Shown: positions 1 to 64,000, numbered from the stretch's first letter. The stretch is DNA of 64,000 nucleotides from Planctomycetota bacterium (GCA_024276605.1 JAJRWX010000005.1:49-64048), one strand, 5' to 3'. The notes: generated by a model from the letters alone, not told the origin. Translations and numbers: made by a program.

Positions 1-317
1 CCCTACCCCTCGTAGCCAGAAAGCGCGCAGTCTGAATTAACCTAACCCGCTCAACCACAAAGCCTTATCGCAATTGCGGAGAAAAAGTACGGGTTAAAGG
101 CATGTCAACCCTGCGCCTGAGGGCGAAAGAACGACTTGTCCTACCAGCTGCATACCTTATAGGGTGATGATATTATAGTATCGTTGGTCCCAACATGCCC
201 GCGCCTAGGGGCTTGGGCATGGCACCCACTACTCACCATTAGCTTGGTCGCCCGACGTGCTTGAACTTATCTGCACCGGCTGCCAACTCAACGGCTCGAC
301 GACCCTCGTCATAGTAC

Positions 318-2801
318 TTATGGAGCTGCACACGGGCTGGCATCCGCGCAGTCAAAACTGCTGAGGAACAATCCACCGATGATCGTGCATTCGGTGTTGT
401 TAGCCTCTTGGCAGCTTCCATCAGGCATACAGCAGGCGCGCACCGGTAGCAGCGGGCCGCAGGTGTCAGTGTCGCACGCCTGTCCCCCATAAAACGTGCC
501 GTTAAAGCTCGTGCATGTGGATTGCGACAGCATGACACACACGCCACTTGGCATGCAGCAGGCGCTCGACGGTGGATCGTCGAGATCGCAGTTATAGAAA
601 CACGCCAATGTGCATGGGTCGCAGTTCAGCAGGAAGTCCCAGATCAGTAATGCGATTAGCACCACGGCGCCCACCGCGGCAATAGCCATCACCGCACTGG
701 CCGCTATTGTCAGCGTTGTGATCGTGCCTATTTTGAGGATGAAGGCGCCGGCTTGTACGGCAAAGATAGCTGCACTGGCGATCGTAAAACCATCGCCAAG
801 CACACGGCGGGCGATGTTTGTGGTGGCGACTTTGGGCTTGGCATGGGGCCTGAGCAGGCTGCTCTTGGCAAACGGATCATTCAGAGAGCCGATGGCTTCC
901 TCCCCGCGCATGACACGGGCAAACCGGCCAGGATTGGCGGCGATCCAAGAGCGGATAACGGAGGCATCCAAGCCATTGATAGGCTCAATTTCATCAATCG
1001 CAGCGACGATGCCCGTATCGGACAGGTCAAGCGCCACCGTTTCCAGCGTTGTCTCGCCATTGATTGTGATGGCCAAACTCACGGTACTGGAATCGTCCGC
1101 CCAGTTGAGTTGTAGTTGTAGATCGGAACCGGAGATTGTCGTCGGACGAAAACGCTCGTCTACAGTCATTTGCACCTTACCCGCCTCGGAAACGATGTCG
1201 AGTCGTGCAATAACGCCCGCTTCTTGCAGAACCGTCACCGCCATACCTGCCTCGTCGTCTCGATAGACAGCTGCAATTTCGTCGAGCGGATTAGTGATGA
1301 CGGCCAGTGTTCCGGACGGGATATCGCCTAGGCTGTTTCGGGCCGTGGCTTGATAAGGTGTGAACGACCACTCGCCAAGCTCCCACTTACCGTGCAGCAG
1401 GCCGCCATCGAGCACCACCTCGCCTGTCCAGATCAGCCGGTTAGTGGGATCGTCTGCGGGATACCATTCTCCGACGAAGTGATCACCCTTCCATGCTGCT
1501 TCAATAACGAATTCGGTGCCATCCTCTGTCGTGCCCTCCACAAGGAGGTTTGCACCATCGAACGAAACTACGGATTGTCCAATCGTTTGCGCGGGATCAG
1601 AGGGTGTCTGGTAGTCTGTCGAGACGCTGCTCCACTCGGCGGTCAGATCGAGGTCATCGGTGGAAGCCACCTTAGCGAAGCCGAAACGTCGAGCACGGTC
1701 GCCGTTCCAATATCCGTGGAGAATCTGGCCGGTCGGGTCCAGCGTGCCGGACCACTGGAAGCCGGACTCGTCTGTGCTGGTGAACATACGACCGTCGTAA
1801 GTTGCCAAGACAGACCAATAGCCGCCCTCGTTGTAGTCACTGGAGAACAACACGCGATGGTCATCGTCACGCTGATGAACGTAGAGATTTGTGCCATCAA
1901 ATATCAGCGATGCCTGTCCGCGAACCGTCACGGTATTTTCGCCGTTGTTTTGGCTACTCATCCACCGACCGGTTATAGCTGTATCGAGAACGCTTGGCTC
2001 ACCTTGACGCTGTAGCGATTGCTGCTCGATGAAAGTGCTGAATTCCTCAATCCAAACGAAAAGCTGCTGATCGGCCTCGACGAGCGCCCGCCATTGGTAA
2101 CCGTTATCCGTAGTACCGGAAAAGACCTTCAGATTGTCATCCCACACGGCGGTGAAAGTAGCTTGTGCGTCATCGGGATCGAGCACATTGAGCAGGCGAC
2201 CATCAAACGCCATGATCCTACGAAACGCCCCTGCTTTAGCGTCCGTCCATTCACCGATCAAGCTGGGCGACGGTTCGAAGGAACGTTGCAGCATCCACTG
2301 CCGATCACCCCCGCTGAGAGTGAGCATGCGACCATCTTCCGAAAACGTGCCAACGCACTCGTCTGGATCGTCGAACAAGTCGTTGATATCGAAGTTGTCG
2401 CCGGAGAGTGATGGGCTGCATGTACCGCGTATGACGGCGCCGTCCCACGCGCCGGAAAACGACCACGAGCCGCCATCGTCCTCGCGAATATCGAGGAACT
2501 GATCCTGATCGAATGCAGTCCCCTGGCCCAGCCCACGAAGCGTCGTGCCTCCGTCGATGCGCTGGCTAATCCAATACCCTTCAGTAGTCGCAGCTAGTGG
2601 AGGAGCAGAGGCATCGTCGTCATTTTGATTCTGGTTGTCGTTCTGATTATCGTTGACATTGTCGCTGGAGTCGCCATTGGGCGTGGGCGTTGGTGCCTTG
2701 CAGCCATTGGAAAGCGCTCCCTGAGCGGCCACGAAAATTATAAGTGACAGGACGCGGAGCACGCGGTTACGAATAGTGTCGGGTGTGAACCAACCAGTCA
2801 T
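318..2801 (-). CDS. Large exported repeat protein with a lipobox N-terminus, a C-terminal hydrophobic pair and a tandem Cys-rich module
   Basis: 827-aa ORF. The signal peptide ends in an LSNGC lipobox and is followed by an Asn/Asp/Gln low-complexity linker. W/G-rich beta-like repeats follow (FQWSGTLDP, LHGYWNGD, LHGKWELGEW). A long hydrophobic stretch precedes two ACCMPxGxC...C...G.F...C...C repeats at the C-terminus. I did not recognise a family. Confidence 0.7.
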   Translation of the reverse strand: MTGWFTPDTIRNRVLRVLSLIIFVAAQGALSNGCKAPTPTPNGDSSDNVNDNQNDNQNQNDDDASAPPLAATTEGYWISQRIDGGTTLRGLGQGTAFDQDQFLDIREDDGGSWSFSGAWDGAVIRGTCSPSLSGDNFDINDLFDDPDECVGTFSEDGRMLTLSGGDRQWMLQRSFEPSPSLIGEWTDAKAGAFRRIMAFDGRLLNVLDPDDAQATFTAVWDDNLKVFSGTTDNGYQWRALVEADQQLFVWIEEFSTFIEQQSLQRQGEPSVLDTAITGRWMSSQNNGENTVTVRGQASLIFDGTNLYVHQRDDDHRVLFSSDYNEGGYWSVLATYDGRMFTSTDESGFQWSGTLDPTGQILHGYWNGDRARRFGFAKVASTDDLDLTAEWSSVSTDYQTPSDPAQTIGQSVVSFDGANLLVEGTTEDGTEFVIEAAWKGDHFVGEWYPADDPTNRLIWTGEVVLDGGLLHGKWELGEWSFTPYQATARNSLGDIPSGTLAVITNPLDEIAAVYRDDEAGMAVTVLQEAGVIARLDIVSEAGKVQMTVDERFRPTTISGSDLQLQLNWADDSSTVSLAITINGETTLETVALDLSDTGIVAAIDEIEPINGLDASVIRSWIAANPGRFARVMRGEEAIGSLNDPFAKSSLLRPHAKPKVATTNIARRVLGDGFTIASAAIFAVQAGAFILKIGTITTLTIAASAVMAIAAVGAVVLIALLIWDFLLNCDPCTLACFYNCDLDDPPSSACCMPSGVCVMLSQSTCTSFNGTFYGGQACDTDTCGPLLPVRACCMPDGSCQEANNTECTIIGGLFLSSFDCADASPCAAP

Positions 2802-3009
2802 AGGCCTACCTCCCTAAAAGTGAAGAGGATGGCCAGTCAAGCGATTTCCACAGATGCGGCGGTCCTCTGTCGAACGCGCAAGTTGCAGTTTACGTGCCAC
2901 AGTCCGTAGTGGACCAGCGATCGGCACGTTGATCTCCTATATTTCATCAACCACGTTCAACAACTCCCGTCGCGGAAATGTTAAAATAGGCGAATTCACG
3001 CAAACGCCG

Positions 3010-4113
3010 TCACTCTGGATAGTCGGGTGGTGGGATGTCTGTCAGGCGATCGAGCGGGCGGCGGCTGACGTAGGGGACGAACCCATTGGTGACCGCATTC
3101 TGATAGGCTTCGGAGGCGTTGTCCGGCTTGCTTGCGTAGTCCACACACAACACCGGCTTGCCCGCATCAAGGTAAATCTTAAGCCAGTCCTCGTAGTAAG
3201 CGCGGCTGTAGCCACACTCCGCATCGTCAGCCGGACATACATCCTGAACGCGGTGGTCTCCTGCATCAGGCTCATTCCAATCAGTATCCGCATTGCCGTC
3301 GAAGTATATCTGCTCTTGGGCGATACCGTCGATGATGTCGAGGTACGCCTGGCCACCGAACTCCACAATCTCAGCCGCGTTTTGTGGGATGACCAGGAAG
3401 CCAGGGTTCTGCGCTCGCGCGAATTGACGTATCTCGCTAATGAAGTCGATCATCTCCTGAGCGAGGTTCAGCCCTTCATTTTCCGCTGCCATCATAACCG
3501 ATGTGTCGGAGTAGGCCTCGACCCAGTCCATATAGATGCCGTCGAACCCGTCGTCCAGTACCTGCTGAAGCACGCTGTTTTTGCCTTGTATCATGATCTC
3601 TTTCCACCGCTCGTCCCAGTAAGCCACTGGGAAGTTGCCGGCCCAGCCGTCCGGGTCAATAGTGATCAGGAAGTCGGGGCTGCCGATTTCGCCCCCTTTG
3701 GGTGCCACCCAATCGGCAGTCCAATACGTTCGCCAGTCCTCGGCCTGACCAATATCGATATAGGCGACGACGAGTTTGGTTCGATCCGGCACACTTGCCG
3801 ACGACTTGTGTAAGCGCTCGACCATGCCAGCCGTGTTGAACTCAGTGTTACCTCGATCGGATCGCGTTGGCTCAAGCACAACGAGGTCGTAGCGAGAGTT
3901 GACCAAGGCATCAATGGCTCCATCGGCCTCTATTTTTTGAATCTGATAGGCCCAGAATTGTACCTCCGGCAGCGTCATGCGTGTGGCAGGTCCGGTCTGG
4001 TTGTCGCTAGCATCGCCACTTCCTCCGGTTTCAACGGAAGGACAACCACCGGCGAGCGAGAGGGAAAGCAAAAGTGGAAGAAGTCGAACGGAACCGTATC
4101 GTCTAAACAGCAT
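3010..4113 (-). CDS. GH114-like / TM1410-MJ1477 family putative glycoside hydrolase (lipoprotein)
   Basis: 367-aa ORF. The signal peptide has an LAGGC lipobox. Motifs WAYQIQ, VVAYIDIGQAEDWRTYW, VAYWDERW and DGIYMDWVE match the TIM-barrel GH114/TM1410 pattern as I remember it. Confidence 0.7.
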   Translation of the reverse strand: MLFRRYGSVRLLPLLLSLSLAGGCPSVETGGSGDASDNQTGPATRMTLPEVQFWAYQIQKIEADGAIDALVNSRYDLVVLEPTRSDRGNTEFNTAGMVERLHKSSASVPDRTKLVVAYIDIGQAEDWRTYWTADWVAPKGGEIGSPDFLITIDPDGWAGNFPVAYWDERWKEIMIQGKNSVLQQVLDDGFDGIYMDWVEAYSDTSVMMAAENEGLNLAQEMIDFISEIRQFARAQNPGFLVIPQNAAEIVEFGGQAYLDIIDGIAQEQIYFDGNADTDWNEPDAGDHRVQDVCPADDAECGYSRAYYEDWLKIYLDAGKPVLCVDYASKPDNASEAYQNAVTNGFVPYVSRRPLDRLTDIPPPDYPE

Positions 4114-4580
4114 GTCTCATCTCCCTATCAAATCGAGGCGCCATTGCTGGGCAACCTATCCGATTCTGCTATAGGACGCTAGGTGCAAGCCTACGGCGTT
4201 CAACTGTACGGCTTAGCAGATGTATCGTCACGGGCATAATAGCAATGAATAATAGGGATAGTCTCGAATGGCACTGCCGTTTGTGCAGTAAAGACTTACA
4301 TCGTTTATGTCCGTTGCTCCTTTGCTTTAGGTGGGCGAGTTTCGAGACAACACTCGATAATCTAACCTAAGGAGTAACGGGCTTGCATCCCCATCTACGG
4401 GCTTGATTCCCACCTGCGCGGAAATGACGAGCGCCTACGTGGGAATGACATCACATAGTCTAGAAGTGCCAAACAAATCCAACTGCAGAAAATAACGTAG
4501 ATCGATCAGGCAACGTGCAGTACAATGAGTTATGCTGTAACCTGTGTGGGCATGGACTTATAGACCACCCTTAGCGGACA

Positions 4581-5075
4581 GTGAATACGAGGACAATGCT
4601 TATGCGATCAGATGAAGCCATCAAACATGCGGCTGATAAAATTGGCGTCAAATCGTTAGCCGCCACGCTTCGTCTTTCCCAGGCCTTGGTATACAAATGG
4701 TGCCAGGAATCGGACCCCAACGATCCCGATACCAGCGGCGCACGCAACCCCCTCGATCGTATAGCCGAGATCGTTCATGCCACCCAGGATACACAAGTGG
4801 TCGAATGGCTATGCCACCAGGCAGGTGGGTTCTTTGTGCGAAACACCTCGCCGATCAACGAAGACATCCCCACGCAGTTGTTGGTCAATACGCAACGTCT
4901 CGTCAATGAATTCAGCCATTTGTTGATGACCGTAACAAAATCAATTGAAGATGACGGGGAAATTGAACCTTCGGAAGCAGAGCGTATCCGCCAATCATGG
5001 CAACAATTCAAATCGTCAGCCGAAGCCTTCACCATCGCCTGTGAACGAGGCAGTTTTCACCATGGCGCATCGTAA
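4581..5075 (+). CDS. Hypothetical protein, possible HTH regulator (phage CII/CP76-like impression only)
   Basis: 164-aa ORF with a GTG start; ATG alternatives lie at 4596 and 4602. The segment KSLAATLRLSQALVYKWCQ looks like a helix-turn-helix. The gene stands alone after a 460-bp spacer. The family call is weak. Confidence 0.45.
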   Translation: MNTRTMLMRSDEAIKHAADKIGVKSLAATLRLSQALVYKWCQESDPNDPDTSGARNPLDRIAEIVHATQDTQVVEWLCHQAGGFFVRNTSPINEDIPTQLLVNTQRLVNEFSHLLMTVTKSIEDDGEIEPSEAERIRQSWQQFKSSAEAFTIACERGSFHHGAS

Positions 5076-5129
5076 CACACAACCAACCACATACAAAAAA
5101 AACCAAAATATGATGCCATATTTATGGCA

Positions 5130-7016
5130 CTAATTCTGAATGGGCTTAAATTCGTTTCTAGCGCGAATTTGATCCGGATCAAGCCAATCACGCATCACAA
5201 CAATGCGTCCCAAACCGATCAATTGGCTAGTGATCTGGGTGCGCTGCGCATCATAATCTTCTTCCGTGCCAGGCGTGGTCTCTTGCCATTGAACCACCAT
5301 CACCATCGCACGCGACTTCAATGAAAACACCGCCGTGGATGGATCAGTATGCTCCAAGTCGAACCACGCCTCGACAACCTCAGCCGGCACATTTCCAATC
5401 CCGCCCGGTATCCAGGCTACATTCGCAGCCGGTCCGGATTGATACGGACTGGGTATATGGCGAAGCACATTGGAAGCTACCATATAACCGGCATCTGATC
5501 CTTCGTAGGCCTGAAAAATTTCATCTAACTCGCTGTCGTTCGTAAACGCTTCCTGCAAACCCCCGTCACCAATGCTTTCAAGAAGCCCTTGGGCATAACC
5601 CAGCGCCACTTCGTACCCCTCCTTGATGCCAAGGTCCGCTATGACACGATCACGCACCTCATCCACAGTTTTTGCCACATGCCCTTCGCGATGATCAATA
5701 ACACGAAAAACATACAGGATGCCGTCGCTACTTTGCAAGGGTACATCAAACGTTTCAAACAAAGCGCGGTAGTCCGAACCATTGACGTCGTTTCCTTTAG
5801 GTACCGTGGGCACAAAGGCTTGATTTTTGAACACCATGGAAGAAAAAGTCCGGAACCGACCACCCGTCGGACGATGACTCGCTAAACCAATCTCAGGCAC
5901 TGAATCCACACTCGATTCATCAAAAAAATCCGTGCTTTCGACAGTTACCGCACTAGGATAATCCAACGTCTTGGGTAATCGGCTCAACAACTCCTGATAA
6001 TAATCTAACTTGGTCACAACCTCAGACGCTTTACGATAACCGCTTTCTTCCCGTTCCTCTGTAAGCGAATCCTGCACAGTACTCTGAATTAAATAGTCTG
6101 CTATACGTGTAGCCGTGTCAGTCGCTTGCTGGCGCCGGATGGCATCCTGTGCTTTTTCTTTGGCCTCTTCCCAGGTCAAATAATCCGGCGCATCGTCCGG
6201 TACTTTGTCACCCTCAGCGACCGCAAGTCGGCGGAATTCAAAACTCTCCCGATTCGCCTCATAGTAGCGTTTAGCTTTGCGTTCGAGGTTGGCTACACCG
6301 ATCACCTTAGCCAATCGATCTGGACTTATTTTTACATATTGCACGCGGATCGTTGGATCCACGAAATAACCAAACGCCAACCCCGCACCGGGTTCCTGGT
6401 CTCGATGGGCTTGCCATTGCGCTTCAATCTCAGCTTGACTGAATTCTCGTCCTGCCAGTTCAAAGGCCCTCGCAGGAAGCATCACGGCTTGTATGCTAAC
6501 TTTCTCAAGCGCATCTCGTGCGCGCATCCGGATGGCTGCAGTGCTGGGAAGGGTACCCACGCTCATCGCTTGCGCCGTCAGTTGAATAGATTGGTATTGA
6601 CGCAGCGCATCATAAAATTGGTCCGGCTTGATACGCAACCTATGGGCTAAGGTATTAATCACTTCGCCCGTTGTTTCTCCGCCATAAATCGCCCGTGCAG
6701 CTTCAATGCCGGTAGACGTTCCGAAGTGACTCGCTTCTCGCGTCAGTAAAATCCAATCGGGAAGTTCAAGCGGCTTTAATGCCCCATAAACCGGTCGCGA
6801 CCAATCAATATTGAAATTCGCAAGCAACTCCGTAGCCCGACGTGCCGCAGCTCGGTCATTCGTGCGAATCTCGCCGAAGCGAGAGTCAAAAACTGCGTAA
6901 TCCGTTTCCGGAGTCAAAAAACTCTGCAGCGCAGTGCCTCCCACAAACACGACCATCAATAAAACCATGAACGTGGCCAACAGCACCTTGTTATATTTTC
7001 GAAAGAACTTCAGCAT
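5130..7016 (-). CDS. PpiD/SurA-N-like periplasmic chaperone (membrane anchored)
   Basis: 628-aa ORF. The N-terminus MLKFFRKYNKVLLATFMVLLMVVFVGG is the typical PpiD-type signal anchor and is followed by a long soluble domain. I saw no clear parvulin motif. Confidence 0.6.
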   Translation of the reverse strand: MLKFFRKYNKVLLATFMVLLMVVFVGGTALQSFLTPETDYAVFDSRFGEIRTNDRAAARRATELLANFNIDWSRPVYGALKPLELPDWILLTREASHFGTSTGIEAARAIYGGETTGEVINTLAHRLRIKPDQFYDALRQYQSIQLTAQAMSVGTLPSTAAIRMRARDALEKVSIQAVMLPARAFELAGREFSQAEIEAQWQAHRDQEPGAGLAFGYFVDPTIRVQYVKISPDRLAKVIGVANLERKAKRYYEANRESFEFRRLAVAEGDKVPDDAPDYLTWEEAKEKAQDAIRRQQATDTATRIADYLIQSTVQDSLTEEREESGYRKASEVVTKLDYYQELLSRLPKTLDYPSAVTVESTDFFDESSVDSVPEIGLASHRPTGGRFRTFSSMVFKNQAFVPTVPKGNDVNGSDYRALFETFDVPLQSSDGILYVFRVIDHREGHVAKTVDEVRDRVIADLGIKEGYEVALGYAQGLLESIGDGGLQEAFTNDSELDEIFQAYEGSDAGYMVASNVLRHIPSPYQSGPAANVAWIPGGIGNVPAEVVEAWFDLEHTDPSTAVFSLKSRAMVMVVQWQETTPGTEEDYDAQRTQITSQLIGLGRIVVMRDWLDPDQIRARNEFKPIQN

Positions 7017-7294
7017 CGTGTCGTAAATCCCCCGTACAACAATAGTTAAAAATTCTTGGCAGCAAAACGGGCACTATAGGCCTTGGCAGCCGAAAATCAA
7101 GCCAAACCAGAACCTCACAACTACAATCGGATTGACAGTATAGGGTTGTCCTGCTAAATCCCCCCATCTTATCGGCTTGACATGGCCTATAATTCCTCAT
7201 TGTTGGAGTAGGTCAACACCTGTGACGATAACTAGGACCGTCGATGATTGTCCGGTGTTGGGCCGATAAGACCCTATGAGAGGACTGACTGATC

Positions 7295-10200
7295 GTGGCG
7301 AAAAAATCACAACCTTCCGGTAAATCGCTGGTTATCGTCGAATCCCCAGCCAAGGCGAAAACTATAAACCGATATCTAGGCGATGGGTACAAAGTCGTGG
7401 CCAGTTTCGGACATGTACGTGATTTACCCGCTCATGACCTCGGTATCGACTTCGAAAACAACTTTGAGCCGGTATACGAGGTGCTTGCTGCCAAACGAAA
7501 AGTCGTCAATTCCCTCAAAAAGCTCGCCAAAAATGCCCCTACCGTCTATCTGGCAACCGACCTGGACCGCGAAGGGGAAGCTATCGCATGGCATCTGGTT
7601 TCTGCCCTGGAATTGGAACACCAAGCCACCGAACGCGTTGTTTTCAATGAAATTACAAAGTCGGCCATTCAAGACGCTTTTGCTCACCCGCATCAACTCG
7701 ACATGGCCAAAGTCAACGCCCAGCAGGCACGCCGCCTGTTAGACCGCATAGTGGGTTATCAATTAAGCCCTTTGCTCCAATCGAAAATTGGTAAGGGACT
7801 TTCTGCCGGGCGTGTGCAGTCCGTGGCTGTACGCCTGATTGTCGATCGAGAGCGTGAAATTCGTGCCTTTATCCCGAAAGAACATTGGCGTTTGCATGGC
7901 TGCTTTACTACCGATCTCGCTAAACTGGAGAAGCTTTCCGGGGCCTGGACTAAATTACTCGCCAAAAGTGAGAAAACAAAGTCCGGACTCACCGTCAAAG
8001 CGCGTAACAAATGGCTAAGCGAACATGAATGCCTCTACGCGGAATTAGCCTCATTAAACGGAAAGCCGTTCAAACCCACTAACGTCAACCAAGCCAAGGA
8101 AGTCGCCGAGCATCTTGGCCTGGTCGTAAACCAAGTCGAGGAATCCGAGTGGGAAGAATATGCCAAGCTCGGACTAAAACGGACCTCGATCATCGGGTCT
8201 ACCATGGCGGGCAAAGCTCCCTCCTTTGAAATCTCCGAAATACAAAAACGTCGCACCAAGACCAAGCCCAACGGGCCGTTTACCACAGCCTCTTTACAAC
8301 AAGCTGCCTCAAGTGAACTGGGGTTCTCACCATCACGCACTATGCGCGTCGCGCAACAATTATATGAAGGTATCGATTTCGGCGGATCAGAAGGCCCGGT
8401 CGGCCTGATCACTTACATGCGAACCGATTCGTATAACCTAAGCAAAGATTCCGTATCCGCTGCCAGGAATCTAATCAGCAACGATTTCGGTGATAAACAT
8501 CTGCCGGCAAAACCCAATGTTTATGGTAGCCGCAAACGAGCCCAAGAGGCCCACGAAGCCGTTCGCCCCTCCGACGTCACCATGCGCCCGGCAGACATCA
8601 TGGCTCATCTTTCTGCAGAACAAACCAAACTATATGGCCTCATTTGGCGGCGATTTGTCGCCTGCCAGATGACACCCGCCGAGTGGGACAGCACCACGGT
8701 GCTCATCAAAGCACCTACCCCCCAGGGCGAAGCCATATTCCGTACCACTGGTCGAAGGCTTGTGTTCGATGGTTTTCTTCGCGTGATGGGACAGCCCGAC
8801 ACCGACGATGTCGTCCTTCCGGCACTAAAAGAAAAGCAAGAACTTGGTCTGCTTCAACTCAAACCGGAGCAACATTACACGACACCTCCAGCGCGATACG
8901 GCGAGGCTTCACTGGTTAAAAAAATGGAAGCAGAAGGCATCGGTCGCCCAAGTACGTACGCCGCCATCATTCAAACGATTCAGGATAGACAATATGTCGA
9001 GCTGATTGACAAAAAATTGCACCCTTCCCCCATTGGCGAAGTTGTCACTGATAGTCTGATCGAACATTTCCCCAAAGTCATGGACTTCAAATTCACCTCG
9101 TTTATGGAGGAAGAACTGGATAAGGTTGAAGAATCGAGCGTCGAATGGCAACACGTTTTAGGTGAATTTTACACGCCGTTCAAAGCTGCGTTGGAAAGCG
9201 CGGGAGCGAACATGCAACGCGCTCGTTCCCAACCCAGTGAATTCATCTGCCCAGAGTGTGGGCGAGAAATGGTATATCGTATTGGCAAAAAGGGCCGCTT
9301 CCTCTCCTGCTCCGGCTATCCCAAATGCAAAGTAGCCATGAACATCGACGCCGATGGACAACCCGTAGCCGATGTCGTAGCCGAAGAACCGTGCCCTAAG
9401 TGCGGCAAAGAACTCATCCTCCGCAAGAGTCGCATCGGACCATTCCTCGGTTGCACCGGCTACCCGGAGTGCAGCCACACGCAGCCTTCGGACGAAAATG
9501 GCATCCCGTTGAAAAAAGTCAGCGCAGAAGACATCAAAGAAACCTGTCCGGACTGCAAATCGGAAATGACGGTCAAATTTTCACGAGGCCGATCGTTCCT
9601 CGGCTGTAGTGCCTACCCCAAATGCAAAGCCACCCAACCGCTGCCCGAAGGTGTATACGTCGAAAAACCCAAACCGGCAGAAGCCGGCGCACGCTGTGAC
9701 AAATGTGGCCGAAACATGGTCATCCGCACCGGTCGTCGTGGACCATTCTTGAGCTGCTCAGGATTTCCGCGTTGTCGAAACGCCATGCCCATGGAAAAAA
9801 TTGACCACCTGCGTGCGCTGGAGGAAGCCGGCGAAATTCCCGAAGCGCCGCCTGATAATGGCAAAACAGGTAGCGCTAAAGCCGACGTGCCGCGCGACAA
9901 GAATGGCAAGGTTGATATAGCTGCGATGGGGCCACCACCGCCCGGATTTGCTTGGACTAGAACAGGTAGACCCGTGGTGGAAACCTGGCCCCAGGACACG
10001 CTCGAATGCCCGGAATGCGGTGGAGAAGTAGACATGAAAACGGGGCGCTTCGGCCCGTACTATGGCTGTACTCGCTTCCCTAAATGTCGCTTTGTCTCTA
10101 ACCTGCGCGGAGCCGCCAAGAAACGCGCCGAGATTGAATTCCCCACAGCCGCCAAACCAAAGCCCATCCCCACAGACATCCCCTGCGATGAGTGCGGTGC

Positions 10201-10327
10201 GCACATGGTGATCCGCACAGGGCGCTCCGGTGAATTTCTAGGTTGCAGTAAATATCCCAAGTGCAAAAACTCTCAACCCATGCCCGAAGGACAATCAGCC
10301 AAAACCTTGGCTGTGGCAGAAAAGTAA
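7295..10327 (+). CDS. topA: DNA topoisomerase I with six C-terminal C4 zinc ribbons
   Basis: 1010-aa ORF with a GTG start. The Toprim N-terminus (LVIVESPAKAKTI, ATDLDREGEAIAWH) and core motifs (GRVQSVA, ITYMRTDS) are present. Six repeats of CPxCG...GxFLxCxxYPxC follow. Confidence 0.95.
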   Translation: MAKKSQPSGKSLVIVESPAKAKTINRYLGDGYKVVASFGHVRDLPAHDLGIDFENNFEPVYEVLAAKRKVVNSLKKLAKNAPTVYLATDLDREGEAIAWHLVSALELEHQATERVVFNEITKSAIQDAFAHPHQLDMAKVNAQQARRLLDRIVGYQLSPLLQSKIGKGLSAGRVQSVAVRLIVDREREIRAFIPKEHWRLHGCFTTDLAKLEKLSGAWTKLLAKSEKTKSGLTVKARNKWLSEHECLYAELASLNGKPFKPTNVNQAKEVAEHLGLVVNQVEESEWEEYAKLGLKRTSIIGSTMAGKAPSFEISEIQKRRTKTKPNGPFTTASLQQAASSELGFSPSRTMRVAQQLYEGIDFGGSEGPVGLITYMRTDSYNLSKDSVSAARNLISNDFGDKHLPAKPNVYGSRKRAQEAHEAVRPSDVTMRPADIMAHLSAEQTKLYGLIWRRFVACQMTPAEWDSTTVLIKAPTPQGEAIFRTTGRRLVFDGFLRVMGQPDTDDVVLPALKEKQELGLLQLKPEQHYTTPPARYGEASLVKKMEAEGIGRPSTYAAIIQTIQDRQYVELIDKKLHPSPIGEVVTDSLIEHFPKVMDFKFTSFMEEELDKVEESSVEWQHVLGEFYTPFKAALESAGANMQRARSQPSEFICPECGREMVYRIGKKGRFLSCSGYPKCKVAMNIDADGQPVADVVAEEPCPKCGKELILRKSRIGPFLGCTGYPECSHTQPSDENGIPLKKVSAEDIKETCPDCKSEMTVKFSRGRSFLGCSAYPKCKATQPLPEGVYVEKPKPAEAGARCDKCGRNMVIRTGRRGPFLSCSGFPRCRNAMPMEKIDHLRALEEAGEIPEAPPDNGKTGSAKADVPRDKNGKVDIAAMGPPPPGFAWTRTGRPVVETWPQDTLECPECGGEVDMKTGRFGPYYGCTRFPKCRFVSNLRGAAKKRAEIEFPTAAKPKPIPTDIPCDECGAHMVIRTGRSGEFLGCSKYPKCKNSQPMPEGQSAKTLAVAEK

Positions 10328-10429
10328 CACAGACGTGTAATTTGTCATTCCCAGGCATGTCGGGGACAGCGTGTTCTATAACGGGGATAGAGCATCACAG
10401 GCATTGAGCAACGAGGCCGTGGAACATCG

Positions 10430-11119
10430 CTATCGACCGGATACTGAAACGATACCCCACGATTGCAGTTTTTCATCGCCACGTCCGCGAAGCGGCCCGG
10501 CCCAGGACCAAAAATGGGGCTTTCTACCTTGCCAACTAAGCAGCGCAACATTACATCGCACCTTACGATCTCCTGTGCCAACCAACTGACGTAGAAATTC
10601 AGTATCGATCAGCGCTTCCACGGTCAGCATGCCATCGGCTACAAATATCGCGGCTAAGCCTGCAGGCGACGATTGCGATTTCCAGTTGCCTCGTCCTTCC
10701 CAAGGCAAAGGCTGTTGCATACGAAACACTTTCGCTTTCTGACCACCTTCAAGCAATGTAATAGCAAAGATAGATGTACTCGCCGCAGGAAAAGCGCAGT
10801 CTACATCCGGAGAAACCATCACAAAAAGCGTATCACCGATCGGCTTTGAACCACTACCCCCTGCGATATATGGGATTCTGATCGTGACATACCATCCCAG
10901 AGGCGAAGCAACTATTTTCGCAGCATGCGTGACACCCGCACGTTCCGGTGTCAATGCAAACTCGGTCGATTCCGCTGGCCAGTCATCCGTTCGACCATCA
11001 AGTCGTATAGGTGCATTCGAGTGCACAAGCTTTTGCTTGGGACGGGCAGCGCCCATCCAAGTCTTAGCCAAGAAATCATCGATAGGCTGCTTCCACATCT
11101 GAGCATCTTCGTTAGTCAC
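10430..11119 (-). CDS. Hypothetical protein (CBM9/DOMON-like impression)
   Basis: 229-aa ORF containing PIRLDGRTDDWP, which resembles the IDGxxDDxW start of CBM9-like domains. No signal peptide is seen. Confidence 0.45.
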   Translation of the reverse strand: MTNEDAQMWKQPIDDFLAKTWMGAARPKQKLVHSNAPIRLDGRTDDWPAESTEFALTPERAGVTHAAKIVASPLGWYVTIRIPYIAGGSGSKPIGDTLFVMVSPDVDCAFPAASTSIFAITLLEGGQKAKVFRMQQPLPWEGRGNWKSQSSPAGLAAIFVADGMLTVEALIDTEFLRQLVGTGDRKVRCNVALLSWQGRKPHFWSWAGPLRGRGDEKLQSWGIVSVSGR

Positions 11120-11149
11120 AACCAGATAGTCGCGATCGAAACAAATCGA

Positions 11150-11905
11150 TTAACACTTCCCGAAACTTCCGAAGGCATAGTGCTTAGGCTCTGCTAACAA
11201 ATCCTGCGGACTTTCGAAGTCAAATAATGCCACCCCATGATAGGTAAGTACTGCCAACATCTTTCGCTCAGATGAGTATGCCACGTCCGTGACCCGGCCT
11301 TTGATTTTCATACGACCAAGAAATTTCGCCCGGCTACCACCCCCGCCTTCAGGGATCTCCAACACAAAAATCTCAGGTTGACTTTCGTATGTTTCCTCTT
11401 TGGTCAACAGATACAACTTCCCCTCAAAAGCAAACATCGCCTAGCCATTACGCGGCCTATTGTCCTCGTATCTAAAATCGATCCGCACCGTCGTCACTGC
11501 AGAAGCCCCGGCAGGTATATCAGCGGAGAATTGATAAATTTGATATCCCTCCCGCGTACGCCCGTTATCACCAATATCTGCCATATACATGCGGCCACGA
11601 GCGTCGCGTGTGATGGCTTCAAAGTCACGGTTGGTAGCGCCGTCCAATTGAACCGATTGCAGCACCACACCCAGATCGTTAAATCGATGGATTTGTGCGG
11701 CATAACCGGAATCACTATGCCCCCAATACTGCCCTGCGCCGCTGGCGTTTGTCATGCCTGACATTTCATCAAGAGCACTACCGTGAATTGTAGCCGTAGG
11801 CAAACTAGGTTCCCCAGCATGGGTTAATTCAGCGGTGAAAATAATACTCAAAGCGGTAAGACAGAATACGATGATTACTTCCAAACGTTTTCCATATGTG
11901 TGCAT
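11150..11905 (-). pseudogene. Secreted beta-propeller-like protein interrupted by an in-frame TAG
   Basis: ORFs 11441-11905 (signal peptide) and 11150-11437 are in the same frame. They are separated only by TAG (11441-11443) plus one Ala codon, giving ...NRPRNG*AMFAFEGKLYLL. The sequence style continues across the stop. Confidence 0.55.
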
Positions 11906-12054
11906 ATAGTGCTCTCAACGCGTCCAACTACCTTGCTGACGAGAAACGACCTTCATCAGGAGTAACAAACCCTCGACGAGTTGTAGCCTCGAAATTTACG
12001 GGGCACACCCGAAGGTGCTCTTGATACGGACACTAAACATACTACGCGCCCACC

Positions 12055-12164
12055 CTAGTGCTTTGTCACACCTTAAGTTTAGGGTTCGCGAAGTCCACTC
12101 CCTCACGGTCGCGGCTCTGATAGGACAAACGCAACCCCAAGATTTAGCTGTGACGCTGCACTAG
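12055..12164. repeat. MITE-like inverted-repeat element, short copy (family shared with 15679-15858)
   Basis: The left arm is ctagtgctttgtcacaccttaagtttagggt. The right arm is accccaagatttagctgtgacgctgcactag. The arms are imperfect reverse complements and both resemble the arms of the 15.7-kb copy. Confidence 0.55.
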
Positions 12165-12286
12165 CGTATGACCAACATCTTCTCGTAGCAAGAATTGCCA
12201 GCCCCTCGCAGACATGTACTATCAACCTTAGTATAAGTTAATTGACATAAGACAGCACCCTGACGGTAGTTTCACGGAAGTTAATT

Positions 12287-13243
12287 GTGATGAAACGCGA
12301 ATATTATGTAATCGATGCCTTTACCAACAACGCCTTCGATGGTAACCCAGCAGCCGTGATACTCCATGCGGAGAGTTTAACCGATGAGCAGATGCTGACC
12401 ATCGCGGCGGAATTCAATCTCAGCGAAACGACGTTTATCACCAAAGTTCAGCCGAATCCGCACCTCGACAACTCCGAAAAAGAGGACGAGACGGCCAAAC
12501 TTCGCTTTCGCTGGTGTACGCCAACTACCGAAGTCGACATGTGTGGTCATGCTACCCTGGCTGGAGTTCATGCGCTGATTGAGTCAGATCAGTTACCGGC
12601 GCCAACGCTCGATGGCAGCGTTCGCCTGCTCATCGACACCCGCTGCGGCACTCTCATAGCCCATATCGAAACGCTTCCCAACACGCCGAACCGTCATACC
12701 ATCTGGCTGGACCTCATTAGCCCCACCATCCAAAAGATATCACTGCCAGAAAACGACTTAGCCCAATACCTCAACATGCCAACCGATGCGTATAATCGTG
12801 ATTTACCACCGGCCCTCACTCAAGATCGTGATGCGATCGTTTTCGTCAAAGATTTTTCCATACTCAATGACATCAAGCCGGATTTTAAGCAGCTAACGGC
12901 TTTATTAGAGAAACATGATCTGCGGGGATTATCCGTAGCTACGATAGCCACGCTGACTCCATCGATTCACGTGCAATCCCGATTCTTTGCTCCAACTTGC
13001 GGGATCATTGAAGATCCCGTCACAGGCAGTGTCCACGGTCCGCTGGGGGTGTACTTGGTGGAGCATGGCGTCATAACGATGCAAGACAACGTCGCCGGTA
13101 TGCAGTGCACGCAGGGAATTCCAGGTGGCAGAACCGGGCTAGTATGGGTCTTGGTACGGAGTGATCCGAGCGGTTCGCTAAGCGTGCGTATAGGCGGACA
13201 AGCAGTTACTACTATGCGCGGTTCTTTATTCAACTGTGATTAG
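12287..13243 (+). CDS. PhzF-family isomerase
   Basis: 318-aa ORF. YVIDAFTNNAFDGNPAAVIL, LSETTF and the internally duplicated fold pattern are typical of the PhzF/YddE family. Confidence 0.85.
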   Translation: MMKREYYVIDAFTNNAFDGNPAAVILHAESLTDEQMLTIAAEFNLSETTFITKVQPNPHLDNSEKEDETAKLRFRWCTPTTEVDMCGHATLAGVHALIESDQLPAPTLDGSVRLLIDTRCGTLIAHIETLPNTPNRHTIWLDLISPTIQKISLPENDLAQYLNMPTDAYNRDLPPALTQDRDAIVFVKDFSILNDIKPDFKQLTALLEKHDLRGLSVATIATLTPSIHVQSRFFAPTCGIIEDPVTGSVHGPLGVYLVEHGVITMQDNVAGMQCTQGIPGGRTGLVWVLVRSDPSGSLSVRIGGQAVTTMRGSLFNCD

Positions 13244-13396
13244 CCCAAACTAAAATTGTTATCGAGAATACAAGGATTATTCGTTTTACCGCAACAGCAC
13301 AACGAAAGTAGGTTAGGTCAGATGCTTGATATTTCGCTTCTTCAAGATGGTTGTCGCTGAAATCCGCCTGTCACATCGGTCAAACTCGAAACAGCA

Positions 13397-15253
13397 TTAC
13401 GGACAGTTAGGTACACACGTACCTGTCAGACAATTCGTCACACCATAGCCAAAATCGCCACCAGCGAATGCGAGCACCTCACGCAGTATGTCACTGCTAC
13501 CTACGATGCCATTGGGGACTTGGCCATCACCGTCAACACGCGATAAATGCGGTGCGGTTTTGAGTAATTGGAATTTTTGAACCACTGCTACGATATCATT
13601 GGTTGTGACAATGCCATCGGCTGCCAACCACACGCCCCCGGAAAATGCACCTACCAAATCGCCATATTGTCTATTGGCATTAACCTGAGGAGAAGTTGTG
13701 AGTAATGGCAGCGTGCACGAGAAAACGACATCATCCTGCGTGGCTTCGATCATATACTCGTTACCAGGAACAATTTCGCAGCCACGAACATGAATAACCG
13801 AGTTCGTCCACTCACAAAATTCTGGGGCCGTCACTAATTCACCTAACATGCCATCCACACCAGCATCTTGTAGCGTACAGCCCACATACCAAGGCGTCGT
13901 CGAACCAGCACGCGTTACCCGCAAAGCGGTTATCTGCCCCGGGTTAGTGCTTGGGTTGAAAGACAAGTACCGATCAGTCGTTATATCATACGGCGCAACT
14001 GCTATGGCAGGAGGTAATGTAGCAAATGAGCTTAACGAATTGCTAAATGAGTATACCGAACCTGCCCCACCAACAAGAACCGTGTCACCACTCATGGAGA
14101 TGGAAAGTCCAAGTTGAGTCAACTGAGCCGCGTCGGAAGCGGCCATCTCTTGTTCCTCGAGCCACGAAGTCCCGTCGAATGTAAATACATACCCAGAACC
14201 ACATGCGATACCCGCCGCGCAGCTATTCTTCCTCGCTCCTACCGCCACCGCCCCCGCACTCATAGAGACGGAATACCCGAACCAAGCACCGTTCCCGACG
14301 TCGGAAGCGGCTAGTTTCTGTTCCTCCACCCAAGCGGTTCCATTATAACGAAACACATACGCAGAGCCGCATAAGCCGCCATCTTGACAATTTGTAAACG
14401 GTGCGCCAACTACAGCGGTGTCACCTTCTATAGACACGGACCATCCAAATCTATCTTCTTCTGCCGCATCAGAGGCACTCAGTTTCTGTTCTTCAGACCA
14501 TGAAACCCCATTGAACCGGAACACATAGGCTGAACCTTTAGTGCTATTATTACCCACTTTTTCCAGTTCCGCACTCAATATAATCGTGTCCACACTCGCG
14601 GAAATAGACCAGCCAAAATAATCATAAGCCTCTTGGTCAGAGGCTGACAGATTCTGCTCCAATACCCATGAGGTTCCATCAAAACGAAAAACGTATGCTG
14701 ATCCGCAATCAAAACCCGCAGGGCAGCTGTCATGCATAGCCCCCACCACAGCCAAATCTCCACTAAGTGAGACACTTAACCCAAACAAATCATAACTTTC
14801 AGCATCGGGTGCGGTCAGCTTCTGCTGCTCAACCCAACTTGTACCATTGAAACTAAACACATACGCAGCCCCACAAAGGTTTCCCGCTGAACAATTTTTA
14901 AGACCGGCTCCCACAAGAATAGTATTCATACTCACAGATACGGCGATACCGAATTCGTCTCCATCGCCAGGATCAGAAGCAGTCAACTTCTGTTCAAGTT
15001 CCCAAGAATCGCCGATTAAGCGATACACATACGCCGATCCGCAATTGGAGCCAATCGCGCAGTCTTCACTCCGAACTCCCATCACAGCAATGTCTCCACT
15101 CAATGAGACAGACCAGCCGAAATCGTTGGCCAGCGTAACAGGAGAGATAAGCTTCTGTTGCTCACTACACTGGGCCAATGCCTGCGCACCACCCAACCCG
15201 AAGATTAGTGTTAGCATGGCAACTATTACCGTTAACCGTGAGAAGGTAGACAT
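13397..15253 (-). CDS. Secreted FG-GAP-like beta-propeller repeat protein
   Basis: 618-aa ORF with a signal peptide. It carries about 7-8 tandem ~50-aa repeats (GSAYVFRFxGTSWxEEQKLxASD...FGWSVSxSGDxAVVGA). The C-terminal region has one dockerin-like DGDGQV loop and a Cys-rich end. Confidence 0.75.
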   Translation of the reverse strand: MSTFSRLTVIVAMLTLIFGLGGAQALAQCSEQQKLISPVTLANDFGWSVSLSGDIAVMGVRSEDCAIGSNCGSAYVYRLIGDSWELEQKLTASDPGDGDEFGIAVSVSMNTILVGAGLKNCSAGNLCGAAYVFSFNGTSWVEQQKLTAPDAESYDLFGLSVSLSGDLAVVGAMHDSCPAGFDCGSAYVFRFDGTSWVLEQNLSASDQEAYDYFGWSISASVDTIILSAELEKVGNNSTKGSAYVFRFNGVSWSEEQKLSASDAAEEDRFGWSVSIEGDTAVVGAPFTNCQDGGLCGSAYVFRYNGTAWVEEQKLAASDVGNGAWFGYSVSMSAGAVAVGARKNSCAAGIACGSGYVFTFDGTSWLEEQEMAASDAAQLTQLGLSISMSGDTVLVGGAGSVYSFSNSLSSFATLPPAIAVAPYDITTDRYLSFNPSTNPGQITALRVTRAGSTTPWYVGCTLQDAGVDGMLGELVTAPEFCEWTNSVIHVRGCEIVPGNEYMIEATQDDVVFSCTLPLLTTSPQVNANRQYGDLVGAFSGGVWLAADGIVTTNDIVAVVQKFQLLKTAPHLSRVDGDGQVPNGIVGSSDILREVLAFAGGDFGYGVTNCLTGTCVPNCP

Positions 15254-15678
15254 GAGTACTCTCCTAACAATATCAACACACGAGACATATAAGCTGCTAA
15301 AAACATGTTCATAGAACCAACTAGCAGATAAAGGTGTAGAGCCAGCGAAAATCTAAGGCCTATAATAGTATTTTAACAACAAAAATACAAGGAATTTTTA
15401 TTTTTTTGTGCACCAGCACAACAAAACGGGGTTAATTCAGATACTTAAATATTTCATCTCAGCCGTCGGTAGGCGTCTTATCGCCATTCTCCCCTTAAAA
15501 CCGGAGTGCCCACAAGTGGCACACAGCTACGGAGTAGGGATCATGATAGCAAAAAAATCAGCCCATTTATATTTTCTATCACACGGGGAGCAGATATGCT
15601 TTTAGTGATTATTAAATAACTGTTCGACGTGACACTCGGATTGTGACTGCTCACAATTACACAATGAAGATGTAACGG

Positions 15679-15858
15679 GCTGGCGCTGTGTCACAGCTAA
15701 ATGTTCGGGTTCATCCAGGGTGGCATGGGCAACGTTTTTTTTTGCCCGTGTCGGCCTCCGGAACTACACGGGTAAGTCCCGATGTATCCCGACGTAAAGT
15801 CGGGATACATCGGGACTTACCCATGCCACCCGAATTCTTAGCTATGACAAAGCACTAG
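15679..15858. repeat. MITE-like nested-palindrome element, long copy
   Basis: The outer arms are 15679-15710 and 15828-15858. A middle inverted repeat is gggtggcatggg / cccatgccaccc. The inner perfect 24-bp stem is gggtaagtcccgatgtatcccgac-gtaaa-gtcgggatacatcgggacttaccc (15770-15822). The outer arms match the 12.1-kb copy. Confidence 0.65.
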
Positions 15859-15893
15859 CGATATCTTTCAATCGCTATCAATGGAGGATTCGT

Positions 15894-16772
15894 ATGGAGA
15901 ACCGTGTGACTGCCATCATCAATCCGGTCTCCGGACGTAGGAGCATGGAACCTGTTGTCCAGGAGATCGGTCGCCTGCTTAAGTTGCATGGTGGTGAATT
16001 ATCGATTCGCAGAACCCTCCGGGCTGGGCACGCCACAGACATAGCCCAAAACCTCGATACGCAAACCAAAGCCGTGCTCGTCGTTGGGGGCGATGGCACG
16101 GTCTGCGAGGTAGTCAATGGCTTGATAGATACACATATCCCTATAGCCATTTTACGAACCGGTACGGAAAATTTACTCGCCCGCGAACTGGGTATGCCTA
16201 CAAAACCGGCGGATGTTGCTCGAACACTTATGCAAGGCCATATTGCGCCCTTCGATGTAGGCGTCATCAACGAAAGACGATTTGTGGCCGTAGCCGGGGT
16301 CGGTTTCGATGCGGAATGCGTGGTTCGCATGACCAACCTACGCAAAGGGCATATTACACACGGCGATTACTTTTGGCCGGTTTGGCGCACTTTTTGGTCG
16401 CACCGGTTTCCGGAAATCGTAGTGTGCGTAGACGACAAGACGCTATTTCAAGGCTGTGGCTTGGCGTTGATCGGCAATATTGCTCGATACTCAATGGGTA
16501 TGCGTATTCTATCCGAAGCTAAGTATAACGACGGCCTGCTCGATCTATGTGTCATGCGGTGCACATCCCGCGTTCAACTCCTGGCCCATGCCGCCCGCGT
16601 TATGCGGGGTGTCCACATTAACCACCAAGATGTAATCTATTGCCAATGTCATCAATGCTCGATCGAATCCGCTACTGACGTACCCGTCGAAGTAGATGGC
16701 GATTGTGCAGGATATCTTCCGTTGCGCGCATCTATTCTCCCCAGTGCGGTTAGCTTTCTGATTCCATCGTAA
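15894..16772 (+). CDS. Diacylglycerol/lipid kinase family protein (YegS/DagK-like)
   Basis: 292-aa ORF. AIINPVSG and VVGGDGTVCEVVNG match the DAGK catalytic-domain pattern. Confidence 0.85.
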   Translation: MENRVTAIINPVSGRRSMEPVVQEIGRLLKLHGGELSIRRTLRAGHATDIAQNLDTQTKAVLVVGGDGTVCEVVNGLIDTHIPIAILRTGTENLLARELGMPTKPADVARTLMQGHIAPFDVGVINERRFVAVAGVGFDAECVVRMTNLRKGHITHGDYFWPVWRTFWSHRFPEIVVCVDDKTLFQGCGLALIGNIARYSMGMRILSEAKYNDGLLDLCVMRCTSRVQLLAHAARVMRGVHINHQDVIYCQCHQCSIESATDVPVEVDGDCAGYLPLRASILPSAVSFLIPS

Positions 16773-16973
16773 GTGCCCTCAACACACTGAAATCACGCCC
16801 CACTAAGCATGTCAATCCTTGACTTTGTTCGTGAAATATTTAACAATGCCCCGCCACAACGACGGCTGGGTGATTAAAACAGGGTCTATCGGGTCGATAG
16901 ATTGCCTAGGTTAGATTTATGTTGGATTGGGCCTTTACAAAATGCGTGCCTATTGGGTTGTTGTGTGCAGCTT

Positions 16974-18131
16974 ATGAGCGTTGAAGAACCACATGCTACT
17001 ACTTCTGATAGTCTACGCGTCAGCGCTACGGATGCCTCACGTGTCGACGATTCCCTAGATGTACCCATGAGCAAAACACCATCAGCAAATGCACTCGATT
17101 TTCCAGTCGAGCCACTGACCGCCTCCATGCTTGGCAAACTCTTCGGCGTTCCCCTGCTTATCATTAGCATTATTGTAGGTGGTGCCGTATGTGTCGTCCT
17201 GTTATTCGGTGCGCCTACCGCTCCCAAAGCACATAGCCTGGACGATCTACTGCAAGCACTGGAAGTCAGCGGCGGTCAGCGCAATGCGGGCATGCTGCTA
17301 CCCCGAGAAAAGGAGCACTGGCAAGCCGGCCTTGAACTATCAGAACGATTGAAAAAGGGTGAGTTTTCTGATGAGCAATTGGAAACCGCTGCCGATCGAC
17401 TCATCCACATGCTAGAACAAGAAATGTCGGCGTCCCCCTCTAAGCAATTGTCATCTAAGACTTCGAGGACGAATGCCTCATCCGCCGGTGCGCTACATGT
17501 ACAGTTTCTTATTCGTGCGTTGGGGCGGACCAATCGTCCGCAAGTCATACCCGTTCTCACCAGCATCCTCCACAATCCTTGGCACACCTATCTTGACAAA
17601 GATCGCAAAGGATTCCTTGTGTACGCCATACAAGAACTGGCTAATTTGCACACAATCGAAGGGGCTGACTCAGCCGTGAACCAGATGTTAGCCCTACTAA
17701 AGGAAATGGATGACACAACCATCCGGCTGGCTGCCTGCACAGCACTATCTGTTTTAGCTGACCGTGATAATCATGCTGTTATTGATGCCCTATCATCTGT
17801 GAGATTATCCTCGGATGGAGAGGTGAGCTGGTCAGCATCCTTAGCTCTAGCGCGGCTGGGAAGCAACGCCGGCAAGTCCACTTTGCTCGACCTGTTGGAC
17901 CGGACGTTTTGGGAGACGGGCGAAAGATACCACACGACCGACGATAATGGTGTAACAAGAAGTTATGCCATGCCTGCTGTTTTGATACAGCAATGGTTGA
18001 TGGCTGCGATTGATGCCTCTGCAAATTTGGATGACGCGGACTTGTGGGAAATGATAAACCGATTAAAGTCTGACGCGTCTCCAGCGGTACAGCAACGGGC
18101 AAAGACTGTGTCGGCAGTACGATCTACCTAG
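16974..18131 (+). CDS. Membrane-anchored HEAT-repeat protein
   Basis: The ORF is open from 16902, and I chose the start at MSVEEPH (16974). It has one TM helix (LFGVPLLIISIIVGGAVCVVLLF) followed by HEAT/PBS-lyase-like helical repeats. It ends 54 nt before the Rieske gene. Confidence 0.55.
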   Translation: MSVEEPHATTSDSLRVSATDASRVDDSLDVPMSKTPSANALDFPVEPLTASMLGKLFGVPLLIISIIVGGAVCVVLLFGAPTAPKAHSLDDLLQALEVSGGQRNAGMLLPREKEHWQAGLELSERLKKGEFSDEQLETAADRLIHMLEQEMSASPSKQLSSKTSRTNASSAGALHVQFLIRALGRTNRPQVIPVLTSILHNPWHTYLDKDRKGFLVYAIQELANLHTIEGADSAVNQMLALLKEMDDTTIRLAACTALSVLADRDNHAVIDALSSVRLSSDGEVSWSASLALARLGSNAGKSTLLDLLDRTFWETGERYHTTDDNGVTRSYAMPAVLIQQWLMAAIDASANLDDADLWEMINRLKSDASPAVQQRAKTVSAVRST

Positions 18132-18184
18132 TTTTATTCGCGCTGCATGGACAATAGACGCATTCGTTGCAGGAAGAAACGAGC

Positions 18185-19261
18185 ATGGCCAAGAAACAAC
18201 TTATCACCAAGGTGTGGATCGAAGAAGGGTGCATCGTCTGTGACGCATGTGAAACCGCCGCCCCGGAGGTGTTTGAAGTTATGGACGACACCTGTGTGAT
18301 TCGCCCGGACGCTCTCAATGCTGAATTTACAAAACCCCGTAGCGAGGGAATTGTGGACGCTGCAGAAGAATGTCCGGTAGATGTCATCAAATTTGACAGT
18401 GATACGGTAGAAGTGGCTGACGAAGCCCCTACTGAACCCGCCGCAGCACCAGCGACTGAGACTCAAACGGCACCATCACCAGCCAAAAAAGCACCGGCAG
18501 CCGAGCCGAAAAAAGCTGCCCCCCAAAAAGCCCCCGCCTCAGTTGGCAAAACCAAAGCGCCCAGTGCAGGCGAGCCTGATCCATCGATTCAAGCCCTGTT
18601 AGAGGCTGCCACTTCGCGCGGCGGAAATGCCGGCATCATGCGAAACTCCACAGAGGTACCAACCAGTGCCCAGGGATGGCGAGCGACAGACGTGGACAAT
18701 CTTCCACCTGATGCGAGACAGGCTAAAGTCGTCGAAGCGGCCCAAAAAGCCAAAAAACAATCCGCGCTGCATCGACGCGATTTTGTGAGCAATAGCGCCG
18801 TAGCCATAGGCTGGACGGCGTTTGGTGTGGGAACGGGCATTTCGATCGGACCGGCCTTTGGGCGTTTTATGATGCCTAACGTATTGGAAGAGCCGGACCC
18901 ACGCATTCGCGTCGGCAAGATCACAAGATACATGGAGATGGCTCCCGGCGATGTGAACGAAGACTACAAGCCACAAGGCATCTGGATGATCCGCGATGAG
19001 GATCGTATCGCAGCTTTGAATATTATCTGCACGCATCTGGGGTGCATACCTAATTGGCAACCAAACGATCGAAAATTCAAATGCCCCTGCCATGGCAGCG
19101 GTTACTATTCGGACGGCATTAACTTCGAAGGACCGACACCGCGCCCGCTGGAACGATTCAAGATCACGATCAAGGATGGCATCGTCATTGTAGATAAGAG
19201 CAAGAAATACCAGTATGAATTAGGACAATGGGATCAGCCGGGAAGTTACATCCTAGTCTAG
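18185..19261 (+). CDS. Ferredoxin-domain / Rieske 2Fe-2S fusion subunit of a cytochrome b6f/bc-type complex
   Basis: The start at MAKKQ is preceded by a GGAAGAAA Shine-Dalgarno. The N-terminus carries CIVCDAC...ECPVDV (a single-cluster ferredoxin). An Ala/Pro/Lys linker follows, then RRDF plus a TM helix (Tat-like anchor). The C-terminus carries the Rieske motifs CTHLGC...CPCHGSGY. Confidence 0.85.
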   Translation: MAKKQLITKVWIEEGCIVCDACETAAPEVFEVMDDTCVIRPDALNAEFTKPRSEGIVDAAEECPVDVIKFDSDTVEVADEAPTEPAAAPATETQTAPSPAKKAPAAEPKKAAPQKAPASVGKTKAPSAGEPDPSIQALLEAATSRGGNAGIMRNSTEVPTSAQGWRATDVDNLPPDARQAKVVEAAQKAKKQSALHRRDFVSNSAVAIGWTAFGVGTGISIGPAFGRFMMPNVLEEPDPRIRVGKITRYMEMAPGDVNEDYKPQGIWMIRDEDRIAALNIICTHLGCIPNWQPNDRKFKCPCHGSGYYSDGINFEGPTPRPLERFKITIKDGIVIVDKSKKYQYELGQWDQPGSYILV

Positions 19262-19296
19262 CGCCCATAGGTCATGCACAGGAACTGAACTAAACC

Positions 19297-20076
19297 ATGA
19301 TTAACCGTTTTGGCAATTGGGTTCGCGAAGGTCAAATTTGGGGGAGCATTTTCCGCCATGGTGTACCACGCGATCGGCGTACACGGGCCATGGCCATTTT
19401 GAGTAACGTGTTTCTACATTTGCATCCGGTAGCCATACGCAAGAGCAGTATCCGCCTCTCGTTCACGTGGTGCATGGGTGGTATCACTTTCTTCTTATTC
19501 CTTGTAGAGATTGTGACCGGCGTTCTGCTGATGTTTTATTACCGTCCTACCGTCGAATATGCTTATTTCGACATCCAAGGCCTTCGAGCACATGTGACGC
19601 TCGGACTGTTACGCGAGTTGCACCGTTGGGGCGCTCACGCGATGGTCATTACCATTTGGCTACACATGCTCCGCGTATTTTTAACGGGCAGCTATAAACC
19701 GCCGCGCGAATTTAATTGGAGCATCGGCGTCATCCTTTTGGTGCTCACCTTGCTACTGTCCTTTACAGGTTATTTGCTCCCGTGGGATCAATTAGCCATG
19801 TGGGCGATTACCGTGGGATCCAACATGGCCCGAGCAACGCCCGGCGCAGGCTCGGAAGGACCGTTGAGCGCATTCATCCAGATCGGCGGTGTACCGTTGG
19901 TTCATGCCGGCGACGATGCACGGTTTGGACTATTGGCCGGTACTTTTGTCGGACCTAATGCCCTGTTACGGTTTTATGTACTCCACTGTGTGTTTATTCC
20001 GTGCGTTGTGACAGTTCTCCTGGCCGTTCACTTTTGGCGTATTCGTAAGGATGGCGGCGTCAGCGGCCCATTGTAA
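19297..20076 (+). CDS. Cytochrome b6-like (N-terminal half of a split cytochrome b)
   Basis: 259-aa ORF with four TM helices. The haem-ligand His context is [36 protein letters not shown]. Confidence 0.9.
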
Positions 20077-20136
20077 TGAACCGCAATAATTGTGATCGAG
20101 CCTTAATACCGGCTATAGAAACTGGCAATCGTTAAT

Positions 20137-21255
20137 ATGGAAAGTGGGATGGATTCGATACTAGCAGCTTCATCAACACTAGACAGCGTTAAACATTTTA
20201 TCAACGTCGCTTGTGAGCCACACTGGTTTTTAATCATATCAGTGTTGGCATTCTTCATCTTCCTGATCGGATATCGCACTTGGACAAAGCCGATCGTGGC
20301 AGGCACGGTGAGTGCGCTGGCTACTTTGTTTTTCCTGGCTAGTTGTGCGGATACCAACTTCGCAAAAATTGTCACTAAAGCGGATAATGTCCCCATCGTC
20401 ATCATGATGGTCACAGTGAGTTTCCTTCTTTGGCTGGCCTTTCGGCAGGCAGCTATCAATGACGAGCGCATGGAAAAAGGTGAGCCACTGATCGAAGCCG
20501 GCGCTGACGACAAAGTGCTTGTTTGGCCGGATCTCGTATATAGTGAACTAATCGCCTTGGTTCTGTGTACCGCACTGCTCATCGTCTGGGCTATCATATT
20601 ACGTGCACCACTGGAACAACCGGCGGACCCCAACGTCGCCCCAAACCCGGCTAAGGCGCCGTGGTACTTCCTCGGCTTGCAGGAAATGCTGGTGTATTTC
20701 GACCCTTGGCTCGCAGGCGTAGTATTTCCAGGACTTATTATTGTAGGGCTCCTTGCCATTCCGTACATCGACAAAAACCCCAGAGGCAATGGGTATTACA
20801 CGTTCAAAGAACGTAAGTTCGCCATTACCACGTTCCTGTTTGGGTTTGTCATATTGTGGGTGGTGTTGATCATTTTCGGCACTTTTCTACGAGGACCAAA
20901 CTGGAACTTCTTCGGCCCTTACGAGTTTTGGGATCCCCACCGACCTGCGGCCCTACTCAACACGGAATTTCACGATTTATTTTGGGTCAATACACTCGGT
21001 CGACCATTGCCTGGTCATTATCTAATACGTGAACTTCCGGGCATCGTATTACTTGGGGCTTACTTCATGCTTGGCCCGGTCATTATGAAATGGTTGTTTT
21101 TCAGAAAGATTTCACGCGACATCGGATTTATACGTTACAGTGTCTTGTGCGTATTGATCCTGTTTATGTTACTCATGCCGATCAAGATGGTGCTCCGTTG
21201 GACGTTGAACCTTCACTACATCGTCGGCATTACGGAATGGTTCTTAAATGTGTAG
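20137..21255 (+). CDS. Cytochrome b C-terminal half / subunit-IV-like protein, extended
   Basis: 372-aa polytopic membrane protein. It carries a PEWY-equivalent motif (KAPWYFLGLQEML). It is longer than canonical PetD because of extra TM helices. Confidence 0.8.
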   Translation: MESGMDSILAASSTLDSVKHFINVACEPHWFLIISVLAFFIFLIGYRTWTKPIVAGTVSALATLFFLASCADTNFAKIVTKADNVPIVIMMVTVSFLLWLAFRQAAINDERMEKGEPLIEAGADDKVLVWPDLVYSELIALVLCTALLIVWAIILRAPLEQPADPNVAPNPAKAPWYFLGLQEMLVYFDPWLAGVVFPGLIIVGLLAIPYIDKNPRGNGYYTFKERKFAITTFLFGFVILWVVLIIFGTFLRGPNWNFFGPYEFWDPHRPAALLNTEFHDLFWVNTLGRPLPGHYLIRELPGIVLLGAYFMLGPVIMKWLFFRKISRDIGFIRYSVLCVLILFMLLMPIKMVLRWTLNLHYIVGITEWFLNV

Positions 21256-21320
21256 ATTTCGCGCATGGCGCGCGGCATAGTTAACCCAAAATAGCCTTAT
21301 CGATCGTGGATTAGAGCATC

Positions 21321-24300
21321 ATGCCGATTCCTGAAAGTTTCCTGTATCGCCCGGAAAAGATAAACGTCTGGTTCGCCGTCAGCAGTGTATTGATGGCCCT
21401 CACTATCGGATGGTTTATAGCCGTCGACTATATTCGTCCCTGGCACGAATACCAAGACGACTATTACGTCGCCAAAGCCGCTATTGCGCATCTGGACTAT
21501 CTGGATGCCATGAAACAGGAGAACCAGCAAAAAATCGATGAAGCGAAAGTGCGTCGAGATGACGCCCAGGAATATATTGATAGCACGGCATCTGAACAAT
21601 TGGCCATGCTCGATGAGAATTTAATCAAAGCTGAGCTGGAATTCAAGAAAGCCAACGCCAATTTCAGTGCAACGTCACAGGTGCTCGATGTGACGCGGGC
21701 CGGGTATGAAGAAATCCTGGCTCAATACGGTGAGCAACATGCCATCACACAGAAATCTCATAAGCAGGTCCGCCTTGAAGAGGATCTTGTCGCAGGGTAT
21801 CAGCAGGATAAAGAACTTTGGGAAGACCGTGTCGCGGAGATTGAGACGCAAATCAAACAGTTGCTCGCCCCGCTCACATCAGCCGAAAAACAGCTTCGCG
21901 ATTTAGAGGCCATAGCCGCGGAAGCCCTCCAGAAAGACCAGCAGTACCGAGGCGTTCTAGACGATGAGGGATTGCTAGGCGGCTTGCCGATCGTCAGTTC
22001 TGTTATCAATGCGCCGTTACTTGACTTTGTCTCTCCTAGAAACACACCGGCTCGCTACCAGGTAAACCAACTGGTACTGCCCGAGATTCGCCAACAACTC
22101 AATTACTTAGTCACCTACACGACCGACCGCTGCACGACCTGTCATTTAGGCATCGCAGATCCGGACTTCTCAAAGGACCGATTAGCCCAGCGATTGGAAC
22201 GATCCCTTCCAGGCATTTTGGAAGCCATGCAACGCATGGGACAAGACCCACCGGACCTTCCCTCGCCACCGAAAACGACTACCGGCACCCCTATTCCTGC
22301 CGGTCAGGTCACGGAACACTGGCAGGAATTAAGCAGACAGCAGCAGGATGATTATTTTGATACGCTGCTGCGCATGGTCAACGAATATTTTAAGGCTAGC
22401 GGGCGCAAGACCATTGAACTGGGCCAACCTTTACTCGCCCACCCGGACCTCGATTTATACGTGTCCGTTGAATCTCCACATCCCATGGCCAAGGTAGGGT
22501 GTACCGTTTGCCATGAGGGCAATCCTCAAGAAACCGATTTCGTTCTTGCCGCCCACACACCACCCACCCACGAAATTGAGGAGGAGTGGGCCGATAAGTA
22601 TTATGATGTCAACCTGGGCGTTCCGACAGCGACATTCGATCTTGTCGAACATTATTGGGATCGCCCCATGCAATTACCGAGGCACAGCGAAGCAGGATGC
22701 GCCAAGTGTCATAGTCAAATCACCGATATTTCCCGCCACCATGAAAAAAATGTAGGGACGATGCTCAATCGTGGCCGCCAATTGTTCACATCGGTCGGCT
22801 GCGTGAACTGTCACACGGAAGACACCATGCCCAACGCACGGCGTGTGGGTCCGGACCTCAGACATATTGCGTCTAAATTGCGTCGCGATTTTGTCGAGCC
22901 TTGGGTTATGTTTCCGCAAAAATTCCGACCTTCCACACGCATGCCGCATTTTTTCTTGCAGGAAAACAATCGGGAAGGGAGTGAGAACCAATTCGATCCC
23001 CATCCATTGTTGCGCAGCGAAACAGAAACCGCTGCCATTGCGCAGTATCTATTTGCTTTGTCCAGTGACTTTTCACCGCTGGAAAAACTCGATGATGTCG
23101 AAGGTGACGTCGAACGGGGTCGCACGTTATTTAAGTCGTTTGGTTGCCTGGCCTGCCATGGCAATATCGCGGAATTCGGGGAAACCTGGATCACGAAAGA
23201 CTTACAACACCGCCTCGATCTAGACGAGAAAACAGCCGGATTCCGCTACAAAGGTATGACTTACATCGAGCGTGTGAAGTATGCCATGGAGCATTTCGGC
23301 TCTGAGTCCGACGGTGTTTTTGACGCGGATCGCGTACGATTCGAGCCGGATCAAGATTATAAACCGCCGACTTTCAGCCGATTTGCACCAGAACTCTCCG
23401 GCATTGGTTCAAAAGTGACGTCCGCATGGCTGTACTCCTGGTTAATGAAACCCGCGCATTATGCCCCTGACACGAAAATGCCCAATATGAGGCTAACCAG
23501 TGCGGACGCCGCCGACATCACCGCCTATCTTATGACGCTTCGGAACGAATCGTTCCAACAAGATCGCATCGACATGAATGCCGACCGTCTCAAGATGGCT
23601 GACGACCTCATATTCACACTGTTGACCGCTCAGCGTAGTGAGCGCCGCAGTCGGGCCATCATGCAGGATGAAGGTCAAGAACTCACTAATATGCTCATAG
23701 CTTTATTAGAACCTTCGTTGGGGCAGCAACCGGCCTATGATTTAATCTCTGCCCAGACGCTCGAAGATAAAAAACTTACCTTTTTGGGCAGCAAAATGAT
23801 TGGTCATTATGGCTGCTATGCCTGCCATAATATTACCGGCTTTGAAACGACCACCCCACCGGGTACAAATCTGACCACGTGGGCACAAAAACCTATCTCG
23901 CAGCTTGATTTCGCGTTTTACAATTACGCGTTCCATCACATGCGAGAGGAAAAAGAAGATGTCTTCGGCCATCTTTATCCTCCAGGGTCGGAAACAGATC
24001 CGGAAGATGTGAACTACTGGTCTCCAGGCATCAACCCACGGGAACAGATCACACATACACATTCCGCTTTCGCCAAACACAAGTTGCGTAATCCACGGTT
24101 GTGGGATAGGGAGAAAATCAAGAAGCCCTACGACAAGTTAAAAATGCCCAACTTCTACCTGACGGACGATGAAGCTGAAACGTTGACAACATTTTTGCTC
24201 TCTCGCAAACCCGCCCTGGTTAGCGAATCGCTACAGATTGATTATCAGCAGAATAGCCTGGGCGCTATCGCCAAAGGGCGAGAACTCACGCGAGAACTGA

Positions 24301-25550
24301 ATTGTATAGCGTGCCATCAAATCGAAGAAAATGCCCCTATCATCCAACAGTATTTCTCACAAGAAATATCAGGCATAAGAATGTTCGACGCCGTCAATGC
24401 CCCTCCGCTTCTATGGGGTGAAGGGGCTAAGATCCAACACCATTGGCTGGACAAATTCCTGCATAATGTAGTACCGTTACGTCCTTGGTTACAAGTACGC
24501 ATGCCAAGCTTTAACTTGACCAAGGCACAGTCTTCGACCTTGGTTGAATACTTCGCCGCGCTGAGTCAACACGACTCTAAACATCTGGACAAGATGACCA
24601 AGCCAGTACATGAATACATCGCAGACGAGAAAAAACGTGCAGCGCATCTTGGGGTGGCAGGTGAAGAAACTCCTTCAGATTCGGAACCGGGATTGGACTG
24701 GTATCAGCAAGAATCCCTATCTTCCATCGCTAAAAATCTACGTCATTGGTCAATTGAGCATAAAGTGATGAGGTCCAGCGAACTAGACCTATTGAGGAAG
24801 TCACCCAAGCAGCTTCGCCAAGCCCATAAGAAATTATTGGAACGTGTTGATTTTCTCACCAGCCTATACGACGTTGAATATCCGTTCGTTGAGCCTACCC
24901 AGTCGCTATCACCGGATGATCGATTCGAAACCGGAAGCAAGTTTTTCAATGACATGGGCTGCTTGAAATGTCACGTATTCGGCGACATGCTGCCAGGACC
25001 GGCCAAGACGACTGACGAATTTGTCAATGTCTACCGCTTAGATGGCGTTCGCGGCGAAGGTGAATCAGCCACGGCTATCATCAACGGCATACCCTATTCC
25101 ATTGGTAGCATCATTGATGGCCACACACTCATCAGCGCGGAAAACATCTTCTACGATACCGGCGATGTTGAAACTAAAGCGATCTTTTCAGGTCCGAATG
25201 CTGCTGGAGAGATGGAAAACATACTGCTAGTGGCAGCCAGCGCCCCCAATCTCGCCTTGACTCATCAGCGATTGCAGCGTGACTGGGTAGTCGGTTGGAT
25301 GCTTGTCCCTCAGCTCATTCAGCCTGGTACGAAGATGCCGCAAAACTTCCCGGGCGGCGAAAGCCCCTTCGCAGGCTCAGAAGAGTACCCAGGAACAGGT
25401 GAGGACCATATCAATCTACTTGTGGATTACCTCTACGATGCCGGGGTTAAAGGTGTCCGATCGCCGCTAACCAAGATTACCCTCGAGGAGGATGACGGCG
25501 AATTTGACGATGAAGAAGGATTTGACGACGAAGAAGAGTTTGACGACTAG
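21321..25550 (+). CDS. Membrane-anchored octahaem cytochrome c (1409 aa) of the bc-type operon
   Basis: It has an N-terminal TM helix and then about 190 aa of heptad-like Glu/Lys/Gln-rich sequence. Eight CxxCH motifs are present: CTTCH, CTVCH, CAKCH, CVNCH, CLACH, CYACH, CIACH, CLKCH. The C-terminal tail is EEDDGEFDDEEGFDDEEEFDD. Confidence 0.85.
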   Translation: MPIPESFLYRPEKINVWFAVSSVLMALTIGWFIAVDYIRPWHEYQDDYYVAKAAIAHLDYLDAMKQENQQKIDEAKVRRDDAQEYIDSTASEQLAMLDENLIKAELEFKKANANFSATSQVLDVTRAGYEEILAQYGEQHAITQKSHKQVRLEEDLVAGYQQDKELWEDRVAEIETQIKQLLAPLTSAEKQLRDLEAIAAEALQKDQQYRGVLDDEGLLGGLPIVSSVINAPLLDFVSPRNTPARYQVNQLVLPEIRQQLNYLVTYTTDRCTTCHLGIADPDFSKDRLAQRLERSLPGILEAMQRMGQDPPDLPSPPKTTTGTPIPAGQVTEHWQELSRQQQDDYFDTLLRMVNEYFKASGRKTIELGQPLLAHPDLDLYVSVESPHPMAKVGCTVCHEGNPQETDFVLAAHTPPTHEIEEEWADKYYDVNLGVPTATFDLVEHYWDRPMQLPRHSEAGCAKCHSQITDISRHHEKNVGTMLNRGRQLFTSVGCVNCHTEDTMPNARRVGPDLRHIASKLRRDFVEPWVMFPQKFRPSTRMPHFFLQENNREGSENQFDPHPLLRSETETAAIAQYLFALSSDFSPLEKLDDVEGDVERGRTLFKSFGCLACHGNIAEFGETWITKDLQHRLDLDEKTAGFRYKGMTYIERVKYAMEHFGSESDGVFDADRVRFEPDQDYKPPTFSRFAPELSGIGSKVTSAWLYSWLMKPAHYAPDTKMPNMRLTSADAADITAYLMTLRNESFQQDRIDMNADRLKMADDLIFTLLTAQRSERRSRAIMQDEGQELTNMLIALLEPSLGQQPAYDLISAQTLEDKKLTFLGSKMIGHYGCYACHNITGFETTTPPGTNLTTWAQKPISQLDFAFYNYAFHHMREEKEDVFGHLYPPGSETDPEDVNYWSPGINPREQITHTHSAFAKHKLRNPRLWDREKIKKPYDKLKMPNFYLTDDEAETLTTFLLSRKPALVSESLQIDYQQNSLGAIAKGRELTRELNCIACHQIEENAPIIQQYFSQEISGIRMFDAVNAPPLLWGEGAKIQHHWLDKFLHNVVPLRPWLQVRMPSFNLTKAQSSTLVEYFAALSQHDSKHLDKMTKPVHEYIADEKKRAAHLGVAGEETPSDSEPGLDWYQQESLSSIAKNLRHWSIEHKVMRSSELDLLRKSPKQLRQAHKKLLERVDFLTSLYDVEYPFVEPTQSLSPDDRFETGSKFFNDMGCLKCHVFGDMLPGPAKTTDEFVNVYRLDGVRGEGESATAIINGIPYSIGSIIDGHTLISAENIFYDTGDVETKAIFSGPNAAGEMENILLVAASAPNLALTHQRLQRDWVVGWMLVPQLIQPGTKMPQNFPGGESPFAGSEEYPGTGEDHINLLVDYLYDAGVKGVRSPLTKITLEEDDGEFDDEEGFDDEEEFDD

Positions 25551-25649
25551 TATGCCCCTCAATTAGAAACAACAAAACACTTGCCATCGCAGGCGTGATC
25601 GCATACAACCCCTGCCTGAAGAATGGGAAGATGCAAGGAGAATAGACCA

Positions 25650-26384
25650 ATGAAACTGAGTATGATAACACTAGCCGCGGCCTTTGCGATCAATACGATT
25701 ACGTTCACCCCGACCCCCTGTCAGGCAGGTGATAAAAATGTGATCACGGGTAAGATTATTTTCAAAGGTGACCTAGCCAAATACAAGCGTACTAAAATTA
25801 ACACCTCAAAAGATCCGAATTGTAAAAAATCCAAAAAAACAATCGGCTCTGAAAAAGTCATTATCAACAAAAAAACTGACCCTCTTACTTTGCGAAACGT
25901 CGTTGTCTCCATCAAGAGTGGGCTGGGCGACAAAGTATTCCCTGTATCAAAGGAGGAACTCAAGGTCACTCAATTCGGATGTCAGTACAAACCGCATATC
26001 ATTGCCGGGCAGTCCGGTCAAACACTACGTATCCTTAACGGCGATAACACAAATCATAACATCCACTTTCTGCCCAAAGTCAACGACGAGCATAATTTTA
26101 CGCAACCCAAGAAGGACATGGTAAAAGGCAAAACCATCGTTCTCAAAGCTGAAGATCCGTTTAAGGTTAAGTGCGACGTTCATCCTTGGATGAACTGTTA
26201 TATAGCTGTATTTGAGCATCCTTTCTTTGATGTCACGGGTAAGGATGGTACATTCAAACTTGCAGGCATGCCCGATGGCAGTTATACCATCCAAGCATGG
26301 CATGAATCCTTTGGTACGGTTACCGCTGAGGCGGAGATATCCGGTAATACCATTGTAACTAAGGACATGACGTTTGAACCATAA
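25650..26384 (+). CDS. Lys-rich amicyanin-like cupredoxin with a carboxypeptidase-regulatory-like C-terminal domain
   Basis: An AAGGAG Shine-Dalgarno lies 8 nt before the ATG at 25650. A signal peptide is present. The type-1 Cu pattern is NHNIHF...CDVHPWM (C-x2-H-x2-M, as in amicyanin CTPHPFM). The mature N-terminus has 14 Lys in about 52 residues. Confidence 0.75.
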   Translation: MKLSMITLAAAFAINTITFTPTPCQAGDKNVITGKIIFKGDLAKYKRTKINTSKDPNCKKSKKTIGSEKVIINKKTDPLTLRNVVVSIKSGLGDKVFPVSKEELKVTQFGCQYKPHIIAGQSGQTLRILNGDNTNHNIHFLPKVNDEHNFTQPKKDMVKGKTIVLKAEDPFKVKCDVHPWMNCYIAVFEHPFFDVTGKDGTFKLAGMPDGSYTIQAWHESFGTVTAEAEISGNTIVTKDMTFEP

Positions 26385-26458
26385 CCTTCATCACCTTAGC
26401 GTGATTGAGTGACAGTTATGGCAGTTAAAACATAGTAATGTCCGTTGGCTGCGCGGTT

Positions 26459-26618
26459 AGCGTCGCTGTCGAACACAGGGCCGGAACGGCAACAGTCGTT
26501 GTCGTCATTGTATTGCGTTTGTGAAAGAGTATATTCGTATTCGTTAGCGAACATGGCCGGTGTCGCTGACGAACTTAGGGCCGGATGATAATAGTCGTTA
26601 TCATCATTGCATTGCATT
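26459..26618. repeat. Two ~60-bp direct repeats exactly 100 bp apart in the cupredoxin-coxB spacer, each with a small hairpin
   Basis: R1 (26459-26518) is gcgtcgctgtcgaacacagggccggaacggcaacagtcgttgtcgtcattgtattgcg. R2 (26559-26618) is gtgtcgctgacgaacttagggccggatgataatagtcgttatcatcattgcattgca. The stems ggcaac/gttgtc and gataat/gttatc differ by paired changes. Confidence 0.6.
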
Positions 26619-26636
26619 AGTAAAAGGAAGGCGGAC

Positions 26637-27518
26637 ATGAATCGTTCGCGTATCATCGGTGTAGCTACTGTCATTGTGGTCATTGTTTGTATGATGGCTC
26701 CCACCGTTGTCTTAGGACAAACGGATGGTCCCGTTGCCTCCGGCCACATCATTGATGGTGATTATGGGTATGGCATGCCGCCCAATGCCTCTAAGGATGG
26801 CCATAACGTTGACAATCTCATCCACATTTTACATTGGTTTATGCTTGCCTTATTTGTGGCATGGGGCATCTTTTTCGTATATTGCTTGATGCGTTTTCGC
26901 GCAAGGGCGGGTCACCGAGCCACGTACGATCCCGTCAAAGCGAAGGTTTCCAAATATGCGGAAATCGGCGTCGCAGCCTTTGAAGCCTTTTTGTTAATCG
27001 GATTATCGATGCCAATATGGGCGGCCACGAAAAATGAGCCACCGGCGAAAGAACTGGCTACACACGTACGTGTCGTAGCGGAACAGTTTCAGTGGAATTT
27101 TCACTATCCTGGAACGGATGGAACTTTCGGACGGACGGCCGCGGCATTTGTAGACACGGTTGACAATCCATTGGGACTTGACCGTAGTGATCCAGCAGCC
27201 GAAGACGATGTATTCGCAACCGAATTACACCTTCCCGTGAATAAGCCGGTCATTTGTGACCTGACCTCCAAGGACGTCATTCACAGCTTCTTTCTGCCTG
27301 TGATGCGCGTCAAGCAAGACGTCATTCCCGGCATGCGTATTCCGGTTTGGTTTACGCCGGTCAAAGAGGGACGCTATGAAGTAGCCTGTGCCCAGTTATG
27401 TGGCAATAACCATTATTCTATGCGGGCGGAGATGGTGATCGAAGACGATGCCTCTTTCGCCACATGGCTTGAAGAAGTCGGCAAAGTGGAAGAGTTCGAC
27501 GAAGACGAGCTGGACTAG
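26637..27518 (+). CDS. ctaC: Cytochrome c oxidase subunit II (no fused cytochrome c domain)
   Basis: The start at MNRSRIIG is preceded by an AAGGAAGG Shine-Dalgarno. It has two TM helices and the CuA site CAQLCGNNHYSM. The acidic C-terminus is VEEFDEDELD. Confidence 0.9.
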   Translation: MNRSRIIGVATVIVVIVCMMAPTVVLGQTDGPVASGHIIDGDYGYGMPPNASKDGHNVDNLIHILHWFMLALFVAWGIFFVYCLMRFRARAGHRATYDPVKAKVSKYAEIGVAAFEAFLLIGLSMPIWAATKNEPPAKELATHVRVVAEQFQWNFHYPGTDGTFGRTAAAFVDTVDNPLGLDRSDPAAEDDVFATELHLPVNKPVICDLTSKDVIHSFFLPVMRVKQDVIPGMRIPVWFTPVKEGRYEVACAQLCGNNHYSMRAEMVIEDDASFATWLEEVGKVEEFDEDELD

Positions 27519-27528
27519 GAACTTATTG

Positions 27529-29259
27529 ATGAGCGGCGATCACCACCACGAACCAAGCTTTATACGCAAATACGTATTTTCCGTCGATCACAAAGTGATT
27601 GGCATTCAATACGGCGTTACGGCGCTTTGTTTCCTATTTCTCGGCTTTTGTTTGATTATGATGATGCGCTGGCAACTTGCCTATCCTGGCGAAACCATGC
27701 CCATCATTGGCAATCTATTTGGCGAAGCAGCTATGCCCGGTGGCGTAATGTTGCCTGAGTTCTACAACTCTTTAGGTGCCATGCACGGTACGATCATGAT
27801 CTTCTTAGGCGTTGTCCCGCTTCTGGTTGGGGCCTTTGGCAACTATGTCATGCCGTTGCAGATCGGTGCCCCGGACATGGCCTTCCCCAAGCTTAATATG
27901 TTAAGCTACTGGTCTTACTTTCTCGGCGGGGTTGTGATGCTAGCCAGTTTTTTCGTGCCCGGCGGCGCAGCCAATTCCGGTTGGACTTCATATCCACCTT
28001 TGTCGGACATTGCCACTACCGGCCAAACATGGTGGCTCTTCGGCATGGTTTGTCTTATCACCTCTTCTTTGCTTGGCTCGGTGAACTTCATTGTAACCAT
28101 CGTGCAATTACGGGTCGAAGGCTTGACTATGTTCCGTTTGCCCTTTTTCGTATGGGCTCAGTTAATTACTTCATTCCTGCTATTACTTGCGTTTCCACCG
28201 CTTGAAGCAGCCGGCGTATTACAATTGATGGACCGCCTTGCGGGTACGAGCTTCTTTCTTCCTGAAGGCCTTGTAGTCAGCGGTGTCGTCCAAACACAGA
28301 TATCCGGTGGTGGTAGCCCTATATTGTGGCAGCACTTGTTCTGGTTCCTAGCTCATCCCGAGGTCTATGTACTTATTCTACCGGCGATGGGCATGGTCGC
28401 AGAGATCATCTCTATCAATACACGCAAGCCATTGTGGGGCTATCGAGCGATGATCTATTCCACCATTTTTCTAGGTTTTATGTCCTTCATCGTCTGGGCA
28501 CATCACATGTTCATGACAGGTATGGGCACGAAAATAAGTGCCTTCTTTGCCACAACTACAATGATCATTTCAATCCCTTCAGTCGTTATTTTAACCGCCA
28601 TGGTCATTAGCCTTTACCAAGGTGCCATTCGCTTTACTGTCCCTATGTTATTCGCCCTGGCTTTTTTGCCGATGTTCGCCATTGGCGGTTTGACCGGGCT
28701 TCCGCTGGGCTTACCCGCCTCTGACATCCATTTGCATGATACATATTACGTCATAGGTCATTTTCATTACGTCGTCGCACCGGGCACCATATTTGCCATA
28801 TTCGCTGGCATCTATCACTGGTTCCCCAAAATCACCGGTCGCACGTTGAATAAAACGCTAGGATACATTCACTTCGCGTTCTCTTTCATCTTCATCAATA
28901 TCATATTCATGCCCATGTTCTGGCAAGGTATGGCCGGTGTTTCCCGGCGACTGTACGACCAAACGGTGTACGCTCATGGCGATGCCGTGCAGTCTCTAAC
29001 CGTGATTTCTTCATGGGGCGCGTGGATGCTTGGGCTTGCACAAATTCCATTTATCATCAACTTTTTCATTAGCATCAAAGCCGGCAAAAAAGTGTCCGAC
29101 AATCCGTGGGAAGCAACAACACTCGAATGGTCCGCCCCTTCGCCGCCTCCGCATGGCAACTTTGCCACCGTCCCGGTCGTCTACCGCGGGCCTTATGAAT
29201 ATAGCGTACCTGGCGCTAGTAGCGATTATATTCCTCAACACATAACTACGGAGGCTTGA
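27529..29259 (+). CDS. ctaD: Cytochrome c oxidase subunit I
   Basis: The start at MSGDHHHEPSF is at 27529. Canonical haem-copper oxidase motifs are present: WFLAHPEVYVLILP, WAHHMF and GHFHYV. Confidence 0.95.
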   Translation: MSGDHHHEPSFIRKYVFSVDHKVIGIQYGVTALCFLFLGFCLIMMMRWQLAYPGETMPIIGNLFGEAAMPGGVMLPEFYNSLGAMHGTIMIFLGVVPLLVGAFGNYVMPLQIGAPDMAFPKLNMLSYWSYFLGGVVMLASFFVPGGAANSGWTSYPPLSDIATTGQTWWLFGMVCLITSSLLGSVNFIVTIVQLRVEGLTMFRLPFFVWAQLITSFLLLLAFPPLEAAGVLQLMDRLAGTSFFLPEGLVVSGVVQTQISGGGSPILWQHLFWFLAHPEVYVLILPAMGMVAEIISINTRKPLWGYRAMIYSTIFLGFMSFIVWAHHMFMTGMGTKISAFFATTTMIISIPSVVILTAMVISLYQGAIRFTVPMLFALAFLPMFAIGGLTGLPLGLPASDIHLHDTYYVIGHFHYVVAPGTIFAIFAGIYHWFPKITGRTLNKTLGYIHFAFSFIFINIIFMPMFWQGMAGVSRRLYDQTVYAHGDAVQSLTVISSWGAWMLGLAQIPFIINFFISIKAGKKVSDNPWEATTLEWSAPSPPPHGNFATVPVVYRGPYEYSVPGASSDYIPQHITTEA

Positions 29260-29263
29260 TTCA

Positions 29264-29884
29264 GTGTCAGCCGAGGTTCTTCCATATACTGTTAAACCGC
29301 ATCCCGTCACCGGCTTGTACAATGGCAAGTTCGGTATTTGGCTGTTTCTTGCCTCCGAGGTAATGCTCTTTGGCGCGTTGTTTTCAACCTATATCTTCCT
29401 GCGTATTGGTGCCCCGGAAACCGGACCAACCGCGTGGCCCACGGGTGAGCAAACCCATCTGAGCTGGAAGCTTGGCGGATTGAACACGCTCATTCTTATT
29501 CTTTCCAGCGTGACCATGGTCATGGCCTGGGTCCAATTCAAGATGGACAATCTCGCTAAGGGGCGCATGTACTTGATTGCCACAGCTGTTTTAGCCATAG
29601 CCTTTGTGGCTATTAAGCTGAAGTTTGAATATATGCATAAGTTTCATCTGGGTATCAAACCCTCCACCAGCGTCTTTTTCGCTATTTACTTTACCATGAC
29701 GGGACTGCACGCACTGCATATCATTGGCGGCGTCGTCGTGATCGCTTATTTCATCGGTCCCGGTGCAAAGCTTTGGCATGAAAACCGCGAATATTACACA
29801 AATCGAATTGAATGCACCGGCCTGTACTGGCACTTTGTCGATCTTGTTTGGATTTTTCTGTTTCCCATTCTCTATTTACTGTAG
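29264..29884 (+). CDS. ctaE: Cytochrome c oxidase subunit III
   Basis: 206-aa ORF with a GTG start and five TM helices. It carries WLFLASEVMLFGALF and the terminal YWHFVDLVWIFLFP motif. Confidence 0.9.
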   Translation: MSAEVLPYTVKPHPVTGLYNGKFGIWLFLASEVMLFGALFSTYIFLRIGAPETGPTAWPTGEQTHLSWKLGGLNTLILILSSVTMVMAWVQFKMDNLAKGRMYLIATAVLAIAFVAIKLKFEYMHKFHLGIKPSTSVFFAIYFTMTGLHALHIIGGVVVIAYFIGPGAKLWHENREYYTNRIECTGLYWHFVDLVWIFLFPILYLL

Positions 29885-29895
29885 GAGATCAGGTC

Positions 29896-30218
29896 ATGAG
29901 TGATGCACATGCAGACGTCACTAAACATGTTAAAGCATACATCGCTGTTTTTACTGCACTGATTACCCTAACGGTCGTCACGGTATTGGCATCCAGACTG
30001 ACGGTTGCACCGTCGGTACATGTAGCCATCGCGCTGGCTATTGCCGGTTTCAAAGCGTCACTCGTGGCTATGATTTTCATGCACCTTAAATGGGAAAGGC
30101 AGGCAATATCTGGTTTGTGCTAGCGCTAACAGCCGTTTTCTTCGCCTTCCTGGTTTGTATTCCTTCACTCGTATCTGCGGATAAACCGCTTGGCACTGTG
30201 TTTACTTCTTGGGGTTAA
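29896..30218 (+). pseudogene. ctaF: Cytochrome c oxidase subunit IV (prokaryotic COX4 type) with an apparent 1-nt frameshift
   Basis: The ATG at 29896 follows a GGAGA Shine-Dalgarno. Two TM helices precede FMHLKWE, and the frame then ends at 30123. The alternative frame reads GNIWFVLALTAVFFAFLVCIPSLVSADKPLGTVFTSWG* (to 30218), which is the expected third helix. The frame switch coincides with the A-run at 30095-30097. Confidence 0.65.
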
Positions 30219-30266
30219 CCAATTTATCGCAATAGCGAAAATATCAAGTAGAGATTTGTCGCAACC

Positions 30267-30473
30267 ATGTCACTCAAAGCATTCCACATTATCTTCGTGA
30301 TCTTTTCGTCGCTAACTGCGTTGGGTTTTGGCTTCTGGGCTATTCGTCACTATCGCCTGCACTGCGAATTGGCTGCTTTGATTGTTGGCATCGCTTCTCT
30401 TGTGGGTTGTGCGATGCTCATTATCTACGGTAAATGGTTCCTGCGTAAACTAAGGGGAGTCAGCTACTTGTGA
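30267..30473 (+). CDS. Small two-TM membrane protein in the oxidase operon
   Basis: 68-aa ORF with two hydrophobic helices. Its stop overlaps the next ORF start (GTGA at 30470-30473). No family recognised. Confidence 0.5.
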   Translation: MSLKAFHIIFVIFSSLTALGFGFWAIRHYRLHCELAALIVGIASLVGCAMLIIYGKWFLRKLRGVSYL

Positions 30474-30736
30474 TCCTACATCATCCACGAACATGCCTTT
30501 TCTTTTCTGTTATGGTGGTGTTTTGCCTGTTCACAACAACATCGGCCCATGCATGTGCCGTCTGTTTCGGCGACCCGGATTCGCCTATGTCCAAAGGCGC
30601 ATTGATGGGCGTGATCGTATTGCTAGGCATCATCGTTTCAGTACTTTGTGGCGTGACGGGTACAATCATATTTTGGATGCACCGTGCTCGGCAATTATCC
30701 ATCCAGCAATCCAACCACTCATCGACTAACATATGA
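30470..30736 (+). CDS. Small exported/anchored protein with a CAVCFGDPDSP motif
   Basis: 88-aa ORF. It has a signal-like N-terminus, a CxxC motif immediately after it, and then one TM helix. Its stop overlaps the ctaA start by 4 nt. Confidence 0.55.
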   Translation: MILHHPRTCLFFSVMVVFCLFTTTSAHACAVCFGDPDSPMSKGALMGVIVLLGIIVSVLCGVTGTIIFWMHRARQLSIQQSNHSSTNI

Positions 30737-31683
30737 CCGGTCCTTCGATATCTTTTTCCTCCACTAATTACCATCGTGGTTTGCACCTACTTGCGATTGC
30801 CACGGCATGTATGGTCTTTCCGCTGATTATCGTTGGCGCAGGTGTCACCAGTCAGGATGCTGGAATGGCTTTCCCGGATTGGCCTACTTCCAACGGACAT
30901 CTCGTGAATCCTCCACAATGGTGGCAACAAAACGACACCCGCTGGGAGCATGGTCATCGCCTTATCGGATGGGTTGTCGGCATGCTCGCTATCGGTACAA
31001 CCGCCCTCAGCTTCAAACGCGGAAAACCCGTCAAGCAACTCGCCATCGCTACGCTCATCGCGATCATCATTCAAGGGGTTCTCGGCGGGTTACGCGTACG
31101 CGAAATTTCTACATCGCTCGCTTTGGTTCACGGTATCTGGGGACAGCTGTGTTTTTGCTTAGCCTGCACGACAGCCCTTCTCTGCTCCAGGGGATGGATG
31201 TGTTATGATGGCGGGCCTCATAAAATTCGCGGTGCGTCGACGTTGCAACGATTATGCCTCGCATCTGTGTTCGCAGTATTCATTCAATTACTTAGCGGTG
31301 CAACCTACCGACACATGGCCATAAGTAGTGCCATATTGATTCATGTTTTGTGGGTTGTCATATTGTCTCTTGTGGTCGGATGTGTGGTGATGTGGATCAT
31401 CACACAAAATCACGGGCAAACGCTTCTTGGGAAACTGGGGAGAGCATTAGCTACCCTTATGGTTATCCAGCTATTCCTCGGTGGGTTCAGCTTTCTTATC
31501 ATCGTATTAAAAATGTCGAGTTCAGCGTTTGCGATATGGGCCATTCCCTCTGCACATGTAGCGGTGGGCGCTTTAATGTTCGCATGTTCGCTTTCGCTAT
31601 GTTTATGTTCTTTTCGTATACTTAGACCTGCTCCGGAGGAGGTCACGATAGATACAACCGGGCAGGCCACGGCTACATCATGA
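30733..31683 (+). CDS. ctaA: Haem A synthase (COX15/CtaA family)
   Basis: 316-aa ORF with eight predicted TM helices. The conserved His contexts are WEHGHRLIGW and YRHMAISSAILIHV. It lies directly before ctaB. Confidence 0.8.
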   Translation: MTGPSISFSSTNYHRGLHLLAIATACMVFPLIIVGAGVTSQDAGMAFPDWPTSNGHLVNPPQWWQQNDTRWEHGHRLIGWVVGMLAIGTTALSFKRGKPVKQLAIATLIAIIIQGVLGGLRVREISTSLALVHGIWGQLCFCLACTTALLCSRGWMCYDGGPHKIRGASTLQRLCLASVFAVFIQLLSGATYRHMAISSAILIHVLWVVILSLVVGCVVMWIITQNHGQTLLGKLGRALATLMVIQLFLGGFSFLIIVLKMSSSAFAIWAIPSAHVAVGALMFACSLSLCLCSFRILRPAPEEVTIDTTGQATATS

Positions 31684-32594
31684 GCGACACCTTACCATTG
31701 GCGGATCACGCGCGGGCCGTAGGCTGGTCTCGTTTTGCAGCCTATATTGAATTAACCAAACCGCGCGTCGCGAGCTTAGTGCTTGTCGCTACAGCCGTCG
31801 GTTATTTTCTCGCATTACCTGCCATCCCAGACATAACCGCATTCATTGGTTTAGCGAGCACCATCCTCGGCATCACGTTGGTCGCCGGTTCAGCCAACGC
31901 CATGAATCAGTTGATCGAGGTTCGCTATGACGCCATGATGACCAGAACACAAGATCGCCCGTTAGTCACGAATCGACTGACACCTTACGAAGTTCTCGTG
32001 TCTGCCACCATCGCTTGTATTCTGGGCATTTCCATTTTGGCTATCCAAACGAATCTACTCGCTGCGGCGCTCGCGCTGCTTTCATTCACAAGCTACGTGT
32101 TTGTCTATACACCACTGAAACGTACAACTACGCTTTGTGTCATCGTCGGGGCAGTTCCCGGTGCATTGCCTCCGGTCATCGGATGGGCGGCAGCCACGGG
32201 CACTATACCTTTAGAAGCTTGGCTGTTATTTGCTATCGTCTTCGTGTGGCAATTACCTCACGTAGCAGCCATCGCATGGCTCCACAAAGAAGACTACCAA
32301 CGTGCTGATTTCGCCATGCTCCCCGTCGTCGACCCCTCCGGCTTGCGCACATGTCTTCACATGATCACGCATTCCATCACGCTTCTTACGGTAAGTTTTC
32401 TACCCATCGTGTACGGTCTAGCAGGGACGACTTATTTACTAGGCGCTATGATACTTGGCGTTTCATTTCTTCTGGTAGGCGTAGCCTTTGTTTGGCTTAA
32501 GACTGCTTACATCGCCCGCGTTCACCTATTTTCTTCCATCACCTACCTACCCGCGTTATTTGCCGCCATGATGGTGGACAAGGTCGGCATCTAG
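31680..32594 (+). CDS. ctaB: Protohaem IX farnesyltransferase (haem O synthase)
   Basis: 304-aa UbiA-family protein carrying NAMNQLIEVRYDAMMTRTQDRP and VWQLPHVAAIAW. Confidence 0.9.
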   Translation: MSDTLPLADHARAVGWSRFAAYIELTKPRVASLVLVATAVGYFLALPAIPDITAFIGLASTILGITLVAGSANAMNQLIEVRYDAMMTRTQDRPLVTNRLTPYEVLVSATIACILGISILAIQTNLLAAALALLSFTSYVFVYTPLKRTTTLCVIVGAVPGALPPVIGWAAATGTIPLEAWLLFAIVFVWQLPHVAAIAWLHKEDYQRADFAMLPVVDPSGLRTCLHMITHSITLLTVSFLPIVYGLAGTTYLLGAMILGVSFLLVGVAFVWLKTAYIARVHLFSSITYLPALFAAMMVDKVGI

Positions 32595-32607
32595 CCTAGA
32601 TAGCGTA

Positions 32608-33570
32608 ATGCCCATGTCAGAGAAAGCCTGTGTTGAGGTCGAGTCAGTTTCCCATCAATACGGAAAGCGTTGGGCGCTCAACGACATTAGCTTTCAAGTA
32701 TACCCAGGCCAATTGTTTGCTTTGCTCGGCCCTAACGGTGGTGGCAAGAGCACGTTATTTCGTATCCTCACCACCCTACTTTCACCCACCAAGGGAACAG
32801 CGCGTATCGAGGGTGCAGACATTATCAAGCAATCGCACGATGTGCGCTGCTCAGTTGGCGTTGTGTTCCAAAACCCCAGCCTCGATGATCGACTCACCGT
32901 TTTGGAAAACCTCACCCACCAGGGACATCTGTACGGTTTGAAAGGCGTACCGCTTCGCCAACGCTGCCATGAAGTCATGGACGAGTTCGATATCGATGAC
33001 CGAGCGAAGGATATGGTTGGCATATTGTCGGGCGGCTTGAAACGACGCGTTGAACTGGCCAAGGCAAACCTTCATCATCCAAAAATACTCATTCTGGACG
33101 AACCCAGTACCGGCCTGGACCCCGCTGCCCGTTTAGGCCTATTTACTTACCTTGAAAAATTGCGCACCGCCGACGGGGTCACCACGCTGGTCACCACGCA
33201 CTTAATGGACGAGGCTGATCGTTGCGATATCGTAGCTTTCTTGGATGACGGCAAGCTAGTGGCCCTTGATTCGCCCTTAGCCTTAAAGCAAGCGATCGGC
33301 GGCGATGTTATTATAGTGACGACCCAAGACGCACCAGCCATGCATGAGAAAATCGCAAATAGATTTGGTGGGCAGGTGGATTTGATAGACAATGGTGTTC
33401 GTATCGAACGGGATCGAGGCCACGAGTTTGTACCGGAGTTAATCGAAGCCTTCCCCAACGAAATCGACAGCGTCACCGTCGGCAAACCCACGCTGGACGA
33501 TGTGTTCCTTCATTTGACAGGTCATCAACTCGCCAGAGATAGTCATGAAAACGTGGAGAATAATCGTTGA
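32608..33570 (+). CDS. ABC transporter ATP-binding protein (ABC-2 subfamily style)
   Basis: Walker A is GPNGGGKST, the signature is LSGGLKRR and Walker B is ILILDEPSTGLD. It overlaps the permease gene by 4 nt. Confidence 0.9.
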   Translation: MPMSEKACVEVESVSHQYGKRWALNDISFQVYPGQLFALLGPNGGGKSTLFRILTTLLSPTKGTARIEGADIIKQSHDVRCSVGVVFQNPSLDDRLTVLENLTHQGHLYGLKGVPLRQRCHEVMDEFDIDDRAKDMVGILSGGLKRRVELAKANLHHPKILILDEPSTGLDPAARLGLFTYLEKLRTADGVTTLVTTHLMDEADRCDIVAFLDDGKLVALDSPLALKQAIGGDVIIVTTQDAPAMHEKIANRFGGQVDLIDNGVRIERDRGHEFVPELIEAFPNEIDSVTVGKPTLDDVFLHLTGHQLARDSHENVENNR

Positions 33571-34361
33571 ATGAGTTGACCGGACATGCCTGGCTACTTC
33601 CTTCCGTCTCTCTTTGGCGACGGGAAGTGGTTCGATTTCTGCGACAGCGAGGACGGGTTGTTGGCGCACTAGGGACACCGGTGGTCTTTTGGCTGCTGAT
33701 TGGTTCCGGATTGCGTAACTCCTTCCGATTGCCGAACATGGACCAATCGATCAACTACCTGGAATACTCATTCCCCGGCATGTTGGCCCTGATCGTTTTA
33801 TTCACGGCTATTTTTGCGACGATTTCGATCATTGAAGATCGACGTGAAGGGTTTATGCAGGCGGTGCTGGCCGCCCCGGTCAGTCGTACAGCGATTGTAC
33901 TCGGTAAAGTTTTCGGTAGCACAACACTCGCCGTCGGCCAGGCATTGGTGTTTCTGCTGCTCATACCGCTTACCGGAATTCACGTCACGCTCGCAGGTAT
34001 CATACTGGCTGTAGCGGCATTAACTGTTATGGCTATCGGCCTGAGCGCCGTCGGCGTGTTGATCGCCTGGCCTATGGACTCCATACAAGGGTTTCATGCC
34101 ATTATGAATCTAGTTCTCATGCCCATGTGGCTATTGTCCGGTGCCTTTTTTCCAGCTAGCGGCGCATCCTCATGGATGGGTTGGATCATGGCCATCAATC
34201 CACTAACATACGGCGTAGCTACGCTGCGTCACGCGCTGTACATGGGCCAAGAACTTCCAGGTTCTCAGTACCCAGCACCGATGATGTCCTGGCTAGTTAG
34301 CTGTGCTTTTTCAGTGACCGCCATTGCTGTAGCGCAACGAATGATTTCACGGAAAGCGTAA
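33567..34361 (+). CDS. ABC-2 type transporter permease
   Basis: 264-aa ORF with six TM helices. It is translationally coupled to the ATPase gene. Confidence 0.85.
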   Translation: MNELTGHAWLLPSVSLWRREVVRFLRQRGRVVGALGTPVVFWLLIGSGLRNSFRLPNMDQSINYLEYSFPGMLALIVLFTAIFATISIIEDRREGFMQAVLAAPVSRTAIVLGKVFGSTTLAVGQALVFLLLIPLTGIHVTLAGIILAVAALTVMAIGLSAVGVLIAWPMDSIQGFHAIMNLVLMPMWLLSGAFFPASGASSWMGWIMAINPLTYGVATLRHALYMGQELPGSQYPAPMMSWLVSCAFSVTAIAVAQRMISRKA

Positions 34362-34362
34362 T

Positions 34363-35055
34363 ATGCTTACACTCGAAGATCCACCGAAAACAGAACCGTT
34401 CAACGAAGACAAGCCGGTCACGACTACCCATAGTCGGCGTGATAACAAATTGGTCGCGTTAGGTTTGGCCATCATCCTCCCTACCGTCGCATTTGCTTGG
34501 GCATGGAACAGTGGCGTAGACTCACTCGACGATACTCCCCTCAGCGTGCTTGGAGACGTACCGGAGTTTTCGCTGATTGACAGTACTGGAAAGATTTTCA
34601 CTAACGACGATCTAGTAGACAAACTATGGGTAGCGAGCTTCATCTTCACAAGGTGCTCAGGCCCTTGTCAGGAACTAAGCGCTCGTATGCGAAGTCTTCA
34701 ATATGCCCTACGGAATAAGGGCAGCGATGTAAAGTTGGTTTCCATCTCCATCGATCCCAAATTCGACACACCAGCTCGCCTGAACATTTTTGCTAAGCGT
34801 TATAACGCAGACCCGGCAACATGGTTTTTTCTGACCGGAGACAGCCAGGATGAGATACACAATCTCATGCGCTACGGTTTCATGCAGACGGTTATGCCGG
34901 CCAGTGGCGATGTACCGATACAACACAGCAACTATTTAGTCATTGTGGATCGCGCGGGCAAAATACGCGCTGTTAGGGATGGCATGGCCCCGGCCAGTAA
35001 GAAGCTAATCCTCCACGATCTTGAAAAGTTACGGGCAGAGAAACCCCTGACATGA
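34363..35055 (+). CDS. SCO1/SenC-family copper chaperone
   Basis: It has one TM anchor and a thioredoxin-like fold with the FIFTRCSGPC (CxxxC) motif and a downstream His (IQHSNYLVIVD). Confidence 0.85.
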   Translation: MLTLEDPPKTEPFNEDKPVTTTHSRRDNKLVALGLAIILPTVAFAWAWNSGVDSLDDTPLSVLGDVPEFSLIDSTGKIFTNDDLVDKLWVASFIFTRCSGPCQELSARMRSLQYALRNKGSDVKLVSISIDPKFDTPARLNIFAKRYNADPATWFFLTGDSQDEIHNLMRYGFMQTVMPASGDVPIQHSNYLVIVDRAGKIRAVRDGMAPASKKLILHDLEKLRAEKPLT

Positions 35056-35483
35056 TCGAATTGAGCGATCTGCCCAAACTGAACGCGACGCTAAATAGCA
35101 TCAGTTTTGTGTTGCTAGTCTCCGGTTTTATCTGTGTCAGGCGTGGCTTCATCACCGCCCACAAACGCCTCATGCTCTCCGCATTTTGCGTTTCCGTGTT
35201 CTTTTTGGCGTCTTACTTAACCTACCGTTTTTTGGGTGAAGAAAAGAGATTCACCGGCCAAGGCTGGATCAGGCCGATCTACTTCTTCATACTCATTACT
35301 CATGTGGTTCTAGCTGCGACAGTGCCAGTGCTCGCCTCCTGGACGCTTGTGCGAGGACTTCAGGGCAAGATCAACAAACACCGCAAATTGGCCCGCTGGA
35401 CGCTGCCTATATGGATATACGTCTCTTTTACAGGCGTCTTAGTCTATCTGTTACTTTTTAGACTCTACGGACCGTCAGGCTAA
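35052..35483 (+). CDS. DUF420-family membrane protein (oxidase-associated)
   Basis: 143-aa ORF. LPKLNATLNSISFVLLVSG...HKRLMLSAF...HRKLARWTLPIWIYVSFTGVLVY matches the DUF420 pattern. It overlaps SCO1 by 4 nt. Confidence 0.75.
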   Translation: MIELSDLPKLNATLNSISFVLLVSGFICVRRGFITAHKRLMLSAFCVSVFFLASYLTYRFLGEEKRFTGQGWIRPIYFFILITHVVLAATVPVLASWTLVRGLQGKINKHRKLARWTLPIWIYVSFTGVLVYLLLFRLYGPSG

Positions 35484-35637
35484 CCCCGATGTATATAAAG
35501 CAGTAGCCGCATGACACATGTCGAGTGGTGAGGATCCGCGTTGACTTCCGATGAGTTAGATTAGCGGCTCGAATTGGAGATTTAAGAATCTCGCAATACA
35601 CGGTTGGTTCGTTAAGCCATAAGGAAAGGTAGCCGAT

Positions 35638-35721
35638 ATGTTCGATCTGGCGATTGGAAGCATCCTGTTTTTTGGCATTCTCTTTTTAGCCACATTTTTG
35701 GGGCTGTTCCAAACGGCGTAG
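35638..35721 (+). CDS. Candidate 27-aa hydrophobic micropeptide (MFDLAIGSILFFGILFLATFLGLFQTA)
   Basis: Not in the ORF track because it is too short. An ATG lies 8 nt after GGAAAGG. It encodes a single TM-length hydrophobic helix. It is a paralogue of the ORF at 35778-35858. Confidence 0.4.
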   Translation: MFDLAIGSILFFGILFLATFLGLFQTA

Positions 35722-35777
35722 GGGAGTTTTATTTCGCGGTGAGCCGGGTCAATGACTTGTTTTAGGAGTAAATAAGC

Positions 35778-35858
35778 ATGAATCTATTTGTGGGTATCAC
35801 CGCATTCGTACTGGCCTTGATGTTTGGATTGTTCGACTTCCTGTTTCAAACGGGCTGA
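35778..35858 (+). CDS. Candidate 26-aa hydrophobic micropeptide (MNLFVGITAFVLALMFGLFDFLFQTG)
   Basis: Not in the ORF track. An ATG lies 10 nt after AGGAG. It shares the C-terminal LFQT[AG]-stop and the hydrophobic pattern of the upstream micro-ORF. Confidence 0.4.
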   Translation: MNLFVGITAFVLALMFGLFDFLFQTG

Positions 35859-36008
35859 TCGTTCAATCTGTACAATAGGGGGTAGCCAAGGATCACTCCG
35901 GTGCCATGGCCGTCCCCCCGCTTGTCAACTTAATCATCTTCTTGTAGAACCTTCGGGCTTCTGCTCGATGATATGGAGGGTTTGCCCTCTAAGCCTCGGG
36001 TTGATGGA

Positions 36009-36091
36009 GGACGTGTGCCCGAGTGGCTAAAGGGGACGGGCTGTAAACCCGTTGGCGAGAGCCTTAGCAGGTTCGAATCCTGCCGCGTCCA
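36009..36091 (+). tRNA. tRNA-Tyr (anticodon GTA), long variable arm, no encoded CCA
   Basis: The acceptor stem is GGACGTG/CGCGTCC with one G-U pair. The anticodon stem-loop is ACGGG-CTGTAAA-CCCGT. The T arm is GCAGG-TTCGAAT-CCTGC, the discriminator is A, and the extra arm is typical of bacterial tRNA-Tyr. Confidence 0.9.
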
Positions 36092-36106
36092 TTTGAAAGA
36101 TATGCT

Positions 36107-36976
36107 ATGCGCATCGATGAACTGCTCAAGGAAAAGAAACCCGCCCTTTCCTTCGAGTTCTTCCCGCCCAAGGATGAAATCGGTTTTTGGGATTTATACC
36201 GCACCATTGAATCTCTAAAGCCACTGAAGCCTACCTATGTCTCCGTCACCTATGGGGCCGCGGGGAGTACACGCGAAAAGACCATCAATCTGGTGCAACG
36301 CATCAAGTCGGATATCGGTATGGAAGCCATGGCCCATCTGACCTGCGTCGGATCTACCAAAGCGGAGCTGGGCAAGATTGTAGATGACTTACGGCAGCAC
36401 GGGGTGGAAAATGTTCTTACGTTGCGCGGCGACCCACCACAAGGGCAAGCATCTTTCCAGGCGGTCGAAGGTGGATTTCAATACGCCAATGAACTCGTCA
36501 GCTTTATACGTGACCGTTGCGACTTATGCATCGGTGCAGCATGTTACCCGGAAGTACACCCCGAAGCATCGAATCCGGAAGATGACTTACTGAATCTTAA
36601 ACGCAAAGTAGACTGCGGCGTCAATTTTCTGGTCACGCAACTATTTTTCGATAACGATTTATTTTTCTCCTTCCGCGAGCGTGTGGAAAAAGCTGGTATG
36701 GACTTGCCGATCATTGCGGGCATCATGCCTATCTTGAGCGTGGGCCAGGTAAAACGCTTCACACAGATGTGCGGTACTGAAATTCCCCAAGACCTGTTAC
36801 GCAAAATCGAAGCCGTAGAAGACGATGCGGAAGCGGTTCGCCATATCGGCACCTACCACGCCACACAACAATGCATCGCACTCATCGAACAAGGCGTCGC
36901 CGGCATCCATTTTTATACACTCAATCGTTCAACTGCGACGCGAGCCATTTATCAGCACATTAAGACGATGATTTGA
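36107..36976 (+). CDS. metF: Methylenetetrahydrofolate reductase
   Basis: 289-aa ORF. SFEFFPPK, VSVTYGAGGS-like (VSVTYGAAGS), HLTC and LRGDPP are classic MetF motifs. Confidence 0.92.
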   Translation: MRIDELLKEKKPALSFEFFPPKDEIGFWDLYRTIESLKPLKPTYVSVTYGAAGSTREKTINLVQRIKSDIGMEAMAHLTCVGSTKAELGKIVDDLRQHGVENVLTLRGDPPQGQASFQAVEGGFQYANELVSFIRDRCDLCIGAACYPEVHPEASNPEDDLLNLKRKVDCGVNFLVTQLFFDNDLFFSFRERVEKAGMDLPIIAGIMPILSVGQVKRFTQMCGTEIPQDLLRKIEAVEDDAEAVRHIGTYHATQQCIALIEQGVAGIHFYTLNRSTATRAIYQHIKTMI

Positions 36977-37013
36977 ATTCTTCCCCTTCGAAATGGCTCT
37001 ATGATACCGTTGG

Positions 37014-37859
37014 ATGGTAGCTCTGGCGACATGTGCGATGACTGAATTCCAAAAGCCAACACGAGCAGAACTGGCTAACATGAGTCCGGAGCGCGAACTC
37101 TTATGGTATGACTACGCAGATGCATGGCTCCGATTTCCGCTGAAACGGGTGCTCGACTACGGTTGTGGATACGGCAACTTTCTTCAAAGACTAGCAGATC
37201 GTTCCACGTCTCGAACCGGTGTTGATATTGACGAGGAAAAAGTCAAGATCGCATCGTCGGTTGACGGTATTCGTGCACAGATTGCACCTCCATCCGCAGC
37301 GCTTCCATACGAAGACGAATCTTTTGATACGGTCATCATCATGGAGGTCATCGAGCATGTCGCTGACGAGCCTACCGTTATGGCTGAGCTTTCGCGCGTA
37401 CTTGCACCGGGCGGTTTTCTACTGTTAACCACACCTCACAAGGGACTGTTAACCTTTATTGATCCCGGTAATTTGAAGTTCGTCATGCCTGGCGTTCATC
37501 GCTTCATTCACCGCACATTGCTAGGACAGAAAGATTATTATGAAAGACGCTTTGGCCAAGCGCGCCTCAACGATAAGGGAATGGTAGCCGATTTCACCAC
37601 GGATCAGATTCCGTGGCATCGACACTATCGATTCCAGACAATCCAATCGGTAGCGCCCCAATGCTTGGAGGTGGTTGCATGGTCAACTTACTTTCCCGCG
37701 TTTCGGGCGTTTTGGACGCTGCGCTTAGTCTTAAAGGTGTTAACCTTGGGATGGATCAAACGGCTTCCATGGCCATTGTCTGCGATCTATCGCAAGTTAA
37801 GCCGAGTCGAGTCCCGCACGGGTGATCAGCTAGTCGTACTCTTTCACAAGAAGACCTGA
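37014..37859 (+). CDS. Class I SAM-dependent methyltransferase
   Basis: 281-aa ORF with motif I VLDYGCGYGNF and a post-I acidic residue, plus VIIMEVIEHV and APGGFLLLTTP. Confidence 0.8.
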   Translation: MVALATCAMTEFQKPTRAELANMSPERELLWYDYADAWLRFPLKRVLDYGCGYGNFLQRLADRSTSRTGVDIDEEKVKIASSVDGIRAQIAPPSAALPYEDESFDTVIIMEVIEHVADEPTVMAELSRVLAPGGFLLLTTPHKGLLTFIDPGNLKFVMPGVHRFIHRTLLGQKDYYERRFGQARLNDKGMVADFTTDQIPWHRHYRFQTIQSVAPQCLEVVAWSTYFPAFRAFWTLRLVLKVLTLGWIKRLPWPLSAIYRKLSRVESRTGDQLVVLFHKKT

Positions 37860-37889
37860 ATGGCTCGAAACACTTGGCTGTTTCATACG

Positions 37890-38357
37890 CTAGTTGCTGG
37901 AACGATAGAGCGTCACATCATCTCCTACACTCACCGTGGCACCATCTAGCACTTCACCAAACACACCGCCCCGCCAGTCTGGCTTGAGTGCCTCTTTCAA
38001 TCCTTCGTGCTGATAGTCCATCAATGCGCAAGGATTCGTCTGCCCCCGAATCATGAGACGAGTTTCACCAATAGTAATTATAGAACCAACCGTATCGCGT
38101 AAATCTATACCCACGACTAAAAAGTTCGCTCTACGCAATAGCCATGAAAGCTCTACTCCCAAATCCCGGCAGGCCGCCAGCCAAGCTTGGTTGTCGAGTA
38201 ACGTCACTTGCCGGATGGAAGCTGGACGTTCTTCTGCGGTTAGCCCTTTCCCGGCAACCACTGCGCACGAGTTGATATCTTGCATAGTCTCACGACGTTT
38301 GCCGCGAAAGGCAATTGCTTTAAGTGAGCCGATATGAGTTTTCACGATTTCGGACAT
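37890..38357 (-). CDS. MOSC domain-containing protein
   Basis: 155-aa ORF. RQVTLL, the conserved Cys context (GQTNPCALMD) and the beta-barrel pattern match small MOSC proteins. Confidence 0.75.
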   Translation of the reverse strand: MSEIVKTHIGSLKAIAFRGKRRETMQDINSCAVVAGKGLTAEERPASIRQVTLLDNQAWLAACRDLGVELSWLLRRANFLVVGIDLRDTVGSIITIGETRLMIRGQTNPCALMDYQHEGLKEALKPDWRGGVFGEVLDGATVSVGDDVTLYRSSN

Positions 38358-38395
38358 GGATCACTCTTTATTGTACCGCTAATACACTAAACTCC

Positions 38396-38788
38396 TTATG
38401 CTTTCGTTTGCGTCGCGATGACAATAACTCCGACCAATACAAGGGCGATGCCGAGCAATTGGCCGTTGCTAAGTCGCTCAGCCAAGGCTGGATGCAGCCG
38501 AGCGATAATAGCAATGAGTGCGAATCCGCCGCCAACCATGATGGGATAAGCTATACTAATTTTGAGGGTATCACTTTGCAGGGCGTACATATAAAAGACG
38601 GCGTTCAATCCGAAACACGCTAAACCAATGATTAACGTCGGCGTAGTCAGCACTATGATCGCGGCACCCAAGGGACCATCCTTGAGTACACCGCCACTCG
38701 CTTGCACGGCTTTCATCCCTAGTTTCATCAGCAAATTTGCAGAAGCATTTAATACCAATGCTATCACCAAGGCGACTATATATTTCAT
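38396..38788 (-). CDS. Small four-TM EamA/SMR-like transporter (ArnE/ArnF-like)
   Basis: I chose the start at MKYIVALV; the ORF is open to 38821. The product is about 130 aa with four TM helices, and the motif NASANLLMKLGM is typical of this superfamily. Confidence 0.6.
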   Translation of the reverse strand: MKYIVALVIALVLNASANLLMKLGMKAVQASGGVLKDGPLGAAIIVLTTPTLIIGLACFGLNAVFYMYALQSDTLKISIAYPIMVGGGFALIAIIARLHPALAERLSNGQLLGIALVLVGVIVIATQTKA

Positions 38789-39004
38789 CCGCTTCTCCTC
38801 TTTGATGTGCATACGGATCACACACTAATGGTGCGACATGCCTCAATTGAGGAATGCCATCTGGTTGAGGGTGTCCAGCCCAGGTAGAGTACGCCCGCGC
38901 CATAGACGATTCCGGACGCACATGGCTGCGCTACGCTTGGCCATGCCACCCATTACCAACCACGTCATTAGTGACGGAACTTGCGTTACACGATACGCTT
39001 TCCA

Positions 39005-39757
39005 TTACTCGGTAGGTGAAACTTTCTCGTCCTTCGTTAAATCAACCATGACCGCGTCTTCGGTCGTTGGTAGATCAAATAAACCTTCTATAGCGTCATG
39101 GTTTACCGATGTAATCGTTATTGTAGATATATTGACAGCCATCGCGTTTATGTCATATGTTGTGATACGAACGGCCACGCCTGTCTGAGCGTCAAAGTGA
39201 ACCACCATACGCGTGATCAAACTATCCGGCGCGGTATACTTTGCTTCAAAAACATACGTTTTACGACCATCGAGGTTTTGCGTTTGAAGGAGTTGTACCG
39301 TACCCAACTTGTGTAGAAACGCGAGCATCGTCGGGGCATCGCGACGGTCAATAGGTGAAGCCTTTTTACGTATGACATATTTTTTATCTACAGAATCCGA
39401 CCTAGATTGTGTAATGTCATCGATGGTCACTGAAATCGCTGCGGATTCCGTGCTCAAAGGCTTACCTCTTATATCGTTAGTCACTTCTGTTTTGACATGC
39501 TTGTAGAACCTTTCTTTTCCGTTGCTGCGATCAATCGCAAAAGTGCCTTCACCCTCGCTGGAGACTCTACCGAATTTATTATGCATCTCGGCTTGAATCT
39601 TTATGGTTGCCGACAAAGATTTCAATTGTTTCCAACTCGCAATCAATTCTTTTTCGATGGACTCCATCTGCGGGGCAGAGGCGTAAGCCTGAGCGCCAAA
39701 AAGAGCCGCAACACCAATCATGACCGTCGCGATACGATTCAGGTTCATCATCATCAA
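39005..39757 (-). CDS. Secreted hypothetical protein (LolA-like impression only)
   Basis: 250-aa ORF with a TTG start and a signal peptide (ATVMIGVAALFGAQAYA). No motif recognised. Confidence 0.5.
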   Translation of the reverse strand: MMMMNLNRIATVMIGVAALFGAQAYASAPQMESIEKELIASWKQLKSLSATIKIQAEMHNKFGRVSSEGEGTFAIDRSNGKERFYKHVKTEVTNDIRGKPLSTESAAISVTIDDITQSRSDSVDKKYVIRKKASPIDRRDAPTMLAFLHKLGTVQLLQTQNLDGRKTYVFEAKYTAPDSLITRMVVHFDAQTGVAVRITTYDINAMAVNISTITITSVNHDAIEGLFDLPTTEDAVMVDLTKDEKVSPTE

Positions 39758-40654
39758 CCTTCAAGATACCCATTTGAACAAAACACTCAGCTCGAAGCAC
39801 GACAACAAAACGCGCCGCACTCGGCTTACCATTACCTATCATTATATAGGCTTTATGATGTTAATGAAGGGATAGAGTCAACTCAATTCTCCGTGCCGTA
39901 CATATCTATACCTATTCCGAAAAGGTTGATTCGACACAGCAACACAGGAAAATCGGGAACATCAACATCGTATACCCAAGCATGTTCGCGCGATAAGTTA
40001 CGTTCTTGTGATAGAAAAGCGTGACCGATGTGATCAATAGACAAGTTGTGGTTATCGGCCATGCAGAGTGCCGCATGTCACATCCCCAAGGCTCCACTTG
40101 ATGCGTGGTGTAGACCTATGAAGGACATTGTTGTGGCACCGGGCGGAACGGTTCGTTGACTAACTCCCGCGGGACAATCGGCGTTGTCTAGTGTGTGTAT
40201 ATTGAGGGTCTACGTGGCCGGGTTGAAGCAACCTTGCTTACAGGCATCATGCGAATAACTCTTGTTGACTTTCAGTTGTCTCCCATAAGTAGAACACGGC
40301 AGACACCGACTGACGAGTATCGTTCACATTGCCGACTGTTCCGAAGCTACAGCAGGCGACACTATTGGTCCACAGCCACTCGTTTTACCGGATGATTGAT
40401 TCGCACGGATACTCCATGATCACCGTTGTCAAACCACGTCAGGTCTATTTCAGGAATTTGCCGCTGCTCTTCAGTTTCCCTATTACTTTGGCCATAATTG
40501 GAACGTTTCGACAAGGGAAGATGTTACAGAAAGCTTGAGACGACTGACTGGCTAGACCAAAAGATAAAGCATCACACAAGCAACGACCGACACGGTTGCC
40601 ATATGACCTTCGTTCACTCTTAAAACCGTGTTCGCAGAACACCCCACTCCGTTC

Positions 40655-40948
40655 CTACAAGTGTATGTCCGGGTCCATGACCTCGTGCAGCACTCGCCGG
40701 ATTCGAAGTTCGTTGTCGGTAAAGGTGTAGAACACAACATGGTGCTCGATCCGCTTGGACCAATAACCCTTGCGCAGCCTATCCCGTTGTTTGCCGGCTT
40801 CCGGCTCACTCGCGAGTTTTTGGATGCTCACCTCTAAGGCGGTAAGCTATCGATCGGCCTGAGCTTCACCCCACTGCTCGAAAGAGTAGACCCAAATGCT
40901 GATGAGATCCATCTCGACCGCGTGGTCTTTGACGATCGTTTTAGCCAT
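40655..40948 (-). pseudogene. parE: ParE-family toxin with an in-frame amber codon
   Basis: The ATG (40946-40948) overlaps the parD stop. The product reads MAKTIVKDHAVEMDLISIWVYSFEQWGEAQADR*LTALEVSIQKLASEPEAGKQRDRLRKGYWSKRIEHHVVFYTFTDNELRIRRVLHEVMDPDIHL. The TAG at 40847-40849 sits where ParE proteins have the Tyr of QADRY. It is not in the ORF track as a single ORF. Confidence 0.75.
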
Positions 40949-41201
40949 GTTCGGCCGTTAATCCAGCTTGATTTCGAGCAGCACGTTTGATTTGGTGGAA
41001 ATCAAGGTGGCCGGCATCGCCGCTTGCTTCCCCGTCGATAAGGGCCTGGCGCAGTGCCTCGACCTTCTGTTCGTGTTCTTCCAGAAGGCGGAGAGACGCA
41101 CGCACTACCTCGCTTGTGTTCCCGAAACGACCGGCTTTGATTTGACTTCCGATAAAATTCTCAAAATGATCGCCCAGAGTAATACTCGTGTTCTTAGCCA
41201 T
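40941..41201 (-). CDS. parD: ParD-family (RHH, COG3609-type) antitoxin
   Basis: 86-aa ORF. MAKNTSITLGDHFENFI...GRFGNTSEVVRASLRLLEE is the characteristic ParD4-like N-terminus. Confidence 0.85.
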   Translation of the reverse strand: MAKNTSITLGDHFENFIGSQIKAGRFGNTSEVVRASLRLLEEHEQKVEALRQALIDGEASGDAGHLDFHQIKRAARNQAGLTAEHG

Positions 41202-41421
41202 AACAACTCCTTCATGCGGTTATACCAAATAGTACCTCATATTGGTATTATTGTCAAGTATGTGTCATTTCTGCAACCCCAGCCCCCTGTTGGCTGACCG
41301 ATAAAGTACACCTTTTCAGCCTCCATACCACAGGACTCATCTAGAGAGGGACTCAATTATCGGATGAACCCACGACACTTGTTCCGGTAATGCTGAATCT
41401 GCAACATAAAAGGGATTTATT

Positions 41422-42062
41422 GTGAATCACAAAGAGAAGAACCGCCTCAATTTCGGTGGTACATTTCTAGCACTGGCTATTTTTCTACTGCTGGGATTGC
41501 CTACGTTTGCAAACCCACCTGCTCAAGAAGAAACTCTATCACTCAAAGAGCTGATTAACTTACCGGAAAAAGACCTGGCCCATGTAGATATTGCGACCAT
41601 GAACCTCGCCGCTGCAGAAGGGTTGCCCGGCTCTCGCAAGATTGATCGCGTGGCCGTTAGCAAGACGATTGACCATTGGGCCAACAAGGTGGCCATCGTG
41701 ACGACGAACAAAGCCCATTTCTTCAAAAGCCATCCAGATTTCTATGGTGGCTCATGGGCCAAATTCTGTTCGATCATGCTCGTATTGACCCTTCAACAAG
41801 ATTTGGCGTTCATTACAACATCGAGCAACGTACCAACCCAAGCCTAGCGAAATCGAAAGATCAATTCATTCACGGCATTATAGATGGCACGGGCGGAACA
41901 TGTGCGTCACTACCAGTTCTTTTCGTGGCCGTGGGGCGGCGTCTTGGGTATCCTGCCGCAAACCATCCAGTTCCAAGCGTTGACGCTTTGAGAGGCGTTG
42001 CATTTTGGGCTGTAATTTACGACGCTCCGCAATCTGCTGGCGGATCATCGTTTCTTTCTTAG
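41422..42062 (+). pseudogene. Transglutaminase-like protein, frameshifted and 3'-truncated
   Basis: Frame 1 (41422-41847) carries a signal peptide and reads up to ..MLVLTLQQD. Frame 2 continues FGVHYNIEQRTNP..FIHGIIDGTGGTCASLPVLFVAVGRRLGYP, the transglutaminase-like Cys motif. The junction is at the T-run 41802-41804. The family similarity stops after GYP. Confidence 0.55.
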
Positions 42063-42306
42063 TCCGGGCTACTTCTTCCTCCTGCTTACATTCCCGCTTG
42101 TTCTGTTCGGCAATCCGGCGGGCCTTACCCGTGAAGCGGTCCAACAACCCCATGACACCTTGACGATAACGGTTCGCCCGGATGATCTTTGATTGCTTAT
42201 GCCACAATACACCAAGGCCAAAGAGTAGCTCTGGTGCTCAAGGGCCGGTCTGCGAGCATGATCGAGTGTATATCAACCCACCGTCCGTAGGTTATGATGG
42301 ACACCT

Positions 42307-43212
42307 ATGGAAACTGAATTCGCCGGGCGAATGTATGCGCTACTTTCCGCTTTAACATGGGCGTGTGCACTCGTGCTATTCAAGCGCAGCGGCGAAAGCA
42401 TATCCCCTTTACCACTGAATCTGTTCAAAAATGTTGTAGGCATGATCCTCCTTGGTCTAACGCTCATATTTTTCATTGATGACCATAGCCACATCACTTC
42501 TTTTCATATTCGAGACATCCTACTTCTTAGCACGAGCGGCATTGTAGGCATTGCTTTAGCGGATACGGCCTTTCTGTTCGCATTGAATAAACTAGGCGTC
42601 AGTCTGATGTCGATTGTGGAGTGCGCGTATAGTCCTGCCGTTATATTTTTTGCCATCTTGATGATATCCGAGGAGTTGCGCTGGCCACAATACTGCGGTG
42701 CAGGTTTAATCGTCTTAGCGGTGCTGATTTCAACGCGACATACACCACCTGCAGGTCAGAGTAGAGCGCAATTGGGCTTAGGGTTTGCCTGGGGCGTTAT
42801 AGCCATGATGCTCATGGCCTTTGGTATTGTATTGGCCAAACCGGTATTAGAGATGCAGCGATTCCCACTCATTTGGGCCACGACTATTCGCCTGGCTGCC
42901 GGTACGGTTATCCTATTGATGTTGGCACTCGCCTCTCCGAAACGACGTGAACTTTTCAACGTATTTCGCCCCTGTGCAACGTGGCGTGTTAGCATACCGG
43001 CCTCCGTACTTGGCACATACTTGGCACTGATATTTTGGATCGCCGGTTTTAAGTATGCTAAAGCCAGTTTGGCTGCCGCCTTGAATCAAACCTCAAGTAT
43101 ATTTGCGATTATTTTGGCCACTATCGTGCTTAAAGAACCTTTCACGCTCCGCAAAGCAATATCTGCGACGTTGGCGATCATTGGCGTGCTGATTGTCACA
43201 TTGACGATGTAA
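42307..43212 (+). CDS. DMT-superfamily transporter (two EamA domains)
   Basis: 301-aa ORF with about 10 TM helices and the duplicated EamA pattern. Confidence 0.85.
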   Translation: METEFAGRMYALLSALTWACALVLFKRSGESISPLPLNLFKNVVGMILLGLTLIFFIDDHSHITSFHIRDILLLSTSGIVGIALADTAFLFALNKLGVSLMSIVECAYSPAVIFFAILMISEELRWPQYCGAGLIVLAVLISTRHTPPAGQSRAQLGLGFAWGVIAMMLMAFGIVLAKPVLEMQRFPLIWATTIRLAAGTVILLMLALASPKRRELFNVFRPCATWRVSIPASVLGTYLALIFWIAGFKYAKASLAAALNQTSSIFAIILATIVLKEPFTLRKAISATLAIIGVLIVTLTM

Positions 43213-43240
43213 TCAACTTGAAGTTGAAGATGAGCCTTGT

Positions 43241-43735
43241 CTATCCGAATAAATCCTGCTGACTGGGATTATCTTGGGCAACGCGCAATTTGACATCGGT
43301 AATTTCTTCGACAAATTGCTCGATGGTATTGAATTTACGATGCACACTCATAAATCTCACGTAGGCGATCTGATTGAGTCGTTGAAGGTGTAAGCCAACA
43401 TAAGCACCGATTTGTTCCGTCGTCACGTCACGATCGTGATTGGCAAATAGTTCCTCTTCGACATGATCAACTAACTGTTGAAGTTGTTCCTCGGTGATGT
43501 TCAGTTTATAACAGGCTCGCTCAATACCGTTATACACATTATCTCTCTGGTAAGGCACGCGCTGAGCATTGGCCTTGCATACGGTTAAACGAAGTTCCTG
43601 CTCGACGCGTTCCTTGGTTGTAAATCTACGCTCACACGCCGCACATACACGACGACGCCGAATCACATTACCGCCTTCGGTCAGCCTGGAATCAATCACT
43701 TTGTTGTTCGTATCTTTGCAGGATGGACACAGCAT
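43241..43735 (-). CDS. nrdR: Transcriptional repressor NrdR
   Basis: MLCPSCKDTNNKVIDSRLTEGGNVIRRRRVCAACERRFTTKERVE is the Zn ribbon. It is followed by an ATP-cone domain. Confidence 0.95.
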   Translation of the reverse strand: MLCPSCKDTNNKVIDSRLTEGGNVIRRRRVCAACERRFTTKERVEQELRLTVCKANAQRVPYQRDNVYNGIERACYKLNITEEQLQQLVDHVEEELFANHDRDVTTEQIGAYVGLHLQRLNQIAYVRFMSVHRKFNTIEQFVEEITDVKLRVAQDNPSQQDLFG

Positions 43736-44307
43736 ATGACTACTATTCCCAGCTAGCGCGCGGTATGACTCCCGTAGGATATTTTCGTACGGGCCAATGA
43801 CGCACGCATGTCGTCATGTTTCTTGAGCATTCTCAATCCACATGAAACGTTAAATCGCCAATCAACTCCGGTAGAATCGTACACCCGGATGCTGCAGCCA
43901 AGCCAAGCTTACTCTAGCGTAACGTCCCCGGTGATCGGGTGTCAAATATAAGTGTCTTTTATAGGTGTTTAGCGGGATAGAACAGAGGAAGGTGCCCCAT
44001 GATGGTAGAATATAGCCTTTTTTGCCCTTTGGCAGACATAGCTATTGCCTCATTGGCCCTGACGTCGTAGCTTCCCTCTCCTTTTATGTGGCGATAGAAG
44101 CCTGGAATACCGTGACTTTTTTTACTACGACATTCTACAGCCGTGAACGTTTGGTGAAAAAATATATTCTCGCGACGGTAGCACATTTAGTGTTGCCGAA
44201 TAACACGGTCCTTGACCGGCTACATATTGAATGAAATCGGTATAGACGCCATGATAGGCGCATGATGAACACTGAACATTAGCTCATGAAAAATTGCGGA
44301 CTAATCC

Positions 44308-45189
44308 ATGGCACGATTGATTAAAAAACAACTCAATGGGATTGAAATTCTAGGATTCTCTCTGGCGGGCGAAGAAACGGTTATTGCTGCGCCGGAACTT
44401 GATGTCGTTTTCGATGCAGGTCGTGCACCACGCGAGATCATTTCGATCAACAACCTTTGTTTGACCCACGGCCATATGGACCACGCCGCGGGGCTGGCCT
44501 ACTACTTGTCGCAACGTGGATTTATCGGCAATGCACCAGGAAGAGTGATTCTTCATCGTAGCTTGGCACAATCCGTGCAGCGCCTGATGGACGTATGGTC
44601 TGAGATCGAAGGCCATCATTCACCCGGGATGATTCTCGGCGTTGAATCATTGGAAGATGTTGAGATTAAGCGCAATCTTACCGTTAGATCCTTTGATGTG
44701 AACCACGCGGCTGGGGCGTTGGGCTTTACGCTCATCGACGTGCGTCACAAACTCAAAGACGAGTTTGTCGGAAAAACAGGCCCTGAGTTAGTCGCGTTGA
44801 AAAAAAAGGGGATCACCATCCAACATCGAGTCGAGATACCTCTCTTGACATGTACCGGTGACACTGCGCTAGGCCGATTCCTCGATCATGATTTTGTGCG
44901 TCGTAGTCCAGCGTTGCTGATCGAATGCACTTTTTTCGATCCTGACCATCGAAGTCGGGCAGTAGCCGGCAGACACATTCATATCGATGATCTGCCCACG
45001 GTGTTAGAGGCGGTACCCGATGCACAGGTTATGCTCACACACTTATCGCGACGAACGGATTTACGAGAAGCGAAACGTATATTGCAACGTATGCTCGGCC
45101 CCAGGGATCTTGAACGTGTTTCGTTTCTAATGGAACGACCGCGGCGTGAAAAAGCTGCACCGGTTATTCATCAGGAAAAGTCGGTGTAG
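44308..45189 (+). CDS. MBL-fold metallo-hydrolase (RNase Z-like)
   Basis: 293-aa ORF with the LTHGHMDHAAG motif and downstream His/Asp ligands. Confidence 0.8.
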   Translation: MARLIKKQLNGIEILGFSLAGEETVIAAPELDVVFDAGRAPREIISINNLCLTHGHMDHAAGLAYYLSQRGFIGNAPGRVILHRSLAQSVQRLMDVWSEIEGHHSPGMILGVESLEDVEIKRNLTVRSFDVNHAAGALGFTLIDVRHKLKDEFVGKTGPELVALKKKGITIQHRVEIPLLTCTGDTALGRFLDHDFVRRSPALLIECTFFDPDHRSRAVAGRHIHIDDLPTVLEAVPDAQVMLTHLSRRTDLREAKRILQRMLGPRDLERVSFLMERPRREKAAPVIHQEKSV

Positions 45190-45865
45190 GTAATAACGTC
45201 GGCATCTGCGACGCCAGGGCGATCCCATTGCGTGGGCTTGAACATGGCGTCATCGAAAACTTGACGAGGTCGGGAAGTGATCTCGCCTTCATTTTTCTCA
45301 TGACACTAGCCCGATGAACTTCAATCGTTTTGGGGCTGAGATGCAGTTCGGCGGCAATGGTTTTATTGGAGGCACCTTGCACGACATACGCCATAACCTC
45401 TTTCTGGCGAGAACTTAGATTGTCAATACGATAAAGTATTTCTTTGCGCCTGTTCATTTCAGCAACCTGCTGAGATGATAGCGCCAGCGCTTCGTCAACC
45501 GTAGACTTCAGCGCATCAGCCGATACGTCATCCATGACAACGTTCAACGCACCCAACCTGATTACACGAACGACAAACGCTATATCCGCCCTGGCGGTAA
45601 TGACTATCGGCTGCAAGCATGACTGAGCATCTCGTAGTCGCCCAAGGATTTGTACGACCTCAACAACGCTGATTGACTCACCGATGATAAGGCAACCTGA
45701 CATGAATTGTCCGTCGTCACAGACAACCGCATGACTAGCCTCTACTTCGACAAATTGTACATGTAATCCGGCAACCCACTGTCGAAATGCTTGATCGACG
45801 GCACGAGTCGTACCGCACAAATAAACTGTTTGGTTCATCGCAAAGCCCATCCTATTTTCATCCAA
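45164..45865 (-). CDS. FixJ/NarL-type regulator with a degenerate (pseudo-)receiver domain and a LuxR HTH
   Basis: The C-terminal LSSRQKEVMAYVVQGASNKTIAAELHLSPKTIEVHRASVMRKM is a LuxR/GerE HTH. The N-terminal domain aligns to FixJ REC but lacks the acidic residues. The start may instead be MNQTV at 45838. Confidence 0.8.
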   Translation of the reverse strand: MDENRMGFAMNQTVYLCGTTRAVDQAFRQWVAGLHVQFVEVEASHAVVCDDGQFMSGCLIIGESISVVEVVQILGRLRDAQSCLQPIVITARADIAFVVRVIRLGALNVVMDDVSADALKSTVDEALALSSQQVAEMNRRKEILYRIDNLSSRQKEVMAYVVQGASNKTIAAELHLSPKTIEVHRASVMRKMKARSLPDLVKFSMTPCSSPRNGIALASQMPTLLPTPTFPDE

Positions 45866-46178
45866 TAGAAACTTCGACCCCCTATGTATGCTCTTTACAT
45901 TTACGTTTGCACCAGTCAGAGATCATTCCATAGTTAATATGATTTACATTACATTATATCACTTTCCGGATGCAAAAGCGAATCGACAGGCACGGTACGT
46001 CGCATAGCGTTCGTGGTATTTAGTAAAGAAATCTATATTGGCGTCACATAAATAGCAATATAGACATGATGATCTATATATAGCTATGTCACCAATATGT
46101 CACAATACACAGTTTAATACTTGTTGTGCGTAGTCATCGGGGCCATGTGGGTCTTAGCGCCACTTAATCAGTGAACCT

Positions 46179-47570
46179 TCATGGCATTGGCAGCACATCT
46201 GCCTGTATGGCCATATTTTCTGTGGAGATGCTTTTTTCAAGGTTCCCAGTAGCCCGGTCCACAACATTTTCATAACGAGCGCGGAATTGATACGGGGTCA
46301 TCTTGGCTTCGTGAGATAAGGCGGCAAGCATCGTAGGGGATTCAAAATCCGCCGGCTCTGGTCTGATCATGTAGGCGCGGGCCACCTTATAAGTATAGCT
46401 TTCCAAATCTACCGTTCGGACCCGCGTCCGATTCGTCTTCGGATCAATCATATCATTGAATGGAACGGGGACTAAGTTGCCACCCTGCAGCGTCACCATC
46501 ACGCCGGGCGGCAGATCGGTCGTCGAATCCAGCAAAAGCCTGACGCCACCGTGTCCTAAGTCTCGCGTATAGGCCATGTCAGACGAAGCGGGCCTGGCAC
46601 ATCGCAGTTCATAACCCAGGTTTTGAAATACAATGGTCACACGATCTTGGCGCTGTTCAAATCGTTTCGTTAATTCATTCTTGAGAAGCTGACCTAACGG
46701 CACTTCGGCGAGCCGAACGTGGCCTGCGGCATCGACTGGAATTTCTCGTCCGAGTAATTTTTCCAGTTCCTTCCGATCACCCAGCTTGTACGCCAGACCT
46801 TCTGCCAGGACGGCTACGCCATCATGACGGCCCATCACCCGACGTTTGAGTATCGCGACTTCCAATATGTCTGCCAATTGTTTGACGCTGGTGGATTCTG
46901 GGAATTCTTCGGGGATAATCGTCAGCGTAGCCCCGGCGGCCTTGCCGATACCAAGTGCCAGATAACCGGCATTACGCCCCATAGTCACCACGATGTACCA
47001 TCTCCGGGTTGTTCTGGAATCCTCCATTAAATTAGCAACGATCTCGGAGCCTAGATGGCGTGCTGTGGCGAAGCCGAAGGTGGGGATGTCGCCCGGTAAC
47101 GGTAAATCGTTGTCGATAGTTTTAGGTACGTGAACGACATGAATGCTGCCGCTAGAAACCTCAGCCACAAAGCGAGCGCTTAGTGCAGTATCATCACCCC
47201 CGATAGTGAGCAAATGTGTGACGCCCAGAGATTGTAATCGTTCGCATACGCGCAGGGTCTTTATCGGGTCCGGCTGCGCTTGAACGGATGTGGAAAGCTT
47301 ATCTGCATCCAACAGACTGGTCCGCGCGGTTCTCAGTATAGACCCGCCGCTGAAATGAATACGAGCCATATCCGCGATAGTTAGTGGTATGACGTGCTCA
47401 TCGGGATCAAAATCCTGGTCTGCCAAGTGAGAAAACCCGTCATAAAAACCCAAGACCTTCAGACCGTTATTGACCGCTTCAATCGCAGCAGCACCAATCA
47501 CACCGTTGATACCCGGTGCAGGACCACCGCCAACAATAATACCCATCGTAGAATTTTGCATTGCCATCAC
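46179..47570 (-). CDS. pfp: Pyrophosphate-dependent 6-phosphofructokinase (PPi-PFK type by motif)
   Basis: It carries GGGPAPGINGVI, TIGGDDT and PKTIDNDL. The Asp in GGDDT and the Lys in KTIDND are the residues associated with PPi rather than ATP use. Confidence 0.85.
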   Translation of the reverse strand: MMAMQNSTMGIIVGGGPAPGINGVIGAAAIEAVNNGLKVLGFYDGFSHLADQDFDPDEHVIPLTIADMARIHFSGGSILRTARTSLLDADKLSTSVQAQPDPIKTLRVCERLQSLGVTHLLTIGGDDTALSARFVAEVSSGSIHVVHVPKTIDNDLPLPGDIPTFGFATARHLGSEIVANLMEDSRTTRRWYIVVTMGRNAGYLALGIGKAAGATLTIIPEEFPESTSVKQLADILEVAILKRRVMGRHDGVAVLAEGLAYKLGDRKELEKLLGREIPVDAAGHVRLAEVPLGQLLKNELTKRFEQRQDRVTIVFQNLGYELRCARPASSDMAYTRDLGHGGVRLLLDSTTDLPPGVMVTLQGGNLVPVPFNDMIDPKTNRTRVRTVDLESYTYKVARAYMIRPEPADFESPTMLAALSHEAKMTPYQFRARYENVVDRATGNLEKSISTENMAIQADVLPMP

Positions 47571-47987
47571 CTTTTTGCCCTACCGAACGCGAGCAGACTA
47601 TATTATCGACCACCAAAAACGTTCACTCTCTTGTAGACTGTCAAAATCGTTATGGCGAACATCGTATTATAGGGATCACACGGTAGAATAGCACAGGAAA
47701 CCCGATGGCAGCAGACTATAGCCTGTCCGTCTTCTATGTTAGTGGCCGGGTGGCCAATGTCCTTCCTTTGGGACATGGGGGAGCCGATGATACACGCCCA
47801 GTTCCATGCCTGCGCACCTATGCAGATGTAACGAACCTAGCGTTCACTATTGCATGATCTACAGATGACAATGTCTTAACTTTCATTCACGATGTGTTTA
47901 TTCCGCGATCATCGACTCCCCCACCTCCAAAGGAGGTAGGCCACCCGACGCCGGACATTGACCGATTCACCTATTATTGAAGGAGGG

Positions 47988-48374
47988 TCAACCGCCTGCC
48001 TCGACGATCACTTTCGCATCCCGCATGATGTCCGGATGCACCTCACAGTAATAAATGAACTCGCCCACTTCGTCGAACGTGTACGTGAATGTTTCGCCTT
48101 GCGATAGAAGCGGGGATTTGAAAATCGAACCGAAGTCCGCATCCTCAGGATTTCCGGAAGTAGTCGTGTGTGGCACGATGTCCCGATTGTTCCACGTAAC
48201 CGACTCACCCGCTTTGATTGTAATGATCATGGGTTCGAAGGTGTTATTGCGCATGAACACTTCGTTCACTCCCTGCTCAACAACCATCGGACAACCCACT
48301 ATCGCAAGCGTGCCTCCAACCACCAACGGCGTTAGCAGCCACATATTCCGGTTCCGTCTCCAGAATCGCTTCAT
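47988..48374 (-). CDS. Cupredoxin (plastocyanin/halocyanin-like blue copper protein)
   Basis: 128-aa ORF with an N-terminal anchor or signal. The ligand pattern is VPHTTTSG...YYCEVHPDIM. Confidence 0.8.
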   Translation of the reverse strand: MKRFWRRNRNMWLLTPLVVGGTLAIVGCPMVVEQGVNEVFMRNNTFEPMIITIKAGESVTWNNRDIVPHTTTSGNPEDADFGSIFKSPLLSQGETFTYTFDEVGEFIYYCEVHPDIMRDAKVIVEAGG

Positions 48375-48436
48375 CGGACTATCTCCTATTTCTTGATGTG
48401 TAATCTGCCCGGCCTCGAAAACGGAAAGTAACCTTC

Positions 48437-48960
48437 GCTTTTCAACGAGTCAACCGCGATCAGAATAGCCGGTAGTGGCCGCCCAGATGGATCATCGCGG
48501 GTATCGTCGTCGGGCAGTGCCCGACCTACAAGGCTTGGTTTTTCAACGAGTCAACTGCAGTCGGGCATCGCCCGACGATGGATCATCGTATGCCTAGATA
48601 ATCATTGCGGAAAAAAAGTCGGGTAGTGCCCGACCTACGATACTCTCCTTAGAATTCAAAACGCAACAACTCACAGGCTGCGAATACCAAGAAGCCATAG
48701 TCTTAGGGCACCAAGGCTTGTCAGGTTTGCTTTCCTATCCGACAATGCGACGTGAGGGACTGATGTCGTTGAAGAACATCAACCCTTGGCTAGAGCAATG
48801 CGTGTTTTCGTGTTACTGTCGTAGGCACTATGAATCATGTATTCATCCGGTGTGTCCGCACGAACTAAAGCATGCGGCTCGCTTCACAGTAGGTCGGGCA
48901 CTGCCCGACGATGGATCATCATAGGCATCGTCGCCGGGCAATGCCCGACCTACAAGGCTA
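48437..48960. repeat. Cluster of REP/BIME-like palindromic units (GTCGGGCA-nn-GCCCGAC cores)
   Basis: Palindromic cores lie at 48509-48525, 48560-48576, 48618-48634, 48893-48909 and 48933-48949. They share the flanks gatggatcatc and cctacaaggct, plus the repeated ttttcaacgagtcaac. The ORFs called across this region are repeat read-through. Confidence 0.7.
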
Positions 48961-49061
48961 GAGCAAGCGCTACTGGAGTTGAGCGCTGTGGAGTAGGTTT
49001 ACTCCAGCGTAATGTATGTGATGATAGGACGGCAGCGCAAAGTACGCAGGGAGGCACAGTT

Positions 49062-49259
49062 ATGAGCCAATCCGGCAAAGAGTGGTTTGTTGAACAATTC
49101 CATTTACAAAGCCCCATCGAGGAATTCCAAACGCATTGCCGCTTGGAGATAGAACGACTACGGAAGGACAAGTCGGATTTCGACGAGGGCAGTTACCGTG
49201 AAGCGATCCATCTGGTCATGGAGCGCTTGCGCCCCGCGGGAATAGGCAATCAACCATGA
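49062..49259 (+). CDS. 65-aa hypothetical protein, translationally coupled to the SMC-like ATPase
   Basis: The ATG at 49062 lies 8 nt after GGGAGG. The longer ORF from 48837 runs through the repeats and is rejected. The product is MSQSGKEWFVEQFHLQSPIEEFQTHCRLEIERLRKDKSDFDEGSYREAIHLVMERLRPAGIGNQP. Its stop overlaps the next start (ATGA). Confidence 0.5.
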   Translation: MSQSGKEWFVEQFHLQSPIEEFQTHCRLEIERLRKDKSDFDEGSYREAIHLVMERLRPAGIGNQP

Positions 49260-51571
49260 TCCTAAAACACATTGAAGCGGAAAATATTCTCAAATATCAG
49301 CGACTCAAACTCACGGACCTTCCTGAGCGTGGACAGATTGCCGTCTCCGGCCTAAATGAATCGGGTAAGACCGCCATCGGAGAGACAATTTGCCTGGCCT
49401 TGTTCGGTCGGACCTATTCACTCGACTCGAATGAACTGCACAAGGTTATTCGTTGGGGTGAATACTCGGGGTATGTGCGCGTGGATTTTGCCGGCTGCGA
49501 TGGTCGCACCTATCGTATTGTGCGCAAGTTGGATAACACCGGCAAACACGAAGCCGAACTTTTTCTTGACGGCAACCGAACACCCACAGCCCAGGGCGTG
49601 GATGAAGTAGCGGATACAATTCAGAAGGTGACGGGGTTTTCGTATCAGAGTTTTGTCGATAGCTTTTATCTGGCGCAACGGGAAATCGAAGTACCCCATA
49701 GTAAAAGTGCCACTGTTAAGGCATTGATCGGTGTCGACAAGTTGGAATCCGCTGCTACTTATCTCAAGCGTGAGCAAACAGAATTCACCAACGCCGCACA
49801 AACACTTGAGGGTGATATCGACAAAACCAGGCAGGCTGTACGCGATATTAATCTGGATCGCTCCAAGTTAGGTAGGCTCGAATCACAGCGTGAAACCGCC
49901 GTATCTGCAGCCGCTGAAGCTGCACAGACCGCCTCGGATTTGACTAACGGTGCAGCTGCGATCGGTAAAGCCACTACGGCATTTGAACAGGCATCGACGG
50001 CTTTTGCACAAAGTTCCGTAGAAACCAACTATGCCCAATGGCGAAACCGTCGTCAGTCGTTGGATACATGCTTGGCGGTAGCATCCAAAGCGTCTAAAGC
50101 GACGGGCTTAGAGGTTGGCGTATCTGCACTGTCGAATACGTCTGAAACTATGCAAGCCTTTGATGTGGGGCTAGCAGAATATGATAAAGTGGCGGACCTG
50201 GCTGGTCGCTACAAGCAACGTTTATCCCACCGTTTGCAGGAAACTATAACACCAACAACCAAGGCCACGATCCAGGACATTACGACAAGGGCCACGGATG
50301 CTAGATTTGCTGATTTACGTCATGCAGCCACACTTAGACTCGAAGAACTCGCCAAACAACGGAGTATGTACATCGGCTCAGTTGTATTCGTCGCACTAGT
50401 ATCCGTGAGTACCTGGCTATGCTGGGGTGCCCTGCAATCTTGGCCCGACACAGCATTAGCCGGTTTTTTAACCGGTATCATTCCCGTAGCAGATGCGACA
50501 CGTCGGGTGATCCTGTTGATCGGCGGCATCGTCGGCACGATTACCACCGCCGGTTTAGTGGCGTTATGCGTGCGTGCTATCCAGCGCATCAAAGAATCTC
50601 AACAGCATCTTGAGCAGATCCAGACGGAAGAGCAAATTGCCCGTACCGAGTTAAACGTCATTGAAGCCATCGACGAAGCCACACTACCCAAGGCTATTGA
50701 AGCCCTTCGCGGGGTACAAAACGATCTGGTCAACAGCGCTGCTGCGTCATTTTTAGATAGTCAAGGCGCTATCCTTATTAAACCGGACAACCTGTCCGAA
50801 AAGTTGAACGAATTAAAACGTGGTAGCGGTCGAGCGGTGTCATCACTCAAGCAAGGACAAGACCGCATCGCGCAACGCGCTGCCCAGGCCAGTGCACAAG
50901 CGGAACAACACCGCCGACAAGCGGCTATCCTGGACGAACAAATCACCGAAGAAAAAGCGATGTGGGATAAAGCCGAGGCGCTGGAACGTGCGCTGGCTGA
51001 TCTGGAGGCTCAGACTAAGCAGCTTCGACGCAATGTTCAGGTTCGCAAGCTGTCTTGCGAGCTTATCGAAGGTGGATGTCGGCGCATCTATGCTCGATTT
51101 GAACCGGAGTTAAGGCGTTTCGTAGGAAAAATTCTCCCACACCTGACCCAAGAAAGATATGAACACCTGGAAATTGATGACGACCTGCACATCCGTGTAT
51201 TTTGCAACAAGAAAAACGACTTCGTCAGTTTGTCTGAAATTTCCAACGGAACGCATAGACAGTTAATGCTCAGCGTTCGCTTAGCCTTGTCGCAAGCGCT
51301 CATCGCGTCTTCAAATAATACGGCGCAGTTTATTTTCTTTGACGAGCCGTTCGCCTTTTTTGACGAGCAGCGGATGGCCAAGGCTATCGAGGTGCTACGC
51401 CGGATCAGTCCGCAGCTTACACAGGTTTGGCTCGCGGCTCAAAATTTTGAAAATGTATCCAGCTTCGACCTTCTCTTGAACTGCACCGTTGATGGCCATG
51501 TGCTCGAAGTCTCTGGAAAGCCGGCTAGACGCTCCCGCTCGTCTCAAGCAGCAGGTACCACGACCGCGTAA
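49256..51571 (+). CDS. Rad50/SbcC-like ABC ATPase with a long coiled coil interrupted by a transmembrane hairpin
   Basis: 771-aa ORF. Walker A is SGLNESGKTAIGE, the Q-loop-like segment is FYLAQRE, the signature-like segment is SEISNGTHRQL and Walker B is FIFFDEPFAFFDE. About 550 aa of Ala/Gln/Glu-rich sequence lies between the head halves. Two hydrophobic helices (MYIGSVVFVALVSVSTWLCWGAL and VILLIGGIVGTITTAGLVALCVRAI) sit at the midpoint. Confidence 0.8.
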   Translation: MILKHIEAENILKYQRLKLTDLPERGQIAVSGLNESGKTAIGETICLALFGRTYSLDSNELHKVIRWGEYSGYVRVDFAGCDGRTYRIVRKLDNTGKHEAELFLDGNRTPTAQGVDEVADTIQKVTGFSYQSFVDSFYLAQREIEVPHSKSATVKALIGVDKLESAATYLKREQTEFTNAAQTLEGDIDKTRQAVRDINLDRSKLGRLESQRETAVSAAAEAAQTASDLTNGAAAIGKATTAFEQASTAFAQSSVETNYAQWRNRRQSLDTCLAVASKASKATGLEVGVSALSNTSETMQAFDVGLAEYDKVADLAGRYKQRLSHRLQETITPTTKATIQDITTRATDARFADLRHAATLRLEELAKQRSMYIGSVVFVALVSVSTWLCWGALQSWPDTALAGFLTGIIPVADATRRVILLIGGIVGTITTAGLVALCVRAIQRIKESQQHLEQIQTEEQIARTELNVIEAIDEATLPKAIEALRGVQNDLVNSAAASFLDSQGAILIKPDNLSEKLNELKRGSGRAVSSLKQGQDRIAQRAAQASAQAEQHRRQAAILDEQITEEKAMWDKAEALERALADLEAQTKQLRRNVQVRKLSCELIEGGCRRIYARFEPELRRFVGKILPHLTQERYEHLEIDDDLHIRVFCNKKNDFVSLSEISNGTHRQLMLSVRLALSQALIASSNNTAQFIFFDEPFAFFDEQRMAKAIEVLRRISPQLTQVWLAAQNFENVSSFDLLLNCTVDGHVLEVSGKPARRSRSSQAAGTTTA

Positions 51572-51667
51572 CGGAGCTAAGCTCGATCATCGAACCCTCT
51601 GTTTCTCGCACACGTAGATAGCTTAGACTCCTGACGTGAGTGAGTCGTAGTCACAAGCGCCATCCAC

Positions 51668-52831
51668 ATGAAGATTTGCCACGTCATTACCCGACTCATC
51701 ATTGGTGGAGCGCAAGAAAACACGATATTAACCTGTCGCGGCCTTGTGGATCGTGACCATAAGGTCACGCTTATCGCAGGTCCGGAAACCGGGCCTGAAG
51801 GGTCACTGTGGGGACAAGCAGAGGAGGCTGGGTGTTCGTTAGTACGGCTCAATTCGCTGCGTCGAGCAGTTTCGCCATGGGCTGATTGGCAGGCGCGACG
51901 CGACCTGGCCAATCTTTTTCAACGTCTTCAACCCGACATCGTCCACACGCACAGTAGCAAAGCCGGTATCCTGGGTCGAGACGCCGCGTCTGTAGCCGGC
52001 GTATCGAAAATTGTACATACCATTCATGGTATGAGTTTCAATCGAACACAATCTGCGATGACGCGTTGGCTCTATCGAACACTCGAACGTCGCGCTGCCC
52101 GTGTGACCACTGCTTTTGTCAGCGTGGCTGATGCCATGACCGCGCAAGCCGTCGAGGCGGGGCTAGCCCCTGCGACACGTTTTACCACGGTACGATCCGG
52201 TATGGAGGTCGATAGATTTCAGCCTAGTCTTGAGCAACGAAAGTCGCTACGAAAAAAATGGGGCATCCGTGACGATGAAGTGGTTATAGGAACCGTTGCC
52301 CGGCAGTTCAAGCATAAAGGCTACGAGGATATCATCAAAGCGATGCCCCATGCAGTGGCAGGCAATGAGAAGTTAACATTTGTGTGGGTCGGTGACGGGG
52401 CTAACCGTAGCCAATACGAACGCGCACTGCATGCGATAAACATGCATGGTCGTGTCCACATGATTGGACTGGTCCCCCCCGCCGATATGCCTGAACTGAT
52501 GAATGGATTTGATATATTGGTTCACGCCTCACGTTGGGAAGGCTTACCGCGCACTGTCGTACAGGCGTCACTCATGGAAGTGCCCGCTATTTCATACGAC
52601 AACGATGGTGCACCGGAAGTTGTCATCCCCGAAGAGACAGGCATTTTGGTACCATGCGGCCATACTCATAAACTCGCTGAGGCCATTATCCAACTCTCAA
52701 CTGATCCAACCAAGCGACGCGTACTCGGGCGTGGCGGTAGAATGAAATGCCTAGCGGATTACGATTGGCGACGCATGGTGGATCAACTCGATCAGCTTTA
52801 TAGGAACCTATGCACGCCCATCGACCGGTAA
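51668..52831 (+). CDS. Glycosyltransferase family 4 (GT-B)
   Basis: MKICHVITRLIIGGAQ forms the N-terminus, and the C-terminal EGLPRTVVQASLMEVP matches the E-x7-E-type motif. Confidence 0.88.
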   Translation: MKICHVITRLIIGGAQENTILTCRGLVDRDHKVTLIAGPETGPEGSLWGQAEEAGCSLVRLNSLRRAVSPWADWQARRDLANLFQRLQPDIVHTHSSKAGILGRDAASVAGVSKIVHTIHGMSFNRTQSAMTRWLYRTLERRAARVTTAFVSVADAMTAQAVEAGLAPATRFTTVRSGMEVDRFQPSLEQRKSLRKKWGIRDDEVVIGTVARQFKHKGYEDIIKAMPHAVAGNEKLTFVWVGDGANRSQYERALHAINMHGRVHMIGLVPPADMPELMNGFDILVHASRWEGLPRTVVQASLMEVPAISYDNDGAPEVVIPEETGILVPCGHTHKLAEAIIQLSTDPTKRRVLGRGGRMKCLADYDWRRMVDQLDQLYRNLCTPIDR

Positions 52832-53105
52832 CCAATGTGGAATAATCAGCCAAATCATGCCCGATAACGCTATGATTGTAAGATAACCTGCATCGTAACA
52901 ACCGCTCACCTATTATTATCGGACCATAACTGTTCTACCACTAGTTTTGGTATAGATCAAAACAATTGCATTTTATCACTAGCCTACCCCAACTACCCCC
53001 GCTATAATGCGACATAGGGTTATTTGTCATTTAGATGGCCCGTGAGTCGCTCCATGTTGGGGTTTGCGACTGAATTGTGGGGGTTATACCGGAGGTTAGG
53101 GAAAG

Positions 53106-53801
53106 ATGAAACGCTTTTTCTCAATGATCATGCTCGTTGCTTGTATGTCGCTGTTGGCCGGTGGTTCATCAGCCATGGCCGCTGGCGAAGTGTTGGATTT
53201 TGGCTTTACGAATTTGAACGGCTCATTCAATTCTTCTTCCAGTCTGTTTACAGCTTCTGATGATGCTAACACAAGTGGCAGTGTTTCACGTTTGGTACCG
53301 TTGGTGGGTGATGCTTTCTTTCAAGGAACTGCTGTGGATGCAGGCTTCCCCAATATGGCTGCCTTCGATCTGTCACTCACGTTGTCCAGTATTACTACAT
53401 CTACAGCCGCAGCAACCGGCGTGATTACCTTCACCGATACCAACGGTGATGTTCTGACGGGAAATGTCAGCGGGGACTGGAATGAGCTGTCAGGCACGAC
53501 TGTGGCCGGTATCTTTTCAGGTGTTATCACAAACTTTATTCCTGTTGATAACTCCGGTGATAATACCTTCGATGGCAACTCCGGACCTGGTTTTTCTACC
53601 ATCTTCAATTCGATGTTGCCATTTGACGGTGCCATCGTCACGCTTGAATTCGGTAATTGGTTTACTGACGGCGGTGGTGTTCCGACTGACTTTTTCAATT
53701 CTGCTACCCAAGCCACAGGCATTGTTGTGCCTGAACCAGCTACGCTGGCCATGCTAGGCCTAGGTGGATTAGCCCTGATCGTGCGACGCCGCAAGAAATA
53801 G
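53106..53801 (+). CDS. PEP-CTERM sorting-domain protein
   Basis: It has a signal peptide and a Thr/Gly/Asn-rich body. The C-terminus VPEPATLAMLGLGGLALIVRRRKK gives the PEP motif, a TM helix and a basic tail. Confidence 0.85.
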   Translation: MKRFFSMIMLVACMSLLAGGSSAMAAGEVLDFGFTNLNGSFNSSSSLFTASDDANTSGSVSRLVPLVGDAFFQGTAVDAGFPNMAAFDLSLTLSSITTSTAAATGVITFTDTNGDVLTGNVSGDWNELSGTTVAGIFSGVITNFIPVDNSGDNTFDGNSGPGFSTIFNSMLPFDGAIVTLEFGNWFTDGGGVPTDFFNSATQATGIVVPEPATLAMLGLGGLALIVRRRKK

Positions 53802-53939
53802 TGACGCTCTATCGTCAACCATCTTGAAACTATTGCTACGCCCGAGCATTGATTCATTGCTCTGGCGTTTTTTTGTTTCAGATGTAGCCTATATGTTGAT
53901 CCTTCCACTGCCACGACTCATAGACAGTGAGCAATAACA

Positions 53940-54746
53940 ATGCCCATAGATACCCGTCTATATGGTTCAACAGGCCCTAACGTGTTTCTTTTGCACGGTG
54001 GTCCGGGCGCGCCGGGTTATATGGCCCCGGTGGCGAAGGTTCTTGCGAATTCTTTTCATGTCATTGAACCCATGCAACGTGGTAGTAGCCATACGCCTCT
54101 CACGGTCGCTGAACACGTATCGGATTTGCACGAATTGGTTCAATCACAGAGCAATCCTGGGAAATCCGCTTTGGTTGGCCATTCTTGGGGGGCGATGCTG
54201 GCGCTGGCTTATGCGGCCCAGCATCCCAGCGAGATCAAATGTTTGGTTCTCGTTGGTTGCGGAACGTTCGATGAGGTTTCTCGTGATCGCCTTGAAGTTA
54301 CTCGCAAAGAACGTATAGACAACACATATTCACGTCAGTTGCAGGGTATTGAGAAGAAGACATTACCACCAAACGAACGAATGCAAGCGATGGGTCGATT
54401 ATATCTTCAACTGGATTCGTATCGATTGGGTTCGGTCAAAGATGAGTTACTAACCTGCGACGCTCGTGGCCATATAGAAACTTGGCAGGATATGCTGAGG
54501 TTGCAAACTGAGGGCGTTTATCCCGCATCGTTTTCCGCTATTGACATACCGACGTTGATGCTGCACGGCGCATACGATCCGCACCCGGGTCACATGATTT
54601 ATGAAAGCTTAAAACCATATCTGCGCTTTTTATCATACAAAGAATGGCAGGCGTGCGGCCATTATCCCTGGCTGGAACGAGAAGTGAAGGAAGCGTTTTA
54701 TGCGACTTTGCATGACTGGCTTAGCGAACAGTTGTCTGATGCGTAA
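53940..54746 (+). CDS. Alpha/beta hydrolase (proline iminopeptidase-like)
   Basis: The oxyanion segment is LHGGPG, the nucleophile elbow is GHSWGA, and a C-terminal His lies in ACGHYPW. Confidence 0.8.
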   Translation: MPIDTRLYGSTGPNVFLLHGGPGAPGYMAPVAKVLANSFHVIEPMQRGSSHTPLTVAEHVSDLHELVQSQSNPGKSALVGHSWGAMLALAYAAQHPSEIKCLVLVGCGTFDEVSRDRLEVTRKERIDNTYSRQLQGIEKKTLPPNERMQAMGRLYLQLDSYRLGSVKDELLTCDARGHIETWQDMLRLQTEGVYPASFSAIDIPTLMLHGAYDPHPGHMIYESLKPYLRFLSYKEWQACGHYPWLEREVKEAFYATLHDWLSEQLSDA

Positions 54747-54754
54747 TCATCGCC

Positions 54755-55702
54755 TTAATAGTTTTTCGTCAAGGTTGCTTTGACCCAGCCATCATTTGTC
54801 GAAAATGGAATGTCGAGCAGAAGCCAATCCCCTTCTTCACGAAGCACCTCAAATACCTTGTTCTTTTTTAACCGGGCGATTTCCGCACCACTACCAGGTA
54901 AGGCGAATAACTTCGCAGAACGAGTGGCGACGGTAATCCATCGCCCTAGTTGTGGATGGGCCACGTTGAGTTTCCAAGAGTAAGATAGAAATTTCACGCG
55001 GAAACCTGTTACGTCGGATTGCAAGTAGGTACTGATGTAATCAACCAACTTGGACTTGCCTCCAAAATCATCGGCGTACCAATCAAAAATTTTGGATAGA
55101 CGTAGCGTGCGCTGGTCTGTTTCGATACGGTTGCGCGAGGAGTCGTGGATAAAGTCGCTCATTTTTTTATCCAATGTAGCGTCCAAATGCTCAGCCACAT
55201 AGGCGCGATCCCATAACGGTGGACAGGAGTGGGCTGCACAAACCAACGCAGCGTGTACGCGTGGGTCTATGAAGGTAGGTCGGATGATTTTATGCTCAAG
55301 ATAGTCCAGCGTGATGGTCTTATGGCTGAGGCGAACAAGCTTCTCCTTGAATACACGATATAGCGATTCGGACGGTGAATAATCCGCTCGGAAGCGTTCA
55401 ATAATGGCACGTATCATCGACGCATTGTACAGATTGATATAAAGGGCGAGTTGCTGGTTTCGTGATAACGTCGTAGGATCAACCTTAGCGAGTGTATCCA
55501 AGTATTCGATTAATTGCGGCCAATGGTTCTTGCGTATATTGAGATAGTCCACACGTTCATCGCGCACGTTAGCCTGCAAAATAGCGTCGAATTTATTGTG
55601 ATCGATAGTTGCGGCTATCGCCCCACTTGGAACTGACAAACATAAAAACAAGATAACCTGAACCGTCCACACGAAGCGTGTCCTCTTCGTTGGGGTATTC
55701 AT
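54755..55702 (-). CDS. DUF547 domain protein with a C-terminal SH3-like domain
   Basis: A signal peptide is present. QQLALYINLYNASMIRAI and ALVCAAHSCPPL are DUF547 hallmarks. The C-terminal ~60 aa look like SH3b (VFEVLREEGDWLLLDI...GWV). Confidence 0.75.
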   Translation of the reverse strand: MNTPTKRTRFVWTVQVILFLCLSVPSGAIAATIDHNKFDAILQANVRDERVDYLNIRKNHWPQLIEYLDTLAKVDPTTLSRNQQLALYINLYNASMIRAIIERFRADYSPSESLYRVFKEKLVRLSHKTITLDYLEHKIIRPTFIDPRVHAALVCAAHSCPPLWDRAYVAEHLDATLDKKMSDFIHDSSRNRIETDQRTLRLSKIFDWYADDFGGKSKLVDYISTYLQSDVTGFRVKFLSYSWKLNVAHPQLGRWITVATRSAKLFALPGSGAEIARLKKNKVFEVLREEGDWLLLDIPFSTNDGWVKATLTKNY

Positions 55703-55883
55703 AACAAAGCTCCTTCAGGCGGACCTGTGACCAACATAGCGAGAGAGTTCGATGATGGCGGCGTAACGAGTTAAATGTAAATTACGCAACTCTGATGATG
55801 CGTGCCAGTTGTACAAGGATTATACTTACTCGACAAAAAAGATCGACCACGGCTCAAGACACATATGCTCCAATAACCAACGA

Positions 55884-56666
55884 TTAGGCCGATGCGGCAA
55901 TACCATAGGCCTCAAGTTGTTTGGTGATGATGCCTACCCAATTACGATTGGCCTGCGGGCTGGCCGGGCTGGGATGTAGTATACGACCAATTGTTACATC
56001 CGCATCACTCAACGCCTCTTGCGCACGCTTCTCGGCAAAGGCGCCAACACCAATCACATAGCATGGCTGCAGGTGTCTGACCAATTGACGTAGCGTTGCA
56101 TCACATGCTTCGAATAGACGCTTGCGCTGGACTGCAGGAAGTTTGTCAGGTGTAAAGTTTCTCCCTGTTGATTCCATAAACACCAACGGACAATAGTTTG
56201 CCACAAAAAAACGCTTGAAAAACCGTTTGGGCGATATGAACGTATCTCTAGCCCAGCCCCACAGCCTCTTTCCGCTAACTTCACTTCGCTGACAGGCAAA
56301 ACCTAGTATTGGTCGCTTGGGATGTTGACTTTTTGGCGGAACAATATCGGTTGATATGCCCAGCCAATCACGCACGAAACCTACCTCACCAAACGGTACA
56401 CCCGTCTGGGCCATGCCCCAAGGACCGGGATTCATCCCCAGTAGCAACACCTGATTCGATGGTATGGCATATTGTTGCAGATACTGCACATGAGCTTGAC
56501 GTGCATACTCGAGCGGATTGTAAACGTGTGTGATCGGTGAAGAAAACTTGAGTAATCTCATGGAAGCAACGAGGTCATCAACCAAGTCGTTGTAAAACTT
56601 GTGTGTGTTGGATTTGATATTGACAGTGGAGGACATTATCGAATTGTACGGTACCACATACCGCAA
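55884..56666 (-). CDS. SMUG1-like (family 3) uracil-DNA glycosylase
   Basis: GMNPGPWGMAQTGVPFG matches the SMUG1 motif-1 pattern, and a C-terminal HPSPASP matches motif 2. The start may be MSSTV, about 30 nt downstream. Confidence 0.8.
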   Translation of the reverse strand: MRYVVPYNSIMSSTVNIKSNTHKFYNDLVDDLVASMRLLKFSSPITHVYNPLEYARQAHVQYLQQYAIPSNQVLLLGMNPGPWGMAQTGVPFGEVGFVRDWLGISTDIVPPKSQHPKRPILGFACQRSEVSGKRLWGWARDTFISPKRFFKRFFVANYCPLVFMESTGRNFTPDKLPAVQRKRLFEACDATLRQLVRHLQPCYVIGVGAFAEKRAQEALSDADVTIGRILHPSPASPQANRNWVGIITKQLEAYGIAASA

Positions 56667-56692
56667 AATCTCACCATGGCAAGTAAATCATG

Positions 56693-57844
56693 CTACGAGA
56701 GTGTCACGATAAAATCGGCGACGCTATTGATACCTTCGTTTTTAAGGGTAGAAGTTTTGAATATGGGTCGCGTTTCTCCCAGGGCACTCATCATCTGAGC
56801 GTGGGTCGTATCCGCACCTTTCAAATCGCACTTATTCAGCACAAAACACGTCGCAATCTCCATAATACCCGCTTTGGAAAACTGCACGGCATCACCGCTA
56901 TCGGGCATCAACACAAGTAGCGTATGCTTGGCTAATTCACGAATGCCTACATCACCCTGCCCCGCCCCGACCGTCTCAACGAGAATGTAGTCGAAACCGA
57001 ACCCCACAAGTAGCTTTAACACATCTGGACATGTTGCGGCAAGACCACCAGCCACGCCGCCGGAAGCGAGGCTACGCACAAAAAAATTGCTTTCAGGGGA
57101 TGCTGACATCATACGCAATCGATCACCCAACAGTGCGCCGCCGGTGATCGGGCTACTAGGATCAATGGCTAATACGGCTACACGTTTCCCCCGAGATACC
57201 AACACCTCACCCAGCTTGCCAATGAAAGAACTTTTTCCAACACCCGGTGCGCCCGTCACGCCAATAATCACAGCATCACCAACGGGTGGTGTAATCCCGT
57301 TTAGTGAACCGCCCCGCTGCACGATGGTAATCATCTTAGCCAGGGCATCTTGTTTACGCTGTTTGTAGCCTTCAAAGATGTCATCAATTTGTACAGGCTC
57401 GTGCGCTGCGGCCAATTGTTTGACCGTATGAACAATGTCATCCACGGATGAACCGGGATTAAATACCGCAGCTACGCCCATGTCGGTCAGCGACGCGTGA
57501 TCTTCAACGGGGACGATACCACCAAGAATCATGGGAATGTGCTCAATGTCTAAGTGCTTGCGCAGTTTGAGCAACTCCGGCATCACGGTTAAGTGAGCGG
57601 CGGATAACAGACTTACGCCCACGACGTCCACATCCTCCTGAAGCGCAGCATACATCGTAGCTTCGCATGTTTGCCAAAGCCCGGTGTAGATCACCTCGAT
57701 GCCGGCATCGCGGAATGAGCGTGCCAAAACTTTGACACCGCGATCATGACCATCCAACCCTATTTTAGCTAGGAGGATGCGCGGGGGATAATTTTTCTTT
57801 TTTGATTTCGTCATAAAGGTAGGCTCAGCCGTCACGGTTACCAT
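56693..57844 (-). CDS. Fusion of a B12-binding domain (mutase small subunit) and a MeaB/ArgK-type G-protein chaperone
   Basis: The N-terminus RILLAKIGLDGHDRGVKV carries the DxHxxG B12 motif. It is followed by GVTGAPGVGKSSFI (P-loop), VETVGAGQ and LNKCD (NKxD). It overlaps the upstream mutase ORF by 7 nt. Confidence 0.9.
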   Translation of the reverse strand: MVTVTAEPTFMTKSKKKNYPPRILLAKIGLDGHDRGVKVLARSFRDAGIEVIYTGLWQTCEATMYAALQEDVDVVGVSLLSAAHLTVMPELLKLRKHLDIEHIPMILGGIVPVEDHASLTDMGVAAVFNPGSSVDDIVHTVKQLAAAHEPVQIDDIFEGYKQRKQDALAKMITIVQRGGSLNGITPPVGDAVIIGVTGAPGVGKSSFIGKLGEVLVSRGKRVAVLAIDPSSPITGGALLGDRLRMMSASPESNFFVRSLASGGVAGGLAATCPDVLKLLVGFGFDYILVETVGAGQGDVGIRELAKHTLLVLMPDSGDAVQFSKAGIMEIATCFVLNKCDLKGADTTHAQMMSALGETRPIFKTSTLKNEGINSVADFIVTLS

Positions 57845-58281
57845 TCCGGCCCTCCGCCATAGGCACCGAATACCTGTTTCATCGTGTCCATCATTTCGCC
57901 GACGGTCGCGTCGGTCTGAGCGGCTTCGATCAACGCCGGCATAACATTTTTGTCGTTTTCCGCATCTTCACGTAGGCGAGACAACGAAGCTTGGTGTTTG
58001 CCCGAATCCCGCTGGTCTTTCATGGCTTTGAGTTTGGAGATTTGCTCATCCTCGGTGTGTTGCGAAATTTTCAACATATCCATACCGTGGCCCCCTTCCT
58101 CAACGAAATCGGTGACGCCCACGATTTTCTGATCACCACCGTCGATACGTCGCTGCTCAGCCTGGGCGGATTCAGCGATCGCGCGCCGGAAGTAACCGCG
58201 ATCTATCGCAGGCAGCACCCCACCCATCGCGTCGATTTGATCAATCATGGCGTAAGCCTTCGCTTCGATCTCATTCGTCAT
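57838..58281 (-). CDS. Acyl-CoA mutase large subunit, C-terminal segment (after an in-frame TAA)
   Basis: 147-aa ORF. MTNEIEAKAYAMIDQIDAMGGVLPAIDRGYF...IVGVTDF...VGEMMDTMKQVFG is collinear with the distal TIM-barrel region of methylmalonyl/isobutyryl-CoA mutases. Confidence 0.85.
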   Translation of the reverse strand: MTNEIEAKAYAMIDQIDAMGGVLPAIDRGYFRRAIAESAQAEQRRIDGGDQKIVGVTDFVEEGGHGMDMLKISQHTEDEQISKLKAMKDQRDSGKHQASLSRLREDAENDKNVMPALIEAAQTDATVGEMMDTMKQVFGAYGGGPEW

Positions 58282-58284
58282 TTT

Positions 58285-59442
58285 TTACACAAAATAACTT
58301 CCACCTAGTGGATCAGCCACTTGAGTTACATTGGTTTCATGCGCTAAAATCTGTTGCGTACGAAGCGCAACCTTAGCCGCCTCTTCAGTAGGTAGTGCGA
58401 GCGTCTCGTCCATACTGTTGGTGTGTAATGATTGCGTTCCACCCAACACCGCCGCCATCGCCTGAAAAGCCACGCGCATGATATTGTTCGTTGGTTGTTG
58501 TTCGGTCAACGACACGCCAGCCGTCTGACAGTGCATTCTCAATTTCCAACTACGCTCATGCTTAGCATGAAAGCGATCGCGCATCACGTGTGCCCAAATG
58601 CGTCTGGCTGCACGTAATTTAGCTATTTCTTCAAAAAAGTCGTTATGCACGTCGAAGAAAAAGCTAAGTCGGGGAGCGAATGCGTCAACATCCATGCCTC
58701 GCTCGATCGACTGTTGGGTATAGGCTATGCCATCCGCAAGTGTAAAAGCTAGTTCCTCCGCAGCGCTGGCACCTGCTTCACGAATGTGATAGCCGCTGAC
58801 ACTGACGGTGTTCCACAGAGGCATTTGCTGCGTGCAATATTCGATGGTATCCACCACGAGCTTCACGCTAGGCTCGGGTGGGAACACATATTCGTTTTGT
58901 GCGTGAAATTCTTTCAAAATATCGTTCTGTAATGTACCACGCAACCGATCAAGTGCAACGCCCTGCTTCTTAGCTACGCAAACATAAAACGCCAGAACAA
59001 TCGCGGCTGGTGCGTTAATGGTCATACTGGTACTCACCTCGCCGAGATCAATACCATCAAAAAGCACCAGCATATCAGAGAGTGAAGAAACGGCGACGCC
59101 GCAACGTCCCACTTCACCTAGAGACAAGGGATCGTCACTATCGCGTCCCATGAGTGTGGGTAGGTCAAACGCGGTACTCAAACCGGTTGTCCCATGCGCA
59201 AGCAGATATTTGAATCGCTCGTTGGTATCAGCCGCAGACCCAAATCCGGCAAATTGCCGCATGGTCCACAACTTATCGCGATACATCGTGCGATGTACAC
59301 CGCGCGAAAAAGGGAACGAACCGGGAACACTTAGCATCGTCGCCGGATCAAAGCCACGCAAATCCTCAGGCCCTACGAATGGCTTACTATCTGATTCATC
59401 GATATTTTGCTTAGACTTCCCAACACCGGGTTCAATGCTCAT
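58285..59442 (-). CDS. Isobutyryl-CoA-mutase-like acyl-CoA mutase large subunit, N-terminal 385 aa
   Basis: It is collinear with MCM/ICM barrels. It reads RQFAGF (Phe where MCM has Tyr89) and [12 protein letters not shown] (Gln where MCM has Arg207), which is the ICM-type pair. It ends ..[12 protein letters not shown] in frame with the next ORF. Confidence 0.85.
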
Positions 59443-59448
59443 ATCGCA

Positions 59449-60198
59449 CTACTCCATCCACGAAGCCGGCCTTTTCTCAACGAAAGCAGCCAGCCCCTCT
59501 TTACTCTCGTCGCCCCCAAAACATTCTACAAAGGCACCAACGTCATCGCCATCCATGAAAGCCCGCTTGGCTAATGCCACCGCCCGCGGCCCTCCCCGTC
59601 GAAACGACTTACAAAACACGGACACCCGCGAGGTCAGATCTTCCGCAGAATTGACGATGTCATCGACAAGCCCCAGAGGCAACCCATCTTCAGCGGATAT
59701 GGGCATAGCACTGAAAAAGAGCTTTTTAGCACACGCAGGACCAATCAAACGCCGTAAACGTCCGATCCCTCCCCAACCCGGTGTTAAACCAAGCGACGTC
59801 TCAGGCAAACCTAGTTTTGCAGTCTTGACCGCAATACGAAAATCGCACGCCAGCGCCAATTCCAACCCACCACCCAACGCCGCCCCATTGATCGAGGCGA
59901 CCGTTAGGCAGGGCATACATTCAAGATCGTTAAACACGGCTTGTCCATGCTCTCCATATGTACGAGCCTGCCGTTCAGAAAAATCAGCCATCTCCTTAAT
60001 ATCCGCACCAGCGATAAAAACCTTACCTTCGGCTTGGATGGTCAACACCCGCACACCGGAAGTATCACGAACCTTGGTTAAAGCTTCGCTGAAACGGCTC
60101 AGCACAGTAGATGACAAGACGTTGACACCCGACGCCGTCGATAACGTGATCGCCGCCAGAGCGCCGTCAATAGATACATCAACTTTCGTATTACTCAT
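59449..60198 (-). CDS. Enoyl-CoA hydratase/isomerase (crotonase family)
   Basis: 249-aa ORF. FIAGADIKEM, GGGLELALACD and the following oxyanion-hole pattern are present. Confidence 0.9.
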   Translation of the reverse strand: MSNTKVDVSIDGALAAITLSTASGVNVLSSTVLSRFSEALTKVRDTSGVRVLTIQAEGKVFIAGADIKEMADFSERQARTYGEHGQAVFNDLECMPCLTVASINGAALGGGLELALACDFRIAVKTAKLGLPETSLGLTPGWGGIGRLRRLIGPACAKKLFFSAMPISAEDGLPLGLVDDIVNSAEDLTSRVSVFCKSFRRGGPRAVALAKRAFMDGDDVGAFVECFGGDESKEGLAAFVEKRPASWME

Positions 60199-61048
60199 AG
60201 CTATAAAATCCCCGTTTGGATTTTCTCCCTAGACGACCGGCTGCCACATACTTGCGGAGCGTCGGACAAGGTCGGTAACGGTCCTCACCGAGATCGCGGA
60301 ATATGACTTCCATGATATGTAAACACACATCCAAACCGATCAGGTCCGCCAGCGCCAACGGCCCCATGGGATGGTTCATGCCGAGTGTCATGATATCGTC
60401 AATAGCTTTCGGCTCAGCGACGCCGTCTTGAAGGGTGAAAATCGCTTCGTTTATCATAGGCATCAAGATACGATTGGAGACAAAACCCGGGTGATCGTTA
60501 CAAGAAACAGCCGTCTTGCCCACCGCCTGGGCTATCTCAATAGTTCTTTGTGCCGTCTCGTCCGAGGTTTGCAAACCACGCACCACTTCAACCAGTTTCA
60601 TTAGAGGCACTGGATTGAAAAAGTGCATACCGATAAATCGCTCGGGGTGATCGACGGTAGCGGCTAGTTGCGTGATGCTAATACTGCTCGTATTGCTGGC
60701 GAGAATACCGTCGGTTGTCAAATGCTGTTGCGCTTCTTGCAGGATAGCTATTTTAATGTCAAGTTTTTCCGTAGCCGCTTCCACAACTAACGGCTGCGTG
60801 CCTATATCGGAGAGATTCTCTACATAATGCAATCGCCCCTTCGTCGCGGTGGCATCCTCAGCCGTAACACGGCCCTTCTCAACTGCTCGGTCCAGCATTT
60901 TGTTTATCTGCGCGGATGCCGATGTTAAGGCTTCAGGATACGCATCGAACATATATGCTTCAAACCCGGACTGCGCGAATACCTGCGCGATCCCCCGGCC
61001 CATAGTCCCGGCACCGATGACAGCTATATTATTATTTGTTTTGGGCAT
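60191..61048 (-). CDS. hbd: 3-hydroxybutyryl-CoA / 3-hydroxyacyl-CoA dehydrogenase
   Basis: VIGAGTMGRGIAQV forms the Rossmann motif. SNTSSISIT and HFFNPVPLMKLVEV are also present. Confidence 0.92.
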   Translation of the reverse strand: MPKTNNNIAVIGAGTMGRGIAQVFAQSGFEAYMFDAYPEALTSASAQINKMLDRAVEKGRVTAEDATATKGRLHYVENLSDIGTQPLVVEAATEKLDIKIAILQEAQQHLTTDGILASNTSSISITQLAATVDHPERFIGMHFFNPVPLMKLVEVVRGLQTSDETAQRTIEIAQAVGKTAVSCNDHPGFVSNRILMPMINEAIFTLQDGVAEPKAIDDIMTLGMNHPMGPLALADLIGLDVCLHIMEVIFRDLGEDRYRPCPTLRKYVAAGRLGRKSKRGFYSYE

Positions 61049-61175
61049 TTTTTTCTCCGCAGCAGAGTAGTCCTTACAGCATCTTGTGCTCTAATGTTTT
61101 ACGGTATCCGTGCGTCCGCGCAGGCTAAAGCCGGCGGCTCATGCAAGACAATAATGCATGATGAACTATAGTGTC

Positions 61176-62330
61176 CTACACCAATGATCGCGCGATGACG
61201 ATTCTATGGATTTCGCTCGTCCCTTCATACAGCTCCGTTATTTTTGCATCGCGTAAAAATCGTTCAACAGGATAGTCTTGGCAATAGCCGTAACCACCAA
61301 ACACCTGCACCGCATGGTTCGCTGCCTTCGAGCACATCTCACTGGCGAAAAGTTTAGCCATCGCACCGGCTTGCACATAATCTCGATCGTTGTCCTTATA
61401 CCATGCGGCCCGATACACTAGCGCCCGCGCGGCTTCGATGCCTACGGCTATGTCAGCGAGTTTATTTTGAATGGCCTGAAACGTACCGATTGGTCGACCG
61501 AACTGTTCGCGGGTGTTGGCATATTTGGTCGCCTCGTACAAACAAGCCTGGGCAATGCCCAACGCCTGAGCGGCGATACCAATCCGACCGCCGTCCAATA
61601 TCGATAACGCAATACGAAGACCTTGACCGCGCTCGCCAAGCAGCGCATCTTCCGAAAGCACACAATCCTCAAACACGAACTCTGCCGTTGAAGAACATCG
61701 AATGCCCAACTTCTTTTCAAATTTTCCAATACGAACACCAGGTGTATTTGTTTCGATGATGAAAGCACTCATGCCGTGCTTTTTCTCATCGGGGTCTGTG
61801 ACGGCCAGCAGTACCATGACTCCGGCTTCTTTGCCATTGGTGACAAAAATTTTAGAGCCGTTAATGTGCCAACCATCGCTTTTCAACTCTGCTCGGCACG
61901 TAGCCGCACCTACATCGCTACCGCTACCCGGCTCGGTGAGTGACAAACATCCGATCGTCTCTCCACTGGCCATGCCCGGCAAATACTTTTTCTTCTGCGC
62001 CTCAGTCCCAAAGGCCATAATGGGATAGACACATAACGACGTATGCGCACTGATTAACACGCCGGTTCCTGCACAAGCTTTGGAAATTTCTTCGACAACC
62101 ATAGTGGATGCGTCGCAACCAAGGCCCGCGCCGCCATAGGACTCTGGAATGGAAATGCCAAACAGGCCCATGTCAGCGAGTTGTTGTATCAATTGCTGGG
62201 GCATTTCAGCCGCGTGATCGCGTGCTTCCGCGCCCTGAGCCACCACCTTGATCGCAAAGTCGCCGACTTGCTCTTGCAGCATTCGTAGATCATCGTCGAA
62301 TTCAAAATCCATGAGACGGTTCCTTAGCAC
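61176..62330 (-). CDS. Acyl-CoA dehydrogenase (short-chain type)
   Basis: 384-aa [12 protein letters not shown], the FAD/substrate motifs and the C-terminal catalytic [14 protein letters not shown] are present. Confidence 0.92.
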
Positions 62331-63466
62331 TTAAGTAGATGTCGGGCGATAATGATACGTTGGATTTGACTTGAACCTTCGCCAATCTCGCATAGCTTGG
62401 CATCACGCATATATCGCTCGACGGGTACCTCTTTGGTATATCCCATGCCGCCAAATATTTGGATGGCATCCAAACATGCCTTCGTCGCCACTTCGCTGGT
62501 AAGCAATTTAGCCATGGATGCTTCGATATTGGAGGGTTTATTCGCATCAGACAGGATGGCTGCCTTTTGTGTGAGCAATCGACCGGCATCGATATTCATA
62601 GCCATGTCCGCAAGCATAAATTGAATGGACTGATGCCTGAACAACGGCTTGCCGAAGGCTGTTCTTTGCGTTGCATAAGCTAACGACTCTTCCAACGCAC
62701 CCCGACCTAAACCAAGCGAGAGGGCGGAAATCGTAATACGACCCCGTTCAAGCACCTTCATGGCATCGATAAATCCGCCGTGTAACTGTCCACACAGGTT
62801 TTCTTTTGGAATGCGTAAGTTTTCGAGTGTGAGTCCTACCGTATCGGAACCACGCATACCAAGCTTATCTTCCTTGGGACCAATGATGAGACCAGAGGTG
62901 TCGCGCTCCACAATAAACGCACTAATGCCCTTAGCCCCGCCTTCAGGTTTGGTTTTGGCTGTGATAACATACACGCCCGCATAATGGCCGTTGGTAATCC
63001 AATGTTTAGCCCCGTTAAGCACCCACGTGTCGCCATCCAACTCCGCCGTCGTTGTCAAGGCTGCGGCATCACTACCACAACCGGGTTCAGAAAGCGCCCA
63101 AGCCCCAAGACATTCACCCTTTGCTAATCGAGGTAAGTAGGTCTTTTTCTGGACATCGTTGGCACCAATAAGCAAATGTGCACAACATAGCGCGTTGTGC
63201 GCATCCAACATCAAGGCCGTTGCCCCGCAATGTCGAGCGATCTCCTCCATGATGACGGTAGCTTCCAAATCACCAAAGCCACACCCGCCATACTCAACCG
63301 GGATAAAAATGCCCAGGAAGCCAAGCTCCGCCAATTTAGCAATCGCCTCACGCTCAATATTCGCTTCACGATCCCATTGCCTGGCCCGGGGCGCGATGTA
63401 CTCCCCGGCGAAACGCCTTGCCACGTCGCGAAGGGCCGTTAAATCTTCGGAAATTTCAAAATTCAT
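62324..63466 (-). CDS. Acyl-CoA dehydrogenase (second paralogue)
   Basis: 380-aa ORF with LSEPGCGSD and [14 protein letters not shown]. It overlaps the downstream ACAD by 7 nt. Confidence 0.92.
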
Positions 63467-63601
63467 TCGTTACACCTCAGTCAACAAGTCGCCAGCTCGG
63501 CAAACATAAGAGTAGCAACTTCCATACCAATCTATAGCAATACCATACCTAACAACCATCCTTATTGTTCGGGTCAGGCAACCGTATCACAACATGGATC
63601 A

Positions 63602-64000
63602 TCACCCGGCTTTTTTCGCCAGTTCCGCCGCGATGACCATGCGTTGAATTTCACTGGTCCCTTCATAAATCGGGGTTACACGGGCATCGCGGAAAAGCTG
63701 CTCGACGCGACACTCTTGCACAAATCCGGACCCGCCATGAACCTGCACCGCACGATAGGCTATGCGATTGGCACTTTCGCTGGCATACAATTTCGCCATC
63801 GAACAAGCACCACGATCAGAATGACCCCGGTCCACAGTCGAAGCCGCCCGCCATATCAAATTTTTTGAAGCTTCAAGTTCAACCGCACTATCAGCCACCA
63901 TGTCCGCCACAGCCTGGAACTTACCTATGGGTTGGCCAAACTGTTCACGATGACTCGCGTATGACGTCATCTCCTCCAAGCAGGCCTCAGCAATGCCACA
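63602..64000 (-). CDS. Acyl-CoA dehydrogenase (third paralogue), C-terminal part only, truncated by the window edge
   Basis: YEGTSEIQRMVIAAELAKKAG forms the C-terminus. The reading frame stays open upstream of the listed Met to the window end. Confidence 0.85.
   Translation of the reverse strand, partial: CGIAEACLEEMTSYASHREQFGQPIGKFQAVADMVADSAVELEASKNLIWRAASTVDRGHSDRGACSMAKLYASESANRIAYRAVQVHGGSGFVQECRVEQLFRDARVTPIYEGTSEIQRMVIAAELAKKAG

Follow-up and report, generated by a model that had tools for sequence, protein, structure and literature searches.

A planctomycetal operon encoding a putative isobutyryl-CoA mutase with a free barrel and a cobalamin-binding domain fused to an armless MeaB-type G domain

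The window analysed here is a stretch of 64,000 nucleotides from a Planctomycetota bacterium (GCA_024276605.1 JAJRWX010000005.1:49-64048), and all the genes described below lie on its complementary strand. In the direction of reading, there is an acyl-CoA dehydrogenase (ACAD) of which only the C-terminal part is found, as the gene leaves the window (63602..64000; PF00441, E 2.3e-41), a second ACAD copy recognised by domain search (62324..63466), a short-chain type ACAD (61176..62330; PF02771/02770/00441), a 3-hydroxybutyryl-CoA dehydrogenase (hbd) (60191..61048; PF02737 and PF00725; 401.4 bits against NF004474, cut-off 408), and, in the same operon, an enoyl-CoA hydratase (crotonase) (59449..60198; PF00378, E 1.1e-44). 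The domain search thus recovered all the neighbours listed in the first-pass annotation, i.e., the crotonase, hbd and three ACADs. The crotonase is syntenic in about 45 related loci, and three ACADs are also present at the locus of the nearest relative (L001). These genes are followed by a mutase barrel, which is divided by a premature TAA into an N-terminal part of 385 codons (58285..59442; PF01642, TIGR00641) and a C-terminal part of 147 amino acids in the same frame (57838..58281; PF01642), whose translation is continuous with that of the N-terminal piece. The last gene (56693..57844) encodes a fused small subunit of 383 amino acids that joins a B12-binding domain (PF02310) to a MeaB-type G domain (PF03308), and its ATG overlaps the stop codon of the barrel (junction ATGGTAA). 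The domain content confirmed the previously described layout of a free barrel with a downstream B12–G fusion.

A promoter and terminator scan gave no enrichment over shuffled sequence. When the window was searched by tblastn with adenosyltransferase (ATR) and standalone MeaB queries, the sole match was the fusion itself. No epimerase or carboxyltransferase genes were found beside the mutase genes, unlike at the methylmalonyl-CoA mutase (MCM) loci of Ilyobacter and Acetoanaerobium.

The two barrel pieces match consecutive parts of the PF01642 MM_CoA_mutase profile, i.e., positions 8-373 of 512 (E 2.5e-171) and 376-512 of 512 (E 1.9e-33). The barrel scored 584.7 bits against TIGR00641 (cut-off 303.8), a generic domain model and the only one that it passes, NCBIfam having no model specific for isobutyryl-CoA mutase (ICM) of the split type. 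It is not a recognisable MCM, since Phe and Gln replace the Tyr89 and Arg207 of that enzyme and the score against NF006944 was 507 bits, for a cut-off of 876. The best-scoring solved structure is HcmA (4r3u; 517 bits), which is not an ICM. HMMER alignments to solved structures (1REQ/5REQ, 2XIJ and 4R3U) were complemented by a column table that also contained annotated IcmF sequences. They place Phe64 of the RQFAGF motif (59251..59253) at the position of MCM Tyr89, HcmA Ile90 and the Phe of IcmF, and Gln182 of FHAQNEY (58897..58899) at that of MCM Arg207 and HcmA Gln208. In addition, the STAFD motif (59164..59178) carries an Ala in place of the Asp specific for 2-hydroxyisobutyryl-CoA mutase (HCM; STDFD in HcmA), as seen both in the structure alignments and in the orthologues. 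In the numbering of the P. shermanii enzyme, the barrel is therefore F89, Q207 and A116, and the residues R87, Q197, Y243, H244, H328, Q330 and N366 are identical in the barrel and its orthologues. The Phe/Gln/Ala signature is invariant: RQFAGF is kept in all of the 43 orthologues covering the position, and the Gln in all orthologues. The same combination is found in annotated IcmF, in contrast to the Y/R of the MCM structures and the I/Q/D of HCM. Moreover, a fused lineage that is only 35% identical (P0255) lies directly downstream of its own F/Q/A barrel. Thus, the Phe and Gln that had been noticed in the large-subunit open reading frame (ORF) are not mis-assigned, although the ORF itself turned out not to be intact.

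In the small subunit, the B12-binding Rossmann domain comprises residues 22-133 (57446..57781; PF02310, E 9.2e-23), with 144 bits against TIGR00640 (cut-off 57.45) and 132 bits against the small subunit of A. pernix (2yxb). The DxHxxG base-off/His-on motif is present as DGHDRG, at residues 31-36 (57737-57754). It is followed by a linker and a MeaB N-terminal helical extension (residues 134-180; 57305..57445), where the TIGR00750 match begins at residue 166 and that of NF006958 at residue 148, and where an AF2 model has helices at 134-146, 153-161 and 165-176. The G3E P-loop GTPase domain (residues 181-379; 56708..57304) matches positions 23-231 of the 273 of PF03308 (MeaB). It contains the whole set of MeaB/MMAA G3E motifs, i.e., the P-loop GAPGVGKS (residues 198-205; 57230-57253), the switch I DPSSPITGGALLGDRLRM, the switch II ETVGAGQ (residues 290-296; 56957-56977), the base-specificity motif NKCD (residues 337-340; 56825-56836) and the switch III GDAVQFSKAGI (56864-56896). 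Within switch III, Q321 and K324 do not vary among 25 family members and align with Q341 and K344 of IcmF.

The G domain has no C-terminal dimerisation arm, a region of about 70-80 residues that is present in standalone MeaBs. Only about 42 residues separate NKCD from the end of the protein, vs. about 120 in arm-bearing MeaBs, and the arm is missing relative to the MeaBs of Deinococcus, Ilyobacter and Natrinema. The fusion scored 210.8 bits against TIGR00750, below the cut-off of 240.75. The proposal that the B12 domain is fused to a complete MeaB was therefore right as to the fusion and its motifs, but not as to completeness. An NCBI protein (P0001) is 100% identical to the fusion. The AF2 model (pLDDT 81.8, pTM 0.83) superposes as a whole on the cobalamin-binding (Cbl) plus G module of IcmF, with a query-normalised TM-score of 0.75-0.78 over about 397 columns. 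IcmF structures used to train AF2 could have biased how the two domains are placed relative to each other in this model.

The fusion is widespread. It was found in the best 80 of the 562 species-level genome loci with a relative, and in at least 240 protein clusters at 90% identity and at least 18 at 50% identity. Its carriers are mostly Phycisphaerae/Planctomycetota, together with more divergent lineages. The operon comprising two or three ACADs, hbd, crt, the barrel and the fusion is kept in about 45 of these 80 loci, and in about 35 of the 80 the fusion gene has no barrel inside 10 kb. Where genes separate the barrel from the fusion, we looked for further parts of a mutase system, such as an ATR or another MeaB, but the intervening DNA contains IS200/RAYT-like transposases, toxin-antitoxin-like genes and other, unrelated ORFs. 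A full-text literature search, which was not exhaustive, yielded no description or characterisation of a B12-domain/MeaB fusion, and reviews of 2023 and 2024 mention only standalone MeaB and IcmF. It follows that, of the possibility raised earlier that this might be a common and already characterised subfamily, only the first half appears to apply.

The system combines features of several known ones. With IcmF (C. metallidurans, PDB 4XC6) it shares the Phe/Gln/Ala active-site signature, a MeaB-like G domain that comes right after the Cbl domain, has no arm and keeps the switch III Gln and Lys, and an hbd/ACAD neighbourhood such as that seen at the annotated icmF of Ideonella and Priestia. Unlike in IcmF, where it forms the C-terminal domain, the barrel is a polypeptide of its own with its gene upstream, and there is no IcmF linker. 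As in the classical ICM of Streptomyces (IcmA/IcmB with a standalone MeaB-like chaperone), the large barrel stands apart from a small DxHxxG subunit, and the latter differs in being fused to a G-protein whose G domain lacks the dimerisation arm. In ICM, Phe and Gln reportedly replace the Tyr89 and Arg207 of MCM, as they do in the barrel described here, and we checked this rule on IcmF, MCM and HCM sequences. Streptomyces plasmid homologues were also considered as IcmA references and were discarded because they are Y/R, i.e., of the MCM type.

The split MCM/HCM operons of Ilyobacter polytropus, Acetoanaerobium noterae and Natrinema zhouii have the same gene order, barrel, B12 domain and meaB, as separate genes with 6-24 nt between the last two, and they give the closest identities for the B12 domain (45-47%) and the G domain (38-42%). 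They encode the B12 and MeaB proteins separately, unlike the fusion, their MeaB keeps the arm, and their barrels are Y/R (MCM) or I/Q/D (HCM-like) instead of F/Q. Finally, the fusion links by nature the same modules, a Cbl domain and a G-protein, that were co-crystallised in PDB 8DPB, an engineered minimal MeaB:MCM-Cbl complex made to capture the active chaperone state. The chains of 8DPB were structural matches to each half of the fusion model. That complex is a non-covalent 2:2 assembly with a full-length dimeric MeaB, whereas the fusion is covalent and armless.

[quoted passage not shown] The substrate is predicted from a signature of two to three residues. The ICM-like substrate suggested by the first-pass annotation agrees with the match of F/Q/A to annotated IcmF and with the hbd/ACAD genes that adjoin icmF in Ideonella and Priestia. 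In its most likely role, the mutase would convert isobutyryl-CoA, for example from valine, into n-butyryl-CoA, which could then be oxidised through crotonyl-CoA and 3-hydroxybutyryl-CoA to acetoacetyl-CoA by the ACADs, crotonase and Hbd of the operon.

Other substrates and another origin of the fusion have to be weighed against this reading. The enzyme might be an isovaleryl-CoA/pivalyl-CoA mutase (PCM) or act on some other branched acyl-CoA, given that IcmF itself is described in the literature as also interconverting pivalyl- and isovaleryl-CoA, and the three ACAD paralogues of the operon fit several branched acyl-CoA substrates. Nevertheless, hbd and the crotonase suit a C4 route. Efficient PCM activity reportedly needs a pocket enlarged at the position where the barrel keeps its Phe, and we regard a PCM as unlikely. 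An HCM that makes 3-hydroxybutyryl-CoA for the adjacent Hbd is still harder to sustain. The proximity of hbd, the top rank of HcmA among the solved structures and a weak grouping of HCM with the clade of this barrel (bootstrap 0.52) speak in its favour, but Ile90 and Asp117, which define HCM, are replaced by Phe and Ala in the barrel and in 43 of 43 orthologues, only Gln208 being shared, and the operon was found to lack the AMP-binding 2-hydroxyisobutyryl-CoA (2-HIBA-CoA) ligase that accompanies HCM in the clusters of Mycobacterium ELW1 and Natrinema zhouii. As for the origin, the B12–G fusion with a free barrel had been proposed to be an intermediate, permuted layout toward IcmF, and it could equally be thought of as a fission product of IcmF. 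Both proteins share the N- to C-terminal order of Cbl and G domains and the armless G domain, the whole fusion model superposes on the N-terminal module of IcmF, and the alignment to the IcmF model NF045497 spans residues 22-365 of the fusion. However, no single IcmF polypeptide is encoded here, since the barrel has its own ORF upstream and the scores against NF045497 were 293.5, 52.6 and 167.2 bits (the last for the fusion), far from the cut-off of 1500. Furthermore, all three domains are nearer to split mutases than to IcmF, with identities of 45-57% vs. 36% for the barrel, 45-47% vs. 28% for the B12 domain and 38-42% vs. 31-33% for the G domain, and in distance-based trees, which include no authenticated IcmA, PCM, ECM or RCM sequence, the bootstrap support for grouping with IcmF was 0.02 (barrel), 0.0 (B12) and 0.28 (G). 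The barrel to B12–G gene order is also the reverse of that needed for a read-through to IcmF, and precursor operons with the barrel, B12 and meaB order do exist. A descent from or toward IcmF is thus very improbable, and the identities and trees place all three parts with the split mutases. Since the split operons already have this order, the fusion would require the simple loss of one stop codon, and it probably arose in this way between adjacent small-subunit and meaB genes, independently of IcmF.

A different objection to an active mutase comes from the in-frame TAA (58285..58287), where the window reads GTG TAA AAA ATG and a close relative (L002) GTC GAA AAA ATG. The orthologues have Glu at this codon in 43 of 43 cases (27 GAG and 16 GAA), all of them with one long ORF (534 amino acids and undivided in L001), and in the HcmA and MCM structures the site corresponds to the Glu of GGSYxxE. 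The TAA corresponds to a single G to T nonsense change (GAA to TAA), which either inactivated the gene very recently or reflects a mistake in sequencing or assembly. An alternative genetic code or a recoding event was discarded, as TAA also serves as the terminal stop of the barrel and none of the orthologues carries a stop at this position. Due to this premature stop, the enzyme may not be made in this genome. A fresh pseudogene, in which the TAA is real and the barrel stops at 385 residues without giving an active mutase, is consistent with the loss of such an invariant Glu, with the gene calls on the source NCBI contig, where there are two separate products and the 385-residue one is a singleton cluster, and with a related locus (L058) whose barrel is also disrupted, giving two overlapping tblastn pieces. 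Against it, there is one substitution and no further damage, all eight neighbouring genes can be aligned over their full length with the counterparts in L001 and L002, and both barrel halves are under strong purifying selection, with synonymous to non-synonymous changes relative to L002 of 174:34 and 53:23. The stop may also be an artefact of sequencing or of the consensus, and the C-terminal piece begins at an ancestral Met codon 4 nt past the TAA, so that re-initiation and assembly of a split barrel may take place. We therefore see a fresh pseudogene as a serious possibility, although not the one that we favour.

Returning to the two-subunit ICM, the fused G domain would remain attached to the Cbl domain that it serves, as in IcmF. 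It is known from the literature that a C-terminal extension mediates the dimerisation of MeaB and that the monomeric G domains of IcmF must pair between molecules. Because the fusion has no arm and keeps the trans-acting switch III residues, two β subunits, of the same α2β2 complex or of different ones, probably have to pair through their G domains for GTP to open the mutase and let AdoCbl be loaded or removed. We tentatively propose that the armless Cbl–G fusion might be a widespread third way, convergent with IcmF, of gating AdoCbl loading by a chaperone. In this view, with the G domain covalently tied to the small subunit and unable to dimerise through an arm, the loading and repair of the cofactor would depend on a GTP-dependent G-G pairing that joins β subunits from different α2β2 mutases into IcmF-like supramolecular assemblies of a two-polypeptide enzyme. 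If so, nature would have its own version of the minimal MeaB:MCM-Cbl complex that was engineered.

Accounts of AdoCbl-mutase maturation know two arrangements, a dimeric MeaB/MMAA that stands alone and IcmF, in which all parts are fused. The free barrel with a Cbl–G fusion lacking the dimerisation arm adds a third one, abundant in Planctomycetota, and provides a natural system with a chaperone–Cbl module separable from the barrel, in which the generality of the trans G-G pairing and the benefit of the fusion could be addressed. It is apparently an uncharacterised variant of a known system, and the gain is incremental, since its chemistry, its domains and the way in which the chaperone works were already known. 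The annotation can also be corrected: the fusions are currently labelled 'cobalamin-dependent protein', 'LAO/AO transport system ATPase' or 'putative GTPase ArgK', and the barrels 'methylmalonyl-CoA mutase family protein', while the signature and the operon point to a route from valine or isobutyrate to butyryl-CoA.

The region 56693-59442, on the minus strand, is the 3' end of an operon-like gene run that encodes, all on this strand, a partial acyl-CoA dehydrogenase (ACAD; 63602-64000), two further ACADs (62324-63466 and 61176-62330), a 3-hydroxybutyryl-CoA dehydrogenase (hbd; 60191-61048), a crotonase (crt; 59449-60198), a mutase large subunit (the barrel; 57838-59442), and a 383-aa protein (the fusion; 56693-57844), whose ATG overlaps the stop codon of the barrel (ATGGTAA). 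The fusion of a B12-binding (Cbl) domain to a MeaB-type G domain, proposed by the first-pass annotation, is confirmed, as this single ORF carries both PF02310 (residues 22-133; DGHDRG at 31-36) and PF03308 (residues 181-379; motifs GAPGVGKS, ETVGAGQ, and NKCD). The barrel matches the Pfam MM_CoA_mutase profile in two pieces, one of 385 aa (58285-59442; positions 8-373 of 512, E 2.5e-171) and one of 147 aa (57838-58281; positions 376-512, E 1.9e-33). All these matches are far above chance level. A UDG-superfamily protein is encoded directly downstream of the fusion (55884-56666, minus strand; synteny kept in the closest related loci, L001-L003, and several more) and, beyond it, a DUF547 protein (54755-55702, minus strand; synteny kept in L001-L003), neither with an obvious link to the mutase.

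The barrel is thus not the single ORF that had been described. Its two pieces share one frame and are parted by TAA-AAA (GGSYFV * K MTNEIE), the TAA (58285-58287) falling on the Glu of GGSYxxE in an alignment to HcmA and three methylmalonyl-CoA mutase (MCM) structures. In each of the 43 orthologous barrels from related loci, the ORF is uninterrupted and this codon reads GAA or GAG, and a single G→T change separates the window (GTG TAA AAA ATG) from its closest relative (GTC GAA AAA ATG). The NCBI gene calls on the source contig also give separate 385-aa and 147-aa products, each a singleton cluster. The 534-aa gene is intact in the nearest relatives, L001-L003 (~88% identical), synonymous changes exceed non-synonymous ones against L002 in both halves (174:34 in the 385-aa half, 53:23 in the 147-aa half), and all genes neighbouring the barrel are intact, suggesting that the TAA is either a very recent change or an assembly error; the copy in the window may be inactivated by this nonsense codon. 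In a Planctomycetales MAG (L058, 8389-9989), the barrel aligns in two segments that overlap (query 1-257 and 254-534), which suggests a frameshifted, second disrupted copy in the family.

The active-site assignment of the first-pass annotation held when it was checked by HMMER alignments to solved structures: Phe64 (RQFAGF) pairs with Tyr89 of the P. shermanii MCM and Ile90 of HcmA, and Gln182 (FHAQNEY) with MCM Arg207 and HcmA Gln208. In addition, the barrel has Ala (STAFD) where 2-hydroxyisobutyryl-CoA mutase (HCM) has its specific Asp (STDFD). In a table of these columns, F/Q/A is common to the window, its orthologues, and two NCBI-annotated proteins of the fully fused isobutyryl-CoA mutase IcmF (Ideonella and Priestia), while MCMs have Y/R/A and HCMs I/Q/D; R87, Q197, Y243, H244, H328, Q330, and N366 are kept throughout references, window, and orthologues. 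From the work of Ratnatilleke et al. in 1999 and of Cracan and Banerjee, Phe/Gln is reportedly the mark of isobutyryl-CoA mutase (ICM). By sequence, the barrel and the fusion classify as an ICM-type acyl-CoA mutase and as neither an MCM nor an HCM. The operon encodes all steps from butyryl-CoA to acetoacetyl-CoA, and hbd and ACAD genes flank the annotated icmF of Ideonella and Priestia too. Because of this signature, these steps, and the similar neighbourhoods, we favour butyryl-/isobutyryl-CoA isomerisation supplying short-chain β-oxidation as the predicted function. The substrate may also be of the pivalyl-CoA mutase (PCM) type or another branched acyl-CoA, the comparison set being made up of MCM, HCM, and IcmF references.

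The layout had been read as an intermediate, permuted form on the way to IcmF, a reading that the phylogeny does not support. Identities to split mutases and to IcmF are 45-57% and 36% for the barrel, 45-47% and 28% for the B12 domain, and 38-42% and 31-33% for the G domain, and the bootstrap for grouping with IcmF is 0.02, 0.0, and 0.28, respectively, in distance-based neighbour-joining trees that leave out authenticated IcmA/IcmB, PCM, ECM, and RCM sequences. The Planctomycetota barrels are monophyletic (1.0), group with the F/Q barrel of a Deinococcus plasmid (0.97), and group weakly with HCM (0.52); the fused B12 domains (0.95) and fused G domains (1.0) are each monophyletic. Nor is the intermediate reading supported by the gene order, since the IcmF order (Cbl–G–barrel) is unreachable by read-through from a barrel→fusion arrangement. 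In split MCM or HCM-like operons of Ilyobacter polytropus, Acetoanaerobium noterae, and Natrinema zhouii, the order is barrel→B12 subunit→meaB, with only 6-24 nt between the last two. The simplest origin of the fusion would be loss of the stop codon between B12 subunit and meaB, plus loss of the C-terminal dimerisation extension (the arm), independently of IcmF.

The Deinococcus sp. KNUC1210 plasmid locus (L083, 5247-8551) contains the closest non-Planctomycete barrel (57% identity; F/Q-type motifs RMFAGF, AQKEF, and STAFD) beside a standalone full-length meaB; three tblastn pieces matched by the fusion lie in the unannotated gap between them, possibly an unannotated B12 subunit. The N. zhouii plasmid NZ_CP084883.1 (L085, 1005-7467) encodes a TPP-binding protein, an AMP-binding ligase, a barrel with the HCM signature (RQIAGF, AQK, STDFD), a B12 subunit, and MeaB, and looks like a haloarchaeal 2-hydroxyisobutyryl-CoA mutase pathway. 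The stand-alone protein P0374 (388 aa) is a Cbl–G module with IcmF-type motifs (CDGHDSAVVTINR…SSYNGGHIEFF) and may represent either a split IcmF or a gene call that was cut short.

The G domain is not the complete MeaB-type GTPase that had been claimed, since it stops ~42 residues past NKCD, the standalone MeaBs of Deinococcus, Ilyobacter, and Natrinema run ~70-80 residues further, and the fusion scores 210.8 bits for TIGR00750, under the 240.75 cut-off. The missing C-terminal extension is the dimerisation element of MeaB/MMAA (PMC9974510). An AlphaFold2 model of the fusion (mean pLDDT 81.8, pTM 0.83) fits the Cbl–G module of IcmF crystal structures as one body (query-normalised TM-score 0.75-0.78, ~397 columns), although IcmF structures in the training set may influence its domain arrangement; MeaB and small-subunit structures each cover only one half. 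In switch III (GDAVQFSKAG), Q321 and K324, which do not vary across 25 family members, align with IcmF Q341 and K344, whose mutation impairs GTPase activity. [quoted passage not shown] As the G domain of the fusion is armless and tethered to the Cbl domain, we infer that trans-pairing between β subunits (fusion proteins) would be needed, as in IcmF.

A protein search with the fusion matched at least 120 clusters (90% identity; 64-100% identical, 360-406 aa), labelled 'cobalamin-dependent protein' or 'LAO/AO transport system ATPase'; all 120 listed contain PF02310 and PF03308, and their sources, where named, are Planctomycetes/Phycisphaerae MAGs. At least 120 further clusters form a second sub-clade (~52% identical), including P0129 of the cultured Phycisphaerae bacterium RAS1, annotated as 'putative GTPase ArgK'. 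With one genome per species, at least 562 stretches encode a relative; the best 80 are nearly all from Phycisphaerae/Planctomycetota, and 78 span residues ~20-380 in one frame, i.e., both domains (of the other two, L062 runs into a contig end and L056 begins at residue 51). Among these 80 loci, the ACAD–hbd–crt–barrel–fusion order is kept in ~45, the fusion lacks a barrel within 10 kb in ~35, and IS200/RAYT-like or toxin-antitoxin insertions separate barrel and fusion in several. One IS200/RAYT-like transposase family (MPHSYSNCL…ERYVFG) occupies this junction in several Phycisphaerae genomes (L008 9374-9841; L009 9343-9834; L016 3227-3730; L063 9271-9792), and a different three-gene insertion is found there in L011, L019, and L027. 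Fusions of the ~52%-identical sub-clade in L067-L081 (e.g., L067 9986-11089; L077 9740-11101) are armless and solitary: their neighbours are unrelated, and a mutase barrel is absent from the 10 kb around them.

In a 50%-identity representative library, full-length fusions occur in at least 18 clusters, with identity down to 34%; the arm is missing from at least 14 of these 18, and an F/Q/A barrel directly precedes the gene of the distant P0255 (35% identical). Two divergent members, P0260 (454 aa) and P0282 (499 aa), have a full arm, ~121-123 residues past NKAD, and thus the B12-G fusion probably arose more than once. The B12 motif of P0282 is degenerate, without a clear DxHxxG.

The barrel and the fusion match IcmF in the F/Q/A signature, the Cbl–G module, and the gene neighbourhood, and are predicted to work like it. 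However, they are not an IcmF member, because the barrel is separate, the scores are under cut-off, and the phylogeny is independent. Two recent field accounts cover only standalone chaperones and IcmF (JBC 2023, PMC10481361; Chem Rev 2024, PMC11672702). In the literature searched, no account of a free barrel paired with a Cbl–G fusion turned up, though an earlier mention is possible. A common, already characterised subfamily would have counted against the claim of the first-pass annotation; the fusion is common in databases, the literature searched gave no characterisation of it, and we class it as an uncharacterised version of a known enzyme type.

Elsewhere in the window, the plus strand encodes a 1409-aa multi-haem cytochrome c (21321-25550), a haem-copper oxidase subunit I (27448-29259), a PEP-CTERM-anchored protein (53106-53801), and a 771-aa ORF (49256-51571) whose syntenic counterpart in L001 has SMC_N/AAA_23 domains, all of which fit an aerobic Planctomycetota chromosome.
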